Below are positions 1 through 64,000 of a DNA stretch of 64,000 nt, piece by piece. Below the pieces are notes generated by a model, which did not search any database, was not told where the DNA came from, and saw nothing but the letters and a program-made list of their open reading frames with translations. The stretch covers positions 248,001 to 312,000 of the IMG/VR virus record IMGVR_UViG_3300027749_002876; one strand, given 5' to 3'. The stretch's first letter is position 1, and every line of letters starts with the position of its first letter. The position numbers were made by a program, and so were the translations under genes.

Positions 1-1
1 T

Positions 2-853
2 GAACAAACCACCATCAGCATCACGATGGACCTGCTTGATACGCAACATCTTATCACGATCACCATCAATAGTCAGGTCCAGAAAGTGACAACGTGATTG
101 CAATGCTTCTAAGTGATCCTGTAATTTCTTAGACTTCAAGTTGCCGAATTTCAAGTTAGTGATAAAGATAGCACTACCATTGAAGTTGAAAGTATTCGGG
201 ATACCTTCTTCACGCAACAAACGTGAATCACTGTTCCAGCAAATTCTACGTGTCTTACCTGAATCAAGTGCGGCCTTCAAAATGTTCAAACTCAAGTCAT
301 CAGTAAAAACACTATCACAATCATCAAAAATTAACACATTCTTTGTGTCAGAATATTTGTACAGTTGACTATACAAACCCAATGCTGTCATCGCACCTTT
401 CACAATTTGAAAGCGAACTTTCTTACCTGCAAGCTTGTCAAACATACTTGCTTTTTCCATTTGTGTCTCAACACCATAACTTTTGCCGACACCGGGCGGG
501 CCTGAAACAATCATAGCACGGATATCACCATTGATACAAGCACGTGACATTTCATCAAGGACCTCGAAACGAGTAGCAATACGGTCCATTGCTTCTGTTT
601 CAGTTTCTTTCACAACTTCTTTTGCAAATTTTACTGTATTTTCTATCACATTATCTCCATTCAAAAATTCAATTTGATTAATATTATCAACAAGTACCTT
701 AACTGCAGGGATATTGATTGCGAATTGACCGTCATTTTTTACAGTCACATAACTACCTTTTTTACTTGTCTGAAAACCCTTGACTAGTGTAAACTCAGTA
801 TTGACTACTGCTTGTTTACGATAAGAGCCAGAGAGAATGCGAATAGTAGACAT
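2..853 (-). CDS. P-loop (AAA-like) ATPase, partial (runs off the left end)
   Basis: Not in ORF track; manual translation from ATG at 853 gives MSTIRILSGSY...IVSGPPGVGKSYGV (Walker A); RBS-like AAGGAA and sigma70 promoter upstream. Confidence 0.8.
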   Translation of the reverse strand, partial: MSTIRILSGSYRKQAVVNTEFTLVKGFQTSKKGSYVTVKNDGQFAINIPAVKVLVDNINQIEFLNGDNVIENTVKFAKEVVKETETEAMDRIATRFEVLDEMSRACINGDIRAMIVSGPPGVGKSYGVETQMEKASMFDKLAGKKVRFQIVKGAMTALGLYSQLYKYSDTKNVLIFDDCDSVFTDDLSLNILKAALDSGKTRRICWNSDSRLLREEGIPNTFNFNGSAIFITNLKFGNLKSKKLQDHLEALQSRCHFLDLTIDGDRDKMLRIKQVHRDADGGLF

Positions 854-884
854 TTGTTTCCTTTATTTCAGTGTCAATACAAGT

Positions 885-913
885 ATTGTATCACGTTATC
901 CATTTATTGTCAA
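885..913 (-). promoter_or_regulatory. sigma70-type early promoter
   Basis: TTGACA-17nt-TACAAT on minus strand. Confidence 0.8.
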
Positions 914-923
914 ATTTTGTGCC

Positions 924-1301
924 TTATGCGGCCTTACGAAAATACATATAAGGCAAGCCCAATGTATAGCACAAGTACTCATCATCGCTTTGAGTATCCT
1001 CAGCTTCGTGGATCCAGCGCATTGCTGTTGTACGGTCCTTAGCACCAGCATCAACCAATGACTGAATCCGTTGCTCAAAAACAACAGTTGCAGTAGCTTC
1101 TGCCTCTTTGCGGGCCTTATCTTCGGCTTCAATAGCTACACCAAGTCCTTCAAACTCAGCTTCAAACTGTTCCAAAGTCCAAGTTGAAGTGTCAACACCG
1201 CGAGGGCGAACACCGTAAGCGTCCTTGTACATATCCCAGTAAAGTTCCCGGGCTTGTTCCAATTGTGTCAACTCTTCCCAAGATTTAAATTCTGTAGTCA
1301 T
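924..1301 (-). CDS. hypothetical early phage protein
   Basis: 125-aa ORF with RBS (GAGGA) and own promoter. Confidence 0.75.
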   Translation of the reverse strand: MTTEFKSWEELTQLEQARELYWDMYKDAYGVRPRGVDTSTWTLEQFEAEFEGLGVAIEAEDKARKEAEATATVVFEQRIQSLVDAGAKDRTTAMRWIHEAEDTQSDDEYLCYTLGLPYMYFRKAA

Positions 1302-1334
1302 TTTGTAGTCCTCTTCTTTACTGTCTAAGATTCT

Positions 1335-1363
1335 ATTATAGCAGAAAGCCCATTTATTGTCAA
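1335..1363 (-). promoter_or_regulatory. sigma70-type early promoter
   Basis: TTGACA-17nt-TATAAT, perfect consensus. Confidence 0.85.
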
Positions 1364-1572
1364 ATTTTGGCTATCAAACTAGCATGAATTTCATTCATTT
1401 CCGACTGTTCTACGTAGAAATCGGACCTAGGATCATAGTACTGGCCTTCACTGTTGTCATAATACAACACTCTTCCGGAGAAATTGAACGGGCCTTCTAG
1501 TCCGTTTCTAGGACCATATTTGGTACGCATTTCATCCATCTGATACTTGTCAGCAACAACACGATATCCCAT
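1360..1572 (-). CDS. hypothetical early phage protein
   Basis: 70-aa ORF with own promoter; TGA stop lies inside the next TTGACA. Confidence 0.7.
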   Translation of the reverse strand: MGYRVVADKYQMDEMRTKYGPRNGLEGPFNFSGRVLYYDNSEGQYYDPRSDFYVEQSEMNEIHASLIAKI

Positions 1573-1599
1573 AAATCCCTTTCAACTGAATAAGACTCT

Positions 1600-1628
1600 A
1601 TTATATAGCCAAATCCATTTATTGTCAA
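1600..1628 (-). promoter_or_regulatory. sigma70-type early promoter
   Basis: TTGACA-17nt-TATAAT. Confidence 0.85.
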
Positions 1629-1630
1629 AT

Positions 1631-2089
1631 TTAACCTATTGTGATATCTTCCATACCGGCAGCCCTCAAGCGAACAATATGACCTAACATAAAATTCTTA
1701 GATTCTAAGGCCTTCATAATACCAAGCCAACGATTTCTAAGTAATGCAATTTCATTAATCAATACTTCCATATCAATTACTTCATCTTCACCTTCAGCAT
1801 ACTTTTCAGCATCACGGCTTGTCAATGCTCTATTATATGCTTCTAAATACTTTTGAAAATGTTTTCGGCGAATTTTACGTAATTGGATATTGAGATAATT
1901 CAATACGGCTTCTATCTCTTGTAGTTGATTAAATCTATGCTCAGTAACTCCGGGTATTGCGGCAATGTTCTTTTCAACATTGCCATATACCTTTACTTCT
2001 TGTTTAGCTGAAATTAGTTCATTCTCATAATGAGAGATGAAGTCAGGTAACACACCAAGATTTTGGGTGATGCGTGTATACCAATTCAT
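1631..2089 (-). CDS. uvsY: UvsY-like recombination mediator
   Basis: 152-aa helical protein (YLEAYNRALTSRDAEKY) just downstream of UvsX and gp32-like genes. Confidence 0.65.
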   Translation of the reverse strand: MNWYTRITQNLGVLPDFISHYENELISAKQEVKVYGNVEKNIAAIPGVTEHRFNQLQEIEAVLNYLNIQLRKIRRKHFQKYLEAYNRALTSRDAEKYAEGEDEVIDMEVLINEIALLRNRWLGIMKALESKNFMLGHIVRLRAAGMEDITIG

Positions 2090-2341
2090 TTAATCCCATT
2101 CTTCGTCTGCGTCATCTTCATCATAATCTTCATACGATTCTTCAGTATCGTTGTGTGCCAAATTCTCTTTAAGAGCAGTTAGTACTTCTTTCTCACCCTT
2201 AAAGGTATTTTTGATATCGTCAGCTTCGTAATTGTTATCAATCAGTAGATTGATTAGTGAATCAGCCGCATCGCTACGGTCATTTAAATCAATATGAGAA
2301 CGCAATGCGTCCCATACTTCTGCAACAAAATCTAAGTTCAT
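2090..2341 (-). CDS. hypothetical acidic protein
   Basis: 83-aa ORF coupled between uvsX and uvsY; D/E-rich tail. Confidence 0.7.
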   Translation of the reverse strand: MNLDFVAEVWDALRSHIDLNDRSDAADSLINLLIDNNYEADDIKNTFKGEKEVLTALKENLAHNDTEESYEDYDEDDADEEWD

Positions 2342-3405
2342 TCTGTAACATCCTCCTCCGATGATACATTACTTATCTTTGTTGTTGATTTTTGTGAGTA
2401 CTCAATCATAACTTTGTCTAGGCAGCCATCACTATTTGCTTCCCAAGCTTTGCGAAACTTCTTAATGATTTCACCATCAAGTGTTGTGTAAACTAAACTG
2501 TTACCTTCTTTCTTAACAAGTTCAGCCTTCTCAATCATATCTAATAATCCTGAGTAAGGGCTCATGCCTGTTTCATAAGGAATCTTAACTTGAACACTTT
2601 CAAATGGTTTCGCATAGCGAGTTTTCATAATCTTACATGCGGCACGAATACCTCGTACATCACTAATCTTATTACCATCTTCATCTTCTTTAAGTTTCAA
2701 TTTCTTCATAGCAACTACAATACTAGAAGCATAAACGAAACCTTGACCACCTGATATTTTATCATCTGGATCAAACATATCCTGTGAAGCATATGTGTGA
2801 TTAGTAGCTACTAAGCCAATGCCTAGTGAACCGAACATATTAACACAGTTACGAACAAGTGCTGTTAGTGCTTTAGGCTTACGACCCATGTCACCTTTCA
2901 TATCACCTGCTTCAAACTGATTAACGTCTGTGGGTGTTAGTAACATACCTAAACTGTCAACTACGAACAATACCTTAGGACGATCTGTTTCTGGTAGTGT
3001 TTTGTAATCTTTAACAAACATAGAAATAGTTTTTCCTACTTCGTCAATCATTGCCATGTTTAGTTTTAATAGTTTATTTTCTTCTGTAGATACACCAAGT
3101 GCGTGTAGCCATGCTTCGTCAAGGGCATTCTCGGAGTCAACTAAGACTACAAAAATTCCTTGTTCTTGTGCGTGTCTGACGAGGTTTCCTGAACAGATGA
3201 ACGATTTTCCTGCGCCTGACTCTCCGGCAAAGACAGTAACTTTACCAAGAGGTACGCCTTTATTAAAGTCGCCGCTAATGAGATAATTGAGAGCATAGTT
3301 ACCAGTTGAGATCCAGTCAGTAGGATCGTTAAATCCTATTGATAGACCTTCAATACTTTTTGTAATGTCCTTACGGAACTTACTAATGTCAAAGGGTTTT
3401 GCCAT
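2338..3405 (-). CDS. uvsX: RecA/UvsX recombinase
   Basis: ISTGNYALNYLISG, Walker A GESGAGKS, DSENALD, VVDSL, TNHTY, SGGQG motifs. Confidence 0.93.
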   Translation of the reverse strand: MAKPFDISKFRKDITKSIEGLSIGFNDPTDWISTGNYALNYLISGDFNKGVPLGKVTVFAGESGAGKSFICSGNLVRHAQEQGIFVVLVDSENALDEAWLHALGVSTEENKLLKLNMAMIDEVGKTISMFVKDYKTLPETDRPKVLFVVDSLGMLLTPTDVNQFEAGDMKGDMGRKPKALTALVRNCVNMFGSLGIGLVATNHTYASQDMFDPDDKISGGQGFVYASSIVVAMKKLKLKEDEDGNKISDVRGIRAACKIMKTRYAKPFESVQVKIPYETGMSPYSGLLDMIEKAELVKKEGNSLVYTTLDGEIIKKFRKAWEANSDGCLDKVMIEYSQKSTTKISNVSSEEDVTE

Positions 3406-3597
3406 TTAATTATCCAATTCTAGTGCTAATGCTTCTTTGATTACTTCAAAGAGTTCTTCATCAGTGGTACAGAGAAATTTGTAATTCTTCCAATCATTCT
3501 CTGAATCTCTTCCACCTACTTCAACCATATAACCATTAGTATAACGATTGATTGTAAATGATTCATTTACTTTGCTTAAATTTTCTAGGTATTTCAT
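3406..3597 (-). CDS. hypothetical protein
   Basis: 63-aa ORF with AAGGA RBS, abuts uvsX. Confidence 0.7.
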   Translation of the reverse strand: MKYLENLSKVNESFTINRYTNGYMVEVGGRDSENDWKNYKFLCTTDEELFEVIKEALALELDN

Positions 3598-3605
3598 ATT
3601 ATTCC

Positions 3606-3839
3606 TTATTGCTTGTGTATGCCGTTAGTATATACATGTAACGGTTGTTTGTCAAGGTATTCTGGACAATTGTCCGCAATACGCTCAAGTTCGTAATCAT
3701 TTGGAAAATGTCGTAATGCGGTCCTTGCTTTGTCTCTAATAAGACTAGGCACTCTTGGTGTCTTGCCTGGATCGCATAACTCTTCCAACAACTTTTTACT
3801 TTGCTTTAAAGCACGGTATCGTTCGTCTGTTGTGGTCAT
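3606..3839 (-). CDS. hypothetical protein
   Basis: 77-aa ORF with RBS, in operon. Confidence 0.7.
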   Translation of the reverse strand: MTTTDERYRALKQSKKLLEELCDPGKTPRVPSLIRDKARTALRHFPNDYELERIADNCPEYLDKQPLHVYTNGIHKQ

Positions 3840-3877
3840 GGAATATTCCTTAGGAGGGGCCTGAGCCCCATTACCTA

Positions 3878-4879
3878 TTAAGACTTGTTTTGTCTAGCAC
3901 GAATCATTGCTAGAATGTCTTGTGCTTTGTCACTTGAAGGCTGTGCTGGCGGAATCTTAATTGATTCTGCGGCTGCCATTGCATCTTCTTCCCACGGCGC
4001 TGTAGAAGGTTCTGCTACGGGTGCAGTTGCGGGTGCTCTAGTTTCAGTAGTAGCTGTTGTTTGAACCGCGGTCGCTCCTGCAGGTGCTTCTAATCCATAT
4101 GGACGATAGTAACTACCCCAACGCTCATTATCAAAAGGTTGACCATCAACTGATGCCTCAAACATTTCTTTAATGATACGTAATTCTGCTTCATTTGGTT
4201 TCTTAGGTAAGAAGTCATTCATGTTAAACAAACCATGTGCTTCAATAGCGGCCTGTTCTGTTTCTGTCAATGGTGATTCTTTACGTGCCCAGTTACTTGT
4301 AGAATAATCTGCGTAACCACCTTTACTTGTTTTCTTAACGTTGAAGTCAAGACCACGCATAAGGTCTGTTGGCAATTCTTCCATTTCAGGATCCATCAAA
4401 CTAGATTTGATGATTGTGAAAATCTGTGGACTAATAACAAATCTGCGAATTGGATTTGCAGGAACTTTGTCATCACCCATTGGGTTCTGACGAACAAAAC
4501 CTTGAAATAGATAACTGCGTTTCTTCCAATACTTGTTTGCCATTTCTTTCAGTGTTTCGTCTTTATACCAAGGACGAACTTCGGCCAGTACTGGGCAAGC
4601 ATCGCCATACATTTCCATACACGGAACTTGTACAACTGTTTGCTTAATGTTAGTATCACCTTTTACTCCATTGAATGGAAGTTTAATAATCTGACGTTCA
4701 ACCCAAAAGAATGTGTTAGAATTATTCGCATCTGGCAAGAAACGAATTGTAGCTGTTGTGCCTTCGTCCATATTCCAGTGTGGATAAATTGAGTTGTCAG
4801 ATTGTGTTCCTGAACCCTTGTTGTTTGATTTGTTGTCTTGTGCCGCGATACGGGCACGAATGTCTGCTAATGATGCCAT
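3878..4879 (-). CDS. single-stranded DNA-binding protein (T4 gp32-like)
   Basis: TATIRFLPD, VPC...CPV Zn-like motif, DFNVKKTSKGGYADYSTSNW; adjacent to uvsX. Confidence 0.88.
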   Translation of the reverse strand: MASLADIRARIAAQDNKSNNKGSGTQSDNSIYPHWNMDEGTTATIRFLPDANNSNTFFWVERQIIKLPFNGVKGDTNIKQTVVQVPCMEMYGDACPVLAEVRPWYKDETLKEMANKYWKKRSYLFQGFVRQNPMGDDKVPANPIRRFVISPQIFTIIKSSLMDPEMEELPTDLMRGLDFNVKKTSKGGYADYSTSNWARKESPLTETEQAAIEAHGLFNMNDFLPKKPNEAELRIIKEMFEASVDGQPFDNERWGSYYRPYGLEAPAGATAVQTTATTETRAPATAPVAEPSTAPWEEDAMAAAESIKIPPAQPSSDKAQDILAMIRARQNKS

Positions 4880-4960
4880 GATAATATTTCCTTATAAAAT
4901 TGAGATGGTCTCGTTTTTTAATATTCGCTACTTCCCTATGAAGTAACTAACATTAGAGAT

Positions 4961-4999
4961 AGTATAGCAAAACTATCTGTTAATGTCAATAGTATTTAT
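4961..4999 (-). promoter_or_regulatory. tandem early (sigma70) and late-type promoter of the ssb gene
   Basis: TTGACA(4984-4989)-17nt-TATACT(4961-4966) and ATAAATA at 4993-4999. Confidence 0.65.
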
Positions 5000-5026
5000 C
5001 CCTTTTGCGGGTAAACACATTTTTTC

Positions 5027-6271
5027 CTACGGTTTTTTAACCCTTTTAATAGATGAAAGATTTATGATTCTGTTTAACATATCTATACTTTCGTTAGATA
5101 ATTCTAATTGTGGATCGGGCTTTTGTTGAAATAAAGCATTTTTAGCAATTTTTAAGAAATTAGCCATCATTTCAGATGATGGCATAACACCCTGGTCAAG
5201 TTGTAGTTTTATATAAACTGCTTCATCTTGTAAGGTATCTAATATTTGTTTTTTAGTATACGGTGGATTCGCATTACTTAATTCTTGTTTATAGGCACTA
5301 ATGAAATGCTTATATAAAAATGGAATATTTATTTCCATCCATTTATTAAACTGGTCGTTACTCCAATTTAATCTACCTTCTTCGTTTAATTGTAGTGCTT
5401 CTTTTAAGTTATGATTAATATCTTCTGCCTGTATATCAACATTAGGACCAACCAAATTTGGATAATTAACATTTTGATTGCCACCCTGCTGATCACCTTG
5501 CTTATTTGCAAGTGATTTATAAAGTTGTGTTACAGCGTTTAATAAACCACGTATTTCAGTTGCATCATTTTTTGCACCTGCTTGTAAAGTTTTCAATTCG
5601 TTAGCATCTTTTGCAAATTGTTGAAGTTGAGTTGAAGTATCTGCAAGTTGTTGTGATGTTTGTTTTTTATAATCATTGGTGTTATCTCTATAAGTGGAGA
5701 ATCTTTCTTCTTTATCATCCAATTCTTTTTGAGTAGCTTGAAGTTTTTTGTAAACAGCATCATAGTTAACCGTTGCCTTACTATCAATACTGTTTACTAA
5801 ACTTTGTAATTTTTTAACATCACTATTTTCTGCTGAGGGGTTAGAAGCCAAAGCCATAATTTGTGCTTCCATTTCTTTATACTGCTTAGGATCCAAATTT
5901 GGTTTATCTTTTAATTCTTCTAATTGCTTTTGTAGTTTCTCTAATTCATCACCACTTACTTTTGCTTTTTGTCTAGCGTCAGCACCGCCGGCAGTTACTC
6001 TAGCAGTTAATTGTTTAATTCTTTCAACTTCATCTTCATTGGCATCTAATTCTCCCTGAAGAGTTTGAATAGCATTTCGTTGTGTATTGATTAGATTATT
6101 TTGAGAGGCATCAATTTTTTGTTGTTGATTTAACTTATCAGCCATATACAATGATAATGCCTGTTGGCTATCATAACCGGGAAACTTTAACATGGCTCTC
6201 TGCATTAAATCCTGATCTAAAGATAATGCAGGAGTACTTGGTGCTTCTCTCAACAATGCTGATATTTTCAT
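5027..6271 (-). CDS. coiled-coil protein, probable internal head protein
   Basis: 414 aa, Q/K/E-rich heptads; N-terminal MKISALLRE-A and LxE sites like prohead-protease cleavage sites. Confidence 0.55.
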   Translation of the reverse strand: MKISALLREAPSTPALSLDQDLMQRAMLKFPGYDSQQALSLYMADKLNQQQKIDASQNNLINTQRNAIQTLQGELDANEDEVERIKQLTARVTAGGADARQKAKVSGDELEKLQKQLEELKDKPNLDPKQYKEMEAQIMALASNPSAENSDVKKLQSLVNSIDSKATVNYDAVYKKLQATQKELDDKEERFSTYRDNTNDYKKQTSQQLADTSTQLQQFAKDANELKTLQAGAKNDATEIRGLLNAVTQLYKSLANKQGDQQGGNQNVNYPNLVGPNVDIQAEDINHNLKEALQLNEEGRLNWSNDQFNKWMEINIPFLYKHFISAYKQELSNANPPYTKKQILDTLQDEAVYIKLQLDQGVMPSSEMMANFLKIAKNALFQQKPDPQLELSNESIDMLNRIINLSSIKRVKKP

Positions 6272-6272
6272 A

Positions 6273-7949
6273 TTACTTACTTAATAAACGTCTAATAGTA
6301 TCTAAGTCTTCTTGACCTTCTGTTACAGGTTTTTCTTTATCACTAAATTCAGCACGAATGTTTTGCATTGTTTTTTCACTGGCATGTTTTTGTCCTGCGG
6401 CACGTAGTTTATCCATACCTTTTTTACCGTACTTCTTAATACCAAAAGATGCTTGTAGTGCGCTTTCTTCAATATCATCTTCAATGATATCTGTATCATC
6501 ATTTGGTTTAGCCATGCTAGGTTTACCGTGCTGTGATCCTGCTGGTGCACCTACATCTTTTTGCATCTTTTTCAATAGTTCTTCATCACTGCCATGACCC
6601 AATTTATCTAATACTTTACCGCCAACGGTCTTAACAGCATCTTTGACTTTATCAAACATACCTTCATCCACACCATTTAGTTGGCGTGCTACTTGCTTGA
6701 CCCAACCACTAACATCACTTGACCCAATTTCTTCAACATCACCCACAAAGTCTGCAACATCGGCAATAGCAGCCAATACTTTATCAGGACCGTGCTTCAA
6801 TAATTCAGGGTGTTGACGTATGATGCGGCGAGTTATTGCACTTACAACTGGATCATCAATATCGTCTTCCGATTCTTCTAAATCAAATGCTCTTAAATTC
6901 TTAGCATCTGTTCTTACATTGTGTCCAAGTGTTTCAGCGCCAGGAGCTTCTGTTAAACTATCAGCCCATTCGCTTAACTCACCAACTTCTTTCATCTCTG
7001 CTACTTTCTTTTGTAGCTTGTTCAATATTGGCATTACACTTTCAATACGTGGGTCTAATGTCTCTTGCACAAACAACTCATTCAAATTGTTTTCTTCAGT
7101 TTCGTTTTCCATCAATGATGGTGTCCAGCTTTCAAAGTAAGTATTGTAACCACGATGACCAGTCATTCTACTTAATGTCTCACGTAAACCTTGATAGTGA
7201 TTGATACCTTCATTCACTAGACGTTGTGCAGATTCATTGAACTGACCATTACGTGTAGCACGAACAAACGCACCCATCTTTTGATATTCTTCTACTAAAC
7301 TTGTAACGTGATTCCAACGTTCACCGTGTGGCTTATCACCTTCAGCAATTAGTCGACCATATACTCTAGCAACACCTGGCTTGATAGTTGGAGCTAAGAA
7401 TCTTTCACCCTCTTGGTTCTCTAAAAAGATTTTAGCAATATTACGATAACGTTGCTCACCTTCTTCAATTTGGCGAGTGTGCTGTATTACAATCTTTACA
7501 TTTGGTACAGCATCGTTGTAGCTTGCTTTTTTACCCATTGGGTAATAACCTTCTGATATTCTTTCTTGCTTTTTCATATATTCCCTTTTTGCCATATCGT
7601 GTTTCAAATGGTCAACATTTTTTAACTCAAAACTCAATTGATATTTTTGTGAGAAACGTTTCAATTGATTTAATATTTTATACCAAGATTCATCTTCCCC
7701 ATGACTTTCTTCTTTTTCACTACTTGCTACTTCATCGCTAAAATATATACATAACTTATGTAATCCATCAATAGAGATAGTTACTTTACCGTAATCTTCC
7801 CCGTCTTTGATGAAGTTGAATTGAAATACTTCTGCTTCCTCAGGAGTAGGAATTTCCTTACCTGAGGTATCAAGCATTGTAGGGTCAAACCCTTTACTGT
7901 GTAAAAGGTCAAATAATGAACGGTTTAATGATTCTGTGTTTTTTGGCAT
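6273..7949 (-). CDS. probable prohead core/internal protein
   Basis: 558 aa, many (I/L)xE motifs (ISEG, LTEA, LEES, IEES); downstream of terminase; late-type promoter 4 nt before ATG. Confidence 0.55.
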   Translation of the reverse strand: MPKNTESLNRSLFDLLHSKGFDPTMLDTSGKEIPTPEEAEVFQFNFIKDGEDYGKVTISIDGLHKLCIYFSDEVASSEKEESHGEDESWYKILNQLKRFSQKYQLSFELKNVDHLKHDMAKREYMKKQERISEGYYPMGKKASYNDAVPNVKIVIQHTRQIEEGEQRYRNIAKIFLENQEGERFLAPTIKPGVARVYGRLIAEGDKPHGERWNHVTSLVEEYQKMGAFVRATRNGQFNESAQRLVNEGINHYQGLRETLSRMTGHRGYNTYFESWTPSLMENETEENNLNELFVQETLDPRIESVMPILNKLQKKVAEMKEVGELSEWADSLTEAPGAETLGHNVRTDAKNLRAFDLEESEDDIDDPVVSAITRRIIRQHPELLKHGPDKVLAAIADVADFVGDVEEIGSSDVSGWVKQVARQLNGVDEGMFDKVKDAVKTVGGKVLDKLGHGSDEELLKKMQKDVGAPAGSQHGKPSMAKPNDDTDIIEDDIEESALQASFGIKKYGKKGMDKLRAAGQKHASEKTMQNIRAEFSDKEKPVTEGQEDLDTIRRLLSK

Positions 7950-7953
7950 AATG

Positions 7954-7960
7954 TATTTAT
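7954..7960 (-). promoter_or_regulatory. T4-late-type promoter
   Basis: GATAAATA directly upstream of ATG 7949. Confidence 0.55.
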
Positions 7961-7970
7961 CAAATATTGT

Positions 7971-9518
7971 TTAACCCAGTACCGCATAGAAGGGCAATGG
8001 CATGATGACTTCATCATGGTCACGTATTTGGTTCTCTAAGTCAAAATGATAGTCACTTAATTGCTGTAGCATACGTGTCACTAACAAACTAGCCATAATC
8101 AAGTCATCTGTATCACCAATTTTTGCGGCATAACTACCACCATGTGCAACAAATGCTTTTAATTCACTTATAAGACTACGACTATTTACGGTCATTTTCT
8201 TGCTTTCAACCAATGTTTTGAACTTAGCACAACTTGCTAATTTACTCTTATTAGTAGTATTGAATCCTCTACGTCCTTTACCTGCTTCACTGATAAAGAT
8301 ACCCGGAATATTACTTTCCCCGTATTCATTTAATGAAATGATCGCGGCTTCACCAATTCCATTACATTCAATACTGTAATAGATGTTATTAGGTTCATTG
8401 GTGCATTCTACTATATATTTGCTTATTTGTGCTAATAGTTTAATTTGGCTAGGGATATCTGTTTTATTGTGTTTCCACTCACCCACTTGAGTAGTAGTGT
8501 TTGCTTCAAATATTTGAATAGCAGATGGGTCGCCACCTGTACCAAGACTTGGATCCAATCCTATACAATATATATTACCTTTTGTTGGTTTTTGATACCA
8601 ACGAACTTGTCCTATACGACTTACGGGTTCTATACCTTCCATCATTAACAATGTGTTTGGATTAATCAATGTTTCATCCGCAATAATAAATTCGCAACCA
8701 ATTTCTCGATTGAAACGATCTTCACCTAACTGTGCTTTTATTTCATCAGCCCATTGTTGATCTCGTCCGGGTTGTTCACTCCAATGCGCTCTGTATGCTC
8801 TAAATCCATTAACTCCTACTTCAGTGGTGTTACCAAAATCATCTTCAGTCTTGTTAGCACCTTTCCAGATATAAGCAAACTGATCCTCATCACTGTTTGG
8901 TGTACTTGTAATAATAGCTTTACCACCAGTTGACAATGTTGGTGTAATAGCTGTCCAAAATTCTTTAGCTATACTTGGACGAACGAATGCAAACTCATCT
9001 AAGTATAATAGTGTAATAGACATACCACGACCTGTATTTTCAGTAGTTGTTGCACTAACAATACGACTACCATTCTCAAAGTCTAATGAGCCTTTATTGT
9101 ATGTAGTAACACCTGCTTTAATATGATCGGGGCAGTTTTCATATGCATAACGTATACGTTGCATAATCTCCTGAGCACCTGTATATTTGTGTGCCGCAAC
9201 TAAGATAGTACTGTCTGGAACAAACATTGCATACCAAAGTAAATATCCGGCGGCTGAAGTTGATTTACCACTCTGTCGAGGCATCAAACTAATACTATAA
9301 CGATAGTTGTGATATGTTTCAATCAATCGTTTTTGATAAGCCCAGGGGTGATATACCATACTACCCTTTGTAGGGTGTTGTATCATAAAGAAGTTATCCA
9401 TAAAATATAGATAACCTGTATCTGGGTCACAGCATTTAATAAAATCCTGTAGTTCTTTATCAGTTTTAAAAACTGTTTTAGTGTACGGGTTCTTTACTAA
9501 TGAAGGTGTATTACTCAT
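7971..9518 (-). CDS. terminase large subunit (T4 gp17-like)
   Basis: PWAYQ adenine-binding motif, PRQSGKS Walker A, LYLDEFAF Walker B, TSTPN, GLDPSLG nuclease, DDLIMA. Confidence 0.95.
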   Translation of the reverse strand: MSNTPSLVKNPYTKTVFKTDKELQDFIKCCDPDTGYLYFMDNFFMIQHPTKGSMVYHPWAYQKRLIETYHNYRYSISLMPRQSGKSTSAAGYLLWYAMFVPDSTILVAAHKYTGAQEIMQRIRYAYENCPDHIKAGVTTYNKGSLDFENGSRIVSATTTENTGRGMSITLLYLDEFAFVRPSIAKEFWTAITPTLSTGGKAIITSTPNSDEDQFAYIWKGANKTEDDFGNTTEVGVNGFRAYRAHWSEQPGRDQQWADEIKAQLGEDRFNREIGCEFIIADETLINPNTLLMMEGIEPVSRIGQVRWYQKPTKGNIYCIGLDPSLGTGGDPSAIQIFEANTTTQVGEWKHNKTDIPSQIKLLAQISKYIVECTNEPNNIYYSIECNGIGEAAIISLNEYGESNIPGIFISEAGKGRRGFNTTNKSKLASCAKFKTLVESKKMTVNSRSLISELKAFVAHGGSYAAKIGDTDDLIMASLLVTRMLQQLSDYHFDLENQIRDHDEVIMPLPFYAVLG

Positions 9519-9524
9519 AGTGAG

Positions 9525-9532
9525 TATTTATA
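9525..9532 (-). promoter_or_regulatory. T4-late promoter
   Basis: exact TATAAATA 6 nt upstream of terminase ATG. Confidence 0.7.
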
Positions 9533-9540
9533 TCCATAAA

Positions 9541-9559
9541 AAAACGGCTAAGCCGTTTT
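9541..9559 (-). terminator. intrinsic terminator
   Basis: AAAACGGC-TTA-GCCGTTTT hairpin with T-run after methyltransferase stop. Confidence 0.7.
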
Positions 9560-10249
9560 TTATTTAATATCTAACGGTCGTTGTTTTGTAGCTACAATAC
9601 AGTAAAATACTTCTTTTGCATTATAATCTTCACCTTTTTCGTTTTTACCTTCTAGCGTGAATTCTAAATTGTTAAAGATATTAGCATCAAAGCCACATCG
9701 TGACAGTAATGCTGCCAATTGATTTTGACCTAAAATACTATAATGATTTAGGTTCCATTCATGCTTACGGTCACAATCCGGAGCAGGAACTTCAATGTAA
9801 ATCTTTGCACCTTGCTTTAATATACGATTGTATTCCATTAAACTAAAGATAGGATATGGACTATGTTCTAATGCATGGCGTAAGAAAATAAAATCAACAG
9901 ATTCATCATGGTATCCATCTTTTTGTGGTAAAAAACTTAAATCATACTTCTTGATAGTATGACCTTTATCTTCACAGATTTTAATATCACCCGGACTTAA
10001 TGTTACTCCAGTAAGATTAGTATATCCACGTTCTTTCATACCATCTAGAAAATAACCAGGACCACAACCTAAATCTAAGATTTTACTATCTTTTGGTAAA
10101 TTTAATGGATCAATGTATTGTTTAACAACTTGTGCGGTCAGACTCTCGTGTATCTGGCTGTTACCTTCGTCATATATGTGTGCTTGGTACAGGTATTCAT
10201 TGTAGAATTTAAGTTTTATGAGGTCTAGGGTGTTATTAATATCAATCAT
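9560..10249 (-). CDS. class I SAM-dependent methyltransferase
   Basis: ILDLGCGPG motif I; DFIFLRHALEH; RILKQGAKIYIEVP. Confidence 0.88.
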   Translation of the reverse strand: MIDINNTLDLIKLKFYNEYLYQAHIYDEGNSQIHESLTAQVVKQYIDPLNLPKDSKILDLGCGPGYFLDGMKERGYTNLTGVTLSPGDIKICEDKGHTIKKYDLSFLPQKDGYHDESVDFIFLRHALEHSPYPIFSLMEYNRILKQGAKIYIEVPAPDCDRKHEWNLNHYSILGQNQLAALLSRCGFDANIFNNLEFTLEGKNEKGEDYNAKEVFYCIVATKQRPLDIK

Positions 10250-10301
10250 TGAGATTCCTGTAATTTGATATAATTACTTATTCTCAATATAGGTGATGAA
10301 A

Positions 10302-10676
10302 TTATTTTCTTTTGTAACCTTTAAAAGGTTTAACCAAACTTGTAGTATTAGTGTCATCTGGTTCTTGTGATTTACTATAGGGTACAACATTTTTTTTATC
10401 TGTAGGTATAGTTTTAGTAGCTGAAACAAACATATTATGTTCTTCTTCAGTATATGGATGAACAGTGTTATATTTTTCAGCAAAACTGGCATTATCCATT
10501 TCTACTGCATCTTTACTTTTACCATCAGCCATGCTCATAGCCATCATTAAACGGTTTAAATGATATATGCGGTCATAACCGCCTATATCACGGCTTTTAG
10601 AAACACCAGGGGTAGCTTGACTATGATGGTGATGCATTTTGCCTTCACCTTCAGTTACAAATTCAGTTGCTCTCAT
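10302..10676 (-). CDS. probable internal head protein
   Basis: N-terminal MRATEFVTE-G resembles T4 capsid-targeting sequence; paralog of next gene (both end FKGYKRK). Confidence 0.6.
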   Translation of the reverse strand: MRATEFVTEGEGKMHHHHSQATPGVSKSRDIGGYDRIYHLNRLMMAMSMADGKSKDAVEMDNASFAEKYNTVHPYTEEEHNMFVSATKTIPTDKKNVVPYSKSQEPDDTNTTSLVKPFKGYKRK

Positions 10677-11068
10677 TTTCTTTTATATCCCTTAAATCCT
10701 TTAATCGGGCTTATTTTATCTACATCAGGTGCTTCTTCGCTAGCCATTGAACCAATTTGTTTTGCGTCACTAGGTGGCATACCCATAGAACGTAATGCAT
10801 CATGTATGTAATCTGCTACATGAGGATCATAACTTACTATGATTTCATTTTCACCAAATATTGATTCTTTACCATCAAATTCAGGGACACCATCTTTAGC
10901 ACGTTGTTGAGCTCCTTTAGCACCTGCAATTGCTACACCAAAGCGATATTGTAAATAAGGGTCTTGGTTCTTAAGTGCAGGAATTTTAAAAGCACCGGGT
11001 AATGCCAATCCTACATCACGTGTGATTGATCCTGTTTTACCTTCACTGATAAATTCTTTTGCTCTCAT
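10673..11068 (-). CDS. probable internal head protein
   Basis: N-terminal MRAKEFISE-G; ends FKGYKRK. Confidence 0.6.
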   Translation of the reverse strand: MRAKEFISEGKTGSITRDVGLALPGAFKIPALKNQDPYLQYRFGVAIAGAKGAQQRAKDGVPEFDGKESIFGENEIIVSYDPHVADYIHDALRSMGMPPSDAKQIGSMASEEAPDVDKISPIKGFKGYKRK

Positions 11069-11069
11069 A

Positions 11070-11648
11070 TTAAATACTACTGTTAAAAGTCACTTGAGAT
11101 GCAATAAAATGTGTTATATTTGCATTGGCAATTGGATTAGCTAGAATTCTGATATTTCCACCATTTACATCCATGTTATAGTTAGAAACTGCACTACCTG
11201 AAAAGGTTAGTCCATACCCGGTAAACTTGACAGATGCGTTACTATTTGTAATCTGTGCTGATATTGTAATGTCTTGGCTATCACTATTGGCTGGATTACT
11301 TGAACGAATTTGAAATACACCCTGTGTAAATGCATTAGCTGGATATTCATAGATAACTTGGTTAGCTGTTAATCCAGTAGTATATGTTGAATTTGTGTTG
11401 ACTGTTGTGAGAAATAAATTACTAAAGTTATTATTAATCTTACTAAACGCTGTACGTAATGGATCACCTAATCCGTCATTAGGAGTGGCTCCAATATTAA
11501 TATATTCTTGTGAACCGTAAGGTCCTTCACTGCTAACAAATGATAAGGTGTCAACTACTGGAATGGCTTCAACAACAACAGGTGTATTGACAATAGGTTC
11601 TGGAGTCTCTTTTGGTATCTTGCTTGCTTTGATAACTTTTTGTGTCAT
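11070..11648 (-). CDS. structural protein with T4 gp9/gp10-like N-terminal motif
   Basis: INIGATPNDGLGDPLRTAFSKINNNF motif; late-type ATAAATA at 11670-11676. Confidence 0.7.
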   Translation of the reverse strand: MTQKVIKASKIPKETPEPIVNTPVVVEAIPVVDTLSFVSSEGPYGSQEYINIGATPNDGLGDPLRTAFSKINNNFSNLFLTTVNTNSTYTTGLTANQVIYEYPANAFTQGVFQIRSSNPANSDSQDITISAQITNSNASVKFTGYGLTFSGSAVSNYNMDVNGGNIRILANPIANANITHFIASQVTFNSSI

Positions 11649-11675
11649 TATAATTCCTAGACTATAATGTATTTA

Positions 11676-11936
11676 TCAAAGGCCAAGCCAATTCTTCTTT
11701 GGGGCTTCAATAACTATAGGGGTTTTGCTACGTTGTATCTCTTGTAAAGCACGTATTGCTTCCATTTTAACTTGATTATCTGAACTCTTTGTCAAGTCAA
11801 TCAGTACACTAATACGTGCGGCTTCGCTCATTGTAGCATCTCTGCTGATAGCTTTCTGTGCTTCTAAGTATAACTCAAAATCATTGTTAGTGGCGCAACC
11901 AGCTAATAATACACTCAATAATATAAAATACTTCAT
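11676..11936 (-). CDS. lipoprotein
   Basis: signal peptide with lipobox LLAGC. Confidence 0.75.
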   Translation of the reverse strand: MKYFILLSVLLAGCATNNDFELYLEAQKAISRDATMSEAARISVLIDLTKSSDNQVKMEAIRALQEIQRSKTPIVIEAPKKNWLGL

Positions 11937-11945
11937 AATATGCTA

Positions 11946-12206
11946 TTATTTTACACTATCAAATATCTTTTTCTGTTCGTTATACCAATCTTGCCATCCA
12001 TCTACTTTAGTTGAACATTCGTAGTATAGTGAATAGTTCTGTACAATTACTTTCAACATGTCTGTAATTGCTACTTTATCACCTTCAATCTTTTTAAGAC
12101 TTTCGCATTTCTTCATCAATTCGGGGGTAGCATTGGGAAACTTTTGTTTAACTGGAACAACGGTTGAGCATCCAGCTAATAATAATACTATTAGAAGATA
12201 CTTCAT
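11946..12206 (-). CDS. o-spanin (Rz1-like outer membrane lipoprotein)
   Basis: lipobox LLAGC, Pro and two further Cys, overlaps end of the i-spanin-like gene. Confidence 0.75.
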   Translation of the reverse strand: MKYLLIVLLLAGCSTVVPVKQKFPNATPELMKKCESLKKIEGDKVAITDMLKVIVQNYSLYYECSTKVDGWQDWYNEQKKIFDSVK

Positions 12207-12655
12207 TTCTTATCTCCCATGCTAGCGGCTTTATTTAATGTATCAATTACATCTTTAGGTACTGGGCAGTTTTCAATGTACTTGATAACTTCTTCTTTTT
12301 TGATTACTTCTTTATCAATGTATTGGATAATGTCTTTACCCTTTTCACGGATAACCTTAGTCTTTTCTACTATTTTTTCTTGTATCTCTATGTTCTTATT
12401 AGCTGATTGTGCTTCAGCTTGAGCCATTTTAGCTTCCATCTCTTTGACTTTAAGTTCCCACTCTTTATAGTCGGCTAATCCACCCTCAAGGTATACAGCA
12501 AATACAAGTACAATAATGCTACATATTTGTATAGCAAATTGATATGTTTTGACAAAAGGAATGAATCCTAGGACGAATCCTGCTATTGTGCCCAAAATAC
12601 CTAATATAAATATTATATGTATTGCGGCGTCGGGTAGTAATGATAGGATAAACAT
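12203..12655 (-). CDS. i-spanin (Rz-like)
   Basis: N-terminal TM segments, coiled coil, C-terminal CPVP; TATAAATA at 12664-12671. Confidence 0.7.
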   Translation of the reverse strand: MFILSLLPDAAIHIIFILGILGTIAGFVLGFIPFVKTYQFAIQICSIIVLVFAVYLEGGLADYKEWELKVKEMEAKMAQAEAQSANKNIEIQEKIVEKTKVIREKGKDIIQYIDKEVIKKEEVIKYIENCPVPKDVIDTLNKAASMGDKK

Positions 12656-12673
12656 AGTATTCTTATTTATACT

Positions 12674-13753
12674 TTAGAAAAACAATTTTACTTTATCCGC
12701 TATATATTCTACTTCTTGATCGGTTAACTCAGGATACATGGGCAAACTTAATACTCCCCTACTTAACATTACGCTTATAGCCATTAAATCAGGTCTACTA
12801 ATATTCCTATCTTGTGCTAACGGTAAATCACCTAGTACATATTCATAATGAATCTTGCTATCTATTCCATGTTCTTTTAGATGTGACTGTAATCTATTTC
12901 TATCATCCATATACATTACAAACTTCTGATGTGCGTGCGGGTCCTTTGTATCAGATAAACAACGTAATGGTAGTTCTTTAAACTTATCACACCAATACTT
13001 AGCTATTTCACTTCTACGATTCTGCCATTCATCTATGTACTTTGCTCTAACTAATATCTGAGCACAATCTTGTTCACTCATTTTACTATTAGTGCCTACA
13101 TCATGGAATGCAGGCTTATTGTTATCTCTATATGTTGATGCAAACAAATATAAATGTTCATCATTCGTTACAATAGCACCACCATTACCTGAACTAGGTA
13201 AGTTCTTTGTAGGATCAAAGCTGATAGACATACCACTACCTACATCCCCATTACACACTAACCAATGTTGTGCTCCATCTACAATTACTGCATTTGCGCT
13301 AGCATACCCTGCAATAGGCCATGGCTTACGACCACCATATCCCATGACACACGTATATCCTTTTAAACTATTCTCTACTTCAATGACACCGTTCTTGTCT
13401 GTATCAACTAAGTCTACATCCCATCCCGCACTTAATAATGAATTTAGTGTTGCTGGGTAAGTTAAGTTAGGTATACGAATCTTAGGATTATTTTTGAATG
13501 TTTCTAAATGTTTATGTTTCTTATACCTAGCAATAATCTCTAATGCTTGTGTACCACTATGAACTGTGATAGCATATTGTGTTTTAGTACGATTCTTAAG
13601 CCATTCTTCAAACGAACGTGTATAATGCCCACTCACAAGCTGTCCGTCTTTAAGGGCACGGTCTGTGGCATCTAATAACTCATCTCTTAGATTACCGTAC
13701 TGTCTTTTTAGACCAAAATGTGCTATTACTAAGCCACTCATAATATTTTTCAA
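12674..13753 (-). CDS. DegT/DnrJ/EryC1/StrS family PLP-dependent sugar aminotransferase
   Basis: SGTQAL, VDGAQ, SFDPTKNL (PLP lysine), GNGGAIVT, LSLPMYP; start may be 13741. Confidence 0.9.
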   Translation of the reverse strand: MKNIMSGLVIAHFGLKRQYGNLRDELLDATDRALKDGQLVSGHYTRSFEEWLKNRTKTQYAITVHSGTQALEIIARYKKHKHLETFKNNPKIRIPNLTYPATLNSLLSAGWDVDLVDTDKNGVIEVENSLKGYTCVMGYGGRKPWPIAGYASANAVIVDGAQHWLVCNGDVGSGMSISFDPTKNLPSSGNGGAIVTNDEHLYLFASTYRDNNKPAFHDVGTNSKMSEQDCAQILVRAKYIDEWQNRRSEIAKYWCDKFKELPLRCLSDTKDPHAHQKFVMYMDDRNRLQSHLKEHGIDSKIHYEYVLGDLPLAQDRNISRPDLMAISVMLSRGVLSLPMYPELTDQEVEYIADKVKLFF

Positions 13754-14669
13754 ATCCTTCTTCTACATCAGTTTTAGGATCATATCCAAAGTCTTTGCGA
13801 GCGGCATCAATGTTCAATGCCCCACGACTTGGAAAATCTTTATCTTTATCTTTAACTACTAATGTTCCACCACCTGCTAGTTTCAATGCTAATTGTGCGG
13901 CTTCTAACAATGTACGACTGTGGCTCTTAGTAATGTTATATGTCTTGTTCTCTGTGTTATCACTTAATGCGGCTGCAACAATTCCATCTGCGGCATCTTC
14001 AACATAGGTAAAGTCTAATGTTTCATTAGCACCATTTACATTCAATGTACCGCCACGCATTGCAGTTAACATAAACTTAGCGATAACACGATCCTCAACA
14101 TCTAGTGGTCCATATACAGCACTTGGACGAATGATAGTATGAACAAGATTGGTCTTGCGTGTGTAATCTTTGACTAACCATTCACCTGCAAGTTTCATAA
14201 TACCATATTGTCCTTGTGGTTTACAGATAGCATCTTCTGTTACATCGTCAGTAAAGTCACCATACACCATTGAACTACTGATATAAATGAATTTACGTAC
14301 ATCATACTTATCGCTAGCTTCCAGCAAGTTGAGCAACCCTTCACTCATAACACGACTTCCCCAAGCGGGATTACTATTAACTACTTTTTGTCTTGGGAAG
14401 CTAGCCATGTGAATTACAATCTCTGGTTGCTCTACATTGAATATGTGGTCAACTGATTTAGCATCACAAATGTCTCTATCGTAGATATAACTATCTACTG
14501 CTATTTTCTTTCTACGTTCAGTCATCAAATAATTAATTTCATCTTGTGGGATTATACCATAGTTTGTTTTAGTATCCATGATAGATACTAGATGACCCTT
14601 GTCTTGCAATCGTTTAACTACATTGTGTCCAATGAGTCCCAATCCTCCCGTTACTAATATATTACTCAT
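13692..14669 (-). CDS. NAD-dependent nucleotide-sugar epimerase/dehydratase
   Basis: TGGLGLIG, SSSMVYG, YGIMK (YxxxK), DFTYVED. Confidence 0.92.
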   Translation of the reverse strand: MSNILVTGGLGLIGHNVVKRLQDKGHLVSIMDTKTNYGIIPQDEINYLMTERRKKIAVDSYIYDRDICDAKSVDHIFNVEQPEIVIHMASFPRQKVVNSNPAWGSRVMSEGLLNLLEASDKYDVRKFIYISSSMVYGDFTDDVTEDAICKPQGQYGIMKLAGEWLVKDYTRKTNLVHTIIRPSAVYGPLDVEDRVIAKFMLTAMRGGTLNVNGANETLDFTYVEDAADGIVAAALSDNTENKTYNITKSHSRTLLEAAQLALKLAGGGTLVVKDKDKDFPSRGALNIDAARKDFGYDPKTDVEEGFEKYYEWLSNSTFWSKKTVR

Positions 14670-14991
14670 ATTTTAACTTCCAAAATGTTAATTGTTTATG
14701 TGTTAGATATGCTCTAATTTGATATATGTGACCATAACTGTATAGGTCATGGTTACGATGCCAACTAGGTATAGGATTAGAGTTTTCCATTATCCACTTA
14801 CCTTGTTCTGTTTGTTGCCATTCATATATAGGTTGTGCCACCATTAAATCAGGATCTTCAACATCACCCATTCTAATAGTATGAACTACTTGAGTGATAG
14901 ATACTGATTCTTCACCTGTATCAGATATTTGTACCTGATACTTAGGTCTAAGTTCAATATCAGACTGCCATTGTTGCTTTGATAGGGCCAT
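14662..14991 (-). CDS. hypothetical phage protein
   Basis: 109-aa ORF coupled to neighbours; ends FWKLKYE. Confidence 0.65.
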   Translation of the reverse strand: MALSKQQWQSDIELRPKYQVQISDTGEESVSITQVVHTIRMGDVEDPDLMVAQPIYEWQQTEQGKWIMENSNPIPSWHRNHDLYSYGHIYQIRAYLTHKQLTFWKLKYE

Positions 14992-15859
14992 GACTTTGAT
15001 AATTCTCTAAATGTATATCTTGCATTGTCATCTCAAAGATGTTATTCTTTTCTGCGTTTAACATTAATGTAGGCAATGGATAAGGTTCACGTGTTAATTG
15101 TTCTTTAACTTGTTCAATATGATTTTTATAGATATGTGTATCACCTGTGCTGATTATAAGTTCTCCTACTTTCAAACCACAGTGATGTGCCAATAGATGT
15201 ATAAGTAATGCATAACTAGCAATATTAAAGGGGAGGCCTAAAAAAACATCCACGGATCTCTGATACATATGGCAAGATAGTTCACGATTTTTGTTAACAT
15301 AGAATTGACTCATAACGTGACAAGGGGGCAATGCCATTTGGTCTAGCTCGCTCACGTTCCAAGCACTTAGTATGTGCCTGCGCCCATTAGGATCTTCAGT
15401 TAATCCTTTAATGAGATTTGCCAATTGGTCTACTTCAATCTTGTCAACTGCGAGGCGTGTGCCACCTTTGTGTGCCGGGCCCATGTCTTTTTCTATGCGG
15501 TACTTATTCCAGTGACGCCATTGTACTCCGTAGATACGACCAATATCACCTTCAAATTTTGCTTTGTGTTTCCAATAGGGTGACAATGCATTTGGTGTCC
15601 ATATCGTAACGGTATCTTCTCTAGTACCATGGGTAATCTCTGCCAATCTACGCTCATCACTACTGCCTTCAATAAACCAAAGTAGTTCACCGACACAAGC
15701 TTTCCATGCAAGTTTTTTAGTAGTGACTGCGGGAAAGCCCCTACGCAAATCAAAGCGAAGGTGGCGTCCAAAAACACTATGTGTGCCAACACCAGTTCTG
15801 TCATCTTTAACTTCTCCGTTGTCTAGTATATCTTGTAATAATTCTTTATATTGTTTCAT
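14960..15859 (-). CDS. thyA: thymidylate synthase
   Basis: DRTGVGT, ELLWF, YGVQWR, MALPPCH, YQRSVDVFLGLPFNIASY, GDTHIY. Confidence 0.97.
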   Translation of the reverse strand: MKQYKELLQDILDNGEVKDDRTGVGTHSVFGRHLRFDLRRGFPAVTTKKLAWKACVGELLWFIEGSSDERRLAEITHGTREDTVTIWTPNALSPYWKHKAKFEGDIGRIYGVQWRHWNKYRIEKDMGPAHKGGTRLAVDKIEVDQLANLIKGLTEDPNGRRHILSAWNVSELDQMALPPCHVMSQFYVNKNRELSCHMYQRSVDVFLGLPFNIASYALLIHLLAHHCGLKVGELIISTGDTHIYKNHIEQVKEQLTREPYPLPTLMLNAEKNNIFEMTMQDIHLENYQSHGPIKATMAV

Positions 15860-15911
15860 AATTTATTATATCATAATATAAGGAAAGCCCCAACGAATCA
15901 GGGCTTTTTAA

Positions 15912-16208
15912 TTAAAGTTTACCTAATAGTCTATCAGTCTCTGGTTGTACTGTGTCAGCAATACTTTGAACATTAAGTACAAATTCTACGCTAACTATTA
16001 GTTCATCCAGTTCATCTAACTTACGACTAACTGCATCTTCAATTTGATCGGGATCCAATCCTTGTTGTAAAAACTTCGCAATGTTAATTGTTTGTTGCTT
16101 TTTACCTTTAAGTTTGATAATTAACTTTTTGATAAATTCAACAGGAATTTTATTCTTCTCAACATCTTCAAGTATGTGTTCCCACTTATCGATAAATTCT
16201 GGTGACAT
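15912..16208 (-). CDS. hypothetical protein
   Basis: 98-aa ORF, 1-nt stop/start overlap with upstream gene. Confidence 0.7.
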   Translation of the reverse strand: MSPEFIDKWEHILEDVEKNKIPVEFIKKLIIKLKGKKQQTINIAKFLQQGLDPDQIEDAVSRKLDELDELIVSVEFVLNVQSIADTVQPETDRLLGKL

Positions 16209-16876
16209 TAGACACTAACTTTAGTTTTCTTTGTTGTAGTTTTCTTTGGTTTAGTTACTTCAGCAGTAACGCCTTCAAGTAGTGCGGCTTCTTTATGTAA
16301 ACGTGCAGATTCTGCCATCAAACCTTTAGCTTCAATATCCATCTTAGCTGCCTGTTGACGTAAGTTTTGTGCAATAGCCTGATCACCTAACGCATCACCT
16401 GAGGCTTGTAGACCTGTTGGTACTGTTGCATCTTTAGCACCACGCATCTTACGTGCTACTGTAGCAGGATCTTGTATGCCACGTGACTTGTCTAATTCAG
16501 CCATTCTTTTAACAGCATCCTCACCCAATTTCATTTCATCTAGTATCTTGTTAAGTTCATCTAAACGAATTAATTGATTTGGTGAAGGTGTCATCAAAAT
16601 TTGACTTGTCTGAACCTTTTTCAATTGACCTTCTAAATGCAATACTTGTAAAATGGGTTTGCCATCTTTAGTATAGGTTCTGTTTAATGCATCGGCTAAA
16701 TGCTCACTATTCTGACCGATATCACTCTCAATACATTGAATCAATGGATCGTGTATATGCTGATTGATTGTCTCAGTATAAGTGACTAAACACATATGTG
16801 CTTCACCTGGTACTTCTCTAAATACTACTGCAACTTTTCTATCACCGTGTTTACCAACATGTCGTGTAAAACTCAT
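16208..16876 (-). CDS. hypothetical protein
   Basis: 222-aa ORF with GAGGAG RBS. Confidence 0.75.
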   Translation of the reverse strand: MSFTRHVGKHGDRKVAVVFREVPGEAHMCLVTYTETINQHIHDPLIQCIESDIGQNSEHLADALNRTYTKDGKPILQVLHLEGQLKKVQTSQILMTPSPNQLIRLDELNKILDEMKLGEDAVKRMAELDKSRGIQDPATVARKMRGAKDATVPTGLQASGDALGDQAIAQNLRQQAAKMDIEAKGLMAESARLHKEAALLEGVTAEVTKPKKTTTKKTKVSV

Positions 16877-16939
16877 AGTGTGTTCTCCTCTTATATAAGC
16901 TAAACATATTTAATGTGAATTAAACATGTTAAATTTTTT

Positions 16940-17185
16940 TTATGACCACTTAAGTTCATAAAACGTAGCATCCTTAGGGTTTTCGAATGCTATGTTACCC
17001 AAATTGTATTCTACTAGAAAAATTTGACTGACTGGTACAATACAAAATCTACCCTTGATATTATCTAATACCCATTGCTTTGAATTCATCGTCAATGGTG
17101 TATCACTTAATATAAAATGTTTTGGATAAAATTCTACTTCTCTTTTACCAAACCAAATATAGGGATCAATCTCATAGTCTATCAT
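16940..17185 (-). CDS. hypothetical protein
   Basis: 81 aa, ends FYELKWS; ATGA overlap. Confidence 0.65.
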   Translation of the reverse strand: MIDYEIDPYIWFGKREVEFYPKHFILSDTPLTMNSKQWVLDNIKGRFCIVPVSQIFLVEYNLGNIAFENPKDATFYELKWS

Positions 17186-17613
17186 TTTGTCAATGTATCT
17201 AATACTTTATACTTTTCATATGCTTCAACTACTGCAGGAGTTGAGTTATCATTGGTGGGAACAACTTGCATCCACAATCCTTGACCTAACCTTGCCGGAT
17301 GATTATACTGATAATGATGACCATCTTTGCGGCCTGCATTATCAAATACTCTAGGTTGATGAATCCTACCTGAGTAGTATAATCTCGTAGCTAATGCTTT
17401 TACATCAGTCAAATCATAATCACCCAATTCACTCAATTTAGAACGTCTTGGATAGGGATTACCCTCTGCGTAATATTGTTCTACTACTTGCATAAAAGTA
17501 TCATATGTAGGACATAATGTACGTGTTACAATGAACATAACCTCATCCTCGGACACTTCATTATGCATAAGACTAAGTAAGCAACCACCGAGGCTTGTAC
17601 CAATATACATCAT
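17182..17613 (-). CDS. hypothetical protein
   Basis: 143 aa, ATGA overlaps both sides. Confidence 0.7.
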   Translation of the reverse strand: MMYIGTSLGGCLLSLMHNEVSEDEVMFIVTRTLCPTYDTFMQVVEQYYAEGNPYPRRSKLSELGDYDLTDVKALATRLYYSGRIHQPRVFDNAGRKDGHHYQYNHPARLGQGLWMQVVPTNDNSTPAVVEAYEKYKVLDTLTK

Positions 17614-17984
17614 ACAATCAATTTCCTATCTTGTTTAAGATAATCACTATAAACTTTTTTACCATTACTTCTAATCCATTCTACAATGGGTTGTGGATCA
17701 ATTTCAAATACTTCTTTCAGTTCATCATAAGCCATTGTACTATTAAACTCATAAATCTCATACATACGTTGACTGTTTACTTTTGCACGTAGTAGCATCA
17801 TTTGTAATGGAATACCTATTGGCTGACTGGGGATTCGTTCTTCTTTAAGAATGGCAACAACTTTTTGTTTTTCCCATTCATTGTACTTATCCATATGCAA
17901 GTCAACATCATGTAGACTTTCAAGACCCAGCATATCCCACATTGCTAAGTAATGTTTAGTTTTCTTCTTTCTTGAGTATGACAT
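17610..17984 (-). CDS. hypothetical protein
   Basis: 124 aa in coupled operon. Confidence 0.7.
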   Translation of the reverse strand: MSYSRKKKTKHYLAMWDMLGLESLHDVDLHMDKYNEWEKQKVVAILKEERIPSQPIGIPLQMMLLRAKVNSQRMYEIYEFNSTMAYDELKEVFEIDPQPIVEWIRSNGKKVYSDYLKQDRKLIV

Positions 17985-18204
17985 ATAACATTTCTGCTTT
18001 GTTAATTATGTTTGCTAATGAAGGTTCTGTTTCTGCTAACTTAAGAATTTCTTTCCACTCATACCATTTAGTGATATAGTGCTTATTGGGATCCTCTTGT
18101 ACTAATGTTCTATCGGACGATCCACTCTTACGTGAGTAGACCGTCTTACCACCATCCGGGCTTTCGTAAATGATTATTTCTTCACAAGATTTAATCATCG
18201 ACAT
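17956..18204 (-). CDS. hypothetical protein
   Basis: 82 aa, IYESPDGGKTVY motif. Confidence 0.7.
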   Translation of the reverse strand: MSMIKSCEEIIIYESPDGGKTVYSRKSGSSDRTLVQEDPNKHYITKWYEWKEILKLAETEPSLANIINKAEMLYVILKKEEN

Positions 18205-18301
18205 CTTTTATCATTCCCAAAAATCTAGTTAAGGCAATAACAAAGAGCCAAAGCAAACCCAATATAAGTATTGAAATTATAATGTAGTCAAGATAGCTCA
18301 T
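18191..18301 (-). CDS. small single-pass membrane protein (36 aa)
   Basis: Below ORF-track cutoff; MSYLDYIIISILILGLLWLFVIALTRFLGMIKDVDD; TAATG overlap with VWA gene stop. Confidence 0.6.
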   Translation of the reverse strand: MSYLDYIIISILILGLLWLFVIALTRFLGMIKDVDD

Positions 18302-19572
18302 TATTTTTCATCATAGATAGCATAAGTCCCGAATGGGGGATTGGGATTCTTATCACCATGAATGATCCATGTTGTGTCACAATAATCACTATCACCCCAA
18401 CTACCACAGGGGTAGCCATCAGTGAATACAATCAATCGTTTAGGTACATTGCCAATATCTTTCAAGTAAGTAAAGATACAATCAAAGTCAGTACCACCAC
18501 CACCTTGAGGCTCATATGTATCAATCGTGTCCATATTCTCACTGTTAAAATCTTGTGGATTATAAATTTCAGTATCAAAACAGAATACATGAATCTTATA
18601 GCCATCAAACGCATCCATCATGCCACTGATTTCACCTAAGAATTGTTGTGCTTGTTTGTTACTAATACTACCTGACATGTCAATAGATACGACAACATCA
18701 ATTTCTTCTCCCGGTGTCATGCCGGGCATAATAGCATCCATATGCCAACCTCTACGTGAGGGACGCATCCAACTATAATCAGTACGAATAGCACTTGTCA
18801 AATTAGTTTGAATCAGTTCACGCCAAGGCATAACTGGGTTAGTATGTTGGCGAATCAATCTTTCAACACCTAGTGGTAACTGACCTGCTTCAGCACTACT
18901 TGCGGCATTGATAATAGCTTGTTTAACTTCTTGGCGAACACGCTCACGTTCTTCAGCACTCATTGAGGGACGTTTACCTTTACCTTCACCATTACCTTCA
19001 TTATCACCATCACCGTCACCATCCATGTGATCGTCAATCATCTGGTCAAGCAAATCTTCAATAGAGATTTTTTGAACATTCTTCATCAAATCATCATAGA
19101 TAGCTTCTGCCGCTTTACCATCATACTTTTGCTCATATAAGCAAGGCACTGATGTAATAAACTGACCCACTTTGTGACGTTTCAAATCTGCATTAACAGC
19201 ATAGTCATCAGCAATGTTCCAGATTTCGGGATCACGATTGTCACGGCGGCCCATGTGATCGTATACTACGTGTAACACTTCATGGCCAACTAGAAATTCA
19301 ACTTCCTTAGGCTTCAACATCATAATGAAGCGACTATTGTAATAGAACTTCTGACCATCAGTTGCCGCTGTACTACACCATAGATCGGCATTAATCAATT
19401 GCATACGTGTAGCAAGATTGCCAAAAAAACTATGACGTAACAATAGACCAATACGTGCTGTTACCAAACGCTCACGTGCTAGTGCATCAATTTTACTATC
19501 TGTAGGTCCTACTAGATTTTCAAATTTCTTACTGCGGCTACGTTTCTTTGTGGGATTTAATACTTCACTCAT
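18301..19572 (-). CDS. metallopeptidase (HExxH) + VWA domain protein (DUF2201-like)
   Basis: TAATDG, HEVLH, WNIADDYAVN; MIDAS DMSGS, GGGGTDF, VFTDG. Confidence 0.88.
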   Translation of the reverse strand: MSEVLNPTKKRSRSKKFENLVGPTDSKIDALARERLVTARIGLLLRHSFFGNLATRMQLINADLWCSTAATDGQKFYYNSRFIMMLKPKEVEFLVGHEVLHVVYDHMGRRDNRDPEIWNIADDYAVNADLKRHKVGQFITSVPCLYEQKYDGKAAEAIYDDLMKNVQKISIEDLLDQMIDDHMDGDGDGDNEGNGEGKGKRPSMSAEERERVRQEVKQAIINAASSAEAGQLPLGVERLIRQHTNPVMPWRELIQTNLTSAIRTDYSWMRPSRRGWHMDAIMPGMTPGEEIDVVVSIDMSGSISNKQAQQFLGEISGMMDAFDGYKIHVFCFDTEIYNPQDFNSENMDTIDTYEPQGGGGTDFDCIFTYLKDIGNVPKRLIVFTDGYPCGSWGDSDYCDTTWIIHGDKNPNPPFGTYAIYDEK

Positions 19573-19598
19573 AATGATCCTTTAGTGTTTATGTGTCT

Positions 19599-19627
19599 AT
19601 TATAGCACATTGTGTATTTACTGTCAA
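19599..19627 (-). promoter_or_regulatory. sigma70-type early promoter
   Basis: TTGACA-17nt-TATAAT. Confidence 0.85.
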
Positions 19628-19776
19628 ATTGACAAGCCACGATATCCTGCATCAAATGCAATACGTGCGTAATCCTGTGCGGATTCAATACTATACAAGG
19701 CCATTCCTTGGTCCTTTGTCATTCCTTTTGCCCGGGCACTTTGACCCAATGAATAAAAATAAACTTTTGCTTTCAT
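19624..19776 (-). CDS. small hypothetical protein (50 aa)
   Basis: Below ORF-track cutoff; AAAGGT RBS, MKAKVYFYSLGQSARAKG...FDAGYRGLSI; stop inside TTGACA. Confidence 0.6.
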   Translation of the reverse strand: MKAKVYFYSLGQSARAKGMTKDQGMALYSIESAQDYARIAFDAGYRGLSI

Positions 19777-19794
19777 ATATACCTTTATTAAAAA

Positions 19795-19823
19795 AGATGA
19801 GTATGTTCACACCATACTCATCT
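19795..19823 (-). terminator. intrinsic terminator
   Basis: 11-bp stem AGATGAGTATG/CATACTCATCT followed by T-run. Confidence 0.75.
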
Positions 19824-19829
19824 ATAAAA

Positions 19830-20933
19830 TCACTCGCCAGCTTGTACGATATACTTGCCGTATTTCTTGTGGAAGTCATCAAAGTGTTTCAATTGACTTG
19901 GCTCAATCGGCAACTTGTATGTCTTAAGTGCAATCTTTGCGCCCATCACAACCAACTCAGTTTCAAAGTTAGTCATAATATAGTTAAAGAAGTTGTCAGC
20001 CATTTCGTGGAATTTCTTACTGTCAACTTTCTTATTCTCAAGTGCATCACGCAATTCATAGCACATTGAAATTGTAAGAGAGTACATTGCCGAAATTTCT
20101 TTGACTGACAAGTCTTTTACTTTACCAGAAAGAATTTCACTTGGCTCGGGCATACGACCTGCAATTTTGCGGTGTGCGGCAAACTTAACAGCAAGACCTT
20201 CACCAACAGCACCACTAATCAAATTGAACAATGTATCACTATCAGTATCATCCTCATCATTCAACAAGTCACTAACGAAACACCAGCTACGGGGTGTAGC
20301 GAATGCTCTACTTGATGATTTGCCATCAAACTCATACAAATCTTGTTTAGCGAATGACAGATAACCCACAACGTCTTTGTGAATACCTTTGTTAACTGCC
20401 CATGTCTGCCATGATGTAAAATCGGCTCGCATTTCTAAGTGTAAGAAACGATTAGCGAGGGGCATCGGCATACGATATGTAACACCTTTATCACTATCAC
20501 GATTACCTGCCGCAACAATCACAACGTTATCGGGAAGTACATACTTACCAACTCTGCGATTCAAAATCAACTGATAACCGGCCGCTTGAACTGCGGGGCT
20601 AGCACTATTCATTTCATCTAAAAACAATACCACGATCGGGTATTGACTTGCTAGTCCCTCATCAGGCAAATCAACTGGTGATGCCCAATCCATTTTATTA
20701 ATATCACGATTGAAGTATGGGATACCACGAATATCAGTGGGTTCCATTTGTGCCATACGCAAGTCAATCATATGACCACCTAGTTCTGCCGTAACTTCTG
20801 CTACAACTTCACTTTTGCCGATGCCGGGAGGTCCCCATAAGAATAAGGGACGTTTTGCCTTGAAAGCTTTAAGAATAGCTTTGCGGGCTTGTACTGACGT
20901 AATTGTCAGATTGTCTGATACTGATGATGCCAT
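19830..20933 (-). CDS. MoxR-like AAA+ ATPase
   Basis: WGPPGIGKS, LFLDEMN, AAGNR, PLANRF, FATPRSW; next to VWA gene. Confidence 0.9.
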   Translation of the reverse strand: MASSVSDNLTITSVQARKAILKAFKAKRPLFLWGPPGIGKSEVVAEVTAELGGHMIDLRMAQMEPTDIRGIPYFNRDINKMDWASPVDLPDEGLASQYPIVVLFLDEMNSASPAVQAAGYQLILNRRVGKYVLPDNVVIVAAGNRDSDKGVTYRMPMPLANRFLHLEMRADFTSWQTWAVNKGIHKDVVGYLSFAKQDLYEFDGKSSSRAFATPRSWCFVSDLLNDEDDTDSDTLFNLISGAVGEGLAVKFAAHRKIAGRMPEPSEILSGKVKDLSVKEISAMYSLTISMCYELRDALENKKVDSKKFHEMADNFFNYIMTNFETELVVMGAKIALKTYKLPIEPSQLKHFDDFHKKYGKYIVQAGE

Positions 20934-20966
20934 TAAATGCTCCTGTTAAAAATATAAGATGATGTA

Positions 20967-21072
20967 ATTGTACACTATAACTGATTTATTGTCAAATCAA
21001 CTGACCCAATGTATGTTTATATACATAGGAATAGTATTTGTAAATTATAGCAGACATTGGATTTATTGTCAA
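20967..21072 (-). promoter_or_regulatory. two tandem sigma70-type early promoters
   Basis: TTGACA-17-TACAAT (20967-20995) and TTGACA-17-TATAAT (21044-21072). Confidence 0.8.
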
Positions 21073-21090
21073 ATTTGTGTTGTTGTGTTT

Positions 21091-21345
21091 TTACAACACT
21101 TGTGTAGATGAAAAGTTATTGATTCTGGCAATTTGCTCAATATGAGAATCAATAATAGATTGTTCTGTAGTTAATGATAATTCTCTAAAATAGAGAGTTT
21201 TACCTAATAATACTTTACCTTTATTATTTGTTTTTGTATAATCACTTGCAGAGATTAATAAACAAATTTCTTCATCACTATAGGGCCGTTTCTTCACTGA
21301 GACTCTGAAGTACAAAGTACTAACTGCATTTGCATTGAATTTCAT
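21091..21345 (-). CDS. hypothetical early protein
   Basis: 84 aa, AAGGT RBS, own promoter. Confidence 0.65.
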   Translation of the reverse strand: MKFNANAVSTLYFRVSVKKRPYSDEEICLLISASDYTKTNNKGKVLLGKTLYFRELSLTTEQSIIDSHIEQIARINNFSSTQVL

Positions 21346-21372
21346 AGATACCTTTTGACTGAATAAGACTCT

Positions 21373-21401
21373 ATTATATACCCAATTTGATTTATTGTCA
21401 A
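21373..21401 (-). promoter_or_regulatory. sigma70-type early promoter
   Basis: TTGACA-17nt-TATAAT. Confidence 0.85.
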
Positions 21402-21402
21402 A

Positions 21403-21657
21403 TTACTTCATTAGATTGGCCATCAATACTAGTTTTTCTAAGTGATTGATTGCTGTATTGATATCGGCTACTTTGTCATCAAGCATTTCGTATTTGCCCG
21501 TTCTACGCAGATTGACTTCTAGTTTGCTTAATTCAGTTACCATTTTGTCAATGTTTTTGTGCATACGATGTAAGTCTGGATTGTAGCCAATGCCATTCAT
21601 TTGACTATTTAAGTCACTACTTACTTTATTCCAATCTATTGCCCGTTCTATTTTCAT
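21403..21657 (-). CDS. hypothetical helical protein
   Basis: 84 aa; promoter TTGACT-17-TACAAT at 21664-21692 ends 6 nt before ATG. Confidence 0.7.
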   Translation of the reverse strand: MKIERAIDWNKVSSDLNSQMNGIGYNPDLHRMHKNIDKMVTELSKLEVNLRRTGKYEMLDDKVADINTAINHLEKLVLMANLMK

Positions 21658-21695
21658 AAAATGATTGTAACATAGTATGGATATTTAGTCAACAA

Positions 21696-21717
21696 AAAAG
21701 GCACCTAAGTGCCTTTT
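21696..21717 (-). terminator. intrinsic terminator
   Basis: AAAAGGCAC-loop-GTGCCTTTT hairpin after propeller gene array. Confidence 0.75.
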
Positions 21718-21734
21718 ATTTTGAGTTAGTGAGA

Positions 21735-22685
21735 TTATGCGTAACCGTAACTTGCGGCTGCTAGACTGTATCTAGCAGTACCTACTCCTGTAGTATCAGT
21801 TGCTGCCACACCTGTATTACTTACTAAGTTGGTTATTGCTGTTAGTCCCGAATTAGTTGATCCATATCCAAATATAGCAGTATCAACACCATAACTAGCG
21901 GCTGCTAGATCAGTTCTAGCAGTACCAACACCTGTTGTATCAGTTGCTACTATACCTGTATTGCTTACTTTGTTTGTTACTGACATATATGCAGAGGTAA
22001 CATCAAGCCCATAACCAAATATAGCTTGACCACTAGAACCATATCCTGCGGCTGCAAGTCCAATTCTGGCAGTACCAACACCGGTAGTATCCCCGGCAAC
22101 TACTCCTGTGTTGGACACTAAGTTGGTAATTGAATAATATCCTATACCAGATCGGTTTCCATATCCAAAAATAGCTTTATCTGTTCCGTACCCTGCGGCC
22201 GCAAGAAATCGTCTGATAGTACCGACACCTGTTGTATCTGTAGCTACCACACCTGTGTTTGATACTAGGTTAGTAAGTGAATATGTAGTGGCGTTTGCAT
22301 ATCCATAACCAAATATAGCTTTGTCAGTGCCATAACCGGCGGCTGCTAAACCAGCTCTAGCAGTACCTACTCCTGTAGTATCAGTTGCTACTACACCGGT
22401 GTTTGATACTAGGTTGGTTGCTGCCGTGTAACTAGTGCTTCCACCATAACCAAATAAGGCTTTATTTGTGCCATAACCTGCTGCCGCTAACTCATATCTA
22501 GCAGTACCAACACCTGTTGTATCAGTTGCTACTACACCGGTGTTTGATACTAGGTTGGTTATTGATACTCCGGGATTACTTCCTGCAGTACCATATCCAA
22601 ATATAGCTTTTTGTGAGGGAGGGGGAGGTAGAGTGATTGAGTAACCACCACTGAATGTTACCCCTGAAAAAACCATGTCTGCCAT
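21735..22685 (-). CDS. six-repeat Kelch-like beta-propeller protein, copy 1
   Basis: six ~48-aa repeats KAIFGYG-x(var)-SITNLVSNTGVVATDTTGVGTAR-xx-LAAAGYGTD. Confidence 0.8.
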   Translation of the reverse strand: MADMVFSGVTFSGGYSITLPPPPSQKAIFGYGTAGSNPGVSITNLVSNTGVVATDTTGVGTARYELAAAGYGTNKALFGYGGSTSYTAATNLVSNTGVVATDTTGVGTARAGLAAAGYGTDKAIFGYGYANATTYSLTNLVSNTGVVATDTTGVGTIRRFLAAAGYGTDKAIFGYGNRSGIGYYSITNLVSNTGVVAGDTTGVGTARIGLAAAGYGSSGQAIFGYGLDVTSAYMSVTNKVSNTGIVATDTTGVGTARTDLAAASYGVDTAIFGYGSTNSGLTAITNLVSNTGVAATDTTGVGTARYSLAAASYGYA

Positions 22686-22716
22686 AATATATTATCCTTT
22701 TGTTTTGTTTGTGAGA

Positions 22717-23649
22717 TTACGAACCAAATGTTGCGGCTGCAATGTAATTTCTAGCATAACCTACTCCTGTAGTATCAGTAGATACTACACCTGTATTTGA
22801 TACTAAATTGGTTATTGAAAGTGGACTACCGTTAGTGCCATAGCCAAATATAGCTTGTCCGGAGCTTCCATAGCCTGCAGCCGCCAAAGCATATCTAGTA
22901 GTACCAACACCAGTAGTATCTGTGGCAACTACGCCTGAATTAGAAACTTTATTGGTCATTGATAGTCCTGATCCAGTCCCTCCATATCCAAATATAGCTT
23001 TATCAGTTCCATAAGTTGCGGCAGCAAGATAACCTCTAGCAGTACCAACACCTGCAGTATCAGTAGCAACTACACCTGTATTTGATACTAGATTGGTTAT
23101 TGATACATCAGAAAAACCACTATCAAATCCATATCCAAAAATAGCTTTATCAGTTCCATAACCTGCGGCTGCTAATGCACCTCTAGCAGTACCTACACCT
23201 GTTGTATCTGTAGCAACTACCCCTGAATTAGAAACTTTATTGGTCATTGATATAGTATCAGATGTATACCCATATCCAAATATAGCCTTATCTGTGCCAT
23301 AACCTGCGGCAGCAAGATAACCTCTAGCAGTACCAACACCTGCAGTATCAGTAGCAACTACACCCGTGTTGCTTACTAGATTGGTTATAGATGAAGATAT
23401 ACCACTAACCAATCCATATCCAAATATTGCCTTGTCAGTGCCATAACTTGCGGCTGCCAACAAATTTCTAGCAGTACCTACACCTGAGGTATCATTAGCA
23501 ACTACACCGGTGCTTGATACAATGTTGGTTATTGATACTGCGCCGGATGAACCTGATCCATATCCAAAAATAGCTCTAATATTTGGGGGAGGTGCTGTAA
23601 TTGCAAATCCACCACTGAAATTTACACCTGAAAAAACTATGTCTGCCAT
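22717..23649 (-). CDS. six-repeat Kelch-like beta-propeller protein, copy 2
   Basis: same six-repeat architecture. Confidence 0.8.
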   Translation of the reverse strand: MADIVFSGVNFSGGFAITAPPPNIRAIFGYGSGSSGAVSITNIVSSTGVVANDTSGVGTARNLLAAASYGTDKAIFGYGLVSGISSSITNLVSNTGVVATDTAGVGTARGYLAAAGYGTDKAIFGYGYTSDTISMTNKVSNSGVVATDTTGVGTARGALAAAGYGTDKAIFGYGFDSGFSDVSITNLVSNTGVVATDTAGVGTARGYLAAATYGTDKAIFGYGGTGSGLSMTNKVSNSGVVATDTTGVGTTRYALAAAGYGSSGQAIFGYGTNGSPLSITNLVSNTGVVSTDTTGVGYARNYIAAATFGS

Positions 23650-23680
23650 ACTATGTTATCCTTTTGTTTTGTTTGTGAGA

Positions 23681-24637
23681 CTATCTACTGTAACTTGAGG
23701 CTGCTAGTTCTTGTCTAGCAGTACCGACACCAGTTGTATCCGTAGCAACTACACCCGTATTTGATACCAGGTTAGTGATTGCTGTTACTGTAGCAGATCC
23801 ATCATTTACACTACCATATCCAAAAATAGCTTTATCTGCACCGTATCCTGCGGCAGCCGGGTTTGCTCTTACGGTACCTACACCTGTAGTATCAGTAGCT
23901 ACTACACCTGTGTTACTTACTAAGTTGGTCACATTTGTAACAGGATATCCTACTCCATATCCAAATATAGCTTTATCAGTGCCATAAGTTGCGGCTCCTA
24001 ACTGACTTCTAGCGGTTCCAACTCCCGTAGTGTCTGTAGCAACTACACCCGTATTTGATACTAAGTTGGTCATTGATACTCGGGTAAAACCATTATCGGC
24101 TCCATATCCAAAAATAGCTTTGTCAGTTCCATAACCAGTGGCCGCAAGAGCTTGTCTAGCAGTACCAACACCTGTAGTATCTGTAGCAACAACACCTGTA
24201 TTTGACACTAGGTTGGTTATTGAGTACACGGTACTGCTTGTAGCACCATACCCAAATATAGCTTGTCCAGAGCTACCATATCCTGCGGCTGCTATATAAC
24301 TCCTAGCAGTACCTACACCTGTTGTATCACTAGCAACTACACCGGTGTTTGATACTAGATTGGTTACTGATTGATATACATTAGTATTATTCCTTCCATA
24401 ACCAAATATAGCTTTATCTGTACCATATACAGTGGCTGCTAGATTTACCCTAGTAGTGCCAACACCTGCAGTATCAGTAGCGACAACGCCTGTATTTGAT
24501 ACTAGGTTAGTTATTGATACATAAAGATTAGTGACAGTTGAACCATATCCAAATATTGCCTTAGCTGAGGGTGGAGGAGGTGTAATGCTAATCCCAGTAC
24601 CAATTGTTATTCCTGATCCAAATATTATATCTGCCAT
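23681..24637 (-). CDS. six-repeat Kelch-like beta-propeller protein, copy 3
   Basis: same six-repeat architecture. Confidence 0.8.
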   Translation of the reverse strand: MADIIFGSGITIGTGISITPPPPSAKAIFGYGSTVTNLYVSITNLVSNTGVVATDTAGVGTTRVNLAATVYGTDKAIFGYGRNNTNVYQSVTNLVSNTGVVASDTTGVGTARSYIAAAGYGSSGQAIFGYGATSSTVYSITNLVSNTGVVATDTTGVGTARQALAATGYGTDKAIFGYGADNGFTRVSMTNLVSNTGVVATDTTGVGTARSQLGAATYGTDKAIFGYGVGYPVTNVTNLVSNTGVVATDTTGVGTVRANPAAAGYGADKAIFGYGSVNDGSATVTAITNLVSNTGVVATDTTGVGTARQELAASSYSR

Positions 24638-24665
24638 ACTATCCTTTTATGTTATTTTTTATATA

Positions 24666-25031
24666 CTACACTTCAAGCCAAGATGTTGTATCTTCATCCC
24701 ATTTATACATTTTATCATCTGTTGGCATTGGTACTGGTGAGTCCCACAAGCATTTAGTTTCATTTAATGTCCATGAATTGTAAGGCTTTGGTGGTATGAA
24801 TGCGTCAAGTGTTTCATCATAAGTGTACCCAATACCAGCATAGTTTTTGCGATACGGTGTACCACTGTTTGAATGAACACCACCATAAGTGTTGTAACTT
24901 GTGCGCTTGCAGATTTGACCGCGGACTTCACCGTAATGTTGTTCCCAATCAATATTGTTTTCCCCTTCATCTTTACCTACTATAACTTCAGTAACAATAT
25001 TATTTTCATTTAAAAATGCGTAATGTGCCAT
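24666..25031 (-). CDS. conserved phage protein, possible fibre/appendage assembly factor
   Basis: MAHYAFL...RKNYAGIGYTYD...FIPPKP...W; follows Gly-rich gene; ATAAATA at 25059-25065. Confidence 0.55.
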   Translation of the reverse strand: MAHYAFLNENNIVTEVIVGKDEGENNIDWEQHYGEVRGQICKRTSYNTYGGVHSNSGTPYRKNYAGIGYTYDETLDAFIPPKPYNSWTLNETKCLWDSPVPMPTDDKMYKWDEDTTSWLEV

Positions 25032-25072
25032 GTTTTTTCCTTTTTTAATTATTAATACTATTTATGCTAAAT

Positions 25073-27283
25073 TTAGAAGGTAATAGTTCCTGTACCGGCA
25101 GTAAATCTATACACTCTGTAGCCAGAACGAGATGGTTGGTCATAAGTTAAACCACTACCAATTGTTAGGGCAGGGTAACTGGTTGGATAAGCAATAATAA
25201 CTACTCCTGATCCACCGTTCCATCCAACGCTACCGGCATTAGAAGTTCTAGATCCGCCTCCGCCGTTGCCTGAATTTGCTGTAGCATCTCCACTAACAGT
25301 ATTAGACCAATAAGCCTGACCCCCTGCCGAATATGCAACATCTGAACCAGTAATGCCTTGTAAGGCGGCGCCTCCTCCGGTACCGCCTCCGGTTACACCG
25401 GTATCTATATCAGTTTTAGATTGACCAACTCCATTAGAACCACCTCCACCGGATCCTATCCAACCTCTATAGACACCTACATTAGTTGATGTACCTCCAT
25501 TAAATCCTTGACCGGATGTTGCTGTTCCACCTGCCATAGCTCCCGGAGTGTTGGTTGAACCATAAGAAGCTCCGCCTCCAGAACCACCACTACCACCGGG
25601 GTTAGTTAAGCCTGCCCCATATCCTCCACCGATTGCGGTATATCCAGTTAAAACTGAGTTAGTTCCGGCGCCAGCATTACCAGAGGTTTGTTGTCCTGCA
25701 CTTCCTCCTGCGCCCACGGTGACTGTATAGGAACCACTGAATGAAGCTGTAGCATAACCACCACCTACCATACCACCAGCACCTCCACCACCACCAGAAC
25801 CACCGCCTCCACCTGCTACCACAAGATATTCAGAAAGAGTTGAAGGTGCTTCTGTAGTAATACTATTACTTGGTGCACTTGGACTACTCGTACCAACGCT
25901 ATTTGTTGCTGTAACTGTAAATGTATAACTAGTAGAACCAGTTAAACCAGTCATATTAATAGTACCACTACCTGCTTGGCTTAATGTACCGGTGATTCCA
26001 CCTGGACTACTTGTTGCTGTATAACTTGTAATTGTAGCACCGCCGTTGCTTGCTGGTTGAGTAAATGAAACTGTAGCTGTAGTTGCACCAGTAGCTGTTG
26101 CTGTACCTATTGTTGGAGCTCCGGATACTGTAGGTGCTGCAACAGTAATTGTTCCTGTACCCGCAGTAAATGTATATATTGTGTTTCCACCTGAAGTTGT
26201 TTTAGTATATGTTAGTCCTACACTAATTGATGATAAGTCAGCATAACTAGATGGATAGGAAATGATAACAATACCAGAGCCACCGTTAACTGTTTGTCGT
26301 TGTGGTGATACACCGCCGGCGCCTCCACCTGTATTTGTAGTTCCGTCTGTAGCTGATGCGGCTCCTGCTCCTCCACCTTGCCCACCAGTACCTCCGCCAC
26401 CTAAACCGCCAATACCCTTAAGTGTATTCCATGTTGTGTAATCTGCACCTGCACCACCACCACCTGCATAGTATGTAGATGTTCCGGTAATACTTGAAGC
26501 AAGACCTACACCTCCATTACCTGCTTGCCCTGCTGTTAAGTTGGCACCAACTGCGCCGGCGCCACCGCCTCCACCGCCTCCGCGATAACTGCCATTTTGA
26601 GAATCACCGCCGTTATTACCTTGACCAACTGTGCCAGTACCGCCATAATCAAAATATCCGCCAGCTCCTCCACCCGAACCACCATTCAAGCCATTAGAAT
26701 CAGCATAAGCACCACCGCCACCTAATGAAGTAATTGATGAGAACACGCTATCACCTCCATTTGCAGTTCCAACTCCACCTGCACCAACCGTTACTGTAAA
26801 TGTACCACTGACAGAAAATCCTGAAGCTGTTCTGTACCCGCCGGCTCCGCCTCCTCCGCCATGATATGCACCAGCACATCCGCCGCCACCTGCGACTACA
26901 AGGTAATTAACAGATGATGGTGCTGACGGTGCTGATGTAGTAATACTATTACTTGCACTACTTGCATTACTTGTTCCTATTGCATTGGTTGCTGTAACTG
27001 TAAATGTATAACTAGTAGAACCAGTTAAACCACTAACAGTAATAGTACCACTACCTGCTTGACTTAATGTACCGGTGATTCCACCGGGACTGCTTGTAGC
27101 TGTATAACTTGTTATAGTTGAGCCGCCATTACTTGCAGGTTGAGTAAATGCCACTGTGGCTGTAGTTGAACCAGTAGACGTTGCAGTACCTATTGTAGGT
27201 GCACCCGGTACTGAGGGTGGTGGAGGTGTAATACTAACTCCACCTGAAATTGATATTCCGCCTGTAAATACGATATCCGCCAT
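25073..27283 (-). CDS. virion-associated protein with two FN3 + glycine-rich domain units
   Basis: Start moved to MADIVF at 27283 (AAGGAA RBS); 2x [PGAPTIGTAT...YTFTVTATN FN3 + YLVVAGGG...GGSGIVII Gly-rich domain]. Confidence 0.8.
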   Translation of the reverse strand: MADIVFTGGISISGGVSITPPPPSVPGAPTIGTATSTGSTTATVAFTQPASNGGSTITSYTATSSPGGITGTLSQAGSGTITVSGLTGSTSYTFTVTATNAIGTSNASSASNSITTSAPSAPSSVNYLVVAGGGGCAGAYHGGGGGAGGYRTASGFSVSGTFTVTVGAGGVGTANGGDSVFSSITSLGGGGAYADSNGLNGGSGGGAGGYFDYGGTGTVGQGNNGGDSQNGSYRGGGGGGGAGAVGANLTAGQAGNGGVGLASSITGTSTYYAGGGGAGADYTTWNTLKGIGGLGGGGTGGQGGGAGAASATDGTTNTGGGAGGVSPQRQTVNGGSGIVIISYPSSYADLSSISVGLTYTKTTSGGNTIYTFTAGTGTITVAAPTVSGAPTIGTATATGATTATVSFTQPASNGGATITSYTATSSPGGITGTLSQAGSGTINMTGLTGSTSYTFTVTATNSVGTSSPSAPSNSITTEAPSTLSEYLVVAGGGGGSGGGGGAGGMVGGGYATASFSGSYTVTVGAGGSAGQQTSGNAGAGTNSVLTGYTAIGGGYGAGLTNPGGSGGSGGGASYGSTNTPGAMAGGTATSGQGFNGGTSTNVGVYRGWIGSGGGGSNGVGQSKTDIDTGVTGGGTGGGAALQGITGSDVAYSAGGQAYWSNTVSGDATANSGNGGGGSRTSNAGSVGWNGGSGVVIIAYPTSYPALTIGSGLTYDQPSRSGYRVYRFTAGTGTITF

Positions 27284-27320
27284 GATATATTCTTCCTTTA
27301 TAGTATTTAGCAAAAAACAA

Positions 27321-27342
27321 AAAAGGCTCAAAAAGAGCCTTT
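27321..27342 (-). terminator. intrinsic terminator, AGGCTC/GAGCCT family
   Basis: AAAAGGCTC-AAAAA-GAGCCTTT hairpin. Confidence 0.75.
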
Positions 27343-27362
27343 TTATTCAATCTCAATGGAGA

Positions 27363-28247
27363 TTAGAAGCGATGTGTTACACCAACTCCAACTTGTTTTA
27401 CGTCATTTGTTGTGCCTTTAGCGTCAACATTACGATAGTTGACACCTAAACTAGTACGCTTACTGAAGTTATAATCAGCACCCATTGCATAAGCTTTTAC
27501 ATCAGTATTTGTTTTACCATAACTAGCTTTTGCTGTGATTGCACCAAATTGCTGGCTTGCACCAATCAAATCACCAGTACGTGCTACGGCACCTTTGTCA
27601 TCACTATGTGTGTAAAATACTTGTGTATTGCCTAATTTTGCGCTACCAGCATACACTGTGCTTTTCTCAACACCTTGAGTATATTGTGCAACTGTTGCGT
27701 TAATACCAAACAATTTTGCACTTGCACTATAGCTAGTTGCTTCTGTACCTACACCATTTTGTGTGCGGTCATAAGTTGCAGTTACACCCTTCATTGGTGT
27801 TAATGCAAAGAATGTACCATTGCTGATACGCAGACCACGCAAGTTATGTACATCACCTGCAACACTACCATACAATGTGCCAAAAGCGTCATTGTTAGTG
27901 ATTGCTAAAAAGTGACTGTGTAGATTGCGACCCAAGTCAACACTACCAATACTATTTACTAAGCCGATTGTTGATTGACGATCACCTAGTTTAGTTGCGG
28001 CGCCACCTGTTGGATCATTAGCTGCCAAACTTGTATCTAATACTACACGAGCCTTCAAACCTGCACCAATGTTTTCTGTAGCAGAAAGTGTGATGTTGCT
28101 TGTTGGGTCAGTAGCTAGACTTGTTTTGCTAATAGCACCAGTTTTAGTATTGTCAACAAATTCGCTGATTTTACCATTTAAACTAACTTGTGCTGTAGCA
28201 ACCATTGTTGTTGCTGCCAATAATGTCGCTATTGCGATTTTCTTCAT
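27363..28247 (-). CDS. Gram-negative trimeric porin
   Basis: signal peptide MKKIAIATLLAATTMVATA, ENIGAGLKA, DRQSTIGL..GSVDLGR, GADYNFSKRT, C-terminal VGVTHRF beta-signal. Confidence 0.88.
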   Translation of the reverse strand: MKKIAIATLLAATTMVATAQVSLNGKISEFVDNTKTGAISKTSLATDPTSNITLSATENIGAGLKARVVLDTSLAANDPTGGAATKLGDRQSTIGLVNSIGSVDLGRNLHSHFLAITNNDAFGTLYGSVAGDVHNLRGLRISNGTFFALTPMKGVTATYDRTQNGVGTEATSYSASAKLFGINATVAQYTQGVEKSTVYAGSAKLGNTQVFYTHSDDKGAVARTGDLIGASQQFGAITAKASYGKTNTDVKAYAMGADYNFSKRTSLGVNYRNVDAKGTTNDVKQVGVGVTHRF

Positions 28248-28361
28248 AAGATTTTCCTTTAAAAATAAACCTGATTTCTCAGGCTAGACTAATATTTATG
28301 TTGTTTTTTATTGTTGATATAAAATAGTTGTTTGCGTAATAACAACGAGTTTAACGTGGAT

Positions 28362-28381
28362 AAAGGCTCTTTCGAGCCTTT
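28362..28381 (-). terminator. intrinsic terminator, AGGCTC/GAGCCT family
   Basis: AAAGGCTC-TTTC-GAGCCTTT hairpin. Confidence 0.7.
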
Positions 28382-28399
28382 GTTTTTGTGGTTGTTTGA

Positions 28400-29341
28400 T
28401 TATGCGTAACCGTAACTTGCGGCTGCTAGTCCACTTCTAGCAGTACCGACACCTGTAGTATCTGTAGCAACTACCCCGGTGTTTGATACTAGGTTGGTCA
28501 ACGATAGATAACTTTCTCTACCCCCGTATCCAAATATAGCAGTATCAACTCCATAGCCAGCGGCTGCTAGATAAGTTCTACCAGTACCGACAGCGGTAGT
28601 ATCTGTAGCAACAACTCCTGTGTTTGATACTAGGTTGGTCATTCCGTAATACGGGCTACCACCAGCTCCTAAACCAAATCCAAAGATAGCTTTATCGGTG
28701 CCAAAAGTTGCGGCGGCTAACGCATATCTGGCCTGCCCTACACCTGTTGTATCTGTAGCAACTACACCTGTATTTGATACTTTATTGGTTACTGATGTAG
28801 TGGTAGGCGTAGCAGAGTATCCATATCCAAAAATAGCTTTATCGGTACCATAACCTGCGGCTGCAGGGTTACTCCTAGCAGTGCCAACACCGGCTGTGTC
28901 GTTAGCAACTACACCTGTGTTACTTACTAGATTGGTTATTGCTGTTCTAACCCAGCTACCATTATTGTATATACCATAACCAAAGATGGCTTTATCTGTT
29001 CCATAGCCTGCGGCTGCTAGTCCACTTCTAGCAGTACCGACACCTGTAGTATCTGTAGCAACTACACCGGTATTTGATACTTTGTTGGTTATTGCGGTCT
29101 GTGGAGTACCATATCCATATATAGCTTTATCACTACCGTAGCCTGCGGCAGCTGGTTCGCTTCTAGCTGTACCAACACCTGTAGTATCTGCGGCAACTAC
29201 CCCTGTGTTACTTACTAGATTGGTCATTGATAAAGAAGGACCATTAGTACCATATCCAAATATTGCCTTACTTGTTGGGGGAGGAGGTTGTGGTGTTACA
29301 CTCAATCCACCCGTAAATGTTAGTCCACCTGTAAAATCCAT
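28400..29341 (-). CDS. six-repeat Kelch-like beta-propeller protein, copy 4
   Basis: same six-repeat architecture. Confidence 0.8.
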   Translation of the reverse strand: MDFTGGLTFTGGLSVTPQPPPPTSKAIFGYGTNGPSLSMTNLVSNTGVVAADTTGVGTARSEPAAAGYGSDKAIYGYGTPQTAITNKVSNTGVVATDTTGVGTARSGLAAAGYGTDKAIFGYGIYNNGSWVRTAITNLVSNTGVVANDTAGVGTARSNPAAAGYGTDKAIFGYGYSATPTTTSVTNKVSNTGVVATDTTGVGQARYALAAATFGTDKAIFGFGLGAGGSPYYGMTNLVSNTGVVATDTTAVGTGRTYLAAAGYGVDTAIFGYGGRESYLSLTNLVSNTGVVATDTTGVGTARSGLAAASYGYA

Positions 29342-29372
29342 AATATATTATCCTTTTGTTTTGTACTTCATA

Positions 29373-30317
29373 TTAAGTTGATCCGTAACTTGCGGCGGCT
29401 AGATGATACCTAGCAGTACCCACACCGGTTGTATTTGTAGCTACTACACCAGTATTTGATACCAGGTTGGTTATGGATGTGACATTAATCACACTACTAT
29501 ATCCATATCCAAATATAGCTTTATCATTATTATAAGTTGCGGCAGCTAATCCAAGCCTTGCAGTACCAACTCCAGTTGTATCCGTAGCAACAACACCAGT
29601 GTTTGATACTAGATTAGTTACTGCTGTATAACTAACGCCACCATTAAGAAAGCCGTAGCCAAATATGGCTTTATCAGTTCCATAACCTACGGCTGCTAGC
29701 TCACCTCTAGCAGTACCAACACCGGTAACATCATTGGCTACTACACCCGTATTTGATACTAGGTTAGTTAGTGAATAAGTTACGCTAGATTGAGTAGTAC
29801 CATAACCAAATATAGCAGTACCAGTTCCATAAGTTGCGGCTGCCAATCCAACTCTAGCTGTACCAACACCTGTAACATCATTTCCAACAACACCCGTATT
29901 TGATACTAGGTTGGTCATTGAATAAACGCCACCACCACCATAACCAAAAATAGCTTTATCTGTACCATAACCAGTGGCCGCAAGATTATTTCTAACAGTA
30001 CCAACACCAGTTGTATCTGTAGCAACAACACCTGTATTTGACACTAGATTAGTTATTGATACAGTACTTGCTCCAGTATATCCATATCCAAATATAGCTT
30101 TGTCGTTTCCATAGCCTGCGGCTGCTAGATAGTATCTAGCAGTGCCAACACCGGTAGTATCACCTGCAACTACACCTGTATTTGATACTTTGTTAGTCAT
30201 TGATACTGAGGGTGTACCTCCATATCCAAAAATAGCATATGTACTATATGAGGGTGGAGGTAGAGTTACTGAGTAACCACCACTAAATGTTACACCTGAA
30301 AAAACCATATCTGCCAT
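29373..30317 (-). CDS. six-repeat Kelch-like beta-propeller protein, copy 5
   Basis: same architecture; GATAAATA at 30336-30343 and AAGGAG RBS. Confidence 0.8.
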   Translation of the reverse strand: MADMVFSGVTFSGGYSVTLPPPSYSTYAIFGYGGTPSVSMTNKVSNTGVVAGDTTGVGTARYYLAAAGYGNDKAIFGYGYTGASTVSITNLVSNTGVVATDTTGVGTVRNNLAATGYGTDKAIFGYGGGGVYSMTNLVSNTGVVGNDVTGVGTARVGLAAATYGTGTAIFGYGTTQSSVTYSLTNLVSNTGVVANDVTGVGTARGELAAVGYGTDKAIFGYGFLNGGVSYTAVTNLVSNTGVVATDTTGVGTARLGLAAATYNNDKAIFGYGYSSVINVTSITNLVSNTGVVATNTTGVGTARYHLAAASYGST

Positions 30318-30352
30318 AATATATCTCCTTTAATGTATTTATCAGAAAAGAA

Positions 30353-30375
30353 AAAAGGCTCAAAAAGAGCCTTTT
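30353..30375 (-). terminator. intrinsic terminator, AGGCTC/GAGCCT family
   Basis: identical hairpin to 27321-27342. Confidence 0.75.
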
Positions 30376-30392
30376 ATAGTAGCATATATTGA

Positions 30393-31292
30393 TTACGCTA
30401 CGAATGGAGTGTATTCAATACCAGTTGTTGCTAGTCCAACTAAACCAATAGTTGTTTCAAAACTAGCTAATTCACTAGCAATAACTAATACATCAGCTTG
30501 ACTATACTTGTTAGTAGTCATCCAGTTTGTCAATGCAGTTACATCAGCTAATGTAGCAGTTGTACCCATTACATTTTTGTAAACGTGCTTGATAAATGTC
30601 TCATCGCTAACACCACCGGCATCAGTTTTGTAAGTGTCAGTAGCTAATAATGCTGTAGCTAACTGTTTGTTTGTCCAACCTGAATCAGCTAAATAGATAC
30701 CAATACCTTCATAAGCTTTGGTAACATCAGCAACTCCTAATGCGGCAGCTAGTAATGCGTATACATCACCTGCACGACCTGTAGCATCATAAGCAATAGC
30801 TTTGTCTGTGAACACAACACGTTCGTGGTCAGCAAGTTTGATTTCTAAATTACTAACTAATGTGCTGGCTAATGTTACCGCACTTGTAGTTTTAGTTGTA
30901 GTGAACTCTGTACTTGCACCGCCTGCTACATAAGTGTCAATACCAGTTGTACCAGTAACATCAACTACTACATCAACTGTGCCATCGCCAACACGACCTG
31001 TACCTACTACACCAAATGTAGCAATCTTACCTAATGTACCAACAGTAGCAACTGTAACGATTAAGTTGTTAGCAACTGTACCGCCTAATGCTGTACCAGC
31101 AAGAGTGATGGTATCACCAGCTAAGTAGCCGTGACCTGCACTTGCGGCTAATGAATCTAATACAACGGAATATACTCCGTTAGTTTTTGTAACATCAAAT
31201 GCGGCTTCAACACCTGCGCCACCTGTTAATCCAGTGATGTTTTGATAGGTAGTGTTTACCGGTTTGTCTTTGATTGTAATTGTAGTTGTCAT
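30393..31292 (-). CDS. S-layer-like protein with DUF4214-like C-terminal domain
   Basis: Start moved to MTTTITIK (AAGGAA RBS); ERVVFTDKAIAYD and SDETFIKHVYKNVMG resemble DUF4214 proteins; TTGACA-18-TATACT at 31325-31354. Confidence 0.6.
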   Translation of the reverse strand: MTTTITIKDKPVNTTYQNITGLTGGAGVEAAFDVTKTNGVYSVVLDSLAASAGHGYLAGDTITLAGTALGGTVANNLIVTVATVGTLGKIATFGVVGTGRVGDGTVDVVVDVTGTTGIDTYVAGGASTEFTTTKTTSAVTLASTLVSNLEIKLADHERVVFTDKAIAYDATGRAGDVYALLAAALGVADVTKAYEGIGIYLADSGWTNKQLATALLATDTYKTDAGGVSDETFIKHVYKNVMGTTATLADVTALTNWMTTNKYSQADVLVIASELASFETTIGLVGLATTGIEYTPFVA

Positions 31293-31384
31293 AAATTTCC
31301 TTTTTATATAAAAATAACTCAATAAGTATATAGCGTTTCTACTAGTACTGTCAATACTAATATTTTACGTAGGTGTGATTAGGA

Positions 31385-32065
31385 TCACATGTTGGCATGA
31401 AATATAGCTACTTTAACCAAACTATCTATGCTATTGACTAAAGGAATACTGTTTTGTTCTGTTTCTTTAACCGCTAGTGGTAATTCTGTACAACCTAGTA
31501 CTACTGCACTTGCCCCACGAACAATCAAACTATCTACCACCGGCATCAACATATTATGTGAGTTAACCATATCTCCTGCCTTAATTAAATCTATAGCAGG
31601 TTGTACTATGTTATTCATTTCTTCTATACTAGGAACAATACAATCCCAATCAGTTAAACGATTTTGATATAAGCCTAATTCAATTGTAGCTTGTGTTCCC
31701 ATTATACCTATTGTACCAGTAACATTTATATCACGTAATGAATTAGCTACACTATCTACAATGTGTAAAATAGGAACTTTAAATTTAACTAATTCATCAT
31801 ACCAGTAATGCGCTGTATTGCAAGGTATGACAATTATAGTACATCCAAGTGATTTCAATACTTGTATACCTTGTAGTAAGTATGGTAGTGGTCTGTCATC
31901 ACCATTACGTATACTTGTACTACGATCAGGTGTACGTGGTTCATTCCATAACACGAATGGAATATGTTCTTGGTCACAACTTGCAGGTGTTTGTTGTATA
32001 AGTCTGTTTATAAATTCAGCACTGGCTGCTGGACCCATTCCACCTAGTATACCTAAACGTTTCAT
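31385..32065 (-). CDS. aspartate/glutamate racemase family protein
   Basis: GILGGMGPAAS, both catalytic cysteines PCNTAH and GCTELP. Confidence 0.92.
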   Translation of the reverse strand: MKRLGILGGMGPAASAEFINRLIQQTPASCDQEHIPFVLWNEPRTPDRSTSIRNGDDRPLPYLLQGIQVLKSLGCTIIVIPCNTAHYWYDELVKFKVPILHIVDSVANSLRDINVTGTIGIMGTQATIELGLYQNRLTDWDCIVPSIEEMNNIVQPAIDLIKAGDMVNSHNMLMPVVDSLIVRGASAVVLGCTELPLAVKETEQNSIPLVNSIDSLVKVAIFHANM

Positions 32066-32670
32066 TTTTTATTAAACAATAAACTAGAAGCGATTATCAT
32101 CGCTGTTTGTGCGGCTTCTACATCTGTGGGCTGTTCTTTCCAACCTACACTAATCTGTCCAATGAACACGCCGGGTTCAGCTGGTACGCTAATACGACAC
32201 ATATAGTTTACACCGTATTCTTTGTATACAAAGCCAATAAGACTTTGTGGTTTTGAATATGGACTACAAGGAATCTTACCTGACATTAAACCAATGACAT
32301 CATTGTTGTTGTCATAGTTTTTACTAAATAATCCAACTTCTAACCCGTCATTTCTTTTATCTCTACCACCATTGCGTGTAGCTAAGTAAACAACTTTTCG
32401 TGTGTTAATTAATGTGTTGACTTCAAGAAAGGCAACCATTTCTACTTCAGTATTTTTTAATAAGAAATTGTATGCCTCATCATACTTACCGTTCATTTTA
32501 GGTAATGCTTGCTGGGCACGATAACTTGCTAAAAAGGCATCTTTTTCCGTATAAACTATCCAACCACCAAAGCCTAGTATACAGAGAAACACAACGGTAA
32601 ATAGGCGAAATGGACTTTCGCCTATATAGGTTAATAAACTAAAGAGAAAATCTTTAAGTTTGTCCACCAA
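32062..32670 (-). CDS. single-TM protein resembling T4 holin T (periplasmic GAF-like domain)
   Basis: 202 aa; amphipathic N-terminus, one TM, WIVYTEKDAFLASYR and GVNYMCRI..GVFIGQISVGWK resemble T4 gpT segments as recalled. Confidence 0.55.
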   Translation of the reverse strand: MVDKLKDFLFSLLTYIGESPFRLFTVVFLCILGFGGWIVYTEKDAFLASYRAQQALPKMNGKYDEAYNFLLKNTEVEMVAFLEVNTLINTRKVVYLATRNGGRDKRNDGLEVGLFSKNYDNNNDVIGLMSGKIPCSPYSKPQSLIGFVYKEYGVNYMCRISVPAEPGVFIGQISVGWKEQPTDVEAAQTAMIIASSLLFNKK

Positions 32671-33928
32671 TAGCTACCTCTTTGTCACAGACAAAAGCTG
32701 TTACTGCTACGTTACCATGTACGTGACTTGCTGTGCGGATCATATCCATTAATGGATCAACCGCAATTAGTAATACTAATACAGCCTCACTTGGTAGTTT
32801 TAGTAAGTCACAAACAACTGCTACTGTAGCAACTGTAAGAATACCAGTTGTTCCTGCACTTGCTAATCCAGCTAAGATACTACCAAATAACACAACTAAT
32901 AAACCAGTTACTCCCATAGGTGCACCGTAGATGTTGGCAATAAACACTGTAGCAATTGCGTAGTATACAATACTACCAATACGGTTAACTGTGAAACTTA
33001 GTGGTACGGTTAGTTCTACACCAGTTCTATCAAAATGTAATTTGTGTAGTGATTCTTGTGCATAGGGTATACATGCTAGACTACTACGTGAACTAACAGC
33101 AACAATCAATGTTTCTTTAGTCTCACGAATAACAGTCATTAGGCTCAATCCTGAACGTTGCCAAATAACAATAGTGCCAGCAATAACAACAAGTAATCCA
33201 CCAATGGCCTGTTGCATGATAAACTCAACCATGGTTAAGAAAATACCAACTCCAACCTTACCAACTTGGCTACTAATCATTGCCAATAATGCAAACGGTA
33301 GAAAGTAGTTTAAGAATTTAAAAATACTGATACTAGCCTGTTGTACGCTCTTTAGTATATCCACTAGCATTTCTTGACCAGTCGTTTTTAAGTTACCTAA
33401 TGCAATACCAAAGATTAAACAGAAGATAACAATCTTTAAGCTTTCGCCGGCGGCTAGTGTATTAAAAATATTTTCTGGAATAAACTTCTGTGCCATCTGC
33501 ATTGGGTCAACGTGTGGTGCAACAGGCATTGGTTCTTTTAGAGTAATGTTGAGATCGCTTCCAGATTCTTTATCGTTAACAATTGCACCAAGTTGTGCTT
33601 GTTTTGCAGGAGTCATTTCGCTGCCGGTCAATGCAACAGTACCAACACCAATTACTGCAGCCAAGAACATACTACCAACAAAACCAATGATAATTTTGCG
33701 TATCATTGCGGCACTGCCTTCTTTTTGTAGTAAACTGATAACACCAACCAAAATAGTTGCAAGTAAGAAAGGTATTACCACAACTTTAAGCAAGCTGATG
33801 TAAATTCCACCAACACTTTCAAAATTCATACTTTGTGCAGGTGCATATACTCCTGCCAATACTCCAAGTATAATTGAACTTAAAATAGTCCACGGACTAG
33901 ATAAGAAGTTTTTTAAATTAAATTTCAT
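32654..33928 (-). CDS. dicarboxylate/amino acid:cation symporter (DAACS family)
   Basis: multiple TM helices, YISLLKVVVIP, IPENIF, SSRSSLACIP, AVDPLMDMIRT. Confidence 0.92.
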   Translation of the reverse strand: MKFNLKNFLSSPWTILSSIILGVLAGVYAPAQSMNFESVGGIYISLLKVVVIPFLLATILVGVISLLQKEGSAAMIRKIIIGFVGSMFLAAVIGVGTVALTGSEMTPAKQAQLGAIVNDKESGSDLNITLKEPMPVAPHVDPMQMAQKFIPENIFNTLAAGESLKIVIFCLIFGIALGNLKTTGQEMLVDILKSVQQASISIFKFLNYFLPFALLAMISSQVGKVGVGIFLTMVEFIMQQAIGGLLVVIAGTIVIWQRSGLSLMTVIRETKETLIVAVSSRSSLACIPYAQESLHKLHFDRTGVELTVPLSFTVNRIGSIVYYAIATVFIANIYGAPMGVTGLLVVLFGSILAGLASAGTTGILTVATVAVVCDLLKLPSEAVLVLLIAVDPLMDMIRTASHVHGNVAVTAFVCDKEVAIGGQT

Positions 33929-33940
33929 TTTATTTCCTAA

Positions 33941-34759
33941 TTATTTCTTTTCAGCTTTGTATCGTTCCATTAACTTTTTAGTGTCAATGTTGTTGTATTC
34001 ATTTTTAATAACGTAATTAATAATGCTTAACAATTGCAGTGATTTAGGATTTACTGCGATAGCAATATTATCAACACTGTCACTGATTGTGATACTCTTT
34101 GTGCTAATTGCGGCTTCTGGTTTTTCAAAAGCGATTTTCTTAATCTCAAATTCATCACGATAAGCGGCTGCGATATCACCACGTGTAACTTTGTCAATAA
34201 TCACATCCCATTTATCTTCCGGGAGAAATACAGCATTAGGGAAATTAGTACGTGCAAATGTGTCATAGCTTGAGTTGCGAATGAAACTTATTTTACCATT
34301 GAAATTTCTAATCACTTGATATACTTCACGACCCTGACTGTTTTGGCTTAACCATAAACGATTGATAACTAAACTTTGTCTAAGTTTAATATAAGGATCA
34401 CTGAATCTAACTACTTGTAGTCTGGGCCCAGTTACAGATAATTTACTAACTGCAACGTCGGCACGACCATCTCTTACTTGCTCAACGACTTCGGCAAAAC
34501 TTTCTGCATCTCGTCTAAACTGTACTGGAACTCCAAGCATTACGCCAATTCTCCGTGCAATTTCAACGTCAAGACCATGTATATCATCCTCGCCCCCACT
34601 GAAGAAGGGAGGGTTATCTTTTTTGGTCATTGCCACAATAAGAACGTTTGCTTTCTTAATTGCGGCAATATCATTGGGTAGTGGTACGGTACTAGTTGGT
34701 AATTGTGCGTGGACAACTGAACTAAACAATACACATAATAATAGTAGTAGTTTTTTCAT
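33941..34759 (-). CDS. periplasmic amino-acid substrate-binding protein (family 3)
   Basis: signal peptide, DNPPFF, GLDVEIARRIG, GRADVAVSKLSVTGPR, FSDPY; ATAAATA 7 nt upstream. Confidence 0.9.
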   Translation of the reverse strand: MKKLLLLLCVLFSSVVHAQLPTSTVPLPNDIAAIKKANVLIVAMTKKDNPPFFSGGEDDIHGLDVEIARRIGVMLGVPVQFRRDAESFAEVVEQVRDGRADVAVSKLSVTGPRLQVVRFSDPYIKLRQSLVINRLWLSQNSQGREVYQVIRNFNGKISFIRNSSYDTFARTNFPNAVFLPEDKWDVIIDKVTRGDIAAAYRDEFEIKKIAFEKPEAAISTKSITISDSVDNIAIAVNPKSLQLLSIINYVIKNEYNNIDTKKLMERYKAEKK

Positions 34760-34801
34760 AGTGTTGTATTTATGCTATGAAAATACTAACTTAGCTAAAA
34801 T

Positions 34802-35422
34802 CTACTTATTTGCTAACGGATTGTCCATAGCTTTTTGTATTTTGTTATCAACTTCTCTTTTTAGTGTCTCTACTTCACGGTTAATTTCTCTACGTGCCGC
34901 AGTAAATTCACTGTTAATTTCTTTACGGGTTGATTCCATATCCTTGCGAATTGTGTTAGCTTCGTTTCTAGCTCTTTCTAAGTCTTCACGAACGGCCTTA
35001 CGCATATCACGCATTTCGCTTTCAGTTTCACGCTGTGCGTTCTTAACACTACGTTCTACTTGTTCTGTGACAGTTTCATTACGGCGAATATCATTCTTTA
35101 AGTCAGTTTTGATATCACGGGTGTAATCAGCACCTTTTTGACTGTTTTCCTCAATGACAGCTAATCGCTTATCAAATCCACTCAAGTCTGGTGCACTGTA
35201 TTCAGCTATCTTTTTCTTCATACCCACATAGTCTTTATACACTTCAAAGGCTCCGTATAATCCACCTAGCGTAGATGACACGATTGTGGCTGCTACCATA
35301 AGTTTAGCTGGGGTAAATTCATACCCACCAATACTGATAACAGTATCTTTACTAGCATACTTTTTTGCGGCTGCTTCAAGTTCATCAACTTTTGCGTTTA
35401 CGTCTTTTATTTCTTCTGTCAT
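34802..35422 (-). CDS. membrane-anchored coiled-coil protein
   Basis: hydrophobic segment, long R/E/K heptads, ends DNPLANK. Confidence 0.7.
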   Translation of the reverse strand: MTEEIKDVNAKVDELEAAAKKYASKDTVISIGGYEFTPAKLMVAATIVSSTLGGLYGAFEVYKDYVGMKKKIAEYSAPDLSGFDKRLAVIEENSQKGADYTRDIKTDLKNDIRRNETVTEQVERSVKNAQRETESEMRDMRKAVREDLERARNEANTIRKDMESTRKEINSEFTAARREINREVETLKREVDNKIQKAMDNPLANK

Positions 35423-35437
35423 TTTTTTCTCCTAAGT

Positions 35438-35626
35438 TTAATTCCAGCCCTGTGGCCATTTTGAATTGTTTGTTTTTTGGTCAGCCAACATTCTGATCCA
35501 TTCTTTACGCACAGCAAGATCATGCTTCATACGTTCTAATTGATCTAGTGAGTTATCACTATAAAAGATATAGTAAAATGGAATACCAAATCCAAAACCC
35601 AACATAAAATAAGCAATGTAGTCCAT
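35438..35626 (-). CDS. small membrane protein
   Basis: 62 aa, N-terminal hydrophobic helix. Confidence 0.6.
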   Translation of the reverse strand: MDYIAYFMLGFGFGIPFYYIFYSDNSLDQLERMKHDLAVRKEWIRMLADQKTNNSKWPQGWN

Positions 35627-35627
35627 A

Positions 35628-38099
35628 TTAATTTCCTAACTTATATTGTTGGTTAACCATTTCTTGATGTTTGGTATCACTACCACCAGTCAACCCACGT
35701 AGTAATCTAACATTGTCAACTGTTTGTTGATTCTTATATACTTCTTTTATTTCATAAAATGATGCATCTTTTAAAACAAAAGAATAAGCATTGAATCCAG
35801 TAGGTACACTAGCTATTAATGCAATGTCAATATTACCTGCTAATTCATTTGGCAACACATTTCTATTCACTGAGCTTGTGGGTTGAGTTATATTGTTTTG
35901 CATTAACTCAAATCGTTGTTGCATTATTATTTCTGATAATGGATTACCTGCTTTACCTATTCCACTAAAACTAGACATTTGATACTGATGTGTTTCAACT
36001 TCATATTGTATTGAATCTAATTTAGGTTGATATATTGGTGCTTGCTGTGGTAACATTGACACAGTACCAGAACTAGACAGTACTACAGGATTATAAGCAA
36101 ACAAATTACGGGTAACTACTATACCGGTGCCACTATTAGATTGTTGCTGAGTTTCAACCTCTAGTGTGGTAGGTGGTTTTAATATAACAACTTGTGTTGA
36201 TTGCGTTTCTTGTTGTAGTACTGGAGGGATATACACAAACTGCGGAGTTTGTATTACATTGATAGAATGTGATAATGCTTGTTGTGAATCCTGTTGTTGT
36301 ACTTGAGGACCTGCTCTACTTCCCTGTTGTTGTGTTTGCATACTATTTTGCGTAGTTTGTTGTTGATTAAATTGTGTTGATGATTGTATACTCGTTTGTG
36401 TTGATTGACTAGCAAATGTAGCGGATGTAGTTGCGCTACTAGCACTCATATCTTGGTTCATACTAACTAAAGCGTTACTAGTAGCTTGTGAACTTTGCAT
36501 TGTATTTTCTAATGTTTTTGCGGCATTAGATACTGCGACATTTTGTGTAGCTTTATCTTTATCTTGTGAAGATTTAACGACACTCATTGCTAACTTACTA
36601 GGGCCAGCGCCGCCACCTGATTGTTGTTGATTTGATGATCCGGATGCTTGAGTTTGTGCTGGACCACCTGCAGGTCCGGGTGATCCTGTTGGTGCAGGTT
36701 GTGATGGATCTGATTGTGCCACTGCTGTTTGCTGATTTGAATCTTGTGGTGGACTTGATTGTTGCTGTTGTTGCTGTTGCGATTGTTGTTGAGTTTGTTC
36801 TGGTTGTGTATTACCCTGATTTTGATCTAGTTGTCCAGTATTAGCAGACATTGAGGTTCCACCTGAGGATACAATAGCACCTGAGGCACTAGCAACTGTT
36901 GATCCTAATAACATATTCTTAGCAAACGCAACAGCATATCCAGAACACGATGCATTATACAATGGATTAGATACACACGGATCTGCTGTATAGACTAAAC
37001 TTGCTGAAAAATTACCTACAGATGATCCTGTACCTGAAGTGTTGCCAGTAAGGCTTACTCTGCCTAACGATATTTGATTCAAACTAGTTGGCAACAAATA
37101 CTGTCCACTTACTGATCCACTAGTTCCATCACCGGATAATGTATTACTTTTTGAATATATTGTTTGATTATTACTATTAGTAAGTCGTGCCGTAGCACTT
37201 ACTTGGGCTGGAATATTCATATACCAACTACAAGAACCATCTTGGTTAGTAGCTGTACAACCGTACCAACTTTGTCCTACATTGTAATCAAAACCATAAT
37301 TAAAGCCGTGTACAGTAGCACCAATACCGCCGTTCTTTAATGCTGTATTGATAGCAAATGATTGATTTACAGCACTACCCCATACATTACTATTGAAAAG
37401 ATTGTCACCGGTCGCAACTGTACTAAACTTAGGACAAGTTGTACTATAAGCAGGATTGAGGGCACATGGATCAACACGATATTTTAAACTGAAGCTGACA
37501 TTATAAATTTCAGGACCATAGTTTCCAGCCCAGAAGTTTGTATCTCTACCTACAAATCCTACTTGTGCGTTAGTATAATTTGATGCGGCAACTGGGTTAG
37601 CAAATGTTTCACTGAAGTTAAAGTTAGTCCAGTTATATTTTCTATTGGTTTGGTTTGTATAATCATAGTTAGCCATTAGACCCGAACTGCCATATAACTT
37701 AACATAAGCGGCTAGGTAATCTTGTTGGCCGTTATCCCACCCATTGCCGTTCTTGGCTGTAAACCCAAAGTTGAATCCACTAAGTTGTACACCATTACCG
37801 CCGGCAGCCAATGCTTTGTTTATGTTAACCACTTGATTTAAATCTACTTGGCCATAAGAATAGTTAATATATCCTCCGGGTCTAACACTGGGGTTTGGCC
37901 CGCAATTGCCTGCACCACCGGCACCAAAACATACTTGATTAACATAGACGCCATTATTCCAAGTGCTGGTTGTATCCGTAGCAGAATTACCGTAATTTAT
38001 TAAATTACCGGTAGTACTATCTACTTGACTATTACTTGAAAGCGTTATGAATGAGAACGCCAAGCAAAGCGCCAAAGCCAACTTTCTTGTAAGTGTCAT
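35628..38099 (-). CDS. large secreted protein, two beta-rich domains plus Q/S/T-rich region
   Basis: signal-like N-terminus; two DPC..NP.Y...C motifs; poly-Q tracts. Confidence 0.7.
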   Translation of the reverse strand: MTLTRKLALALCLAFSFITLSSNSQVDSTTGNLINYGNSATDTTSTWNNGVYVNQVCFGAGGAGNCGPNPSVRPGGYINYSYGQVDLNQVVNINKALAAGGNGVQLSGFNFGFTAKNGNGWDNGQQDYLAAYVKLYGSSGLMANYDYTNQTNRKYNWTNFNFSETFANPVAASNYTNAQVGFVGRDTNFWAGNYGPEIYNVSFSLKYRVDPCALNPAYSTTCPKFSTVATGDNLFNSNVWGSAVNQSFAINTALKNGGIGATVHGFNYGFDYNVGQSWYGCTATNQDGSCSWYMNIPAQVSATARLTNSNNQTIYSKSNTLSGDGTSGSVSGQYLLPTSLNQISLGRVSLTGNTSGTGSSVGNFSASLVYTADPCVSNPLYNASCSGYAVAFAKNMLLGSTVASASGAIVSSGGTSMSANTGQLDQNQGNTQPEQTQQQSQQQQQQQSSPPQDSNQQTAVAQSDPSQPAPTGSPGPAGGPAQTQASGSSNQQQSGGGAGPSKLAMSVVKSSQDKDKATQNVAVSNAAKTLENTMQSSQATSNALVSMNQDMSASSATTSATFASQSTQTSIQSSTQFNQQQTTQNSMQTQQQGSRAGPQVQQQDSQQALSHSINVIQTPQFVYIPPVLQQETQSTQVVILKPPTTLEVETQQQSNSGTGIVVTRNLFAYNPVVLSSSGTVSMLPQQAPIYQPKLDSIQYEVETHQYQMSSFSGIGKAGNPLSEIIMQQRFELMQNNITQPTSSVNRNVLPNELAGNIDIALIASVPTGFNAYSFVLKDASFYEIKEVYKNQQTVDNVRLLRGLTGGSDTKHQEMVNQQYKLGN

Positions 38100-39423
38100 C
38101 TATTTCTTCCTTTTGAAGTTTTGGTAACTTATCTGGATTTGCTTCCCAAGCTGCCTTAGCTTGTTCACCGATCTTACCTTCGTATGGGCAAGGGGTACCT
38201 GCAGCCAACATAGCATCAAATACTCTTCGGTCTTGACACATGGTAGCAACAGCGGCTACTTTCATACCCATGTCATATAGTGTTTTAGATAACTTTAATC
38301 GTTCACAATTTAAATCACGACTAGTACTACCTGCACCAACACCAAATATTTGTGTTTGAATACTACCACTTGTACCAGTACTACATAAATCAGCATTACC
38401 ACCACTCATCATTGCTGGAGCCACCGCAGTTGGTGGAGGTTGAATAACTTTCTGTGTGACCACACTTTCGTTTTTATTAATATTAGTCACTTCACCGCTG
38501 TTAATGTTTTGATTGACATTAGCATTTTGATTAACATTAGTGCTTGTACTAGTATTGTTGTTGTTATTTGTCATAGTACCGTTGTTGGTATTTTGATTAA
38601 TGTTAGTCATTGTACCACTATTGATGTTAGTGTTTGTGTTACTTGTTGTAGCCGTAGTGTTATTGATATTACGGTTAGTCATATCACCGGTATTAACATT
38701 GTTATTAGTATTTGTACTTGTGCTAGTGTTAACATTGTTGTTATTGTTAGTCATTGTACCATATTGATAATTTGTGTTAGTACTTGTGCTAACGTTATTG
38801 TTGTTATTAGTATTAGTGCTTGTGCTAACATTATTGTTATTGTAAGTCATTGTACCACTATTAATATTGTTATTTGTATTAACTGATGTACTTGCTGATG
38901 TACTGTTATTATTATTGTTAAACGTTTGAGTTCCGCTGTTTACATTATTGTTAGTATTAACATTGGTGCTCGAACTAGTGCTGGTATTAACATTGTTATT
39001 GTTGTTGGTCATAGTACCAGTATTAACGTTGTTATTGTTAAACGTTTGTGTTCCACTGTTGACGTTGTTATTATTGTTTGTATAGGTAACACTACCACTC
39101 ATAACGTTGTTATTGTTATTGTTGTTGGTCATTGTGCCACTGTTAACATTGTTATTGTTGTTGGTGTTAGTTGTGCCACCTGTTAAGTTGGTATTATTGT
39201 TATTAGTAATAGTTCCGCTGTTAACATTGTTAGTGTTAACTGTACTTACACTATTACTGGTACTGTTAGTATCAACCAAAGATTTACTATCATAAGTACC
39301 CTGATTAATAACCGTACTTGTTCCGGTAGTTGTTCCACCAGTAGAACCTGATGTAGTAGTAGTTTGTGCTTGCGTAGTGAATGCCATACCCAGCATGGCA
39401 ACTATAGCGAGAATCTTTTTCAT
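38032..39423 (-). CDS. secreted Asn/Thr-rich repeat protein with Cys-containing C-terminal domain
   Basis: signal peptide MKKILAIVAMLGMAFTTQA; repeated NNNNVNSGTMT; four Cys in C-terminal domain; hydrophobic tail. Confidence 0.75.
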   Translation of the reverse strand: MKKILAIVAMLGMAFTTQAQTTTTSGSTGGTTTGTSTVINQGTYDSKSLVDTNSTSNSVSTVNTNNVNSGTITNNNNTNLTGGTTNTNNNNNVNSGTMTNNNNNNNVMSGSVTYTNNNNNVNSGTQTFNNNNVNTGTMTNNNNNVNTSTSSSTNVNTNNNVNSGTQTFNNNNNSTSASTSVNTNNNINSGTMTYNNNNVSTSTNTNNNNNVSTSTNTNYQYGTMTNNNNNVNTSTSTNTNNNVNTGDMTNRNINNTTATTSNTNTNINSGTMTNINQNTNNGTMTNNNNNTSTSTNVNQNANVNQNINSGEVTNINKNESVVTQKVIQPPPTAVAPAMMSGGNADLCSTGTSGSIQTQIFGVGAGSTSRDLNCERLKLSKTLYDMGMKVAAVATMCQDRRVFDAMLAAGTPCPYEGKIGEQAKAAWEANPDKLPKLQKEEIDDTYKKVGFGALLGVLIHNAFK

Positions 39424-39494
39424 TTTTATTATCATCCTCTAGAGATAATATTTATTTGTTTTTTAGTTGAGAAATATCAAGCTTTATTAAATAG

Positions 39495-39515
39495 GAAAGG
39501 CTCTTAGAGCCTTTC
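39495..39515 (-). terminator. intrinsic terminator, AGGCTC/GAGCCT family
   Basis: GAAAGGCTC-TTA-GAGCCTTTC hairpin. Confidence 0.7.
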
Positions 39516-39532
39516 GTTTTGACTTTGATAAA

Positions 39533-40471
39533 TTATATACTATAATTTGAGGCGGCTAGTGCATATCTAGCAGTACCAACACCAGTAACGTCATTAGCAA
39601 CTACACCGGTGTTTGATACTAGGTTAGTTATTGCTGTTACACTTGCAGGTGAAAGTATCCTTCCATATCCAAATATTGCAGTATCTAAACCATAACCTGC
39701 GGCTGCTAGAATATATCTAGCGGTACCAACACCAGATGTATTAGTTGCAACTACACCTGTATTTGATACTTTATTGGTTATTGAAACATTTGGATTTCCA
39801 CCATAACCAAAAATAGCTTTATCTGTGCCATAAGTTGCGGCTGCTAATTGAGTTCTGGCAGTACCAACACCTGCAGTATCAGTAGCAACTACACCGGTAT
39901 TACTTACTAGATTGGTTATTGAAACTGGACCAACTGCGCCGTCTTCTCCAAATCCAAAAATTGCTTTATCTGTACCATAACCTGCGGCTGCTAGTGCATA
40001 TCTAGCAGTACCAACACCGGAAACGTCGGTGGAGACTACACCTGTGTTACTTACTAGGTTAGTTACTGCTGAGTAGGAGTAGGTATATCCATATCCAAAT
40101 ATAGCTTTATCAGTACCATAACCTGCCGCTCCTAGTTGACTTCTAGCAGTCCCTACTCCCGTAGTATCTGTAGCAACTACCCCTGTATTACTTACTAAAT
40201 TGGTCATTGATACAAGTCCGGAGTTGTTAAATCCATATCCAAATAGTGCTTTATCAGTACCATAGCCCGCTGCCGCTAGTTCATCTCTAGCAGTACCGAC
40301 TCCTGTTGTATCGGTTGCAACAACCCCAGTGTTACTTACTAGATTAGTTATTGATATATATGATGGGCTGGAATATCCATATCCAAAGATTGCTTTATAA
40401 GAGGGTGGGGGAGGTGCTGTAATTGCAAATCCACCACTGAAATTTACACCTGAAAAAATTATGTCTGCCAT
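39533..40471 (-). CDS. six-repeat Kelch-like beta-propeller protein, copy 6
   Basis: same architecture; GATAAATA at 40491-40498 and AAGGA RBS. Confidence 0.8.
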   Translation of the reverse strand: MADIIFSGVNFSGGFAITAPPPPSYKAIFGYGYSSPSYISITNLVSNTGVVATDTTGVGTARDELAAAGYGTDKALFGYGFNNSGLVSMTNLVSNTGVVATDTTGVGTARSQLGAAGYGTDKAIFGYGYTYSYSAVTNLVSNTGVVSTDVSGVGTARYALAAAGYGTDKAIFGFGEDGAVGPVSITNLVSNTGVVATDTAGVGTARTQLAAATYGTDKAIFGYGGNPNVSITNKVSNTGVVATNTSGVGTARYILAAAGYGLDTAIFGYGRILSPASVTAITNLVSNTGVVANDVTGVGTARYALAASNYSI

Positions 40472-40502
40472 ACTATATTATCCTTTAATGTATTTATCAA
40501 AA

Positions 40503-40528
40503 AGAATAGGCTCCGAAGAGCCTATTCT
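40503..40528 (-). terminator. terminator of tmRNA locus, AGGCTC/GAGCCT family
   Basis: AGAATAGGCTC-TTCG-GAGCCTATTCT on minus strand plus T-run. Confidence 0.8.
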
Positions 40529-40529
40529 G

Positions 40530-40870
40530 CTATTTTCTGTTACGAGGGATAACTCCCCTAGCTGCCTTTATCAGGCCGCAATGCTAAACTGTGAGTCGTT
40601 TGCGGTTACTTTTTTTGCTTCTACGACCGGGTTGCCCCAATCCTACGGCTTCTGCTTTGCCGAGCTGTCCACTCTGTTACTTGTTGCCCTGTCGAAACTT
40701 TTCAGGCCCATCATAAAAAGAATATTAAAAAAACCAAAATAATAACACTCAATATTCCACATGTATATTGATATTTTACTTCAGGATCCATATTGTCTCC
40801 TTATGGTGGACCTGGGGAGATTCGCACTCCCGTCCAGAACACCTTTCCCGTTACTTCATACAGCAATAAC
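40530..40870 (-). ncRNA. ssrA: circularly permuted (two-piece) tmRNA
   Basis: Acceptor piece ends GACGGGAGTGCGAATCTCCCCAGGTCCACCA (3' end 40804). Coding piece starts GGGCCTGAAAAGTTTCGAC (40709). Acceptor stem GGGCCTG/CAGGTCC has G3:U70. Tag frame 40603-40568 reads ANDSQFSIAA then TGA TAA. Outer ends approximate. Confidence 0.92.
40711..40791 (-). CDS. 26-aa hydrophobic peptide encoded in the tmRNA intervening segment
   Basis: TAAGGAG-5nt-ATG; MDPEVKYQYTCGILSVIILVFLIFFL; ends 1 nt before the coding-piece 5' G. Confidence 0.6.
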   Translation of the reverse strand: MDPEVKYQYTCGILSVIILVFLIFFL

Positions 40871-40871
40871 T

Positions 40872-43800
40872 TCAATTGTATTTAGCATTGAAATACTTTT
40901 TTAACCAAGGCCAATCATAACTTAGACGCAATTTGCCTAACTCACCATTGACTTGTTCAACATATTCTACAGCATGTTTTGCACCATCGATACTATATTG
41001 GGCATAGTCACCCTCACCCACAGTTGACCATATCTTTAATCGTTGTTTGCTATCAGGACTATCATCTAGTTTTAACTTGATAACTTCACGGAAACTGGTA
41101 CGCCATGTACTAAATTCATCAGTGTTATATCGTGCTACACCCGAATTAATCTCTACAACTTCATGCTCATTGTCTAATGTAAAGTCCAAACCTTTACCCA
41201 TATTACTTAACGTAATCTGTTTATGGTATGCAATCATAGCTTGGTGACCATACACTAATCCATTTACAGGGTTACTTGCGTAGAAGATATAATGTTTAGG
41301 TATCTGTAATCTATCTGGTTGCCATGTAAAATCAAATTTACTATTGATACGTAACTTAGCAAACACTGTAAACATCCAAGGTGTTTCACTAGCTGTTGCG
41401 GCTGCATGATAAGCCTGAACACGACCATTTACACCATCAACACGAACAACACGATTAGGCAATCCTTTAGTCACGTTTAGTAAGTGTTCATAGTTCTCAT
41501 CAGCTCCAACTTCACCGTTGCTAAGGAAAACTATATCCAGTGGCTTAGACTGTATTAGTTTATCAGCTTTACTGATGTATGGATAATCATACAACTCTTT
41601 CTTAACATATTCTTTAGCTTCTTTCGGCACAATAATACGTGTGCCACCGGTAGTAGTAATTAATATGTTTTTAGATTCTTTAGACCATAAACTTATTGGT
41701 TCATTGTCAACAACTTTTATTTCTTTGTTGTCTTCCGTGACAAACGTAGCATAAGGCCAATTAAAATCAGTATTAGTAATAGAGACATGTGTATCGCTTT
41801 CAGTTATAAAGTTTGGAGCAGGTAAACGCTTTACTCTTTGATGTTGGTTAAAGTTAATTTTCTCAATTTTTTCTAAATTATCTAATTCTTCTATCAGCAT
41901 ACGTAATTTATTGACATTGATAAAGAATGTATCACCAAACTTTTGCAAGTTACTAGGGAATACATGCAATTGTTCCAGTGAAAACGGATCACATATGTAT
42001 GTAAAATCAAAATTAGTATAGTCACATATAGAACTACATACCCAAACATAATGTTCTTTTTTAATACCTAACTCATACAACATATTTTTTAATGTAGTTA
42101 GGTAATCATTATCATATTTAATAACTTCAACATTCTTTTTAGTTTTATTTTCTAATAATGATGTAATATTATCAGTAGTATCATTACCGTAATCAATCAA
42201 ATAAACGTCATACAAGCAGTTACTAGCGACCGCTCGCTTTGTTTTTACAAAGTTAAGATTACTTAAATGTTCTATAATTTTAATATGTTTAGTATCTTCT
42301 ATGAATGTTTCTTTATTGACCATAAAGGTAGTTCCCCAATGGCTCCATTGTGTTCCAAATATATGAACCATTTTCATTTGCCATGGGCTAGGATAATAGT
42401 CAAATGTAAAATTTGTATAATCTAATTCACTATTCAGTATCCAACATACTTCAGTTTCAGACTTGTTAAGACAACGATTAATAGTATCAACCCAGCTATT
42501 TAAATAACGTGTTTTTTGTATTTTTGGATAGCGTTGTTTTAATTCTTCGAATCTTTGTTGGCTTTCATTGTTGTTCTTATCAACAAAAAACATTGATAGG
42601 TTACTGTCGATTTCCACTGTTTGTTCTTCAACATAGTTAAATTCTCTATGACCCATAGTGTATAATGGTCCGTTAACATAATAAGTTTGTGTGTTCTTAC
42701 TATATTCGTTACCAAATACATTTATGTGCCTAAAGTTTTCACTATTTGGTCTCCAGTTAAAATCAAATTTATCATAATTTAAGTCAGGGTTGATGACCCA
42801 AAATACTTCATCCGGATGTTCTGCAATCAAATCCTCAAGTGTTGTTTTAAGTTTATAACGATTAACTGTATTACGGTTTGTAGTAATTGTAGTTTCTGTT
42901 CGTTCCATCAACACAACTTCAGTTGCGCCTGGCACAGTGTATCTAGGACCATTATCTGCCCACTGGTAAATTTGAGGAGGACTATGTGGATTAGGTCTCC
43001 AACTAAAATCAAATGTATTGTAATCGTCTACATTACTCACATGCCAATTTTTTAATTCTGGTTTAGTAATAGCAACAATGCTTTTAACATATTTTCGTTC
43101 TGATGCCCCATAAGTCCAATATTCTACTGTAGGTTCTACTGTAGCGTCATTCCATTTGTTACCAAAAACATATACATATGGTGGACTTTTGGGATCAGGT
43201 CTCCATGAATAATCAAAATTGTCAACAGGTATTACTACTAGCCACTTGTTCATATCAGGTAATGTAGTTGCTACTACATCATCCATATATTTAAATTCAG
43301 TAGCACCTGGACAAGTGTAAGTGATAGTAGGTTCACGTACAGCATCGTTATATTTGTTACCCCATACATAGATATACGCAGGTTCACGCGGATCAGGTCT
43401 CCAGCTAAAATCAAATGAAGATTTATCAACTGGTATAAGAGTTTCCCATCTATTAAGCTGTGGCTTTACATCAACTATACCTACATATTTGCGTTCTGTT
43501 GCACCTGGTACATGATATTCTAATGTAGGTTCTACTTCTGCCGGAACATATTTGTTTCCCCATGTATATATGTAGGGTTTTTCAGTCTCATCGGGATGCC
43601 AACTAAGTTGGTCTTCTACTACAGCCTGATGTATAACCCAATTATCCTTTGTAGGCAGTGCTTTTGCTCTGGTTGCGTCAATATATTTTACAGCACTGTT
43701 CTCATTTACACCGTCTGCATAATATACAGGGCCGCCCGTCTTTTGCCATTGTGTTCCAAATTTATATATGTATGGTATATCTTCGATATCAGGATGCCAA

Positions 43801-45215
43801 CTAAAATCAAACTCGGATGTGTCAATACTATCCGGTGTGAACCAACTTGCCATGATATTATGTTCGGGCATTATCCAATTTTTCATATTAGGTAATGCTT
43901 TTGCTTTGACCTCATCAACATATTTTACATGACTATATTCATTTGCACCTTCAGAATAATAAATAGGTCCGCCTATCTTTTGCCATTGTGTTCCAAACTG
44001 ATACTTATATGGTCTATCTTCAATGCCGGGGTGCCAACTAAAATCAAATTCAGATACATCCACACCATCAGGGATAGACCAATTAGTCATGTTTGATAAT
44101 GCTTTAGCTACAGGGTAATCAATATATTTTACATCTGTTGCATTGTTGACAACATAGCGAGGACCACCTGCTTTACTCCATTGGTCGGGGAATTGATATA
44201 TAAAATCAGGTTCATTTGGTTTTGGTTCCCAACTATAATCAAAAGTAGATGCATCAATATATGAAGGTACTATCCAATTATCTTTAAACTGTTTACGTGT
44301 TAATCGGTATTCATCTATATATTTGTATTGTGTTGCACCTTCAACAGTGTATGTTGCAGAAATCTTATCTTCTGCTTTAGTCCATTGATTACCCCATGCA
44401 TAGATAAATGCGGGTTCACGTGGATCTGGTCTCCAACTAAAGTCAAATTCATTTTTGTCTATATCATCAGCAATGACCCAACGATCCCATTTGGGTTCTA
44501 GTGCTACTTCATCTGTCATATATTTTATAATAGAAGAACCTTCAGTATGATATTCCAATACACTTTTAACTTCTACTGGGAAGAATTTGCAACCCCAATG
44601 ATAAATGAATGCAGGTTCACGTGGATCTGGTCTCCAACTAAAGTCAAATTTGTTCTTGTCTATATCATCAGTAATAACCCAACGATCCCATTTGGGTTCT
44701 AGTGCTACTTCATCTGTCATATATTTTATATTGATAGCACCGGGCACACGATATTCTATTACATTTTTAACTTCTACTGGGAAGAATTTGCAACCCCAAT
44801 GATAAATGAATGGCGGATCAGTTGGATCAGGATGCCATGAAAAATCAAATTTAGTTTCATCAATTAAATCATGTAAGATCCATCTATCATTTTTTTCGTT
44901 GTGTCTAAGTACTGGTTGTACATCAGCACGATAAATTGTTAATGGTAATTTATTATCAGCATTACACAACCATGTGCCGCTGTCTTTCTGATGTTGACTT
45001 GGCCAAATATTATCATGTTCATATGCCCATACATCTTCATCCGGCAAGAATTCAAAATCAAAATCCCAATCAAAATTTCGATAATCACAGTACTCGTTGA
45101 TTATCCAAAAATGTTCTGTTGTGGCTTGTTTTCTGGCCTCGGCTAGATTACGTGCTTGTTTTTCTCTGGGGTGGGCGTTTGGTTTATTACCAAAATAAAA
45201 TACATCTCTTAGCAT
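40872..45215 (-). CDS. 1447-aa repeat protein with degenerate glycosyltransferase-like C-terminal domains
   Basis: about ten ~67-aa repeats FDFSW(H/R)PDPxEPxYIYxWG...YxVPGATExKY; C-terminus similar to 57248..58201 protein. Confidence 0.7.
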   Translation of the reverse strand: MLRDVFYFGNKPNAHPREKQARNLAEARKQATTEHFWIINEYCDYRNFDWDFDFEFLPDEDVWAYEHDNIWPSQHQKDSGTWLCNADNKLPLTIYRADVQPVLRHNEKNDRWILHDLIDETKFDFSWHPDPTDPPFIYHWGCKFFPVEVKNVIEYRVPGAINIKYMTDEVALEPKWDRWVITDDIDKNKFDFSWRPDPREPAFIYHWGCKFFPVEVKSVLEYHTEGSSIIKYMTDEVALEPKWDRWVIADDIDKNEFDFSWRPDPREPAFIYAWGNQWTKAEDKISATYTVEGATQYKYIDEYRLTRKQFKDNWIVPSYIDASTFDYSWEPKPNEPDFIYQFPDQWSKAGGPRYVVNNATDVKYIDYPVAKALSNMTNWSIPDGVDVSEFDFSWHPGIEDRPYKYQFGTQWQKIGGPIYYSEGANEYSHVKYVDEVKAKALPNMKNWIMPEHNIMASWFTPDSIDTSEFDFSWHPDIEDIPYIYKFGTQWQKTGGPVYYADGVNENSAVKYIDATRAKALPTKDNWVIHQAVVEDQLSWHPDETEKPYIYTWGNKYVPAEVEPTLEYHVPGATERKYVGIVDVKPQLNRWETLIPVDKSSFDFSWRPDPREPAYIYVWGNKYNDAVREPTITYTCPGATEFKYMDDVVATTLPDMNKWLVVIPVDNFDYSWRPDPKSPPYVYVFGNKWNDATVEPTVEYWTYGASERKYVKSIVAITKPELKNWHVSNVDDYNTFDFSWRPNPHSPPQIYQWADNGPRYTVPGATEVVLMERTETTITTNRNTVNRYKLKTTLEDLIAEHPDEVFWVINPDLNYDKFDFNWRPNSENFRHINVFGNEYSKNTQTYYVNGPLYTMGHREFNYVEEQTVEIDSNLSMFFVDKNNNESQQRFEELKQRYPKIQKTRYLNSWVDTINRCLNKSETEVCWILNSELDYTNFTFDYYPSPWQMKMVHIFGTQWSHWGTTFMVNKETFIEDTKHIKIIEHLSNLNFVKTKRAVASNCLYDVYLIDYGNDTTDNITSLLENKTKKNVEVIKYDNDYLTTLKNMLYELGIKKEHYVWVCSSICDYTNFDFTYICDPFSLEQLHVFPSNLQKFGDTFFINVNKLRMLIEELDNLEKIEKINFNQHQRVKRLPAPNFITESDTHVSITNTDFNWPYATFVTEDNKEIKVVDNEPISLWSKESKNILITTTGGTRIIVPKEAKEYVKKELYDYPYISKADKLIQSKPLDIVFLSNGEVGADENYEHLLNVTKGLPNRVVRVDGVNGRVQAYHAAATASETPWMFTVFAKLRINSKFDFTWQPDRLQIPKHYIFYASNPVNGLVYGHQAMIAYHKQITLSNMGKGLDFTLDNEHEVVEINSGVARYNTDEFSTWRTSFREVIKLKLDDSPDSKQRLKIWSTVGEGDYAQYSIDGAKHAVEYVEQVNGELGKLRLSYDWPWLKKYFNAKYN
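44405..44810. repeat. recent tandem duplication, 201-nt period
   Basis: TGGATCTGGTCTCCAACTAAAGTCAAATT at 44421 and 44622; near-identical 67-aa units. Confidence 0.85.
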
Positions 45216-45220
45216 TATTA

Positions 45221-45295
45221 TACTTATGAAAGTACAGGTATGTTGTAAAGTTTTTAAATTGATAATAAATGTTATATATTTTGTTGATATAAATA
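45221..45295. promoter_or_regulatory. divergent late-type promoters
   Basis: ATAAGTA (minus, 45221-45227) 5 nt before ATG 45215; TATAAATA (plus, 45288-45295) 6 nt before ATG 45302. Confidence 0.6.
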
Positions 45296-45301
45296 GTTCG
45301 T

Positions 45302-46396
45302 ATGCCTAAAAAGCATTTATCAATAACAGGAACACGCATGAGCAGAACACAATTTGAATTTACACCAGGAAAACCAATTAGAACATACGGAGCCAATGGC
45401 TCATGGAGAGATTGGAGCACCGATGAACTTGTGGGGGCAAAATTAAATTATCTATCAGGTTGGAAATGTGGTGCAGGCGTTGATAGCTTATTCATCGATA
45501 TGGATGGTGGTGTATGGACAGCTAGTTGTCGTGTAGGTGGCAAATTAGGTAGTGTTTGGGATGACTTTTCAGTTCCGGAAGATTGGATTGATTGTACTAA
45601 AAATGTATGTAGTTGCGGTGCTGACTTGTTTATCCCAAAAACTAGTCTTGTTGAATTCAAGCCATTACTACGAAAAGGACAAGAATTGCCAACTCAGGGT
45701 GAAATGTTAAATGAACAACTAACTGAGTTTGTAGGTATGGAACGAACACACGCTAGTACTCAAAAACAAATATATTGGGAAATAGGTCGTAGATGTAATT
45801 ATGATTGTAGTTATTGCTGGCCTTGGATACATAACAATACTGACCCACACAAGCCATTGGAAGATTTAATGAGAGCTACTCATTTGATTGAGAAAAAATT
45901 CACCAAAGGTGAAAGCGTTAACTTCATTATTAGTGGTGGTGAACCCACTGTTAATAAAGATTTCTTAGATTGGTTACGTTATTTAAATGCATGCGGACAT
46001 CATGTGAGCTTGCATAGTAATGGTAGTCGATTGCCTGACTATTACAAAGAAGTTATACATTACGGTGATTTGAACTTGAGTGTTCATTATGAGTTCTATA
46101 ACAGAGAAAAGTTTGTTAAAGTGGTTGAGGCTATTGCAAAAGAAAAATCAGAACACGGTGGTTGTGGTCACTTAGAAGTTAAGTTTATGATGGCTCCGCA
46201 CAACCGTGATGAGACATTGAGCTTAGAAGCTGAATTAAAAGAATTACCTCACTTTGTAGATTACTGCACCTGGGCTATTGTTCCTATACGAGGAGACATG
46301 AATAACAAAATCAGTTCACCTGATACCGGTTCAGGCAGTGAAGTTATGGAAGGCTACACTAAGGAAGATTACATTTTATTCGGAGATCGTAAATAA
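45302..46396 (+). CDS. radical SAM enzyme with N-terminal SPASM-like domain
   Basis: CNYDCSYC, SGGEPT, SNGSR; N-terminal WKC...C...CTKNVCSC. Confidence 0.9.
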   Translation: MPKKHLSITGTRMSRTQFEFTPGKPIRTYGANGSWRDWSTDELVGAKLNYLSGWKCGAGVDSLFIDMDGGVWTASCRVGGKLGSVWDDFSVPEDWIDCTKNVCSCGADLFIPKTSLVEFKPLLRKGQELPTQGEMLNEQLTEFVGMERTHASTQKQIYWEIGRRCNYDCSYCWPWIHNNTDPHKPLEDLMRATHLIEKKFTKGESVNFIISGGEPTVNKDFLDWLRYLNACGHHVSLHSNGSRLPDYYKEVIHYGDLNLSVHYEFYNREKFVKVVEAIAKEKSEHGGCGHLEVKFMMAPHNRDETLSLEAELKELPHFVDYCTWAIVPIRGDMNNKISSPDTGSGSEVMEGYTKEDYILFGDRK

Positions 46397-46397
46397 T

Positions 46398-48320
46398 ATG
46401 GAAAAAGACGAATGGATGGTAGAAACGTTAATACCAAGAAACACCGGTATACGCAAGAAGCCTAACATACAAGCTGTAACATATTTTAATGCTACTAGAA
46501 AAACTAAATTAGTACTAGCTGTAATGGGGTGCTGGGCTATTTGGATGCCACCATATAACTTAGGAAGACTAGCTTCATTAACTAGATCATCCGGATATGC
46601 AACAAAATGTTTTGATTTCAATGTTCAAAGTTATCACGACTTTAGAGAAATGTATCCTGGTTCTGATTTAGAGGATGCTTGGGGTACAGGTAATTGGTGG
46701 TGGTGGAAAGAACGTTATTTTGACAAAATACATGAAAGAAACATTCCACTACTAGAAAAATATGTGGATGAAATATTAGCAGAAGATCCGGATATTGTAG
46801 GATTAAGTTTATACTTTACTAACAGATTGCCGTCAGAGTGGGTAGCTAATGAAATTAAAAGACGTAGACCAAGTGTACTAATTATATTTGGTGGACCTGA
46901 ATGCCATTCAGAAGATTACGTTCCGCCCGAATCGGTCGACCACTGGTTTACGGGAGAATCTGAACAATTACTATTAGATTTTTTAGAGAAATACGAAACG
47001 GGTGAGAAGATTACTGAACGTCATTTGGGCAGTTTATATAGTTCTACTAGAATTGATATTGATAGTTTACCCTTCCCCGACTATTCTGATTTTGACTTTT
47101 CTAAGTATTTAGGACATTTATCAATTAATACTGAAATCAGCAGAGGGTGTATTGCTAAATGTAGCTTTTGTTCCGAAACATATTATTGGAAATATAGAGA
47201 TAGAGAAGCACATTCAATATTAGATGAGATAGAGCACCAAGTAAAAACCAACGAAATTGTTGCTGTTTCATTTGTTGATAGTTTAGTCAATGGCAATCTA
47301 AAAAGTCTCAAAGGTTTTGCTGAAGGATTAATTGATCGTAAATTAAACATTAGATGGTGGGGATATGCCAGATGTGATGGACGTATGGATGGTGCTTACT
47401 TTGATTTGCTTCGTGCTAGCGGTTGTGACGGATTCAGTTACGGAGTAGAAAGCGGTAGCCAAAAAGTATTAGACTTAATGCAGAAAAAAGTTAAAGTATC
47501 TGATATTAATGAAAATCTATATCATTCAGGTAGAGTGGGAATGACAGCTAATGCTAATTGGATTATCGGTGCGCCCGGAGAAGATATTGAGGCATTAGCG
47601 CATAGTATGAACCTTATTTGGAATCATAGAAATAATATACATTCAATTAGTCCAGGCAATGGTTTAGGTGACACGTTGGGTACTGACTATGATAATAGAG
47701 AAAAATACAACATAAACCCTCGTAACAAACCTTTCTTAGGACATTGGTACTCATTAGACTGGACTAATACTCAATTAAACAGATACATTAGAATGAAACT
47801 ATTTGTTATTCTTTTAAAGATAGCAAAAGATCATGGAGTGATTGTTAATCTTAATGGTGACAAAGGTATAACCTCACATTACGATTTAAAATTTGATGAT
47901 GACAATTATATTGTTGATAATATTGAATATGAGAATTTTGAATACCATCTATTAAAAACTGGTTACGGTTTTTTTGCTGACACCGTTGTGAATGAAGTAT
48001 TTTCTTTGTTCAGAATATTGTGGAGAATTAAAGGTGGTTTTGAAATTACGCTAAACTTTGAGCAAGAGGTTGATGTTGAGGCATTTGGTGGATTATTAAC
48101 TCATACACCACATACTTATAATGCAACACATTATTTCAAAATAGATAAAGAGGGTAATTTTCAATCTAATAATACATATGAGTTTTTTTATGAACCAGAA
48201 TCTTGGGATAGAATTGAGAATAAGAGTTTTAAATATGAAGGTAATGTTTCAGGTTATTGGGGTGAAGTAAAGATTGCTCCTGTGAAACGTCACATATGGA
48301 TAGAGAACAATATAAATTAA
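46398..48320 (+). CDS. cobalamin-binding (class B-type) radical SAM enzyme
   Basis: PPYNLGRL, DIVGLS, IIFGGPE, GESE, LPFPDY, SRGCIAKCSFC, GVESGSQKVL; start moved to MEKDEW (GGAG RBS). Confidence 0.9.
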   Translation: MEKDEWMVETLIPRNTGIRKKPNIQAVTYFNATRKTKLVLAVMGCWAIWMPPYNLGRLASLTRSSGYATKCFDFNVQSYHDFREMYPGSDLEDAWGTGNWWWWKERYFDKIHERNIPLLEKYVDEILAEDPDIVGLSLYFTNRLPSEWVANEIKRRRPSVLIIFGGPECHSEDYVPPESVDHWFTGESEQLLLDFLEKYETGEKITERHLGSLYSSTRIDIDSLPFPDYSDFDFSKYLGHLSINTEISRGCIAKCSFCSETYYWKYRDREAHSILDEIEHQVKTNEIVAVSFVDSLVNGNLKSLKGFAEGLIDRKLNIRWWGYARCDGRMDGAYFDLLRASGCDGFSYGVESGSQKVLDLMQKKVKVSDINENLYHSGRVGMTANANWIIGAPGEDIEALAHSMNLIWNHRNNIHSISPGNGLGDTLGTDYDNREKYNINPRNKPFLGHWYSLDWTNTQLNRYIRMKLFVILLKIAKDHGVIVNLNGDKGITSHYDLKFDDDNYIVDNIEYENFEYHLLKTGYGFFADTVVNEVFSLFRILWRIKGGFEITLNFEQEVDVEAFGGLLTHTPHTYNATHYFKIDKEGNFQSNNTYEFFYEPESWDRIENKSFKYEGNVSGYWGEVKIAPVKRHIWIENNIN

Positions 48321-48330
48321 GGTATATTAA

Positions 48331-49716
48331 ATGAATAACACTAAAACGTTTTGCAACATGGCATGGGATTATCCTATGTTCTTTATGTTTAAAAATGCAG
48401 TAGGTTACTGCTGTAGAACACCTAGAATAGATATTGATAATGAATTACTAGAGGAGATGAAAGAGGACTTTTGGTCTAATCATCCTAGCTTTGTCAATAG
48501 AAGAAAAGAATTAATCAATGGTATAAAAAGTAAAGATTGTGATACCTGTTGGCAATTAGAAGATGCTGGATTTAAAAGCTCTAGGAATGATGACCACTTC
48601 AATATGTTTATGAAGAAAAATTATCCCAATTTTAATGAAAAATTAGACCAGCGTTTATTTAAATTCTTTCCAGGCATTGAACGTAGTAACTATTCAAATG
48701 TAATTGAAATTGTATTGAATAACACATGTGATGCAAAATGTACATATTGTAGTGAACATTATAGTACTCAATGGGTAACTGAAAAAAAGAAGTTTGGTGG
48801 AATAAGTCCGTATTATACTGACATGAATGACAGAAATCCTAGAGCAGAAGAACTGTTCTGGTCATGGTATGAAAACAAAGTATTACATACTAATAAACGT
48901 TTTGGATTCATTGGTGGTGAACCGTTAATTATTGATGCATTATATGAATGTTTTGATAAATTAATTGAAATACATGAAAGAAAACAACTATCAATTCAGT
49001 CTGATGCGGATAAAATGGAACTATGTATTACTAGTAATATGAATACACCTCCTGCATATTTTGAAAAGTTTATGGGGTATGTGAAAAAACTAGAAAAACA
49101 TTTCAGAATTATCATTCAAGTAAGCGGTGAAAACGTAGGTGACGATTTAGAATATATACGACACGGTGTTAAATGGAAACGTTGGTCTAGAAATGTTGAA
49201 TATTTATTAGACAATACTAACATTACGCTAAACTTTTTACCATGCTTAAGCTTGTTAACTATTCCTAGATTTAACGAATACATACAATATGTAAACAAGT
49301 TAAACAAAAAATACGGAGTAATGAAAATACATCAAAACATTGTTACATGGCCAGTAGAACAAAGTCCTATGATAGCTCCTAAAGAATTTTCCCAGTACTT
49401 TGATCCATGCATTGACAGTGTGAATGAAATTCTTGCCGGAGAAATTAAGGATCGATTTATACGAGGTGAATATGAAAACCTATTATTGTGGCTTACAAAA
49501 ACACGTGAAGCTATTATAAGCAATCCAAGTGCAAGTGAACCTGTTGAGAATGCTAAAAAGTTTTATTCTTTTTTTAATGAGTTAGATCGTAGAAGAAATA
49601 CTAGTGTATTGAAAATATTTCCTGAAATAAAAGAATTTTATGACACAGGTAAACAGTTATATGAAGGCACAGTACAACCACGCATTATACCAATTGTAGC
49701 TGTGACAAATGAATAA
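48331..49716 (+). CDS. radical SAM enzyme with N-terminal twitch-like Cys domain
   Basis: FC...YCC...CDTCW; CDAKCTYC; IGGEPL. Confidence 0.88.
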   Translation: MNNTKTFCNMAWDYPMFFMFKNAVGYCCRTPRIDIDNELLEEMKEDFWSNHPSFVNRRKELINGIKSKDCDTCWQLEDAGFKSSRNDDHFNMFMKKNYPNFNEKLDQRLFKFFPGIERSNYSNVIEIVLNNTCDAKCTYCSEHYSTQWVTEKKKFGGISPYYTDMNDRNPRAEELFWSWYENKVLHTNKRFGFIGGEPLIIDALYECFDKLIEIHERKQLSIQSDADKMELCITSNMNTPPAYFEKFMGYVKKLEKHFRIIIQVSGENVGDDLEYIRHGVKWKRWSRNVEYLLDNTNITLNFLPCLSLLTIPRFNEYIQYVNKLNKKYGVMKIHQNIVTWPVEQSPMIAPKEFSQYFDPCIDSVNEILAGEIKDRFIRGEYENLLLWLTKTREAIISNPSASEPVENAKKFYSFFNELDRRRNTSVLKIFPEIKEFYDTGKQLYEGTVQPRIIPIVAVTNE

Positions 49717-50938
49717 CAATTTACCAAATAGTGCAACATTGTGTACACAATTATGGAATCATGCTGTTGTTGATATAGATAAGAAAAAAATCAGAGCATG
49801 TTGTAAAACTCCTTCTATACAATTAACAGATAATGATATTGCTACATACAAGCAAGATGCTTTTATTAATTTACCAGTAATACGTGAAGCAAGAAAAGAA
49901 ATGCTTGACGGTGAGAAGCCAGCTATGTGCCGCACCTGCTGGGATTTAGAAGCCAAAGGAAATTTTAGTTTTAGAACTGGGAATTTTGCTTGGCAAAACT
50001 ATTTTAAAGATTTAAATTACAGTGATTATACATTATCAAATCATCCAAATGATTTAGATATACAGTTGGATAACTATTGTGATTTAAAGTGTTTATATTG
50101 CAATGAAGAATTTAGTAGCCAATGGCAAGCAGAGAAACAAAAGTTTGGTGATATACAGTCTTTTATCCCTATACAAACAGCACATGATGACTTTGTTAAA
50201 ATTTTCTTTACATGGTTTAACACAGTAAAAGATAACTTTGAACGTATTGCTTTTTTAGGCGGGGAGCCATTAATCAGTCCTCGTTTCTATGAGTTACTTG
50301 ATATGATTCTTGAAGCGTACAATAATAAATTCCCCGATGAATTGGTGATTAATATCATAACTAATCTGAATACTACATCAAAATACTTAGAAAAATTTAT
50401 TGACACTATCAATCGTTATAAAGATAAAGTTAAGTTTAACATAAACATTTCACAAGAAGCATATGGGCAGCAAGCTGAAGCTATTAGACATGGTTTAGAT
50501 TTTAACAGATTTATGTTTAATTTTAATGAGTTAGCCAAAATTAAAGGGATTGTATTAAGCACTATAACTACTGTCAATGTATTGAGCCTAAGTACATTGT
50601 ATAAGTATTTAAAATTTGTGACTGAGATTGAAAAAGAACACAATGTTCACGTTATCATTTATCCAAACTTAGTGAGCTTTCCAGAACATTTACAAGTTTC
50701 ATTAATGGATAAACAGTTGGGTAAAGAATATATTGATTTGGCTATTGAAGCTTTATCCGAAAAAAATCACCAGGGGTACATTGACTTCTTAAATACATTA
50801 TACGATAAGTTTGTCTTTGAAGAAATCAGAGATACAGATAACCACAATTCTCTTATAAAAGAACTAGAAACTCTGTCTGTTAGACGAAACGTAAATTATA
50901 AGGAAATATTTAATGAGTACAAATACATCTGGGGATAA
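49709..50938 (+). CDS. radical SAM enzyme with N-terminal twitch-like Cys domain
   Basis: LC...ACC...CRTCW; CDLKCLYC; LGGEPL. Confidence 0.88.
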   Translation: MNNNLPNSATLCTQLWNHAVVDIDKKKIRACCKTPSIQLTDNDIATYKQDAFINLPVIREARKEMLDGEKPAMCRTCWDLEAKGNFSFRTGNFAWQNYFKDLNYSDYTLSNHPNDLDIQLDNYCDLKCLYCNEEFSSQWQAEKQKFGDIQSFIPIQTAHDDFVKIFFTWFNTVKDNFERIAFLGGEPLISPRFYELLDMILEAYNNKFPDELVINIITNLNTTSKYLEKFIDTINRYKDKVKFNINISQEAYGQQAEAIRHGLDFNRFMFNFNELAKIKGIVLSTITTVNVLSLSTLYKYLKFVTEIEKEHNVHVIIYPNLVSFPEHLQVSLMDKQLGKEYIDLAIEALSEKNHQGYIDFLNTLYDKFVFEEIRDTDNHNSLIKELETLSVRRNVNYKEIFNEYKYIWG

Positions 50939-52508
50939 CTCAGTTTGGGATTCACTGACACATGAACATGCTGAGTCAGGAAAAGTGTACAACGAAACAC
51001 TCGAGGTTATAACACCACCATTACAAAACTACATGGATGAACCTACCTTCCCTGCACAAGTTGATCCAGCTAACGTATCTTGTAAATTCAAATGGGATTA
51101 TCCTATTGTTAACTTGATGAGCGGTCATAGTAGAACATGTTGCCGTGTACCAAAACAAGTTATAACTCAACAAGACCTTGATATGTATGGCATAGATGCT
51201 ATTCAAAATTTACCATACGAACAAGATAGACGTAGAGAAAAGATTTTAGGTATTACACATGTTGATTGTGAATCTTGTGTAAGATTAGAATGGAATGGTG
51301 CTATTAGCCCTCGTAGTAATATGCAAGGGTTTGTTAATGAGTGGTTAATTACCCATCATAATGCATATCCACATAAAGTAAAAAATGTACAGAAATGGCA
51401 CGTTGACCATATGCCAACAAATGCCAATGACTTACCCTTCAATCATCCATTACTAAGAGCAGATCATCCTGATATGTTAGAAATTATCTTGGGTAATCAT
51501 TGTGATTTGAAATGTACATATTGTAGTATTCATTACAGCACTCAATGGCAAACTGAATTAATTAAGTTTGGTGATATCAAAAAAGAAGATATTGACCATC
51601 ATTTTCCGGCAGCGCCTGAAAAATTAGAACCTGTATTCTGGGAATGGTTCTATGATGTTGGTCGTCATTCTAGTAAAGTTATTAACATTCTAGGTGGCGA
51701 GCCTACATATATGCCAAAGTTTTATGATGTTATGGAAAAGTTAACAGCGGCTTACAAAGACTTAGGTAAGAAAGATAGACATGTTGAATTAGGTATATTA
51801 TCTAACATGAACACTAAACAACCACAAATGGATCGTTTTTTAAATCTATTACCTGAACTTACTAAGTATCTATTTTTAAGATTACAACCTAGCATTGAAG
51901 CTGTTGGTAAGAAAGCAGAATATATTAGATATGGTTTAGATTGGAATCGATTTGAAGGTAACATCAAAAGAATATTAGGAGAACGATCTAAGTATGGATT
52001 AACTCCTGACAACTTTGGCATGGGATTTCAAATGGCTTTGAATAGCTTTAGTATTTCAAGTTTACCAGACTTTATTCATTGGTCTAATGAATTGATTAAT
52101 GAGTTTGACTTTGAAATTGGATTGATGAAAAATGTGGTTAGTTTTCCTAGACACCATAATCCACACGTACTTACTCCTGACTTTGGTACTTACCTTGAAC
52201 AAGCACGTGATTATATTGAAATATATGCCGAGCGCAATGATAGACAAATCAGAAGATTATCAGCATTGCATCATGGTGTCCCCCCTCATGGTAGTTGGGT
52301 GAGCTATAATGTAGATTTATTAAACAGTTTAGTAGATTCTGTCAGTAGTGATTATCGCAGTGAATATGATGTTGAAAGCCGTGGCCATTGGTATCATTTT
52401 GTAGAATCTATGAAGCATAGAAGAAATATTGATGTATTAGAATATTATCCTGAAATGACAGAATTTTATAATTTGTGCAAGAAACATGCACAACATGGTG
52501 ATAAATAA
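50913..52508 (+). CDS. radical SAM enzyme with N-terminal twitch-like Cys domain
   Basis: SC...TCC...CESC; CDLKCTYC; LGGEPT. Confidence 0.88.
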   Translation: MSTNTSGDNSVWDSLTHEHAESGKVYNETLEVITPPLQNYMDEPTFPAQVDPANVSCKFKWDYPIVNLMSGHSRTCCRVPKQVITQQDLDMYGIDAIQNLPYEQDRRREKILGITHVDCESCVRLEWNGAISPRSNMQGFVNEWLITHHNAYPHKVKNVQKWHVDHMPTNANDLPFNHPLLRADHPDMLEIILGNHCDLKCTYCSIHYSTQWQTELIKFGDIKKEDIDHHFPAAPEKLEPVFWEWFYDVGRHSSKVINILGGEPTYMPKFYDVMEKLTAAYKDLGKKDRHVELGILSNMNTKQPQMDRFLNLLPELTKYLFLRLQPSIEAVGKKAEYIRYGLDWNRFEGNIKRILGERSKYGLTPDNFGMGFQMALNSFSISSLPDFIHWSNELINEFDFEIGLMKNVVSFPRHHNPHVLTPDFGTYLEQARDYIEIYAERNDRQIRRLSALHHGVPPHGSWVSYNVDLLNSLVDSVSSDYRSEYDVESRGHWYHFVESMKHRRNIDVLEYYPEMTEFYNLCKKHAQHGDK

Positions 52509-52512
52509 AAAA

Positions 52513-53187
52513 ATGAATATTACATTTACGTTAGATCCAAACAATAGATCGATATACTATATCAATTTAGAAGTAAGCCCTGAAATACTCGAAGAACTCA
52601 AGCAGGAAAATTGGGTACCTATTACTCCTACTCATTTAGATGAATATTATACAAAACGTCATCGTCTAGATGATGGATACGGAATAAAAGGTTTATTAGT
52701 ACGTAAAGTATACACTTTTATGAGGTCTTCTGAATTTAAAAAAACTATGTTAGACTTGATATGGAAAGATATGACATTTCAACATAAATGGGGTCCTCGT
52801 CTTAACTATGAAAAAATTAACAATTGTACCATTGTTGAATTTGGTTTTGATAAAGATTGTCCTGGATTTAGTACAGACCTTCATTTAGAAAATCGTTGTC
52901 AAATTGCATTTGGTAAGATTTTTTTTGTACCTGAGGATGCGGAAAATAAAAGCTCATATTTTTATAGAACAATAAATCGTGATGATCCTTTAAGAGTCCC
53001 TGTAGGTATGGGACTAGGTTGGCTATGTGTCAATACACATGAAGGTTGGCATGAAGGTTATAACGCTAGTGAGGAAGATAGATATTCATCTAGTATAAAT
53101 TTTACATTTGATATATTTAACAACGGCCATGTAAAAAGCGATGACGCCACTATTAAATATATACGTGGCGAAGCTGCTTCTATTTAA
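52513..53187 (+). CDS. 2OG-Fe(II) oxygenase-like protein
   Basis: DCPGFSTDLHLE, NTHEGWHEG, R-Y-S distal motif; start moved to MNITF after GATAAATA (52500-52507). Confidence 0.55.
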   Translation: MNITFTLDPNNRSIYYINLEVSPEILEELKQENWVPITPTHLDEYYTKRHRLDDGYGIKGLLVRKVYTFMRSSEFKKTMLDLIWKDMTFQHKWGPRLNYEKINNCTIVEFGFDKDCPGFSTDLHLENRCQIAFGKIFFVPEDAENKSSYFYRTINRDDPLRVPVGMGLGWLCVNTHEGWHEGYNASEEDRYSSSINFTFDIFNNGHVKSDDATIKYIRGEAASI

Positions 53188-54371
53188 TAATTTATTAATT
53201 TCCATAATTCAGGCAAATAGTCTTTCATATCTGTTTGTCTATAGTCATCGTGTAATTTTAAAAAGTTAATTAACTTAATTCTATATTCTTCTGCATTAGA
53301 ATATTCATATCCATCATCATTTGGTAGATTAATGAAATTAATGATAAATTCTTTGTGACCGGTGTCAGGAGATTTTAAATTATACTTACTAAAATCTATC
53401 TTATCTATTTTTTCTACTAATTTATTTTTTAATCTTGATGGTAAGTTTTTAAGACATAACATTTGTGGATCATGTATTAGATTTGCAAACATAATAAAAC
53501 AACCATACTTACTTAATTCATCTAATATTTCTTCTAAGTTTAAAATATTTAAAATACTAGCAGTTGGATAAATACCAACAAAGAAAGGGTGTGGTAATAC
53601 AGCATATTTTTTGATGTTATCATCTATTTTATTCCATTTTGCTGGCCAACGTTGATATTCAAATCTAGTACCAATATCATCTATACTCAAAAACAAATTT
53701 ATTCTTTTAAATTGTTTAAGTAATTCTATTAGTTCATCAGTATATACTGTACCATTTGTATTCAGTGTTAAACTAATATTTTTAGCTAAATTTTTATCTA
53801 CTAAAAATTTAATGTAATCCAATACTTCATCATTGATTAATGGTTCACCGCCGTATATTAATAGATATTCAAGATTGACTGACATATCATGCAATGCTTG
53901 TAATCGTTCACCTTCAAATTTATCTAATGATACCGTTTCATAGTAATCAGCTGGTATCAACGGTATATTTAATTTATTAAATTGTGTTTGCCATAAACTA
54001 CTTAGATAAGGACTACATATGCGACAAGCCAAATTACATTTATTAGATAGTTTTAAACTAAGGTAATTTACAACAGGCTTATCAATTCTATACCTGTTGT
54101 TATATTGATTTTGTTGACGTAAACTAAAAACTCCGGCTTCTTCTTCAGTCCAACATCTTATACATTCTTCTGGTTTCTCCCCTGCTAAGAATTTCTTTCG
54201 TAATGTATTAACATCTTCACTATTCCAAATAGTATCTAATCTATCTTCAAGTATATTATACATCCCGATCTGATCGGGTTTTTTAATTACTTTACGTATT
54301 TTACAGCATACTTGACATGAGCCTTCTGGACTTATTTCCAAACTGTTAAAGGGCATTGAACAAAAACTCAT
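53184..54371 (-). CDS. twitch-domain radical SAM enzyme
   Basis: FCSMPF..VCC..CIRCW; CNLACRIC; YGGEPL; NTNGT. Confidence 0.9.
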   Translation of the reverse strand: MSFCSMPFNSLEISPEGSCQVCCKIRKVIKKPDQIGMYNILEDRLDTIWNSEDVNTLRKKFLAGEKPEECIRCWTEEEAGVFSLRQQNQYNNRYRIDKPVVNYLSLKLSNKCNLACRICSPYLSSLWQTQFNKLNIPLIPADYYETVSLDKFEGERLQALHDMSVNLEYLLIYGGEPLINDEVLDYIKFLVDKNLAKNISLTLNTNGTVYTDELIELLKQFKRINLFLSIDDIGTRFEYQRWPAKWNKIDDNIKKYAVLPHPFFVGIYPTASILNILNLEEILDELSKYGCFIMFANLIHDPQMLCLKNLPSRLKNKLVEKIDKIDFSKYNLKSPDTGHKEFIINFINLPNDDGYEYSNAEEYRIKLINFLKLHDDYRQTDMKDYLPELWKLINY

Positions 54372-55594
54372 TCTAATAAACCTTTCAGTTCAGGGAACAA
54401 TTCAATTGTATTTTCTTTTCTAATACCATCTAATAATTTAGTTTCTATTTTTAAATTATCAATTTCAGTTTGTGTATCGTCTGAATACATATACTTTATA
54501 ACCTTATGTATTTCATTTATAGTAACATCAGTAAGAGTATATGATTCACATTTTTTAGCATATTCTAGCCAATGCTGTTCTACTAATTCTTTTTTATCTT
54601 TAGGTAAAGATGTAAGATTGTACATTACTGGGTCTGTTAGTATGTTATAATAGATGTTATCAATATGAATTATACCTTCATCAGCTAAAAACAAATGCAT
54701 TTTAGGTAAATGAAACGCATTCAATATGCTAATGGTAGGACATAATTGTAAATAGATATCTGGACAATTTTGTTTAATTGTTCTTAGATTAGATAAGATA
54801 TTATCCCATGTACTGCCATTGCGTATGATGCTGGCTTGTTCCCAACCAGCATCTAAACTTAGTGATAGTCGGACTTTCTTAAATAAATTCCAATAATCAG
54901 TTACCACATTTTTATCTTTAAATGTTAGGCGTGTACAATTTGTATTGTAACGCAATACCAAATCAAATTTCTTATGCTCAACTAGAATATCTAATATTTC
55001 GTAATGTTCTGCCAATAGTAATGGCTCTCCACCACAAAAATATATTTCTTCAATACTATCTAAATTGTTTTTGAAAAACTCAAAAAAATCATTCTTTTCA
55101 TCAAACGCTTTTTGCAATACAGGAACTTTTCTTTTCAAACTAGATACTGTTTCTTCTGCTATGCTACTACTATTGATATGGTCACATGTTCTGCATTTTA
55201 AATTACAGAGATTACTAAATCTTACGTCCCATGTGGCTATTTTATTTCCAACAAGATTGTTATTTTCATCAAATTCTAGTTTTTTAAATGCATCACCATA
55301 ATTTCTGTTACTAAACCATCTATAACTATGAGCACCATATGTTTGTTCAGGCAATGAACAACGATTACAGGACTCTGGTAATTTAGGTCCATTAATCATT
55401 TGTTGTTGCATTTCTGTTAGTTTGACATTAGAATTAGAATATATGTCAGACATTTTTTGAGTTTTTGTATCACCTAATATATAATTTTGATTGATACAAC
55501 ATGGGATGGCTCTTCCGTCTGTCCAAACACAAGCATGAATAAAAGGAAGAACACAAAAATGGTTAGAATTAAGTAAATGTTCTTTATCAATCAT
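54368..55594 (-). CDS. twitch-domain radical SAM enzyme
   Basis: FCVLPF..PCC..CNRC; CNLKCRTC; CGGEPL. Confidence 0.9.
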   Translation of the reverse strand: MIDKEHLLNSNHFCVLPFIHACVWTDGRAIPCCINQNYILGDTKTQKMSDIYSNSNVKLTEMQQQMINGPKLPESCNRCSLPEQTYGAHSYRWFSNRNYGDAFKKLEFDENNNLVGNKIATWDVRFSNLCNLKCRTCDHINSSSIAEETVSSLKRKVPVLQKAFDEKNDFFEFFKNNLDSIEEIYFCGGEPLLLAEHYEILDILVEHKKFDLVLRYNTNCTRLTFKDKNVVTDYWNLFKKVRLSLSLDAGWEQASIIRNGSTWDNILSNLRTIKQNCPDIYLQLCPTISILNAFHLPKMHLFLADEGIIHIDNIYYNILTDPVMYNLTSLPKDKKELVEQHWLEYAKKCESYTLTDVTINEIHKVIKYMYSDDTQTEIDNLKIETKLLDGIRKENTIELFPELKGLLE

Positions 55595-56307
55595 GTTGGT
55601 TGTTTGCTTATTAAAATATTTATATAGTCTTGTACTTCTTTGGCATTCTCTATCATTTCATAAGGGTTATCGGGTAATTGTTTTTCTAAACGAATATTAG
55701 TAATAATTGGAATTAAAAAATATCTAGTCAAATCATAAACAGCACGTTCATATCTTACAGTAAAGGTAGTATCCAGTTTATATTCCATAATTAATTTATC
55801 AAAATTTATAATTCTATTGTATAACCATGACATATTTGGAAAAAGTTTGGTAGGTATATGAATAGGATTATCATGTGTGCCGTGAAGTGAATTCCATTTA
55901 TTAGTAGAAAGACCAAATACATAACTTACCAAGTGATTTTCTATATTTTCTCTTTTTATAATTAGAAATTTAAAATTTAATGCATGTAGCTCATTTAATA
56001 TCTTTGTTGTAAAAGGTATATTATCTTCAGTTAAAAATAATTTTATTACCAATGATTGATCTTGATTACCAGTTTTTAAAAGGTTAAGTACATAATCAAT
56101 CTGCACTTCATGGGAATCGTATTTTGTAAAATCAGAAGGTATTGCACGTAATAAACGATTGTCATATTGTTCTATACAATAGGGATGTCCAACCGTAAAA
56201 GGCTCTGCTAAATTTTTCATGCCTGATCCTATTGATCTAGCTATCAATTCTGAAACATACTGACTACCAGATCTGGGTAGACCTATCAGACAAATTCTAG
56301 TAGTCAT
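55591..56307 (-). CDS. sulfotransferase-like protein
   Basis: GLPRSGS PAPS-binding loop, EPF, KREN...VS, VRYE. Confidence 0.7.
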   Translation of the reverse strand: MTTRICLIGLPRSGSQYVSELIARSIGSGMKNLAEPFTVGHPYCIEQYDNRLLRAIPSDFTKYDSHEVQIDYVLNLLKTGNQDQSLVIKLFLTEDNIPFTTKILNELHALNFKFLIIKRENIENHLVSYVFGLSTNKWNSLHGTHDNPIHIPTKLFPNMSWLYNRIINFDKLIMEYKLDTTFTVRYERAVYDLTRYFLIPIITNIRLEKQLPDNPYEMIENAKEVQDYINILISKQPT

Positions 56308-57254
56308 GCTACCTTTGTACTCATTATGTCAAAATTGCAATGGCACATTGTTTTATCACATAGTATTGGATCTTTTGGTACTTCAAAATTCTCAAAAATA
56401 TTCCCAATCTTGTCACCCACTCTACACCATCCTCTATATACATCACCTCTTAGGTCCACAATGATTTGCTCTACACCTGCATAACATTTCCAGCCACTCC
56501 AGTCATTTGTTTTTTGGCTAATAAATCTATGTGCGCTTGATACAATCTCAGTACCATCTTCTTGTACCATCTTCATTGCACCACGATAATAATCAAATGA
56601 TTTGGTGTACTTAATATGTTTAACAATCAATTCATGTTGTTTATCAAATATCTTTTTCTGAAACTCATCGTAGTCATACAATGTATCACCAAAGTCATGT
56701 ATCAATGGTTGTAATGCCATACTGATATTACCTATACCTTTAACTTTGTTTGCTATAGCATAACAAAAGTCAAATTTTTCAGGACTCATCATAATGTTAA
56801 CATGAGTTCTAACATCATTATTGATTAATTTAACTACTTGAACAAAGTGGTCAGCATCAGCAAACTCAGGATGAAAACTTAAACATACGTGGTCAAAGTA
56901 TTGTTTGTTATCTTCCCACCAACGTAACGTTCTACTACCATTACTGATTAATCCAACTTTAGCTCCCAACTCAGTGCAATGTTTGCATATCTCTATAAAA
57001 TGTTTGTATAATGTTACTTCACCACCAGTTAATTCAAAATAAACTTTACGCGGAGCAACTTGTTCTACTACACGTGAAATAAATTCTTTAACTAAATCAA
57101 TTTCAGGCCATTTAATACTACCTGAGTGTAAATTATCCGGACAATAACTACATTCAAAATTACAAGTGTTGCCTAAACACCAGTTAACTACAAACCATTC
57201 TTCATGCTCCGGAGTACTATGTGCTAATTTAATATATTTGTGTTCCATTACCAT
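56304..57254 (-). CDS. radical SAM enzyme with C-terminal SPASM-like domain
   Basis: CNFECSYC, TGGEVT, SNGSR; C-terminal WKC...WC...CDKTMCHC. Confidence 0.9.
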   Translation of the reverse strand: MVMEHKYIKLAHSTPEHEEWFVVNWCLGNTCNFECSYCPDNLHSGSIKWPEIDLVKEFISRVVEQVAPRKVYFELTGGEVTLYKHFIEICKHCTELGAKVGLISNGSRTLRWWEDNKQYFDHVCLSFHPEFADADHFVQVVKLINNDVRTHVNIMMSPEKFDFCYAIANKVKGIGNISMALQPLIHDFGDTLYDYDEFQKKIFDKQHELIVKHIKYTKSFDYYRGAMKMVQEDGTEIVSSAHRFISQKTNDWSGWKCYAGVEQIIVDLRGDVYRGWCRVGDKIGNIFENFEVPKDPILCDKTMCHCNFDIMSTKVA

Positions 57255-58201
57255 CCTTCTATTTTTCTAATAACATCCATCTCTTTAACTAACGGACCGA
57301 TGTTATATTTATCAGCTAGATAATGTCGTTTGAAGAACTTGCTTTGTTCTACATCATGCATACACATTGGTAAACCTAACTTATCATGCAATGCTTCACC
57401 TAACAAGTTTGCTTCTTTTTGTGGATCTCTATGTGAGTGTTCTTCCCATAATACAGTATAGTTATCAAACCATTGTACGTTGGCAGGATCCCATTCAGTT
57501 AACATAGTCATGTATGTGCCTAATCGTGCACCATAGATAGCCCACTCACCGTTCTCTACATCACGACCGATGTTGTGCCAAATTGTTAAGTTGTTTAAAT
57601 TACGACTAGCAACAGTTTCTTTAAATTCATCAATCGTAGGTCTTGCACCACGATTTAAACTCATCTTAACACCTTCACGAAAACCTGCACGCCAAGCTTG
57701 AAAGGGTGTATGATTGGGATATGTTGTACTGTAACAATCATACATAGACCAATATAAGTTATCCTTACTATCTAAGCAAAAGTCAGCAATACGTGATACA
57801 TCTCCATCTTTCTGATTCTCATGTGTTTGCATATTCATTACATAAGTCTTTGTCCAACTACTCATGCCACCATTACCATAACGTAGTCCATTGATACTAT
57901 TAGTTGCCTTCCAACGATATTGTGCTAAATGATAACTAGGGTCTTTATTGGTGAAATCAAATTGCATGTTGAAGAACCTTTCTTCAGGCATATTATCACC
58001 GTCAATTAAAATAAAACGTTCAGTGTCACTTGCCATTGCAGCCGCTTTATGCGCGGCATCACTACCTTTTATATTATCTACTCGTTTAGCCCAAGGAACC
58101 ATGTTCTTAATCTTAAGCCAAAATTCTTCTTTCTGCGGCTCGTCATAACTAAGATAGATGCAATCTAAATCGGCTACATCAATGATATCATTCGAGTTCA
58201 T
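57248..58201 (-). CDS. glycosyltransferase-like protein (GT-A)
   Basis: YLSYDEP, AHKAAA, ILIDGD (DxD), NGLRYGNGG, AWRAGFRE. Confidence 0.65.
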   Translation of the reverse strand: MNSNDIIDVADLDCIYLSYDEPQKEEFWLKIKNMVPWAKRVDNIKGSDAAHKAAAMASDTERFILIDGDNMPEERFFNMQFDFTNKDPSYHLAQYRWKATNSINGLRYGNGGMSSWTKTYVMNMQTHENQKDGDVSRIADFCLDSKDNLYWSMYDCYSTTYPNHTPFQAWRAGFREGVKMSLNRGARPTIDEFKETVASRNLNNLTIWHNIGRDVENGEWAIYGARLGTYMTMLTEWDPANVQWFDNYTVLWEEHSHRDPQKEANLLGEALHDKLGLPMCMHDVEQSKFFKRHYLADKYNIGPLVKEMDVIRKIEGW

Positions 58202-58547
58202 ATATGTTTAATTTCCATTTTGTTGTTTTACCGTCATATGAGCTATCAGCTATAATGCTTATATCTTCTGCAATGCAATCTACCCCATCATCACTATTGG
58301 GCATTAACTTATATACAACTGATTTAGGACCAGCTGTTGATAGTCTACCATCAATAACTCTTATGTCTGGTCTTGCGGCAGCAAAAGTTTGTGCATCAAT
58401 TACAATGTAATTGCCAGTCATTGATTTATCACCGGTATAACATACTACCGCCCCGTTTTCATCATAATATAATCTAAATTCGGGTGGTTCCATTTTAGGT
58501 TGTTCCCATATAACTATATATTCTACTTGGGTATTTTCTATGCTCAT
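58188..58547 (-). CDS. hypothetical protein
   Basis: 119 aa, coupled in operon. Confidence 0.65.
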   Translation of the reverse strand: MSIENTQVEYIVIWEQPKMEPPEFRLYYDENGAVVCYTGDKSMTGNYIVIDAQTFAAARPDIRVIDGRLSTAGPKSVVYKLMPNSDDGVDCIAEDISIIADSSYDGKTTKWKLNIYELE

Positions 58548-59299
58548 TTCATACTTTCTAATATTTTATCACTAAAATTCTTTATATGATAGTGAAAAGG
58601 ATATCGTTGTGGGACAGTTTGAATTCTAATATGATCCGGTAAACATTCATATACAAATGTATCAGTCCAATTTTCAGTTGGTGTTTCATTAATATATTGT
58701 TTCATATGCACCATTGACATATCAGTAAACGTTGGCATCATAGTGTTTTCCACACCCATAATATGACAAGCAATAGCGTATGCCCAATCAGTTGTTGCTA
58801 ACTCTTGTGCATTGCATCTTAATGACGATTTGTAATGTACCCAATTTTCAAACACATCTCTTACAATAGCAAAAAATTGTTTTGCAGTATCAGATTTTTT
58901 AAAATATGTAATTGCATTATATGCATCAGGTAAATTATTATCATCTATAAATCTACGATATACTCTATTGTCTGATATGTCTTGTTTGTAATTTCTAATT
59001 ATACTTGATACTACTATGTCTCTATGTGATAACACATCCCACCAATAGTCAATGTTTTTAGGAATGTACATATCTGCTTCTAGTTTAATTGTATACTCGT
59101 ATGGACTAGCATCATATACTTGCCAATCATTTTGTAATTTCCAATTAGTGTCAGGTGCTTGATCACCATATGGCAACATGTCTGTAGTTACTATAGTTAC
59201 ATTAGCATTGGGCATTACTCTTTTAATACTTTTTTCTAACACATTAGCACATTTAACATAGTCATCACCTTGCGCCATAATCACAAAGCCTTTGTTCAT
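58544..59299 (-). CDS. glycosyltransferase-like protein (GT-A)
   Basis: KGFVIMA, YDASPYEYTIKLEADM, TTDWAY. Confidence 0.65.
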   Translation of the reverse strand: MNKGFVIMAQGDDYVKCANVLEKSIKRVMPNANVTIVTTDMLPYGDQAPDTNWKLQNDWQVYDASPYEYTIKLEADMYIPKNIDYWWDVLSHRDIVVSSIIRNYKQDISDNRVYRRFIDDNNLPDAYNAITYFKKSDTAKQFFAIVRDVFENWVHYKSSLRCNAQELATTDWAYAIACHIMGVENTMMPTFTDMSMVHMKQYINETPTENWTDTFVYECLPDHIRIQTVPQRYPFHYHIKNFSDKILESMK

Positions 59300-60096
59300 A
59301 CTAACTCCATAAAGTTTTCTTTATTCATAACGTGGCAGTCCATATCTTTAACAATAATATATTCTTTACGAATTTTTCCTCGTTGCCAATTATCAAACAT
59401 CACCGTATATTCAGTATTAAAACTATCATCACTATTTTTATAAACCATAGTATTCTTGCCTATGTGAACTAAATTCCAAGGAATTAAATCTTCTACTGAA
59501 AGAGTATTGCCATTAGTAATACGTGTTGCAAGAGTGATAGCATAGTCATTGCGATAAGGGGAAGGAATAAATCCATGTAAATTTGCATAATGTTCATAAT
59601 TACGTTGAACCATACCCATTGAGTTAAATATCTGTTCTGCTCGTTTAGTTTTATTAAATCTAATAACTGTGGCCCATAATGTTTTAAATCCATATGGATT
59701 TAACATCTCTATTTGGGGGGTATTATACATTAGGAAATGTGTATCTTCGTGACAACAAAAATCAGTAGGTAACTCAAATGTCTTTAACAGTTTAGTTGAA
59801 TTAACTAAGTAGTCTGTATCTATTAATAATGTTTCATCATATGGAGTTAATTCAAATACCCGATATCTACCCTTATTAATCCATGTTTCTCGATCTCGTT
59901 TGTTACTTGTATCCGCAGTAGCGATAATAGTATTATCAAACACATAATCAATATTTTCAGGTATGGAAGTAGTATCTGTTATAATTGATACCGGTAAGTT
60001 TAAAAAGTGATTAATGCGTTTAGCTGTTGCAACAGCCATATCATAGTAGTTGAATTTAGTAGAGTTAAACGCAAATAGTATTACACCTTTGCTCAT
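59296..60096 (-). CDS. glycosyltransferase-like protein (GT-A)
   Basis: KGVILFA, ELTPYDETLLIDTDYL (DxD), YRNDYA; paralog of neighbour. Confidence 0.7.
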   Translation of the reverse strand: MSKGVILFAFNSTKFNYYDMAVATAKRINHFLNLPVSIITDTTSIPENIDYVFDNTIIATADTSNKRDRETWINKGRYRVFELTPYDETLLIDTDYLVNSTKLLKTFELPTDFCCHEDTHFLMYNTPQIEMLNPYGFKTLWATVIRFNKTKRAEQIFNSMGMVQRNYEHYANLHGFIPSPYRNDYAITLATRITNGNTLSVEDLIPWNLVHIGKNTMVYKNSDDSFNTEYTVMFDNWQRGKIRKEYIIVKDMDCHVMNKENFMELV

Positions 60097-60398
60097 CGTT
60101 TTTTCTCTAGTTCAACCCACTCAGTGTACCATTCTTCCATAGTTGCTTTATAAACTATATTGAGTTTATTCAATAATGATTTTCTGTTTATTTTAACTGG
60201 GTTATTAAAATTATCCACTAGAATAATCTCATCTTCATTAGAAGATGCTAGGAAGTTGATTGTTGATAGATTAGCACTCCATAAGCCATTTTGTTCAGCT
60301 ACGATAAGTTTACTTTCGTATTTGTCCTTTAAATATGCTTTTGCGCTATTATGATTGAAGCGGGCTTTGGCTTCGGTTATTAAAGTCTTGGTATCCAT
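60093..60398 (-). CDS. hypothetical protein
   Basis: 101 aa, AGGAG RBS, CTAAATA at 60414-60420. Confidence 0.7.
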   Translation of the reverse strand: MDTKTLITEAKARFNHNSAKAYLKDKYESKLIVAEQNGLWSANLSTINFLASSNEDEIILVDNFNNPVKINRKSLLNKLNIVYKATMEEWYTEWVELEKKR

Positions 60399-60445
60399 GT
60401 AATCTCCTAAGAGTATTTAGATGGATACAAAGACTTGTGAAAAAA

Positions 60446-61396
60446 TTATGAACCGGTAACTGATCCAGATAAAGTAATTGCACCCCAAGTGTTAGCCAAA
60501 GTATTGGCTTCTGGGGCTACTGCTGTAAGTGTCACCGTAGAACCAGAACCTACTGTTAACCCATCTGGAACTTCATCCCAAACTGTATATAACGTAATAA
60601 CAGAACCAGCATCACCATTAACACCTTGAGTGCCATTTGATTTAGCAACAACACGAATGAATGAGTTAACATACGCTGTGGCACCACCTGCTAATTGCGT
60701 GAATACATCAACATTACTATTGGTCATTGCAAAGTAACCACTGTTGGTACTGATAGTAGGTGCACCACCACCTCCACCGATTTTAGTAATACCATTATAT
60801 GATGTAGATGCAATTGTAATTGTACCTGAAGTTGGTGCGGACATTACAACAGTACCTACATTACTTGCCAAACCATTGAATAGTGTGTTGCCGGCTCCGG
60901 ATGTTGAAGTGTGCGTAGGTACGATTTTTAATTGTCCACCTGCGTTAAAGAAATAACGTGCGGCGTCTCCATTGGCAAAAGTTACAGTCTGCGTGAAAGT
61001 AAGAGCATTAAGCCAGCTACTACCATATGAAACAGCATTAGAACCAGTTGCACCTTGTGTTGCGGCATTCAATCTACTGTTATAAATTGTTGGTAGATTA
61101 GTTGATACAGCAGAAATATAAGTAATAGTTCCACCAGTAACTGGAGCAGATACACTACTAATTGATGTGCCTTGATGTGCGGCTGCGCTTGCTGTTTTGT
61201 TAATAAGATTAGCCCATTTACTTGCAGTAACACTATCACCTACTGCGACAGTTGCTTCAGCAGTTTGACCATAACCCGCAGATGTTCCACCAGTCGACCA
61301 AACAGTGTTTAGTGTACCAGAAGCTGTATTTGGGTTTGTACCTACTAGACCATTATAATCTGCGGCTTGTATTGATCCGTATTGTGCGTAAGTCAT
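60446..61396 (-). CDS. virion structural (tail/baseplate-associated) protein
   Basis: G/S/T-rich, AGYGQT, ARYFFNAGG motif; structural neighbourhood. Confidence 0.65.
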   Translation of the reverse strand: MTYAQYGSIQAADYNGLVGTNPNTASGTLNTVWSTGGTSAGYGQTAEATVAVGDSVTASKWANLINKTASAAAHQGTSISSVSAPVTGGTITYISAVSTNLPTIYNSRLNAATQGATGSNAVSYGSSWLNALTFTQTVTFANGDAARYFFNAGGQLKIVPTHTSTSGAGNTLFNGLASNVGTVVMSAPTSGTITIASTSYNGITKIGGGGGAPTISTNSGYFAMTNSNVDVFTQLAGGATAYVNSFIRVVAKSNGTQGVNGDAGSVITLYTVWDEVPDGLTVGSGSTVTLTAVAPEANTLANTWGAITLSGSVTGS

Positions 61397-61405
61397 TTAT
61401 TGTCC

Positions 61406-62641
61406 TTAATTAATTTTAACGAAGGCTTCTACTGTGCCCACATCATCTGTTGTTTTATTCTCTAATGCACGACCAATTACATTGAATGATGTTGCCTCCC
61501 CTGCCAATGCGGCTCGGGCAATTCCTTTTCCTGCACTTACTAATCGTTCACCTTTTTTAACTTTACCAGTTACTTTAACTTTAACTCGTCCACCGACTGC
61601 AATCGGAGGATGTGTTGCGTCATTACCGGCGGCTGAATTCATTAAGTATGCCGCTGTTGCTGATACAACTCCAAATACGTCTTCTGATAAATCATACTGG
61701 ACTGCGGTAATCTCTTTATCTCCGCCCATTTCAACAACAGTACCAGCATCATAATATGCGTCTGCTTCAAATCTTTCTGCCAAGTCAGCATATGTTGCAT
61801 TCAATCTTGAACCTGAACTTAGTGACCAGTTACCTGTAATAGTACCTGCTGTGATATTTGCACCAGTAGTTAATGTAGTACCATTAAATGTAGCAGTACC
61901 TCCGCCTACAGTACCGTTAAATGTTGGTAGATAATTTGCTACTGTAGCATTAGAATAAGTGCCGCCAAAATTGATTGCGTTACCATTGGCATAATAATAA
62001 TTATCTGTTCTAATACCAATGTTACCGCCACCTGTAATAACTAAATTACCACCTGTAATCCACATACTTGTACCAGCAATCCCATTGGCAGTACCTGCAC
62101 CATTTTGAGTTAGTACACCAGTTAACGTTACTGCGGTTGATTGTGAACCTGCATTAATACTTTGAGTAAACAATGATCCAATATTACCAGTACCAATGTT
62201 GGCAGTTCCTGAACTGATATTAGCAGTAGAACTAACTGAAATATTAGTGAAAACACCGTTTGCACCAGTTACATTATTAACGGCAGTGATATTATTTGCT
62301 GCCAAATTTCCAGTAACTTGAACTGAACCAAAAGTGGTAGTTGAATTTGCTGAACTTACTGCTAGTGAAACCCATGCATTTGCGTTTGATAATCCGTCTG
62401 TTGGGCAAACATACAAAGTATTAGCATTTGTGTTATACCATAATTGACCAGTTAATGGATTTGCAGGTGGCGTAGAATTTGAGAAGTTTTCTAATTGATG
62501 TACGAAATTTGTGTCTAATTGCTGACCATAACCAGCATAGTTTCTTCCTGGAAGACCAACTGATGTACTGGTCGTATTTATGGTTCCGTCAGCGATGGTT
62601 GTCAGTATAGTTCCATCACTTTTTACAATTGTATATGCCAT
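61406..62641 (-). CDS. tail fibre/baseplate wedge-like protein with C-terminal chaperone-like domain
   Basis: GRNYAGYG..NFVHQLENF..PANPLTGQLWY; YADLAERF...GRVKVKV...IGRALE. Confidence 0.7.
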   Translation of the reverse strand: MAYTIVKSDGTILTTIADGTINTTSTSVGLPGRNYAGYGQQLDTNFVHQLENFSNSTPPANPLTGQLWYNTNANTLYVCPTDGLSNANAWVSLAVSSANSTTTFGSVQVTGNLAANNITAVNNVTGANGVFTNISVSSTANISSGTANIGTGNIGSLFTQSINAGSQSTAVTLTGVLTQNGAGTANGIAGTSMWITGGNLVITGGGNIGIRTDNYYYANGNAINFGGTYSNATVANYLPTFNGTVGGGTATFNGTTLTTGANITAGTITGNWSLSSGSRLNATYADLAERFEADAYYDAGTVVEMGGDKEITAVQYDLSEDVFGVVSATAAYLMNSAAGNDATHPPIAVGGRVKVKVTGKVKKGERLVSAGKGIARAALAGEATSFNVIGRALENKTTDDVGTVEAFVKIN

Positions 62642-62674
62642 CTTGAATTACTCCGGGGTTCTATTTTATTTATC

Positions 62675-63295
62675 TTAAATTGTCACTAAGTTTGTTAGTG
62701 CTTGTATTCTAACTGTATAATCTATTTGAATCTGTCTATTTAAACTCTTTTGGACTGGGTGAAAAATAACATGTGTTAACAATCTTGTTACCACATTGCC
62801 GTTAGTATCAGTTCCGTAATTTGCCAATAAACCTAATTCGTCAAAAATATAGCTAGAATCAGTTTGTGTGCTATTATCAAATGCTGCCTGACCTGACGGC
62901 TCGCCGTAGTCTAGTAAACATTGTACTAAAATGTCTGTATACACACGGCCTGTCGTGTGCGATACAGTCATTTTATTTCTTGTAGGGTCTAGATTAAAAA
63001 CACTGGTATCATCTACGATTTTAGCGTAGGTTTGATTGTATAGTGCCGCATTCTGCCCTGTTGTATTTGGGGGTAGATAAGTGATAACTCCGGTTTCGTC
63101 AACTGACGCACCACCGTTACCAAATGCCATTTGATAGATTTCTCCGTAACCACGACTGCTTAATGTGTCAGCAATCGCTTCTGACATATTTTCGTAGTTA
63201 ATAGCATTATGCTTATCAACAAAAACTTCGCCGTTGTTAGGGTCATATACCTTTAAAAAACCCTCTACTTTATATGATAGTGTTATTACTGACAT
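62675..63295 (-). CDS. baseplate-associated structural protein
   Basis: NAINYENMS, MAFGNGG, FDELGL, THVIFHPVQKSLNR. Confidence 0.6.
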   Translation of the reverse strand: MSVITLSYKVEGFLKVYDPNNGEVFVDKHNAINYENMSEAIADTLSSRGYGEIYQMAFGNGGASVDETGVITYLPPNTTGQNAALYNQTYAKIVDDTSVFNLDPTRNKMTVSHTTGRVYTDILVQCLLDYGEPSGQAAFDNSTQTDSSYIFDELGLLANYGTDTNGNVVTRLLTHVIFHPVQKSLNRQIQIDYTVRIQALTNLVTI

Positions 63296-63450
63296 TAGTT
63301 ATCACCCCGTGTTTGAACCAATACTTCTTCAGTATTTGGATCTGTAATTTTTAGAAAAGATGAGAAATAAAACCCTCCGGACTCATTAGGTTTAACTTCT
63401 GCTCTAACCTCAGTTTGAGCATTTTCTGTATTTTCTTGTTTATTATTCAT
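63295..63450 (-). CDS. small protein (51 aa) resembling the N-terminus of the downstream gene
   Basis: Below ORF-track cutoff; ...SSFLKITDPNTEEVLVQTRGDN; TAATG overlap; GATAAATA 5 nt upstream. Confidence 0.65.
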   Translation of the reverse strand: MNNKQENTENAQTEVRAEVKPNESGGFYFSSFLKITDPNTEEVLVQTRGDN

Positions 63451-63465
63451 TTACTTATTTATCTT

Positions 63466-64000
63466 TCAGGGAACATCGGCATTTAAGAAATTAGCAGGAT
63501 ATGTTGTGCTAATCTGTAAAGGATCACCGTCTACTAGGTTATAGTTGAACGAATTCCAACTAAATCCGTTATAAACATCAGGTAACACATTTGACGATAA
63601 TATCCCGTAAACTGTCGTAAATTTAGGAATATATGTTAGTTTTCCGGTACCATTTGCACCACGTTGCAATCCAGATAAAGTATTCTCATCAAAATTGACA
63701 GTGGTGTAACGTATTTGCTCACCGTTAATATAAATTAAATTACCCAATATTACTGTTACAGTTAAATTATTCCCTACAATAATTGAAGGACTAGTTGGAT
63801 CTATATCTATTACTAATACTGGAGCTGTATTCTCTATTACAATACGATATTCTGCAGGATCAACTAACAAACTTGAGGTATTATTATATACAATAACTTC
63901 TGAAATTGTATTCTTATCACCATTGAGTCCTATACTCATTGTATCATCAACTACTACAGGAGCAGTTTCATTTTGTACAATAGACGCTGTAACTCTGGAT
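63466..64000 (-). CDS. C-terminal part of a large structural (baseplate-like) protein, partial
   Basis: frame stays open to the window end; IYINGEQIRY...LSGLQRGANGT. Confidence 0.65.
   Translation of the reverse strand, partial: SRVTASIVQNETAPVVVDDTMSIGLNGDKNTISEVIVYNNTSSLLVDPAEYRIVIENTAPVLVIDIDPTSPSIIVGNNLTVTVILGNLIYINGEQIRYTTVNFDENTLSGLQRGANGTGKLTYIPKFTTVYGILSSNVLPDVYNGFSWNSFNYNLVDGDPLQISTTYPANFLNADVP

What the first reader, a model, noticed from the sequence alone, without database searches (positions are those of the whole stretch)
31385..34773. Four-gene operon coupling amino-acid uptake, a T4-holin-like protein and an amino-acid racemase: a candidate metabolite-controlled lysis-timing system
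Seen: one late-type promoter (34767-34773), then substrate-binding protein, DAACS symporter, a 202-aa single-TM protein (17-nt overlap) and an Asp/Glu racemase with both catalytic Cys (4-nt overlap). No ABC permease or ATPase is present. Known: T4 holin T has one TM and a periplasmic GAF-like domain through which lysis inhibition is signalled; D-amino acids modulate peptidoglycan. The holin resemblance is from my recollection of the T4 sequence. Inference: the phage may make, release and sense a D-amino acid, or sense nutrient level, to set lysis time. The more mundane reading is an auxiliary nitrogen-uptake module inserted around the holin.
Basis: partly seen in the sequence, partly recalled or inferred. 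Interest (0 to 1): 0.8.

Follow-up and report, generated by a model that had tools for sequence, protein, structure and literature searches.

The report
T4-type holin inside amino-acid uptake operon
A large freshwater phage carries its T4-type lysis-timing gene (holin) inside a three-gene amino-acid uptake and racemase module taken from bacteria; the four genes are probably transcribed together late in infection, but nothing found here shows that the nutrient genes control lysis.

Summary
Four tightly packed minus-strand genes (31385-34759) encode a periplasmic SBP_bac_3 binding protein, a DAACS (SDF) symporter, a 201/202-aa single-TM protein and an Asp/Glu-type racemase with both catalytic Cys.

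- **Promoter:** a T4-late-promoter-like CATAAATA lies 7 nt upstream. It is conserved in relatives and tied to gene starts across the window.
- **Holin:** There is no Pfam PF11031 hit, yet profile-profile comparison gives 95.5% probability and E=1.4e-8 over the full length. A pLDDT-96 model has one TM helix plus a GAF-like domain, and its best TM-score is to the T4 holin T periplasmic domain. Relatives sit in lysis cassettes, and one T4-like phage (S13) has this gene instead of canonical t.
- **Metabolic genes:** the other three are a captured bacterial module. SBP+DAACS pairs occur in three bacterial phyla, often with a convergent racemase.
- **Linkage:** 68 of 77 relatives keep SBP-DAACS directly upstream of the holin, but holin-only lineages are nested at least four times in that clade, and alleles recombine within the cassette.

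Best reading: auxiliary uptake genes placed around, and co-expressed with, a T-type holin. Metabolite-gated lysis is not excluded but unsupported.

The parts
34767..34774 (-). T4-late-promoter-like motif CATAAATA, 7 nt upstream of the SBP start codon
   Evidence: Sequence read. ATAAATA is positionally tied to gene starts (12 of 23 copies; random mean 0.46). The motif is conserved upstream of the SBP gene in relatives with otherwise unrelated upstream DNA.
33941..34759 (-). Periplasmic substrate-binding protein (SBP_bac_3), 272 aa, with a cleavable signal peptide
   Evidence: Pfam PF00497 E=1.1e-17. Best solved relatives are amino-acid ABC binding proteins. 37-41% identical to SBPs that precede the same DAACS subfamily in bacteria.
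32654..33928 (-). Divergent DAACS (SDF family) secondary transporter, 424 aa
   Evidence: Pfam PF00375 E=2.5e-64. Nearest solved structures are aspartate/glutamate transporters. The TM8 Asp and Arg are kept, but NMDGT is NRIGS and the distal Asp is Asn, as in its bacterial relatives.
32062..32670 (-). T-type (class III-like) holin homologue, 201/202 aa. Likely start is GTG at 32667. TM helix at about 32548-32613; periplasmic GAF-like domain at 32065-32547.
   Evidence: hhalign against the T4 holin T family: 95.5%, E=1.4e-8, 194 columns, with controls. AlphaFold2 pLDDT 96.3. Foldseek best TM-score to 6px4 holin T. Relatives lie in lysis cassettes. Start codon.
31385..32065 (-). PLP-independent Asp/Glu-type amino-acid racemase, 226 aa, with Cys82 and Cys192
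   Evidence: Pfam PF01177 E=1.7e-38. NCBIfam cysteate racemase CuyB 212 bits (cutoff 190) and TIGR00035. Solved aspartate racemases 3s7z and 1jfl.
11946..12655 (-). Other lysis genes of the same phage, about 20 kb away: i-spanin-like (12203-12655) and o-spanin-like lipoprotein (11946-12206)
   Evidence: PHROG Rz-like spanin hits. Lipobox LLAGC and TM plus coiled coil. Their homologues flank the T-like gene and the endolysin in L151 and L119.

Best explanation
The 201/202-aa gene is this phage's T-type holin. It has a short cytoplasmic N-terminus, one transmembrane helix and a large periplasmic GAF-like domain, like T4 gpT. By inference it accumulates in the inner membrane late in infection and then opens it for the endolysin.

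In this lineage of ~330-350-kb freshwater phages, a bacterial module has been built in around it. A periplasmic SBP_bac_3 protein and its partner DAACS transporter lie immediately upstream, and an Asp/cysteate-type racemase lies immediately downstream.

All four genes appear to be read from one T4-late-type promoter. The holin start codon lies inside the end of the transporter gene, so holin synthesis is probably translationally coupled to it.

The module most likely imports an acidic amino acid (aspartate-, glutamate- or cysteate-like) and interconverts L and D forms to feed host catabolism during late infection, as an auxiliary metabolic function. Its position next to the holin is a consequence of insertion into a late-expressed lysis neighbourhood, comparable to cargo genes placed in front of the lysis genes of lambdoid phages, rather than a demonstrated control circuit.

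Shown: gene content, homologies, fold, conservation of linkage, bacterial origin of the module.
Inferred: holin activity, co-transcription, substrate, absence of a regulatory link.
For: Holin identity:
- hhalign of a 57-sequence family alignment against 24 PF11031 holins gives 95.5% probability, E=1.4e-8, collinear over 194 columns.
- Controls: 40 column-shuffled versions give a best E of 0.028, the reversed alignment 0.12, and the periplasmic domain alone 1.3e-5.
- The model has pLDDT 96.3, with a TM helix at 20-41 and an alpha/beta domain.
- Among Foldseek PDB hits the highest TM-scores are to the T4 holin T periplasmic domain, 6px4_B, 0.51/0.69. BFVD hits include annotated T/class III holins.
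- Context of relatives: directly after a GH108 endolysin (42% id); between an o-spanin-like lipoprotein and an endolysin (70% id, L151); in L119 the order is endolysin, i-spanin, o-spanin, SBP, SDF, T, racemase.
- 16 of 80 related loci have an endolysin within 6 kb.
- The Straboviridae phage S13 has no PF11031-type t anywhere in its genome, nor at the canonical site, but has one member of this family.

Captured module:
- The best bacterial racemase relatives (45% id) sit tail-to-tail with an SBP-SDF pair that is 37-41% identical to the phage genes, with no T-like gene.
- The same SBP-SDF pairing occurs in Agarilytica, Planktothrix (also with a convergent racemase) and Microvirga.
- The Bilophila cysteate cluster likewise joins an SDF transporter with the racemase CuyB (PMC11193023).

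One unit:
- 68 of 77 evaluable relatives have SDF abutting or overlapping T, and 55 have the racemase adjacent.
- The overlap is 8-29 nt in all but the basal clade.
- The cassette is inverted as a whole in some relatives.
- Promoter motif.
Against: - No Pfam, PHROG-holin or BLAST-level match to T4 gpT, so the homology is remote.
- Foldseek E-values do not separate holin T from ordinary GAF domains.
- No endolysin was found in the 64-kb window, and the spanins are 20 kb away.
- Two related jumbo contigs carry a second T-like paralogue (T2) with its own small partner gene, so T1 need not be the only or main holin in every lineage.
- The very persistent, overlapping SDF-T junction, and an SBP-T identity correlation (r=0.60) higher than SBP-SDF (r=0.22), could reflect a functional tie that this explanation ignores.
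- Substrate, transcription unit and holin activity are all untested.
Confidence: 0.6

Rival explanations
1. Metabolite-gated lysis timing. The periplasmic binding protein, with or without its ligand, contacts the holin's periplasmic GAF-like domain as antiholin RI does in T4. Alternatively, substrate-driven ion influx through the symporter alters membrane potential and hence holin triggering. Either way, nutrient or D-amino-acid level would set the time of lysis.
For: - The T-type holin has a large periplasmic domain of the kind through which T4 lysis inhibition acts (PMC11413866).
- The SBP is periplasmic and has no ABC partner.
- The SDF-T junction overlaps in nearly all relatives, and linkage persists from 58 to 100% identity and through inversion of the cassette.
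- SBP and T identities co-vary more (r=0.60) than either does with the intervening SDF.
Against: - The SBP-SDF pair and the racemase form a bacterial module with no holin, so the SBP has a sufficient role with the transporter.
- Holins 65-77% identical work in contexts without these genes and are nested at least four times in the cassette clade.
- Alleles of the four genes recombine freely.
- No interaction, ligand or timing data exist.
Confidence: 0.12
2. The cassette copy (T1) is no longer a holin. It is a membrane-anchored GAF-like sensor or accessory subunit of the SBP-DAACS transporter, and lysis is carried out by another holin (T2 or an unrelated one) elsewhere in the >300-kb genome.
For: - Two jumbo contigs carry both the T1 cassette and a T2 gene that has a conserved small partner, usually with a nearby endolysin.
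- The T1 start always overlaps the transporter gene.
- No endolysin is adjacent in the window.
Against: - T1-type proteins sit between spanin and endolysin in L151 and complete the lysis cluster in L119.
- Four other 331-353-kb contigs with the cassette showed no T2 in a conserved-pattern scan.
- Bacterial SBP-DAACS pairs need no such subunit.
- All family-conserved residues (C135, C158, G171) are kept.
Confidence: 0.1
3. The T-holin likeness is only generic GAF-domain similarity plus a TM helix, and the protein is an unrelated membrane-anchored GAF protein.
For: Foldseek ranks many GAF domains with E-values similar to or better than holin T. There is no direct HMM or BLAST match.
Against: - The profile-profile match is collinear over the N-terminus, TM helix and domain, and far above shuffled controls.
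- No Pfam GAF hit.
- Holin T gives the best TM-scores.
- Repeated lysis-cassette context, and replacement of t in S13.
Confidence: 0.05

Closest known systems
Phage T4 holin T (gene t; Pfam PF11031, PHROG 860; class III holin)
   Same: Similar length (~200-220 aa). Short N-terminal cytoplasmic part, a single TM helix and a large periplasmic alpha/beta (GAF-like) domain. Conserved periplasmic cysteines and a G-x-I/V-x-x-G/Y-W-x-x-x-P motif near the C-terminus. Profile-profile homology. Lysis genes scattered in the genome, as in T4.
   Different: About 16% identity over the profile alignment, and no PF11031 or PHROG 860 match. The conserved Cys pair (C135/C158) is placed differently from T4's C175/C207 columns. 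The family is filed as PHROG 31287, 'unknown function'. No RI or RIII partner has been identified. The gene is embedded in a transporter operon instead of following the tail-fibre genes.
Bacterial SBP_bac_3 + divergent DAACS pairs with a convergent Asp/Glu racemase (alphaproteobacterial MAGs, Planktothrix serta, Agarilytica, Microvirga)
   Same: The same three protein families in the same SBP-then-SDF order. They share derived transporter motifs (NMDGT replaced, AGTTG in HP2, distal Asp to Asn) and are 37-45% identical.
   Different: In bacteria the racemase is convergent rather than co-directional, and no T-like gene lies between. The neighbours are dCache-cyclase sensors and catabolic enzymes.
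Cysteate dissimilation cluster of Bilophila wadsworthia (CuyA, SDF transporter, CuyB racemase, RidA; PMC11193023)
   Same: An SDF-family importer paired with a PF01177 racemase. The phage racemase exceeds the NCBIfam CuyB cutoff.
   Different: No CuyA sulfo-lyase or RidA in the cassette. An SBP is present here. The substrate is unproven, and aspartate racemases match equally well.
Phage auxiliary transport genes and cargo genes placed at the lysis module (cyanophage PstS; stx in front of lambdoid S-R-Rz) - from general knowledge
   Same: Host-derived uptake or cargo genes expressed from a phage late promoter next to lysis genes.
   Different: Here the cargo flanks the holin on both sides and overlaps its start codon. 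It comprises a complete secondary transporter with binding protein and racemase.

Membership tests
T4 holin T family (PF11031 / class III holin) | Match to the family HMM (Pfam PF11031, PHROG 860) | tested here: not met
   No hit even at E<=10. A PF11031-based HMM built here gives E=0.83. The PHROG hit is 31287, 'unknown function', while T4 gpT hits PHROG 860.
T4 holin T family (PF11031 / class III holin) | Detectable homology to gpT over the whole length | tested here: met
   hhalign 95.5%, E=1.4e-8, 194 columns. Shuffled and reversed controls give E>=0.028.
T4 holin T family (PF11031 / class III holin) | Short N-terminal cytoplasmic part, one TM helix, large C-terminal periplasmic domain | tested here: met
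   One hydrophobic segment at residues ~20-41, a helix in the pLDDT-96 model, followed by a 160-residue alpha/beta domain. Orientation is inferred from homology. T4 topology is as stated in PMC11413866.
T4 holin T family (PF11031 / class III holin) | Periplasmic domain with the holin T fold | tested here: inconclusive
   6px4_B gives the best TM-scores (0.51/0.69, rmsd 4.1), but generic GAF domains have similar or better E-values.
T4 holin T family (PF11031 / class III holin) | Genomic association with endolysin and spanins | tested here: met
   Met in relatives. In the window only spanins are present, 20 kb away, and no endolysin was found.
T4 holin T family (PF11031 / class III holin) | Membrane hole formation and timed lysis; inhibition by the RI/RIII antiholins | not testable with these tools
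   Needs expression or complementation assays. RI/RIII homologues were not searched for.
DAACS / SDF transporters (PF00375) | Family HMM match, and TM8 Asp and Arg that bind the amino and acidic groups of the substrate | tested here: met
   E=2.5e-64. The alignment to aspartate transporter 9bgz keeps D...D-M-x-R-T. The residue roles come from general knowledge of GltPh.
DAACS / SDF transporters (PF00375) | Canonical cation-site motif NMDGT and the distal TM8 Asp | tested here: not met
   NRIGS replaces NMDGT and Asn replaces Asp. The change is shared with bacterial relatives that also have an SBP neighbour.
ABC-type amino-acid binding protein (SBP_bac_3) | Family HMM match with a signal peptide, and cognate ABC permease and ATPase genes | tested here: not met
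   The HMM match is met and a signal peptide is present. No ABC permease or ATPase lies in the cassette or the scanned window ORFs. The partner in phage and bacteria is a DAACS gene.
PLP-independent Asp/Glu racemase (PF01177); cysteate racemase CuyB equivalog | HMM above the curated cutoff, and two catalytic cysteines | tested here: met
   PF01177 133 bits, CuyB 212 bits against a cutoff of 190, TIGR00035 168 bits. Cys82 and Cys192 align with those of 1jfl and 3s7z.
PLP-independent Asp/Glu racemase (PF01177); cysteate racemase CuyB equivalog | Cysteate specificity and a CuyA sulfo-lyase partner | not tested
   No CuyA-like gene was seen in the cassette. The rest of the genome and enzyme activity were not examined.
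T4-type late promoter | TATAAATA element upstream of late genes, read by a gp55-type sigma factor | tested here: inconclusive
   A 7/8 match. Strong positional association and conservation. However, the element is only 4-8 nt from several start codons, no gp55/gp33 homologue was sought, and there are no transcript data.

The most novel reading that the evidence does not exclude
The phage couples lysis timing to nutrient state. The periplasmic binding protein (liganded or not) acts on the holin's periplasmic GAF-like domain as a substitute antiholin, or substrate-driven ion flux through the co-translated symporter shifts the membrane potential at which the holin fires. Cells importing an abundant acidic or D-amino acid would then lyse later, or earlier. 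This would be a superinfection-independent, metabolite-sensing form of lysis inhibition.
Probability: 0.12. Interest if true: 0.85.

Novelty: new variant of a known kind. Interest (0 to 1): 0.55.

Why it matters
1. **Holin annotation.** It assigns a function to a phage protein family now labelled 'unknown' (PHROG 31287). The family is a remote branch of the T4 holin T lineage. It is common in freshwater phages and is the only T-like gene in at least one T4-like phage (S13) that lacks canonical t. This widens the known range of class III holins and of possible lysis-inhibition systems.

2. **A testable gene arrangement.** A lysis-timing gene is nested in, and probably translationally coupled to, a host-derived nutrient importer in many ~330-350-kb environmental phages. 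This is a natural system for asking whether phages tie lysis to nutrient supply.

3. **A possible new transporter class.** It reveals a bacterial pairing of an SBP_bac_3 protein with a DAACS transporter whose cation-site residues are altered. If the two work together, this would be a binding-protein-dependent secondary transporter of a family not known to use one.

Tried and rejected
- **Direct T4 gpT comparison.** BLASTP against T4 gpT (E=0.14), Pfam/NCBIfam/PDB sequence searches of the 202-aa protein and a PF11031-derived HMM found nothing. Only profile-profile and fold comparison detect the relation.
- **DNA similarity.** blastn of the cassette against 50,697 phage records gave no match.
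- **Promoter enrichment.** Simple over-representation of TATAAATA failed (5 found, 12 expected). Positional analysis was needed.
- **Sigma-70 promoter and terminator scan.** Not informative: counts were at shuffle level.
- **Endolysin in the window.** Not found by Pfam on all ORFs of 120 aa or more, nor by phmmer with four endolysin types from relatives.
- **Viral scan with the full family alignment.** A 6-sequence alignment worked.
- **Riboswitch or other RNA element at the cassette.** No Rfam hit there.
- **'Only a generic GAF protein'.** Considered and rejected; see the rival explanations.
- **'Chance adjacency'.** Rejected because linkage holds in 68 of 77 loci.
- **Not attempted.** SBP-holin complex prediction (the tool folds single unchanged chains only), a search for RI/RIII or gp55 homologues, and checking in the model whether C135 and C158 are close enough to form a disulfide.


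Full report
**1. The window and the observation**

The window is phage DNA. It encodes a large terminase (7971-9518), a UvsX/RecA-like protein, a gp32-like protein and thymidylate synthase. GC content is about 36%. No close relative exists among 50,697 deposited phage genomes.

The window is 100% identical, over the cassette, to two IMG/VR contigs of 524 kb and 171 kb. Related contigs measure 331-353 kb, so this is a lineage of freshwater jumbo phages.

- SBP_bac_3, 33941-34759
- SDF/DAACS, 32654-33928
- a 202-aa single-TM ORF, 32062-32670
- an Asp/Glu racemase, 31385-32065

The racemase has Cys82 (IPCNTAH) and Cys192 (GCTELP), aligned with solved aspartate racemases. The holin/racemase overlap is ATGA.

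In 38 distinct related junctions the holin start is ATG (30) or GTG (8), one codon downstream of the window's TTG. The likely start is therefore GTG at 32667, giving a 14-nt overlap and 201 aa.

**2. The promoter**

Exact TATAAATA is not enriched in the window. Its position, however, is far from random:
- 12 of 23 ATAAATA copies end within 30 nt upstream of a gene start on the right strand. Random positions give a mean of 0.46 and a maximum of 4 in 2000 trials. Other 7-mers of the same composition score much lower.
- Most relatives whose DNA upstream of the SBP gene is unrelated still keep (T/C)ATAAATA 5-8 nt from the ATG; a minority carry it ~38-45 nt upstream or lack it.
- No copy lies inside the cassette.

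This supports a T4-late-type element driving one transcription unit. It also raises the possibility of leaderless or nearly leaderless late mRNAs. No transcript data or sigma-factor search back this up.

**3. What the 202-aa protein is**

Direct methods see nothing. There is no Pfam, NCBIfam or PDB sequence hit. BLASTP against T4 gpT gives E=0.14. The only family match is PHROG 31287, 'unknown function', whereas T4 gpT is PHROG 860, 'holin'.

Searching 1.8 billion cluster representatives gave 95 relatives, mostly about 200 aa. An alignment of 57 of them was compared with 24 PF11031 holins. The result was 95.5% probability, E=1.4e-8, collinear over 194 columns that span the N-terminus, the TM helix and the domain.

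Controls:

| Comparison | Result |
|---|---|
| 40 column-shuffled versions | best E=0.028 |
| Reversed alignment | E=0.12 |
| Periplasmic domain alone | E=1.3e-5 |

AlphaFold2 gives pLDDT 96.3, with an N-terminal helix, a TM helix at 20-41 and an alpha/beta domain. Foldseek against the PDB returns GAF domains. The highest TM-scores are to the periplasmic domain of T4 holin T in complex with RI (6px4_B, 0.51/0.69). Against viral models, hits beyond its own family include annotated T/class III holins. The T4 topology (small cytoplasmic N-terminus, one TM helix, periplasmic domain) is as described in PMC11413866.

**4. Genomic context of relatives supports a lysis role**

- A 42%-identical member directly follows a GH108 endolysin.
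- A 45% member follows a LysC-like gene.
- A 28% member lies four genes from a GH108 endolysin.
- A 29% member in MW202825 is two genes from a lysozyme.
- In L151 (70% identity) the gene lies between an o-spanin-like lipoprotein and an endolysin.
- In L119 (82%) the order is endolysin, i-spanin, o-spanin, SBP, SDF, T, racemase.
- 16 of 80 related loci have an endolysin within 6 kb.

The T4-like Cronobacter phage S13 has no PF11031-type gene anywhere in its 182 kb, and nothing at the canonical site between the tail-fibre genes and asiA. It has exactly one member of this family.

In the window itself an i-spanin/o-spanin pair lies at 11946-12655. No endolysin was found. The lysis genes are scattered, as in T4.

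**5. What the other three genes are**

The racemase passes the NCBIfam cutoff for cysteate racemase CuyB (212 against 190 bits). It also matches TIGR00035 and solved aspartate racemases. In Bilophila, CuyB lies beside an SDF-family importer (PMC11193023).

A scan of 185,579 species genomes with the racemase found, as its three best hits, alphaproteobacterial loci. There the racemase (45% id) is tail-to-tail with an SBP-SDF pair that is 37-41% identical to the phage proteins, with bacterial flanks and no T-like gene.

Homologues of that bacterial SDF are again preceded by an SBP_bac_3 gene in three more organisms:
- Agarilytica (Gammaproteobacteria)
- Planktothrix (Cyanobacteria), also with a convergent racemase, and with the SBP fused to PG_binding_1
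- Microvirga (Alphaproteobacteria)

The phage and bacterial transporters share derived features. They keep the TM8 Asp and Arg that bind amino-acid substrates in GltPh-type proteins (residue roles from general knowledge). NMDGT is replaced by N/C-R-I/F-G-S/P, and the distal Asp by Asn.

The three genes are therefore a captured bacterial module for import and racemisation of an acidic amino acid. The exact substrate is not established.

**6. How tight the linkage is, and what it means**

Among 80 IMG/VR loci with a T-like protein 58-100% identical to the window's:

| Arrangement | Count |
|---|---|
| SDF abutting or overlapping T | 68 of 77 evaluable |
| ...of which racemase adjacent | 55 |
| ...of which racemase displaced by an insertion | 3 |
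| ...of which no racemase | 8 |
| ...of which downstream flank too short to judge | 2 |
| No SDF upstream | 9 |
| ...of which holin alone (both flanks evaluable) | 7 |

- The overlap with SDF is 8, 14, 20 or 29 nt everywhere except in the basal clade.
- The cassette is inverted as a unit relative to its neighbours in some relatives.
- On a tree of the holins, outgroups are in lysis cassettes, the basal clade has SBP-SDF-T without the racemase, and holin-only lineages are nested in at least four well-supported places within the cassette clade.
- Identities of the four proteins to the window are discordant. L138, for example, has SBP 96, SDF 98, T 72 and racemase 68%. Correlations are SBP-SDF 0.22, SDF-T 0.32, SBP-T 0.60 and T-racemase 0.64, so alleles recombine within the cassette.
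- A second type of T-like gene (T2) is almost always followed by an overlapping small partner gene and is often near an endolysin. It coexists with the cassette in two jumbo contigs, but was not detected in four others of 331-353 kb or in the window's contigs.

**7. Conclusion**

The evidence favours a T-type holin that has acquired host-derived uptake genes on both sides. These are co-expressed late and probably translationally coupled.

A regulatory tie between nutrient sensing and lysis is attractive. It is weakly hinted at by the persistent overlap and the SBP-T co-variation. Against it stand the bacterial autonomy of the module and the holin-only relatives. It remains untested.

Noticed in passing
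window 45302-57254: A cluster of nine radical-SAM genes on both strands. It includes a B12-binding radical-SAM enzyme (46338-48320) and two with SPASM domains (53184-55594). This is unusual density for a phage, and the product is unknown.
   Followed up: no
window 40480-40905 (-): A phage-encoded tmRNA of the permuted betaproteobacterial type (Rfam RF01850 and RF04321; ARAGORN tag ANDSQFSIAA). It suggests a betaproteobacterial host.
   Followed up: no
window 33941-34759 with 32654-33928; loci L014-L016, L181-L183: An SBP_bac_3 gene directly precedes a divergent DAACS gene in the phage and in bacteria of three phyla. The cation-site motif NMDGT is replaced and the distal Asp is Asn. Neighbours are often a convergent Asp/Glu racemase and a dCache-cyclase, and the Planktothrix SBP carries PG_binding_1. 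This may be a binding-protein-dependent DAACS subfamily.
   Followed up: partly
L134 4088-5124, L137 7299-8338, L184-L229: A second T-like type (T2, about 30% identical to the window's) is almost always followed by an overlapping ~77-95-aa protein with no TM helix or signal peptide, with an endolysin 0.5-2.5 kb away. The small protein may be an antiholin-like partner. Two jumbo contigs have both T2 and the cassette.
   Followed up: partly
window 7960, 9531, 11676, 12670, 30342, 34773, 40497, 45289 and others: ATAAATA lies only 4-8 nt from several start codons (terminase, i-spanin, SBP and a radical-SAM gene), and TTGATAAATACATTA recurs four times. This may indicate leaderless late transcripts.
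   Followed up: partly
window 11676-12655 (-): An i-spanin-like gene (TM plus coiled coil) is followed by two 86-aa lipoproteins with the LLAGC lipobox. The first is an o-spanin homologue; the second is unassigned.
   Followed up: partly
window 21735-30317 (-): A run of ~310-aa paralogues built from ~45-aa repeats (NTGVV...GVGTAR...AAAGYG...KAIFGYG), with no family match. A Porin_4 outer-membrane porin gene lies at 27363-28247, and relatives also carry porins.
   Followed up: no
IMG/VR contig 3300027749_002876 (loci L101 and L138): The 524-kb contig holds two complete cassettes about 190 kb apart, with holins 72% identical. This is either a real duplication in a very large phage or a chimeric assembly of two related phages.
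   Followed up: no
window 34802-35422 (-) and loci L110-L121, L126, L129: The 206-aa TM plus coiled-coil gene upstream of the cassette lies downstream and on the opposite strand in many relatives. The four-gene cassette has therefore been inverted as a unit relative to this block.
   Followed up: partly
Cronobacter phage S13, KC954775 (L001 5989-6570): This T4-like phage has no canonical t gene. Its only T-like gene (S13_076, annotated 'hypothetical') lies next to gp24, and the record annotates no holin.
   Followed up: yes

Follow-up and report, generated by a model that had tools for sequence, protein, structure and literature searches.

A permuted, two-piece tmRNA gene of a giant freshwater phage with a putative mini-gene in its intervening sequence

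On the minus strand of the window (the whole stretch of 64,000 nucleotides analysed here) there is a complete, circularly permuted tmRNA gene at 40905..40498, whose CCA-bearing acceptor piece lies upstream of the coding piece that carries the 5' end of the mature RNA. The parts of the gene are collected in Table 1. ARAGORN called a permuted tmRNA at c[40480,40896]. Among the Rfam covariance models, RF04321 (tmRNA_permuted) scored 98.9 bits (gathering cut-off 47, E=5e-18) at 40865..40571, and RF01850 (beta_tmRNA) scored 95.4 bits (gathering cut-off 84, E=1e-27) at 40905..40503, over model positions 1-331 of 331. Nevertheless, the RF01850 score is only 11 bits above its cut-off, and both models flagged 3-4 non-canonical pairs in one inter-piece helix. 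Immediately upstream of the resume codon the two models pair CGGC with either GCCG or GUCG, and a GNRA hairpin can be seen there; inspection of this region, by eye only, assigned no pseudoknot.

Table 1. Features of the permuted tmRNA gene and of its surroundings (window positions)
Feature	Position (strand)	Description	Evidence
Promoter-like site	40875..40904 (-)	TTAAAA-18 nt-TACAAT just upstream of the acceptor piece; coincides with the promoter-like 5' part of the RF01850 model	Consensus scan, 9 of 12 matches, a pattern match only; RF01850 alignment starts at 40905
Acceptor piece (3' piece of the mature RNA)	40804..40868 (-)	5' strands of the inter-piece helices (GCUGU 40864..40860; UGUUCUG 40841..40835), T-arm GGGAG/UGCGAAU/CUCCC (40831..40815), acceptor 3' strand CAGGUCC (40814..40808), discriminator A and encoded CCA (40807..40804); 5' end near 40868 inferred from the promoter	ARAGORN 3' tRNA domain; Rfam alignments; covariation in 89 of 89 relatives
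T-loop	40820..40826 (-)	UGCGAAU; second base G (40825) instead of the usual U, matched by A at 40699 in the D-loop analogue	Covariation in 135 unique family genes
Intervening sequence (IVS)	40710..40803 (-)	94 nt between CCA and the tmRNA 5' G; by analogy with other two-piece tmRNAs, removed on maturation	ARAGORN domain limits
Shine-Dalgarno (SD) sequence	40797..40802 (-)	AAGGAG, 5 nt before the ATG of the IVS ORF and starting 2 nt after CCA	Sequence
IVS mini-ORF	40711..40791 (-)	26 codons plus TGA, MDPEVKYQYTCGILSVIILVFLIFFL; acidic N-terminus and one hydrophobic helix; the stop ends 1 nt before tmRNA G1	Translation; homologues in the same slot
Second promoter-like match	40767..40739	Within the spacer; not favoured	Consensus scan
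Coding piece (5' piece of the mature RNA)	40498..40709 (-)	G1 (40709), acceptor 5' strand GGGCCUG (40709..40703; 7 bp with CAGGUCC, including G3:U70), D-loop analogue AAAAGUUUCGA, helix strand CAGGGCA (40691..40685; pairs with UGUUCUG), upstream structured region, tag frame, 3' hairpins and terminator	ARAGORN 5' tRNA domain; RF01850 full-length alignment
Tag reading frame	40568..40603 (-)	Resume codon GCA (40603), ANDSQFSIAA (40603..40574), stops TGA TAA (40573..40568)	ARAGORN; family tags
Intrinsic terminator	40498..40528 (-)	11-bp stem AGAAUAGGCUC/GAGCCUAUUCU with UUCG loop (40528..40503), then UUUUU	Terminator scan; last hairpin of the RF01850 model
Large terminase	7971-9518		E=4e-105

The preliminary description had placed a phage-encoded permuted tmRNA at 40530-40870, with a 7-bp acceptor stem including G3:U70, a T-arm, a pairing between the two pieces, the tag ANDSQFSIAA with a double stop, and no smpB in the window. 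This observation is confirmed, since every one of these elements is present. The covariance-model search, which had been named in advance as a check, was positive, although the gene is somewhat longer than first described because of the promoter-like site and the terminator.

Regarding the genomic context, the window corresponds to positions 70903-134902 of a 170,963-bp IMG/VR record rated 45% complete by CheckV. An exact search with the 3' piece found one other record, a 524,565-bp IMG/VR contig rated 100% complete, and the shorter record is 99.995% identical to its positions 177,099-348,061. Besides the terminase, the window holds a virion protein, and the phage DNA is present in five freshwater metagenomes. 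The 524.6-kb contig has 56 tRNA genes in two arrays and a single tmRNA. However, this contig has mirrored arms (about 18-153 kb and 399-512 kb) that are collinear in reverse at only 69-86% identity, each with ClpX, ClpP and a tRNA array, whereas the CheckV figure for the shorter record implies about 380 kb. The contig may therefore be over-assembled and 56 tRNAs may be an over-count, but the tmRNA lies in the single-copy centre either way. Pfam and PHROG searches of the two ORFs flanking the tmRNA (312 aa and 1447 aa) gave nothing informative.

We also examined which partners of trans-translation the phage encodes. SmpB (PF01668) was found neither in the 171-kb record nor in the 524.6-kb contig, even at E<=1, and AlaRS was absent as well. 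By contrast, ClpP (E values of about 1e-80 and 1e-78 were obtained) and ClpX (zinc finger + AAA_2 + D2-small) are each present twice with canonical domain architecture. Four other huge phage genomes (280-364 kb) with a verified permuted tmRNA also lack SmpB, so that it is absent in 5 of 5 such genomes, and three of these four have ClpP. Therefore, the phage brings the tagging RNA and the protease for a tag ending in -AA, and it must borrow the charging enzyme and SmpB from its host.

The gene belongs to a large beta-type family that we found only on uncultivated phage contigs. A degenerate pattern for the 3' piece hit at least 120 IMG/VR contigs, 108 of which carry a complete permuted tmRNA according to ARAGORN, with tags such as ANDSQFALAA, and tags of the form ANDxxF/YxxAA are conserved in more than 100 relatives. 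With two further scans we parsed at least 152 loci, which gave 135 unique genes. Of 15 sampled relatives, 14 exceeded the RF01850 cut-off, at 87-150 bits. No member of the family was found among 50,697 deposited phage genomes (INPHARED), where blastn searches with our gene and two other family representatives gave only short hits to the tRNA-like domain, in Stenotrophomonas and Xanthomonas phages; hence no cultured relative provides a host anchor. In 185,579 species-representative bacterial and archaeal genomes, scanned with the pattern of the variant with G in the T-loop only, there were six hits and none was in a bacterial isolate. Five of them are ordinary one-piece tmRNAs of CPR MAGs that share only the 3' end, and the other one is a permuted gene on a phage-like contig, with tRNAs and proteins similar to our phage, in a Haliscomenobacter bin that has its own standard tmRNA. 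We did not take this last hit as evidence for the host, and the SD usage of the phage argues weakly against a Bacteroidota host. A betaproteobacterial host is only inferred from the gene type.

These data bear on the possibility that the gene is a mere passenger, that is, host DNA picked up by imprecise prophage excision at an ssrA attachment site, host contamination or a mis-assembly, with no role in the phage. tmRNA genes are common integration sites and ssrA fragments occur in prophages (PMC9004378), and 12 of the 120 IMG/VR hits to the 3' piece lie at contig ends and lack a full gene. However, the gene of our phage is complete with its own promoter-like site and terminator, sits in the centre of a giant phage genome between phage ORFs, is identical in two assemblies and has a phage-like G+C content. 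In addition, its permuted G-variant class was found in no bacterial isolate among 185,579 species genomes and the family shows purifying covariation. We therefore rejected this explanation, which appears very unlikely.

The structure is under selection. In 89 unique relatives, G3:U70 is invariant, the acceptor pairs left free by our pattern (4 and 5) are GC, CG or AU with no mismatch, and the variable T-stem pair is GC or AU in 89 of 89. The inter-piece helices were recovered by the consensus fold and show GC/AU and CG/UA swaps, to which our sequence conforms apart from one consensus pair that is U-U. Both the T-loop and the D-loop analogue of our gene are unusual (AAAA-G rather than ..GG in the latter). 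Across the 135 unique genes, the second T-loop base and the base before the conserved D-loop G are either G/A (72) or U/G (63), without exception. On a tree built with those two sites masked, each of them changes 17 times, and there are 12 independent co-switches on supported branches, all of them concordant (sign test, p=0.0005). The CPR one-piece tmRNAs obey the same rule. This fits the tRNA G18-Psi55 tertiary contact, although this assignment is our inference.

The unexpected part of the gene is the intervening sequence. Immediately after CCA the minus strand reads U-AAGGAG-ACAAU-AUG, followed by the 26-codon ORF. The phage's own genes use SD-type sites (42% against 4% background). However, the spacer is T-rich, which favours hydrophobic codons in any frame, and therefore we rejected the hydrophobicity of the peptide as evidence of coding; moreover, 'AAGG' after CCA and 'UGAU' before G1 are conserved in the family regardless of ORFs. 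For these reasons we tested coding comparatively. Homologues occupy the same slot in the family loci that we numbered L311/L317 (MDPEVKYQYVCGILSVIILVFFIFFL), L361, L284 and L194/L292. They differ at codon positions 1/2/3 by 83/42/124 (p=1.6e-9), with 47 synonymous codon differences and an in-frame 12-nt indel, although this close family has only five distinct sequences. A related group of 22-23 residues gave 296/158/364, and seven other spacer-ORF families together gave 168/128/285 (p~1e-15). In the unbiased first scan, 19 of 83 unique spacers of 60 nt or more have an ATG-ORF covering at least 75% of the spacer, against 6.7+-2.3 in shuffles (maximum 13). The peptide was absent from the protein collection searched, but the larger cargos in the same slot of other family members are recognised protein families: an 86-residue Pfam CxxCxxCC protein (PF03692) sits inside a tmRNA that Rfam recognises across it, and a 122-residue protein belongs to a 119-member cluster. 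The second promoter-like match inside the spacer is not favoured because the spacers of relatives, which range from 20 to 382 nt, can be very short.

It could be argued that the locus is maintained mainly as an expression and processing cassette for the peptide, in which the flanking tRNA-like structures recruit RNase P and 3' processing to excise a mini-mRNA while the tmRNA function is secondary or lost. The conservation of the ORF as coding, the exact filling of the spacer from just after CCA to 1 nt before G1 in many relatives and the diversity of the cargo genes would agree with this. Nevertheless, 64 of the 83 unbiased spacers of 60 nt or more, plus all the short ones, have no spacer-filling ORF and keep an intact tmRNA, and the tag frame, the helices and the tertiary pair are under constraint in ORF-bearing genes too. 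The cargo therefore looks like an add-on to a working tmRNA, and we regard the cassette reading as unlikely.

Regarding expression, no RNA run contained this phage. When two freshwater metatranscriptomes were compared with the gene, RNA contigs 90-99% alike covered the coding piece at word depths up to 4,250 and 8,366, covered the acceptor piece only weakly (about 2-12) and did not cover the spacer, whereas a run of unknown kind did. These contigs are mostly 90-95% alike, so they come from relatives. The pattern is compatible with two mature pieces in those relatives, but it does not prove processing, because the spacer is not conserved and assembled contigs hide the ends.

Taken as a whole, our best explanation, in which we have high confidence, is a functional phage-encoded two-piece tmRNA gene of the betaproteobacterial structural type. 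One transcript would run from the promoter-like site to the terminator, both of which are known only as consensus patterns. Host RNase P would cut before G1, which is preceded by U, the 3' end of the acceptor piece would be trimmed to the encoded CCA and the spacer would be released, as inferred from the Caulobacter precedent. The pieces would stay together through the acceptor stem and the inter-piece helices, whose pairing is demonstrated by covariation. Host AlaRS would charge the RNA through G3:U70 and discriminator A, and host SmpB and EF-Tu would deliver it to stalled ribosomes; translation would resume on GCA and append the tag, and tagged chains would be degraded by ClpXP. What the sequence establishes here is the tag frame and the phage clpX and clpP genes, while processing, charging, SmpB binding, delivery, tagging and degradation are all inferred, and function would depend on the host. 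The likely benefit is extra ribosome-rescue and clean-up capacity in a phage that also brings dozens of tRNAs. In addition, the spacer is a small gene for a predicted single-helix membrane peptide, probably translated from the precursor or from the excised spacer RNA; its translation is inferred from sequence alone.

The interpretation given in the preliminary description, a phage-supplied ribosome-rescue RNA with a ClpXP-type AA tag, is supported: the identity of the gene rests on two covariance models, ARAGORN and family-wide covariation, the DNA is that of a phage, and the reading of the tag, which has a hydrophobic-Ala-Ala end (IAA), gains support from the phage's own ClpX and ClpP. Two qualifications apply, namely that this kind of gene is already published and that the suggested role against host mRNA-cleaving defences is pure conjecture. 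The spacer had also been treated as inert, whereas it carries a conserved small ORF. Alternatively, the RNA might be a decoy or inhibitor that engages host SmpB, AlaRS or ribosomes to shut down host trans-translation, as reported for the CDS-less tmRNA-like RNA of mycobacteriophage DS6A; a phage tmRNA form that inhibits endogenous tmRNA is cited in PMC11915505, and without an SmpB of its own the RNA of our phage must compete for that of the host. However, unlike the RNA of DS6A, this gene keeps a full tag frame with an Ala resume codon and a double stop, the phage carries ClpX and ClpP to use such a tag, and the conservation of the tag peptide across more than 100 relatives argues for selection on tagging. 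The decoy is therefore improbable.

Among the systems already described, the betaproteobacterial two-piece tmRNA (RF01850; Sharkady & Williams 2004, cited in PMC9004378 and PMC11915505) shares the permuted order, the arrangement of inter-piece helices, a post-tag hairpin, a terminator and a tag of the AND..F..AA type. Our gene differs in being encoded by a phage and not in a betaproteobacterial chromosome, in the G of the T-loop with its compensating D-loop A where the model consensus has U and G, in a 29-nt insertion upstream of the tag relative to the consensus, and in a protein-coding spacer of 94 nt where the model consensus has about 30 nt. It is thus structurally beta-type but not a bacterial member. 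Two-piece tmRNAs of cultured marine phages (OM43 phage Melnitz, pelagiphages, cyanophages) are also complete permuted ssrA genes, mostly aquatic, without a phage SmpB requirement being stated, and 53 unique two-piece tmRNAs were found among 18,146 phage genomes (PMC9004378); the gene of Melnitz is alphaproteobacterial-type with a glutamine riboswitch, whereas ours is beta-type and gave no riboswitch hit. Phages over 200 kb with many tRNAs and translation genes are reported to carry tmRNAs, found with ARAGORN (Al-Shayeb et al. 2020, PMC7162821), but that paper reports tmRNA together with SmpB in the data set and does not describe gene form, spacer content or a ClpXP link. The Caulobacter two-piece tmRNA (Keiler, Shapiro & Williams 2000, cited in PMC9004378) is the experimental precedent for one precursor cut into an acceptor and a coding piece that function together, but it is alphaproteobacterial-type and chromosomal and its intervening segment is simply discarded. 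A search of the supplement of the tmRNA database paper for phage counts by gene form found nothing.

As for other cargo in the removed parts of tmRNA genes, the 2025 tmRNA database paper mentions only a tRNA-Ala gene and a repeat inside intervening sequences, and homing-endonuclease genes occur in T-loop group I introns (PMC11915505). These show that such parts can host other genetic elements, but they are an RNA gene, a repeat or selfish intron ORFs, whereas here the cargo is a set of small, SD-led cellular-type ORFs lying exactly between the two tRNA-type processing sites, of which our literature searches found no report. A more speculative reading, which we consider possible but unlikely, is that the tRNA-type cuts that mature the tmRNA also excise a minimal mRNA from this cargo slot, which in our gene would be SD + 26 codons + stop + 1 nt. 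In other family members, those of the MFENWHWVY.WGI... and CPSCF...HKC families, the ORF has no stop before G1, and the former reads into the tmRNA. After RNase P cleavage their mRNA would be a non-stop message and therefore a substrate of the tmRNA it was cut from, in an ArfA-like feedback where the peptide accumulates only when trans-translation capacity is saturated.

The tmRNA itself is ordinary for a giant aquatic phage and adds one more case of phages importing translation-rescue functions. What appears to be new is the beta-type lineage seen only on uncultivated phage DNA, the pairing of the RNA with phage ClpXP in the absence of SmpB, the T-loop/D-loop covariation, which can guide structural work on the tRNA-like domain, and above all the protein-coding spacer. 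In this family, protein genes sit in the 'discarded' spacer of a permuted RNA gene, exactly between two RNA-processing sites. If these are translated, they are a new way of packaging and perhaps regulating micro-proteins, and an overlooked source of phage membrane peptides that gene callers miss.

Regarding the 524,565-bp relative (G001; loci L004-L030), two arms of about 135 kb are collinear inverted copies of each other at only 69-86% nucleotide identity, and each of them carries ClpX, ClpP and a tRNA array. The CheckV figure for the 171-kb fragment implies a genome of about 380 kb. The contig may be a chimeric or over-long assembly of two related phages, or a genome with mirrored paralogous arms. 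The coordinates of these arms and of the other features described here are collected in the table below.

Coordinates of the features in the window and in related or similar phage sequences
Sequence	Position	Strand	Feature
G001	about 17.8-152.6 kb		arm, collinear inverted copy of the other arm
G001	about 399-512 kb		arm, collinear inverted copy of the other arm
Window	21735-24637, 28400-31322, 39533-40471, 56304-58201, 60446-61396		ORFs of about 310-318 aa
Window	40471		ATG of the 312-aa ORF
Window	40472-40500	minus	promoter-like site TTGATA-17-TATAGT
Window	40699	minus	base before the conserved D-loop G
Window	40825	minus	second T-loop base
Window	45302-55594	both	cluster of radical-SAM-domain proteins (ORFs 45302-46396, 48331-49716, 49709-50938, 50913-52508, 53184-54371, 54368-55594 and neighbours)
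L218	6981-7055		tRNA with anticodon CTA
H1/H2, Stenotrophomonas phage vB_Sm_QDWS359	35026-35089		stretch similar to the acceptor piece or tRNA-like domain
H3, Xanthomonas phage Rb1	16297-16363		stretch similar to the acceptor piece or tRNA-like domain

Within the window, many ORFs of about 310-318 aa appear to be diverged paralogues, with 70-80% nucleotide identity in the self-comparison. One of them lies directly downstream of the tmRNA terminator, and its only match is phrog_27227, of unknown function. The promoter-like site, which matches 10 of 12 positions, lies directly after the tmRNA terminator, and its -10 element abuts the ATG of the 312-aa ORF, which would give a leaderless or very short-leader mRNA. 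The radical-SAM cluster comprises at least seven proteins and is next to the 1447-aa ORF that has no family match.

Among the IMG/VR relatives, some family members (loci L113, L135, L136 and L325) have tags of 27-29 residues ending in LAV rather than LAA (for example AKANTTVTVSGKNVKFSARTAKESLAV). This may be a different degradation signal, although it may also be an ARAGORN frame call that needs checking. In another relative, a 364-kb phage contig with direct terminal repeats (L218), the tRNA with anticodon CTA, called tRNA-Pyl by ARAGORN, lies about 900 nt from the permuted tmRNA, which hints at amber-codon reassignment or suppression in that relative. None of the 56 tRNA genes that ARAGORN lists in G001 has a stop-codon anticodon.

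We also found, in cultured phages, stretches of about 65 nt that are 78-81% identical to the acceptor piece or tRNA-like domain (the hits H1/H2 and H3). They are annotated as hypothetical protein or left unannotated, and they may be unrecognised tmRNA-like or tRNA-like elements.

Finally, the second T-loop base and the base before the conserved D-loop G covary perfectly in the 135 related genes, being U/G in 63 and G/A in 72, with 12 independent co-switches. The CPR one-piece tmRNAs follow the same rule, and this is probably a swap at the G18-Psi55-type tertiary contact.

What the first reader, a model, noticed from the sequence alone, without database searches (positions are those of the whole stretch)
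40710..40803. A membrane micropeptide gene exactly fills the tmRNA intervening segment
Seen: immediately after the CCA end comes TAAGGAG-ACAAT-ATG and a 26-codon ORF (MDPEVKYQYTCGILSVIILVFLIFFL) whose TGA ends one base before the mature 5' G of the coding piece; RBS plus ORF occupy essentially all 94 nt. Known: this segment is normally excised during maturation and regarded as non-coding; single-TM peptides of this size include type I toxins and membrane-protein regulators. Inference: the precursor is a dual-function RNA in which peptide synthesis competes with or reports on tmRNA maturation. I am not aware of this arrangement being described.
Basis: partly seen in the sequence, partly recalled or inferred. 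Interest (0 to 1): 0.85.

Follow-up and report, generated by a model that had tools for sequence, protein, structure and literature searches.

The report
Micropeptide gene inside phage tmRNA spacer
The spacer that is cut out of a phage's two-piece tmRNA precursor carries a real, conserved gene for a 26-residue membrane peptide, and about a third of related phage tmRNA genes use the same spacer to carry small protein genes, which I found described nowhere.

Summary
The window holds a permuted (two-piece) tmRNA gene on the minus strand. Its 94-nt intervening segment (40803-40710) contains AGGAG, an ATG five bases later, 26 codons, and a TGA one base before the mature 5' G.

It is not a chance ORF.
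- Among 106 distinct intervening segments from related uncultured phages, 35 carry an ORF starting at nt 7-15. Shuffles give 9.0 +/- 2.7.
- ORF presence is tied to a Shine-Dalgarno motif (Fisher 8e-12).
- dN/dS is 0.04-0.5 in five ORF families.
- The window's own peptide family (MDxE..YQ..CGI..) keeps its frame in 7 DNA variants (dN/dS about 0.2).
- The same family also occurs as free-standing 29-codon genes with no tmRNA nearby.

The "exact fill" has a structural cause. Every segment, coding or not, is closed by a roughly 10-bp helix and ends in TGAT, which pairs with ACCA. The Shine-Dalgarno sequence is the helix's 5' strand. The last codons and the stop lie in its 3' strand.

The gene is supported. 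Coupling between translation and tmRNA maturation follows from the geometry but is untested. The peptide's function is unknown. I rate this a new variant of a known kind, with high interest.

The parts
40875..40904 (-). Promoter-like site (TTAAAA, 18 nt, TACAAT) just upstream of the tmRNA. It overlaps the end of the 1447-aa ORF.
   Evidence: Consensus scan only, 9 of 12 matches. The Rfam beta_tmRNA model also aligns its 5' promoter-like leader here.
40804..40865 (-). Acceptor piece of the two-piece tmRNA: T-arm and 3' acceptor strand CAGGTCC, ending in ACCA at 40807-40804.
   Evidence: Rfam tmRNA_permuted alignment starts at 40865. ARAGORN 3' tRNA domain.
40710..40803 (-). Intervening segment, 94 nt, expected to be removed during maturation.
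   Evidence: It lies between ARAGORN's 3' and 5' tRNA domains and is an unaligned insert in both Rfam models.
40796..40803 (-). 5' strand of the closing helix (UAAGGAGA). It contains the Shine-Dalgarno sequence AGGAG (40801-40797).
   Evidence: Predicted fold. The helix register is supported by covariation in 105 segments.
40711..40791 (-). 26-codon ORF plus TGA: MDPEVKYQYTCGILSVIILVFLIFFL. Short acidic N-terminus followed by a C-terminal hydrophobic helix of about 17 residues.
   Evidence: Conserved family.
40714..40721 (-). 3' strand of the closing helix (UCUUUUUA). It encodes the last residues (F-F-L) of the peptide.
40710..40713 (-). Conserved TGAT, predicted to pair with ACCA (three pairs and one C/A mismatch). 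Its TGA is the ORF's stop codon.
   Evidence: TGAT occurs in 89 of 105 distinct segments. Pairing from the fold of the precursor core.
40503..40709 (-). Coding piece of the tmRNA: 5' acceptor strand GGGCCTG (G3 opposite U), tag reading frame 40603-40568 (ANDSQFSIAA, two stops), and the 3' hairpin.
40503..40528 (-). Terminator-like hairpin (11 pairs) followed by a T run. Likely end of the tmRNA transcription unit.
   Evidence: It also aligns to the last helix of the beta_tmRNA model.

Best explanation
The window comes from an uncultured freshwater phage (171-kb IMG/VR contig). The phage carries its own two-piece tmRNA gene with a promoter-like site and a terminator-like hairpin. In this phage lineage the loop between the acceptor piece and the coding piece is a cargo slot. 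A conserved helix of about 10 bp closes the loop and stacks on the acceptor stem through ACCA/UGAU pairing. Inside the loop sits either structured non-coding RNA or a small protein gene. Here the cargo is a 26-codon gene for a single-pass membrane micropeptide anchored by its C-terminal end. Relatives of this peptide also exist as ordinary free-standing phage genes.

Shown: the gene is under purifying selection. Its Shine-Dalgarno sequence forms the 5' strand of the closing helix. Its last codons and stop codon overlap the 3' strand and the TGAT motif.

Inferred mechanism: the peptide is made from the primary tmRNA transcript. Translation most likely begins on the nascent precursor, because the Shine-Dalgarno sequence emerges about 75-80 nt before its pairing partner is transcribed. 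A ribosome sitting at the UGA would also cover the 5' acceptor strand. So translation and formation of the RNase P substrate exclude each other on one molecule. Once the ribosome leaves, the 18-bp helix forms, hides the Shine-Dalgarno sequence, and licenses excision of the segment. The expected result is a short, self-limiting pulse of peptide tied to tmRNA expression.

What the peptide does in the membrane is unknown.
For: tmRNA identity and boundaries. Phage origin: large terminase and contig identity.

Family-wide ORF excess: 35 of 106 distinct segments against 9.0 +/- 2.7 in shuffles. The Shine-Dalgarno motif goes with the ORF (26/6 against 9/65, Fisher 8e-12). Starts cluster at nt 12-15 (29 of 35; range 7-15). 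17 of 35 ORFs stop in the TGA of TGAT.

Purifying selection: dN/dS is 0.04-0.5 in five ORF families, with the fewest changes at codon position 2. In the window family, 7 DNA variants of the 26-codon ORF all stay open, with dN/dS about 0.07-0.45. In codons outside the search motif, pN/pS is 0.35 and replacements are among I, L, V, F, S and T. T fraction is 0.60 at codon position 2 against 0.29 and 0.36 at positions 1 and 3, in 20 membrane-type ORFs. Non-coding segments show no such phasing.

Independent context: homologous 29-codon genes sit between protein genes in L319/L321 and L327. Rfam finds no tmRNA in those loci. All segments found through the flank alone have intact ORFs. One cargo ORF (L029, 44 aa, Cys-rich) matches phrog_13558 at E 7e-11.

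Closing helix: 90% of positions paired in register, against 41-57% in other registers and 63% in shuffles, with up to 6 pair types per position. Coding segments have weaker stems (-6.5 against -10.0 kcal/mol, p 9e-7) and more G-U pairs.

Fold: one continuous helix of acceptor stem, ACCA/UGAU and closing stem. The Shine-Dalgarno sequence is paired, the AUG is unpaired, and the interior is no more stable than shuffles (z -0.54).

RNA: a lake metatranscriptome contig (run X25) spans 40664-40820, across the whole segment, at depth 9.3. Its ORF variant carries T10V, S15T, a silent change at V20, and L22F.

Cargo turnover: the tmRNAs nearest in mature sequence (82-91% identity) carry different cargo.
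Against: There is no direct evidence of translation. No ribosome profiling or proteomics exists for this uncultured phage.

The RNA evidence comes from assembled contigs in one run. DNA carry-over cannot be excluded, and depth over the segment is far below that over the mature pieces.

The Shine-Dalgarno sequence is predicted to be paired in the full-length precursor, so translation might be inefficient.

The variants of the window family were found with a peptide-motif pattern, which biases codons 1-13 toward conservation. In the 29-codon group, uncorrected pN/pS outside the motif is 0.78, so the helix is constrained mainly in hydrophobicity.

The distinct segments are related to one another, so the counts are not independent events.

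Eight of 35 ORFs run past the segment into the mature coding piece. This shows the in-segment stop is not obligatory and leaves open which RNA species is translated.
Confidence: 0.6

Rival explanations
1. Chance ORF. A T-rich spacer with a conserved purine-rich start and a conserved TGAT end happens to be open in one frame, and nothing is translated.
For: The Shine-Dalgarno-like start and the TGA both belong to structural motifs that are also present in non-coding segments. For one 94-nt AT-rich segment my rough estimate of such an ORF arising by chance is a few per cent (estimate, not computed). Shuffles still give about 9 ORF-positive segments of 106.
Against: There is a four-fold excess over shuffles and a strong Shine-Dalgarno/ORF association. 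dN/dS is below 1 in several families, including the window's. T is phased at codon position 2. Homologues exist outside any tmRNA. One cargo ORF belongs to a PHROG family.
Confidence: 0.04
2. The gene is real, but it is translated only after processing. Excision by RNase P and 3' end trimming releases the segment as a mini-mRNA of about 94 nt. Its Shine-Dalgarno sequence is locked by pairing between its own 5' and 3' ends, and its stop codon lies one base from the 3' end. Any 3' trimming would open the helix and also destroy the stop codon. That would turn it into a non-stop message handled by the tmRNA it was cut from.
For: The helix joins the two ends of the excised fragment, much as the fold-back pairing in hok mRNA does (from my own knowledge). 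17 of 35 ORFs stop exactly in the TGA of TGAT. Stems of coding segments are weaker.
Against: Eight of 35 ORFs, including the well-conserved MFENWHW family, have no stop inside the segment. From an excised fragment these could only give non-stop products. Excised spacers of stable-RNA precursors are normally degraded quickly (general knowledge). RNA depth over the segment is low.
Confidence: 0.2
3. Regulatory leader-type ORF. The act of translating the segment matters, for example by delaying or chaperoning folding and processing of the tmRNA, and the peptide itself is irrelevant.
For: Ribosome occupancy and the processing-competent helix are mutually exclusive by geometry. The cargo sequences are very diverse.
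Against: Selection acts at the amino-acid level. The same peptide family occurs as free-standing genes and in an orphan copy without a coding piece (L326). Two thirds of related tmRNAs manage with non-coding segments.
Confidence: 0.06
4. Type I toxin-like module. The peptide is a membrane-damaging toxin kept silent by sequestration of its Shine-Dalgarno sequence, possibly also by an antisense RNA, and released at a set time in infection, for example for host shut-off or lysis timing.
For: Size, a hydrophobic C-terminal helix and a paired Shine-Dalgarno sequence resemble Ibs, ShoB, TisB and Hok-type toxins (resemblance from my own knowledge). Two weak promoter-like sites lie on the opposite strand inside the segment. 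Feature-based look-alikes are small bacterial membrane proteins such as YncL, YkgR and YniD, but scores are at most 0.81, so these are leads only.
Against: No antitoxin RNA is shown. The antisense promoter matches are at the level expected by chance (6 found against 3.8 +/- 1.9). Free-standing homologues sit in ordinary gene arrays with no evident lock. Other cargo ORFs are soluble.
Confidence: 0.1

Closest known systems
Permuted (two-piece) tmRNA genes of Alpha-/Betaproteobacteria, Cyanobacteria and aquatic phages (Rfam RF04321, RF01850; Keiler, Shapiro and Williams 2000; phage example Melnitz, PMC9004378)
   Same: Gene order is acceptor piece, intervening segment, coding piece. The tRNA-like domain has G3 opposite U and a CCA end. 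The tag frame ends in AA. Two-piece tmRNAs are already known in aquatic phages (53 among 402 tmRNA-encoding isolate genomes, PMC9004378).
   Different: The intervening sequence is treated as non-coding in the literature I could read. The 2025 tmRNA database paper notes only one tRNA gene and one repetitive element inside such segments (PMC11915505). Here the segment carries a selected protein gene. In cultured phage Melnitz the segment also has GGAG, 7 nt, ATG and a 39-codon ORF, but no CDS is annotated there.
Group I introns with homing-endonuclease genes in the T-loop of tmRNA genes (PMC11915505)
   Same: A protein-coding ORF lies inside a sequence that is removed from the tmRNA precursor.
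   Different: There is no intron here: Rfam finds no intron family in the window. The pieces are not re-ligated. The cargo is a micropeptide or small protein rather than a homing endonuclease. Removal would be by tRNA-processing enzymes, not by self-splicing.
Dual-function RNAs (SgrS/SgrT, RNAIII/hld, SR1/SR1P)
   Same: One primary transcript gives both a functional RNA and a small peptide.
   Different: In those RNAs the same mature molecule does both jobs. Here the coding part is the segment discarded from the mature RNA, and the two functions are separated by processing.
Type I toxin mRNAs with fold-back inhibition (hok/sok, tisB, ibs, shoB)
   Same: A small hydrophobic peptide of about 20-50 aa. 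The ribosome-binding site is paired by a long-range 5'-3' interaction. RNA processing is expected to change translatability.
   Different: No antisense antitoxin has been found and toxicity is untested. The pairing helix is primarily a conserved element of the tmRNA precursor, also present in non-coding segments.
Small ORFs interspersed in phage tRNA gene clusters (T4-type phages; my own knowledge)
   Same: Short protein genes are co-transcribed with stable RNAs and released by tRNA-processing nucleases.
   Different: Here the ORF sits inside a single functional RNA gene, between two halves that must pair with each other. Its start and stop are built into the processing helix.

Membership tests
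Permuted (two-piece) tmRNA gene | Acceptor piece (T-arm and 3' acceptor strand with CCA) lies upstream of the coding piece (5' acceptor strand and tag frame) in one gene. | tested here: met
   ARAGORN 'Permuted' call with the 3' domain before the 5' domain. RF04321 98.9 bits against gathering 47; RF01850 95.4 bits against 84.
Permuted (two-piece) tmRNA gene | Alanine identity pair G3:U70 and a tag reading frame that ends in hydrophobic residues. | tested here: met
   GGGCCUG pairs with CAGGUCC, putting G3 opposite U. Tag ANDSQFSIAA followed by two stops.
Permuted (two-piece) tmRNA gene | The intervening segment is removed, giving two RNA pieces. | tested here: inconclusive
   Metatranscriptome contigs cover the coding piece at depths up to about 4300 and the segment at 0-9. 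These are assembled contigs of mixed relatives, whose segments differ in sequence.
Bona fide small protein-coding gene | Shine-Dalgarno sequence, start and stop in a conserved arrangement. | tested here: met
   AGGAG, 5 nt, ATG. Fisher 8e-12 for Shine-Dalgarno against ORF; most starts at nt 12-15.
Bona fide small protein-coding gene | Purifying selection on the encoded peptide. | tested here: met
   dN/dS about 0.07-0.45 in the window family and 0.04-0.5 in other families. The hydrophobic helix is constrained mainly in composition. T is phased at codon position 2.
Bona fide small protein-coding gene | Homologues in an independent genomic context. | tested here: met
   Free-standing 29-codon homologues in L319/L321 and L327, with no tmRNA in those loci.
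Bona fide small protein-coding gene | Translation demonstrated. | not testable with these tools
   No ribosome profiling or proteomics is available for this uncultured phage.
Type I toxin-antitoxin | Cis- or trans-encoded antisense RNA antitoxin. | tested here: inconclusive
   Two 9-of-12 promoter-like matches lie on the opposite strand inside the segment, but the total number of matches equals the chance expectation.
Type I toxin-antitoxin | The peptide is toxic when expressed. | not testable with these tools
   Requires expression in a laboratory strain.
Group I intron with homing endonuclease in tmRNA | Group I ribozyme core around the ORF. | tested here: not met
   Only the two tmRNA families reach threshold in the window. 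The segment interior has no significant structure, z -0.54.
Leader-peptide / attenuator ORF | The peptide sequence is free to vary and only translation matters. | tested here: not met
   dN/dS is below 1 and the family also occurs outside the tmRNA.

The most novel reading that the evidence does not exclude
The spacer of phage two-piece tmRNA genes is a dedicated expression cassette in which tmRNA maturation and micropeptide synthesis are mechanistically coupled. The closing helix acts as a timer that shuts translation off. The excised or trimmed spacer is a near-non-stop message whose product is policed by the tmRNA it was cut from. The slot already supplies a purine-rich helix strand, a T-rich strand and a built-in TGA. 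It could therefore also be a cradle for de novo birth of membrane micropeptides, which can later move out as free-standing genes.
Probability: 0.2. Interest if true: 0.9.

Novelty: new variant of a known kind. Interest (0 to 1): 0.75.

Why it matters
tmRNA is among the best-studied bacterial RNAs, and the spacer of its permuted form has been treated as discarded, non-coding RNA. This work finds that aquatic phages repeatedly load that spacer with small protein genes, mostly single-pass membrane micropeptides.

This matters in three ways.
- It adds a new gene location that annotation pipelines skip. Most of these ORFs are shorter than usual gene-caller limits and lie inside an RNA gene.
- It gives a natural system in which translation and stable-RNA processing compete for the same helix.
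- It supplies a large, evolutionarily replicated set of phage micropeptides for functional study.

It also makes a question testable: whether ribosome-rescue RNA expression and membrane-peptide delivery are deliberately linked during infection.

Tried and rejected
- BLAST of the tmRNA region and of 10 kb around it against 50,697 deposited phage genomes found nothing. No close cultured relative exists.
- tblastn of two spacer peptides against the same collection found nothing. The low-complexity filter may have masked them.
- The genome-contig scan with a two-anchor pattern gave 29 hits, but only 3 are tmRNAs. These lie on short MAG contigs assigned to unrelated phyla, so they look like misbinned phage DNA. 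The rest are chance matches inside genes. I therefore could not compare spacers of bacterial host tmRNAs.
- Pfam and PHROG scans of ten larger spacer ORFs gave only one solid hit, phrog_13558.
- PHROG scans of the neighbours of the free-standing homologues and of the 1447-aa neighbour gave nothing.
- The ESM Atlas look-alike search gave only sub-threshold small-membrane-protein leads.
- The classical two-piece tmRNA papers (PMC16621, PMC516066) are not held in the library. What I say about them rests on my own knowledge and on later papers that cite them.
- I did not run the large protein homology searches. Peptides of 26-29 aa fall below or at the limits of gene callers and of those tools.
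- Rejected readings: chance ORF, RNA-structure-only conservation (the interior is unstructured and substitutions follow codon phase), and group I intron.

Full report
**1. What is at the coordinates**

ARAGORN finds a single RNA gene in the window, a permuted tmRNA at 40896..40480 on the minus strand with tag ANDSQFSIAA. Rfam confirms it with tmRNA_permuted (98.9 bits, gathering 47) and beta_tmRNA (95.4 bits, gathering 84).

ARAGORN's domain map places the end of the 3' tRNA domain (..TCCACCA) at 40804 and the start of the 5' tRNA domain (GGGCCTG) at 40709. The intervening segment is therefore 40803..40710, 94 nt.

A promoter-like site (40904-40875) and a terminator-like hairpin (40528-40503) bracket the gene. 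It therefore looks like its own transcription unit of about 370 nt.

The window is identical, over the fetched locus L001, to the 171-kb contig IMGVR_UViG_3300009151_003179. It encodes a large terminase. It has no close relative among deposited phage genomes. Runs that hold the sequence are mostly freshwater and lake metagenomes, with a few labelled marine.

**2. Is the ORF more than chance?**

I collected homologous tmRNA genes in two ways that do not depend on what the spacer contains. The first was loci encoding a relative of the neighbouring 1447-aa protein. The second was a scan of viral contigs for a conserved stretch of the coding piece. ARAGORN's domain boundaries gave 116 distinct intervening segments, ranging from a few to 220 nt. 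A regex on the tRNA-domain anchors found four further loci (L027, L028, L030, L063) that share a 382-nt segment. These four were not in the ARAGORN-based counts.

- Of the 106 distinct segments of 40 nt or more, 35 have an ATG or GTG start at nt 7-15 (the search window was nt 5-22; 29 start at nt 12-15). Each is followed by an ORF of at least 20 codons covering at least 70% of the segment. Dinucleotide-preserving shuffles give 9.0 +/- 2.7, with a maximum of 16 in 300.
- A Shine-Dalgarno core in the first 12 nt accompanies the ORF in 26 of 35 cases, and occurs in only 6 of 71 segments without an ORF (Fisher 8e-12).
- The ORFs fall into at least 15 sequence clusters, 10 of them single-pass membrane peptides of about 21-41 aa. 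The rest are soluble small proteins.
- A 122-codon ORF fills the 382-nt segment of L027.
- A 44-aa Cys-rich ORF in L029 matches phage family phrog_13558 at E 7e-11.
- Within five families, pairwise dN/dS is 0.04-0.5, and codon position 2 changes least.
- In 20 representative membrane-type ORFs, T makes up 0.60 of codon position 2 against 0.29 and 0.36 at positions 1 and 3. Non-coding segments show no phase. A merely T-rich spacer would not be phased.

**3. The window's own peptide**

A degenerate DNA pattern for M-D-x-E-x-x-Y-Q-x-x-C-G-I found 7 stretches in viral contigs and 13 in metagenome contigs.

Seven distinct DNA variants of the 26-codon ORF all keep the frame and the stop. They differ by T10V, S15T, V16I and L22F plus silent changes, with dN/dS about 0.07-0.45 in the pairs where synonymous changes were seen.

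A 29-codon branch (MDEEMIYQLVCGILIVVSLVSFACYLIFF and relatives) sits in the spacers of other tmRNAs (L089, L332). A scan using only the flanking acceptor and Shine-Dalgarno sequence found only intact ORFs, among them a 32-codon relative in L362.

The 29-codon form also occurs as a free-standing gene. In L319/L321 it lies directly after a 44-codon ORF and before a 195-codon ORF. In L327 it lies directly after a 186-codon ORF, with its own AGGAG. Rfam finds no tmRNA in these loci. Synonymous sites between spacer and free-standing copies are saturated, while the peptide stays recognisable.

Because the search pattern fixes codons 1-13, I repeated the count on codons 14 onward. pN/pS is 0.35 in the 26-codon group and 0.78 (uncorrected) in the 29-codon group. 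Replacements are almost all among I, L, V, F and A, and a Cys-Tyr pair is invariant. Selection on the helix therefore acts mainly on hydrophobicity.

Spacer copies end in FF or FL, while free copies end in FK or LK. The last residues of the spacer copies are dictated by the helix strand they overlap.

**4. Why the ORF "exactly fills" the segment**

In 105 distinct segments, positions 1-10 pair with positions -5 to -14. 90% of cells form standard pairs, against 41-57% in other registers and 63% when partners are shuffled among sequences. Up to six pair types occur per position.

The last four bases are TGAT in 89 of 105 segments, coding or not. In the predicted fold of the precursor core, UGAU pairs with the discriminator A and CCA, with one C/A mismatch. 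The acceptor stem, ACCA/UGAU and the closing stem then form one helix of 18 pairs.

The purine-rich start of the segment and the TGA at its end are thus pre-existing structural elements. The ORFs have been fitted to them: the Shine-Dalgarno sequence lies in the 5' strand, and the last codons and the stop lie in the 3' strand and the TGAT.

Unrelated cargo ORFs consequently share C-terminal residues such as VSL or KSL, which the helix encodes.

Coding segments have weaker closing stems (-6.5 against -10.0 kcal/mol, p 9e-7) and more G-U pairs. They also have lower G+C, and they are longer. The interior of the window's segment folds no better than shuffles (z -0.54). That is what one expects of a message rather than a structured RNA.

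**5. Cargo turnover**

The tmRNAs closest to the window's in mature sequence (82-91% identity) carry other membrane-peptide families (MENFSKW.., MFENWHW..), a 59-codon ORF, or non-coding hairpins. Spacer content changes much faster than the tmRNA itself. The spacer behaves as an exchangeable slot.

A scan biased toward Shine-Dalgarno-bearing spacers found 49 more permuted-tmRNA calls in viral contigs. These include tmRNAs with alphaproteobacterial-type tags and a conserved 38-aa membrane ORF.

The cultured Methylophilales phage Melnitz has the same layout: a closing stem, then GGAG, 7 nt, ATG and a 39-codon basic ORF. GenBank annotates no CDS there. The paper describing Melnitz discusses the two-piece tmRNA and a glutamine riboswitch, and a text search for the term 'intervening' in it returned no occurrences.

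**6. RNA evidence (weak)**

In lake metatranscriptome run X25, one 169-nt contig covers 40664-40820 with 8 differences. It therefore spans the coding piece, the whole spacer and the acceptor end. Depth is 9.3, against 0-2 on the adjacent protein gene. The five differences inside the spacer give T10V (two of the five), S15T, a silent change at V20, and L22F.

In run X21 the coding piece reaches depths in the thousands, while the spacer shows none.

These are assembled contigs from mixed relatives, and DNA carry-over is possible. They are compatible with a precursor that contains the spacer and with abundant mature pieces. They prove neither.

**7. How it most likely works**

Shown: a selected micropeptide gene sits in the loop of the precursor helix, with its ribosome-binding site and its stop built into the helix.

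Inferred from the geometry and from standard knowledge of ribosome footprints and RNase P substrates:
- The Shine-Dalgarno sequence is free only until the 3' strand is transcribed, about 75-80 nt later.
- A ribosome at the UGA would cover the GGGCCUG strand, so the acceptor stem cannot form while the ORF is being translated.
- After termination the long helix forms, hides the Shine-Dalgarno sequence and allows excision.

This would give a brief burst of peptide coupled to tmRNA transcription. The peptide has about 9 polar residues, then about 17 hydrophobic residues and no tail. It must therefore insert into the membrane after release from the ribosome.

Its function is open. Possibilities include modulation of a host membrane protein, a toxin-like action or an exclusion function. 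I found no way to discriminate among these with the tools.

The main rival is translation from the excised fragment, whose stop lies one base from its 3' end. It is attractive but has to explain the 8 of 35 ORFs that have no stop inside the segment.

**8. Comparison with what is known, and novelty**

Two-piece tmRNAs in aquatic phages are known (PMC9004378). ORFs inside tmRNA genes are known only as homing-endonuclease genes in group I introns (PMC11915505). Peptide-coding dual-function RNAs and fold-back-locked toxin mRNAs are known.

The 2025 tmRNA database paper, covering 11,946 permuted entries, records only a tRNA gene and a repetitive element as notable spacer contents. Six full-text searches found no report of protein-coding spacers. 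The Sinorhizobium small-proteome paper concerns only the tag peptide.

Within the limits of that library, the arrangement appears undescribed. I class it as a new variant of a known kind.

**9. Limits**

- There is no direct proof of translation.
- The counts use related sequences, which are not independent.
- The direction of transfer between spacer and free-standing copies is unknown.

Noticed in passing
L012:8749-8823, L031:10537-10611, L065:11593-11665, L069:12021-12095: A tRNA with anticodon CUA (called tRNA-Pyl by ARAGORN, so amber-suppressor-like) lies from 16 nt to about 2.4 kb downstream of the tmRNA in several related phage loci. It may indicate TAG reassignment or suppression in this phage group.
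   Followed up: no
L326:1500-2902: A metagenome contig has a complete permuted tmRNA with a short 24-nt spacer at 2627-2831. About 1 kb upstream it also has an orphan acceptor-piece end, Shine-Dalgarno sequence, window-family ORF (1593-1673) and TGAT, with no coding piece behind. The micropeptide gene persists without a functional tmRNA around it.
   Followed up: partly
L035 spacer (within L035:8793-9192); L086 and L087 spacers: Some non-coding spacers look tRNA-like. With a relaxed threshold ARAGORN calls a tRNA-like element at nt 7-88 of the L035 spacer. The L086 and L087 spacers begin with a T-arm-like GGGTTCGAnnCCC.
   Followed up: partly
L270:1951-2419, also L201, L289, L258: Spacers of 159-186 nt in tmRNAs with alphaproteobacterial-type tags (ANDNFA..) carry two overlapping frames. 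One is a short acidic ORF right after the Shine-Dalgarno sequence next to the CCA. The other is a conserved 38-aa membrane ORF (..SKWM..YI.WSICADI.LL.GI.YL.FF) that starts internally and stops in TGAT.
   Followed up: partly
L365:1583-1723 (Methylophilales phage Melnitz, MZ577097.1): The spacer of this cultured phage's tmRNA has a 9-bp closing stem, GGAG, 7 nt, ATG and a basic 39-codon ORF that runs on into the coding piece. GenBank has no CDS there, and locus tags _87 and _88 are skipped. A glutamine riboswitch hit lies at 1904-1952, overlapping the annotated 3' end of the tmRNA feature (1490-1942).
   Followed up: partly
window 21735-24637, 28400-30317, 39533-40471 (-): Six paralogous proteins of about 312 aa (65-73% identical) are built from six internal repeats of about 45 aa (..TNLVSNTGVVATDTTGVGTAR..AAAGYGTDKAIFGYG..). 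One of them lies immediately downstream of the tmRNA.
   Followed up: partly
window 40872-45215 (-): A 1447-aa ORF just upstream of the tmRNA contains many copies of an FDFSWRPDP..FIY.WG.. repeat and has no PHROG match. Its C-terminal third is conserved (59-100% identity) in 77 viral contigs and served as the synteny anchor.
   Followed up: partly
window 45302-49716 (+): A divergent gene block on the plus strand has radical-SAM-like proteins (weak PHROG matches) next to the structural and tmRNA region.
   Followed up: no
L273 spacer: In one relative of the MKTPD.. peptide family the spacer ORF is broken (MIETI, then a stop, with the hydrophobic part in another frame). Decayed cargo therefore exists too.
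   Followed up: no
window 40698 (loose ends): In two RNA runs, contigs that match the coding piece end at 40698 and continue directly into Illumina adapter sequence. That is 11 nt inside the predicted mature 5' end (40709). It could be a fragment end in relatives or a reverse-transcription stop.
   Followed up: no
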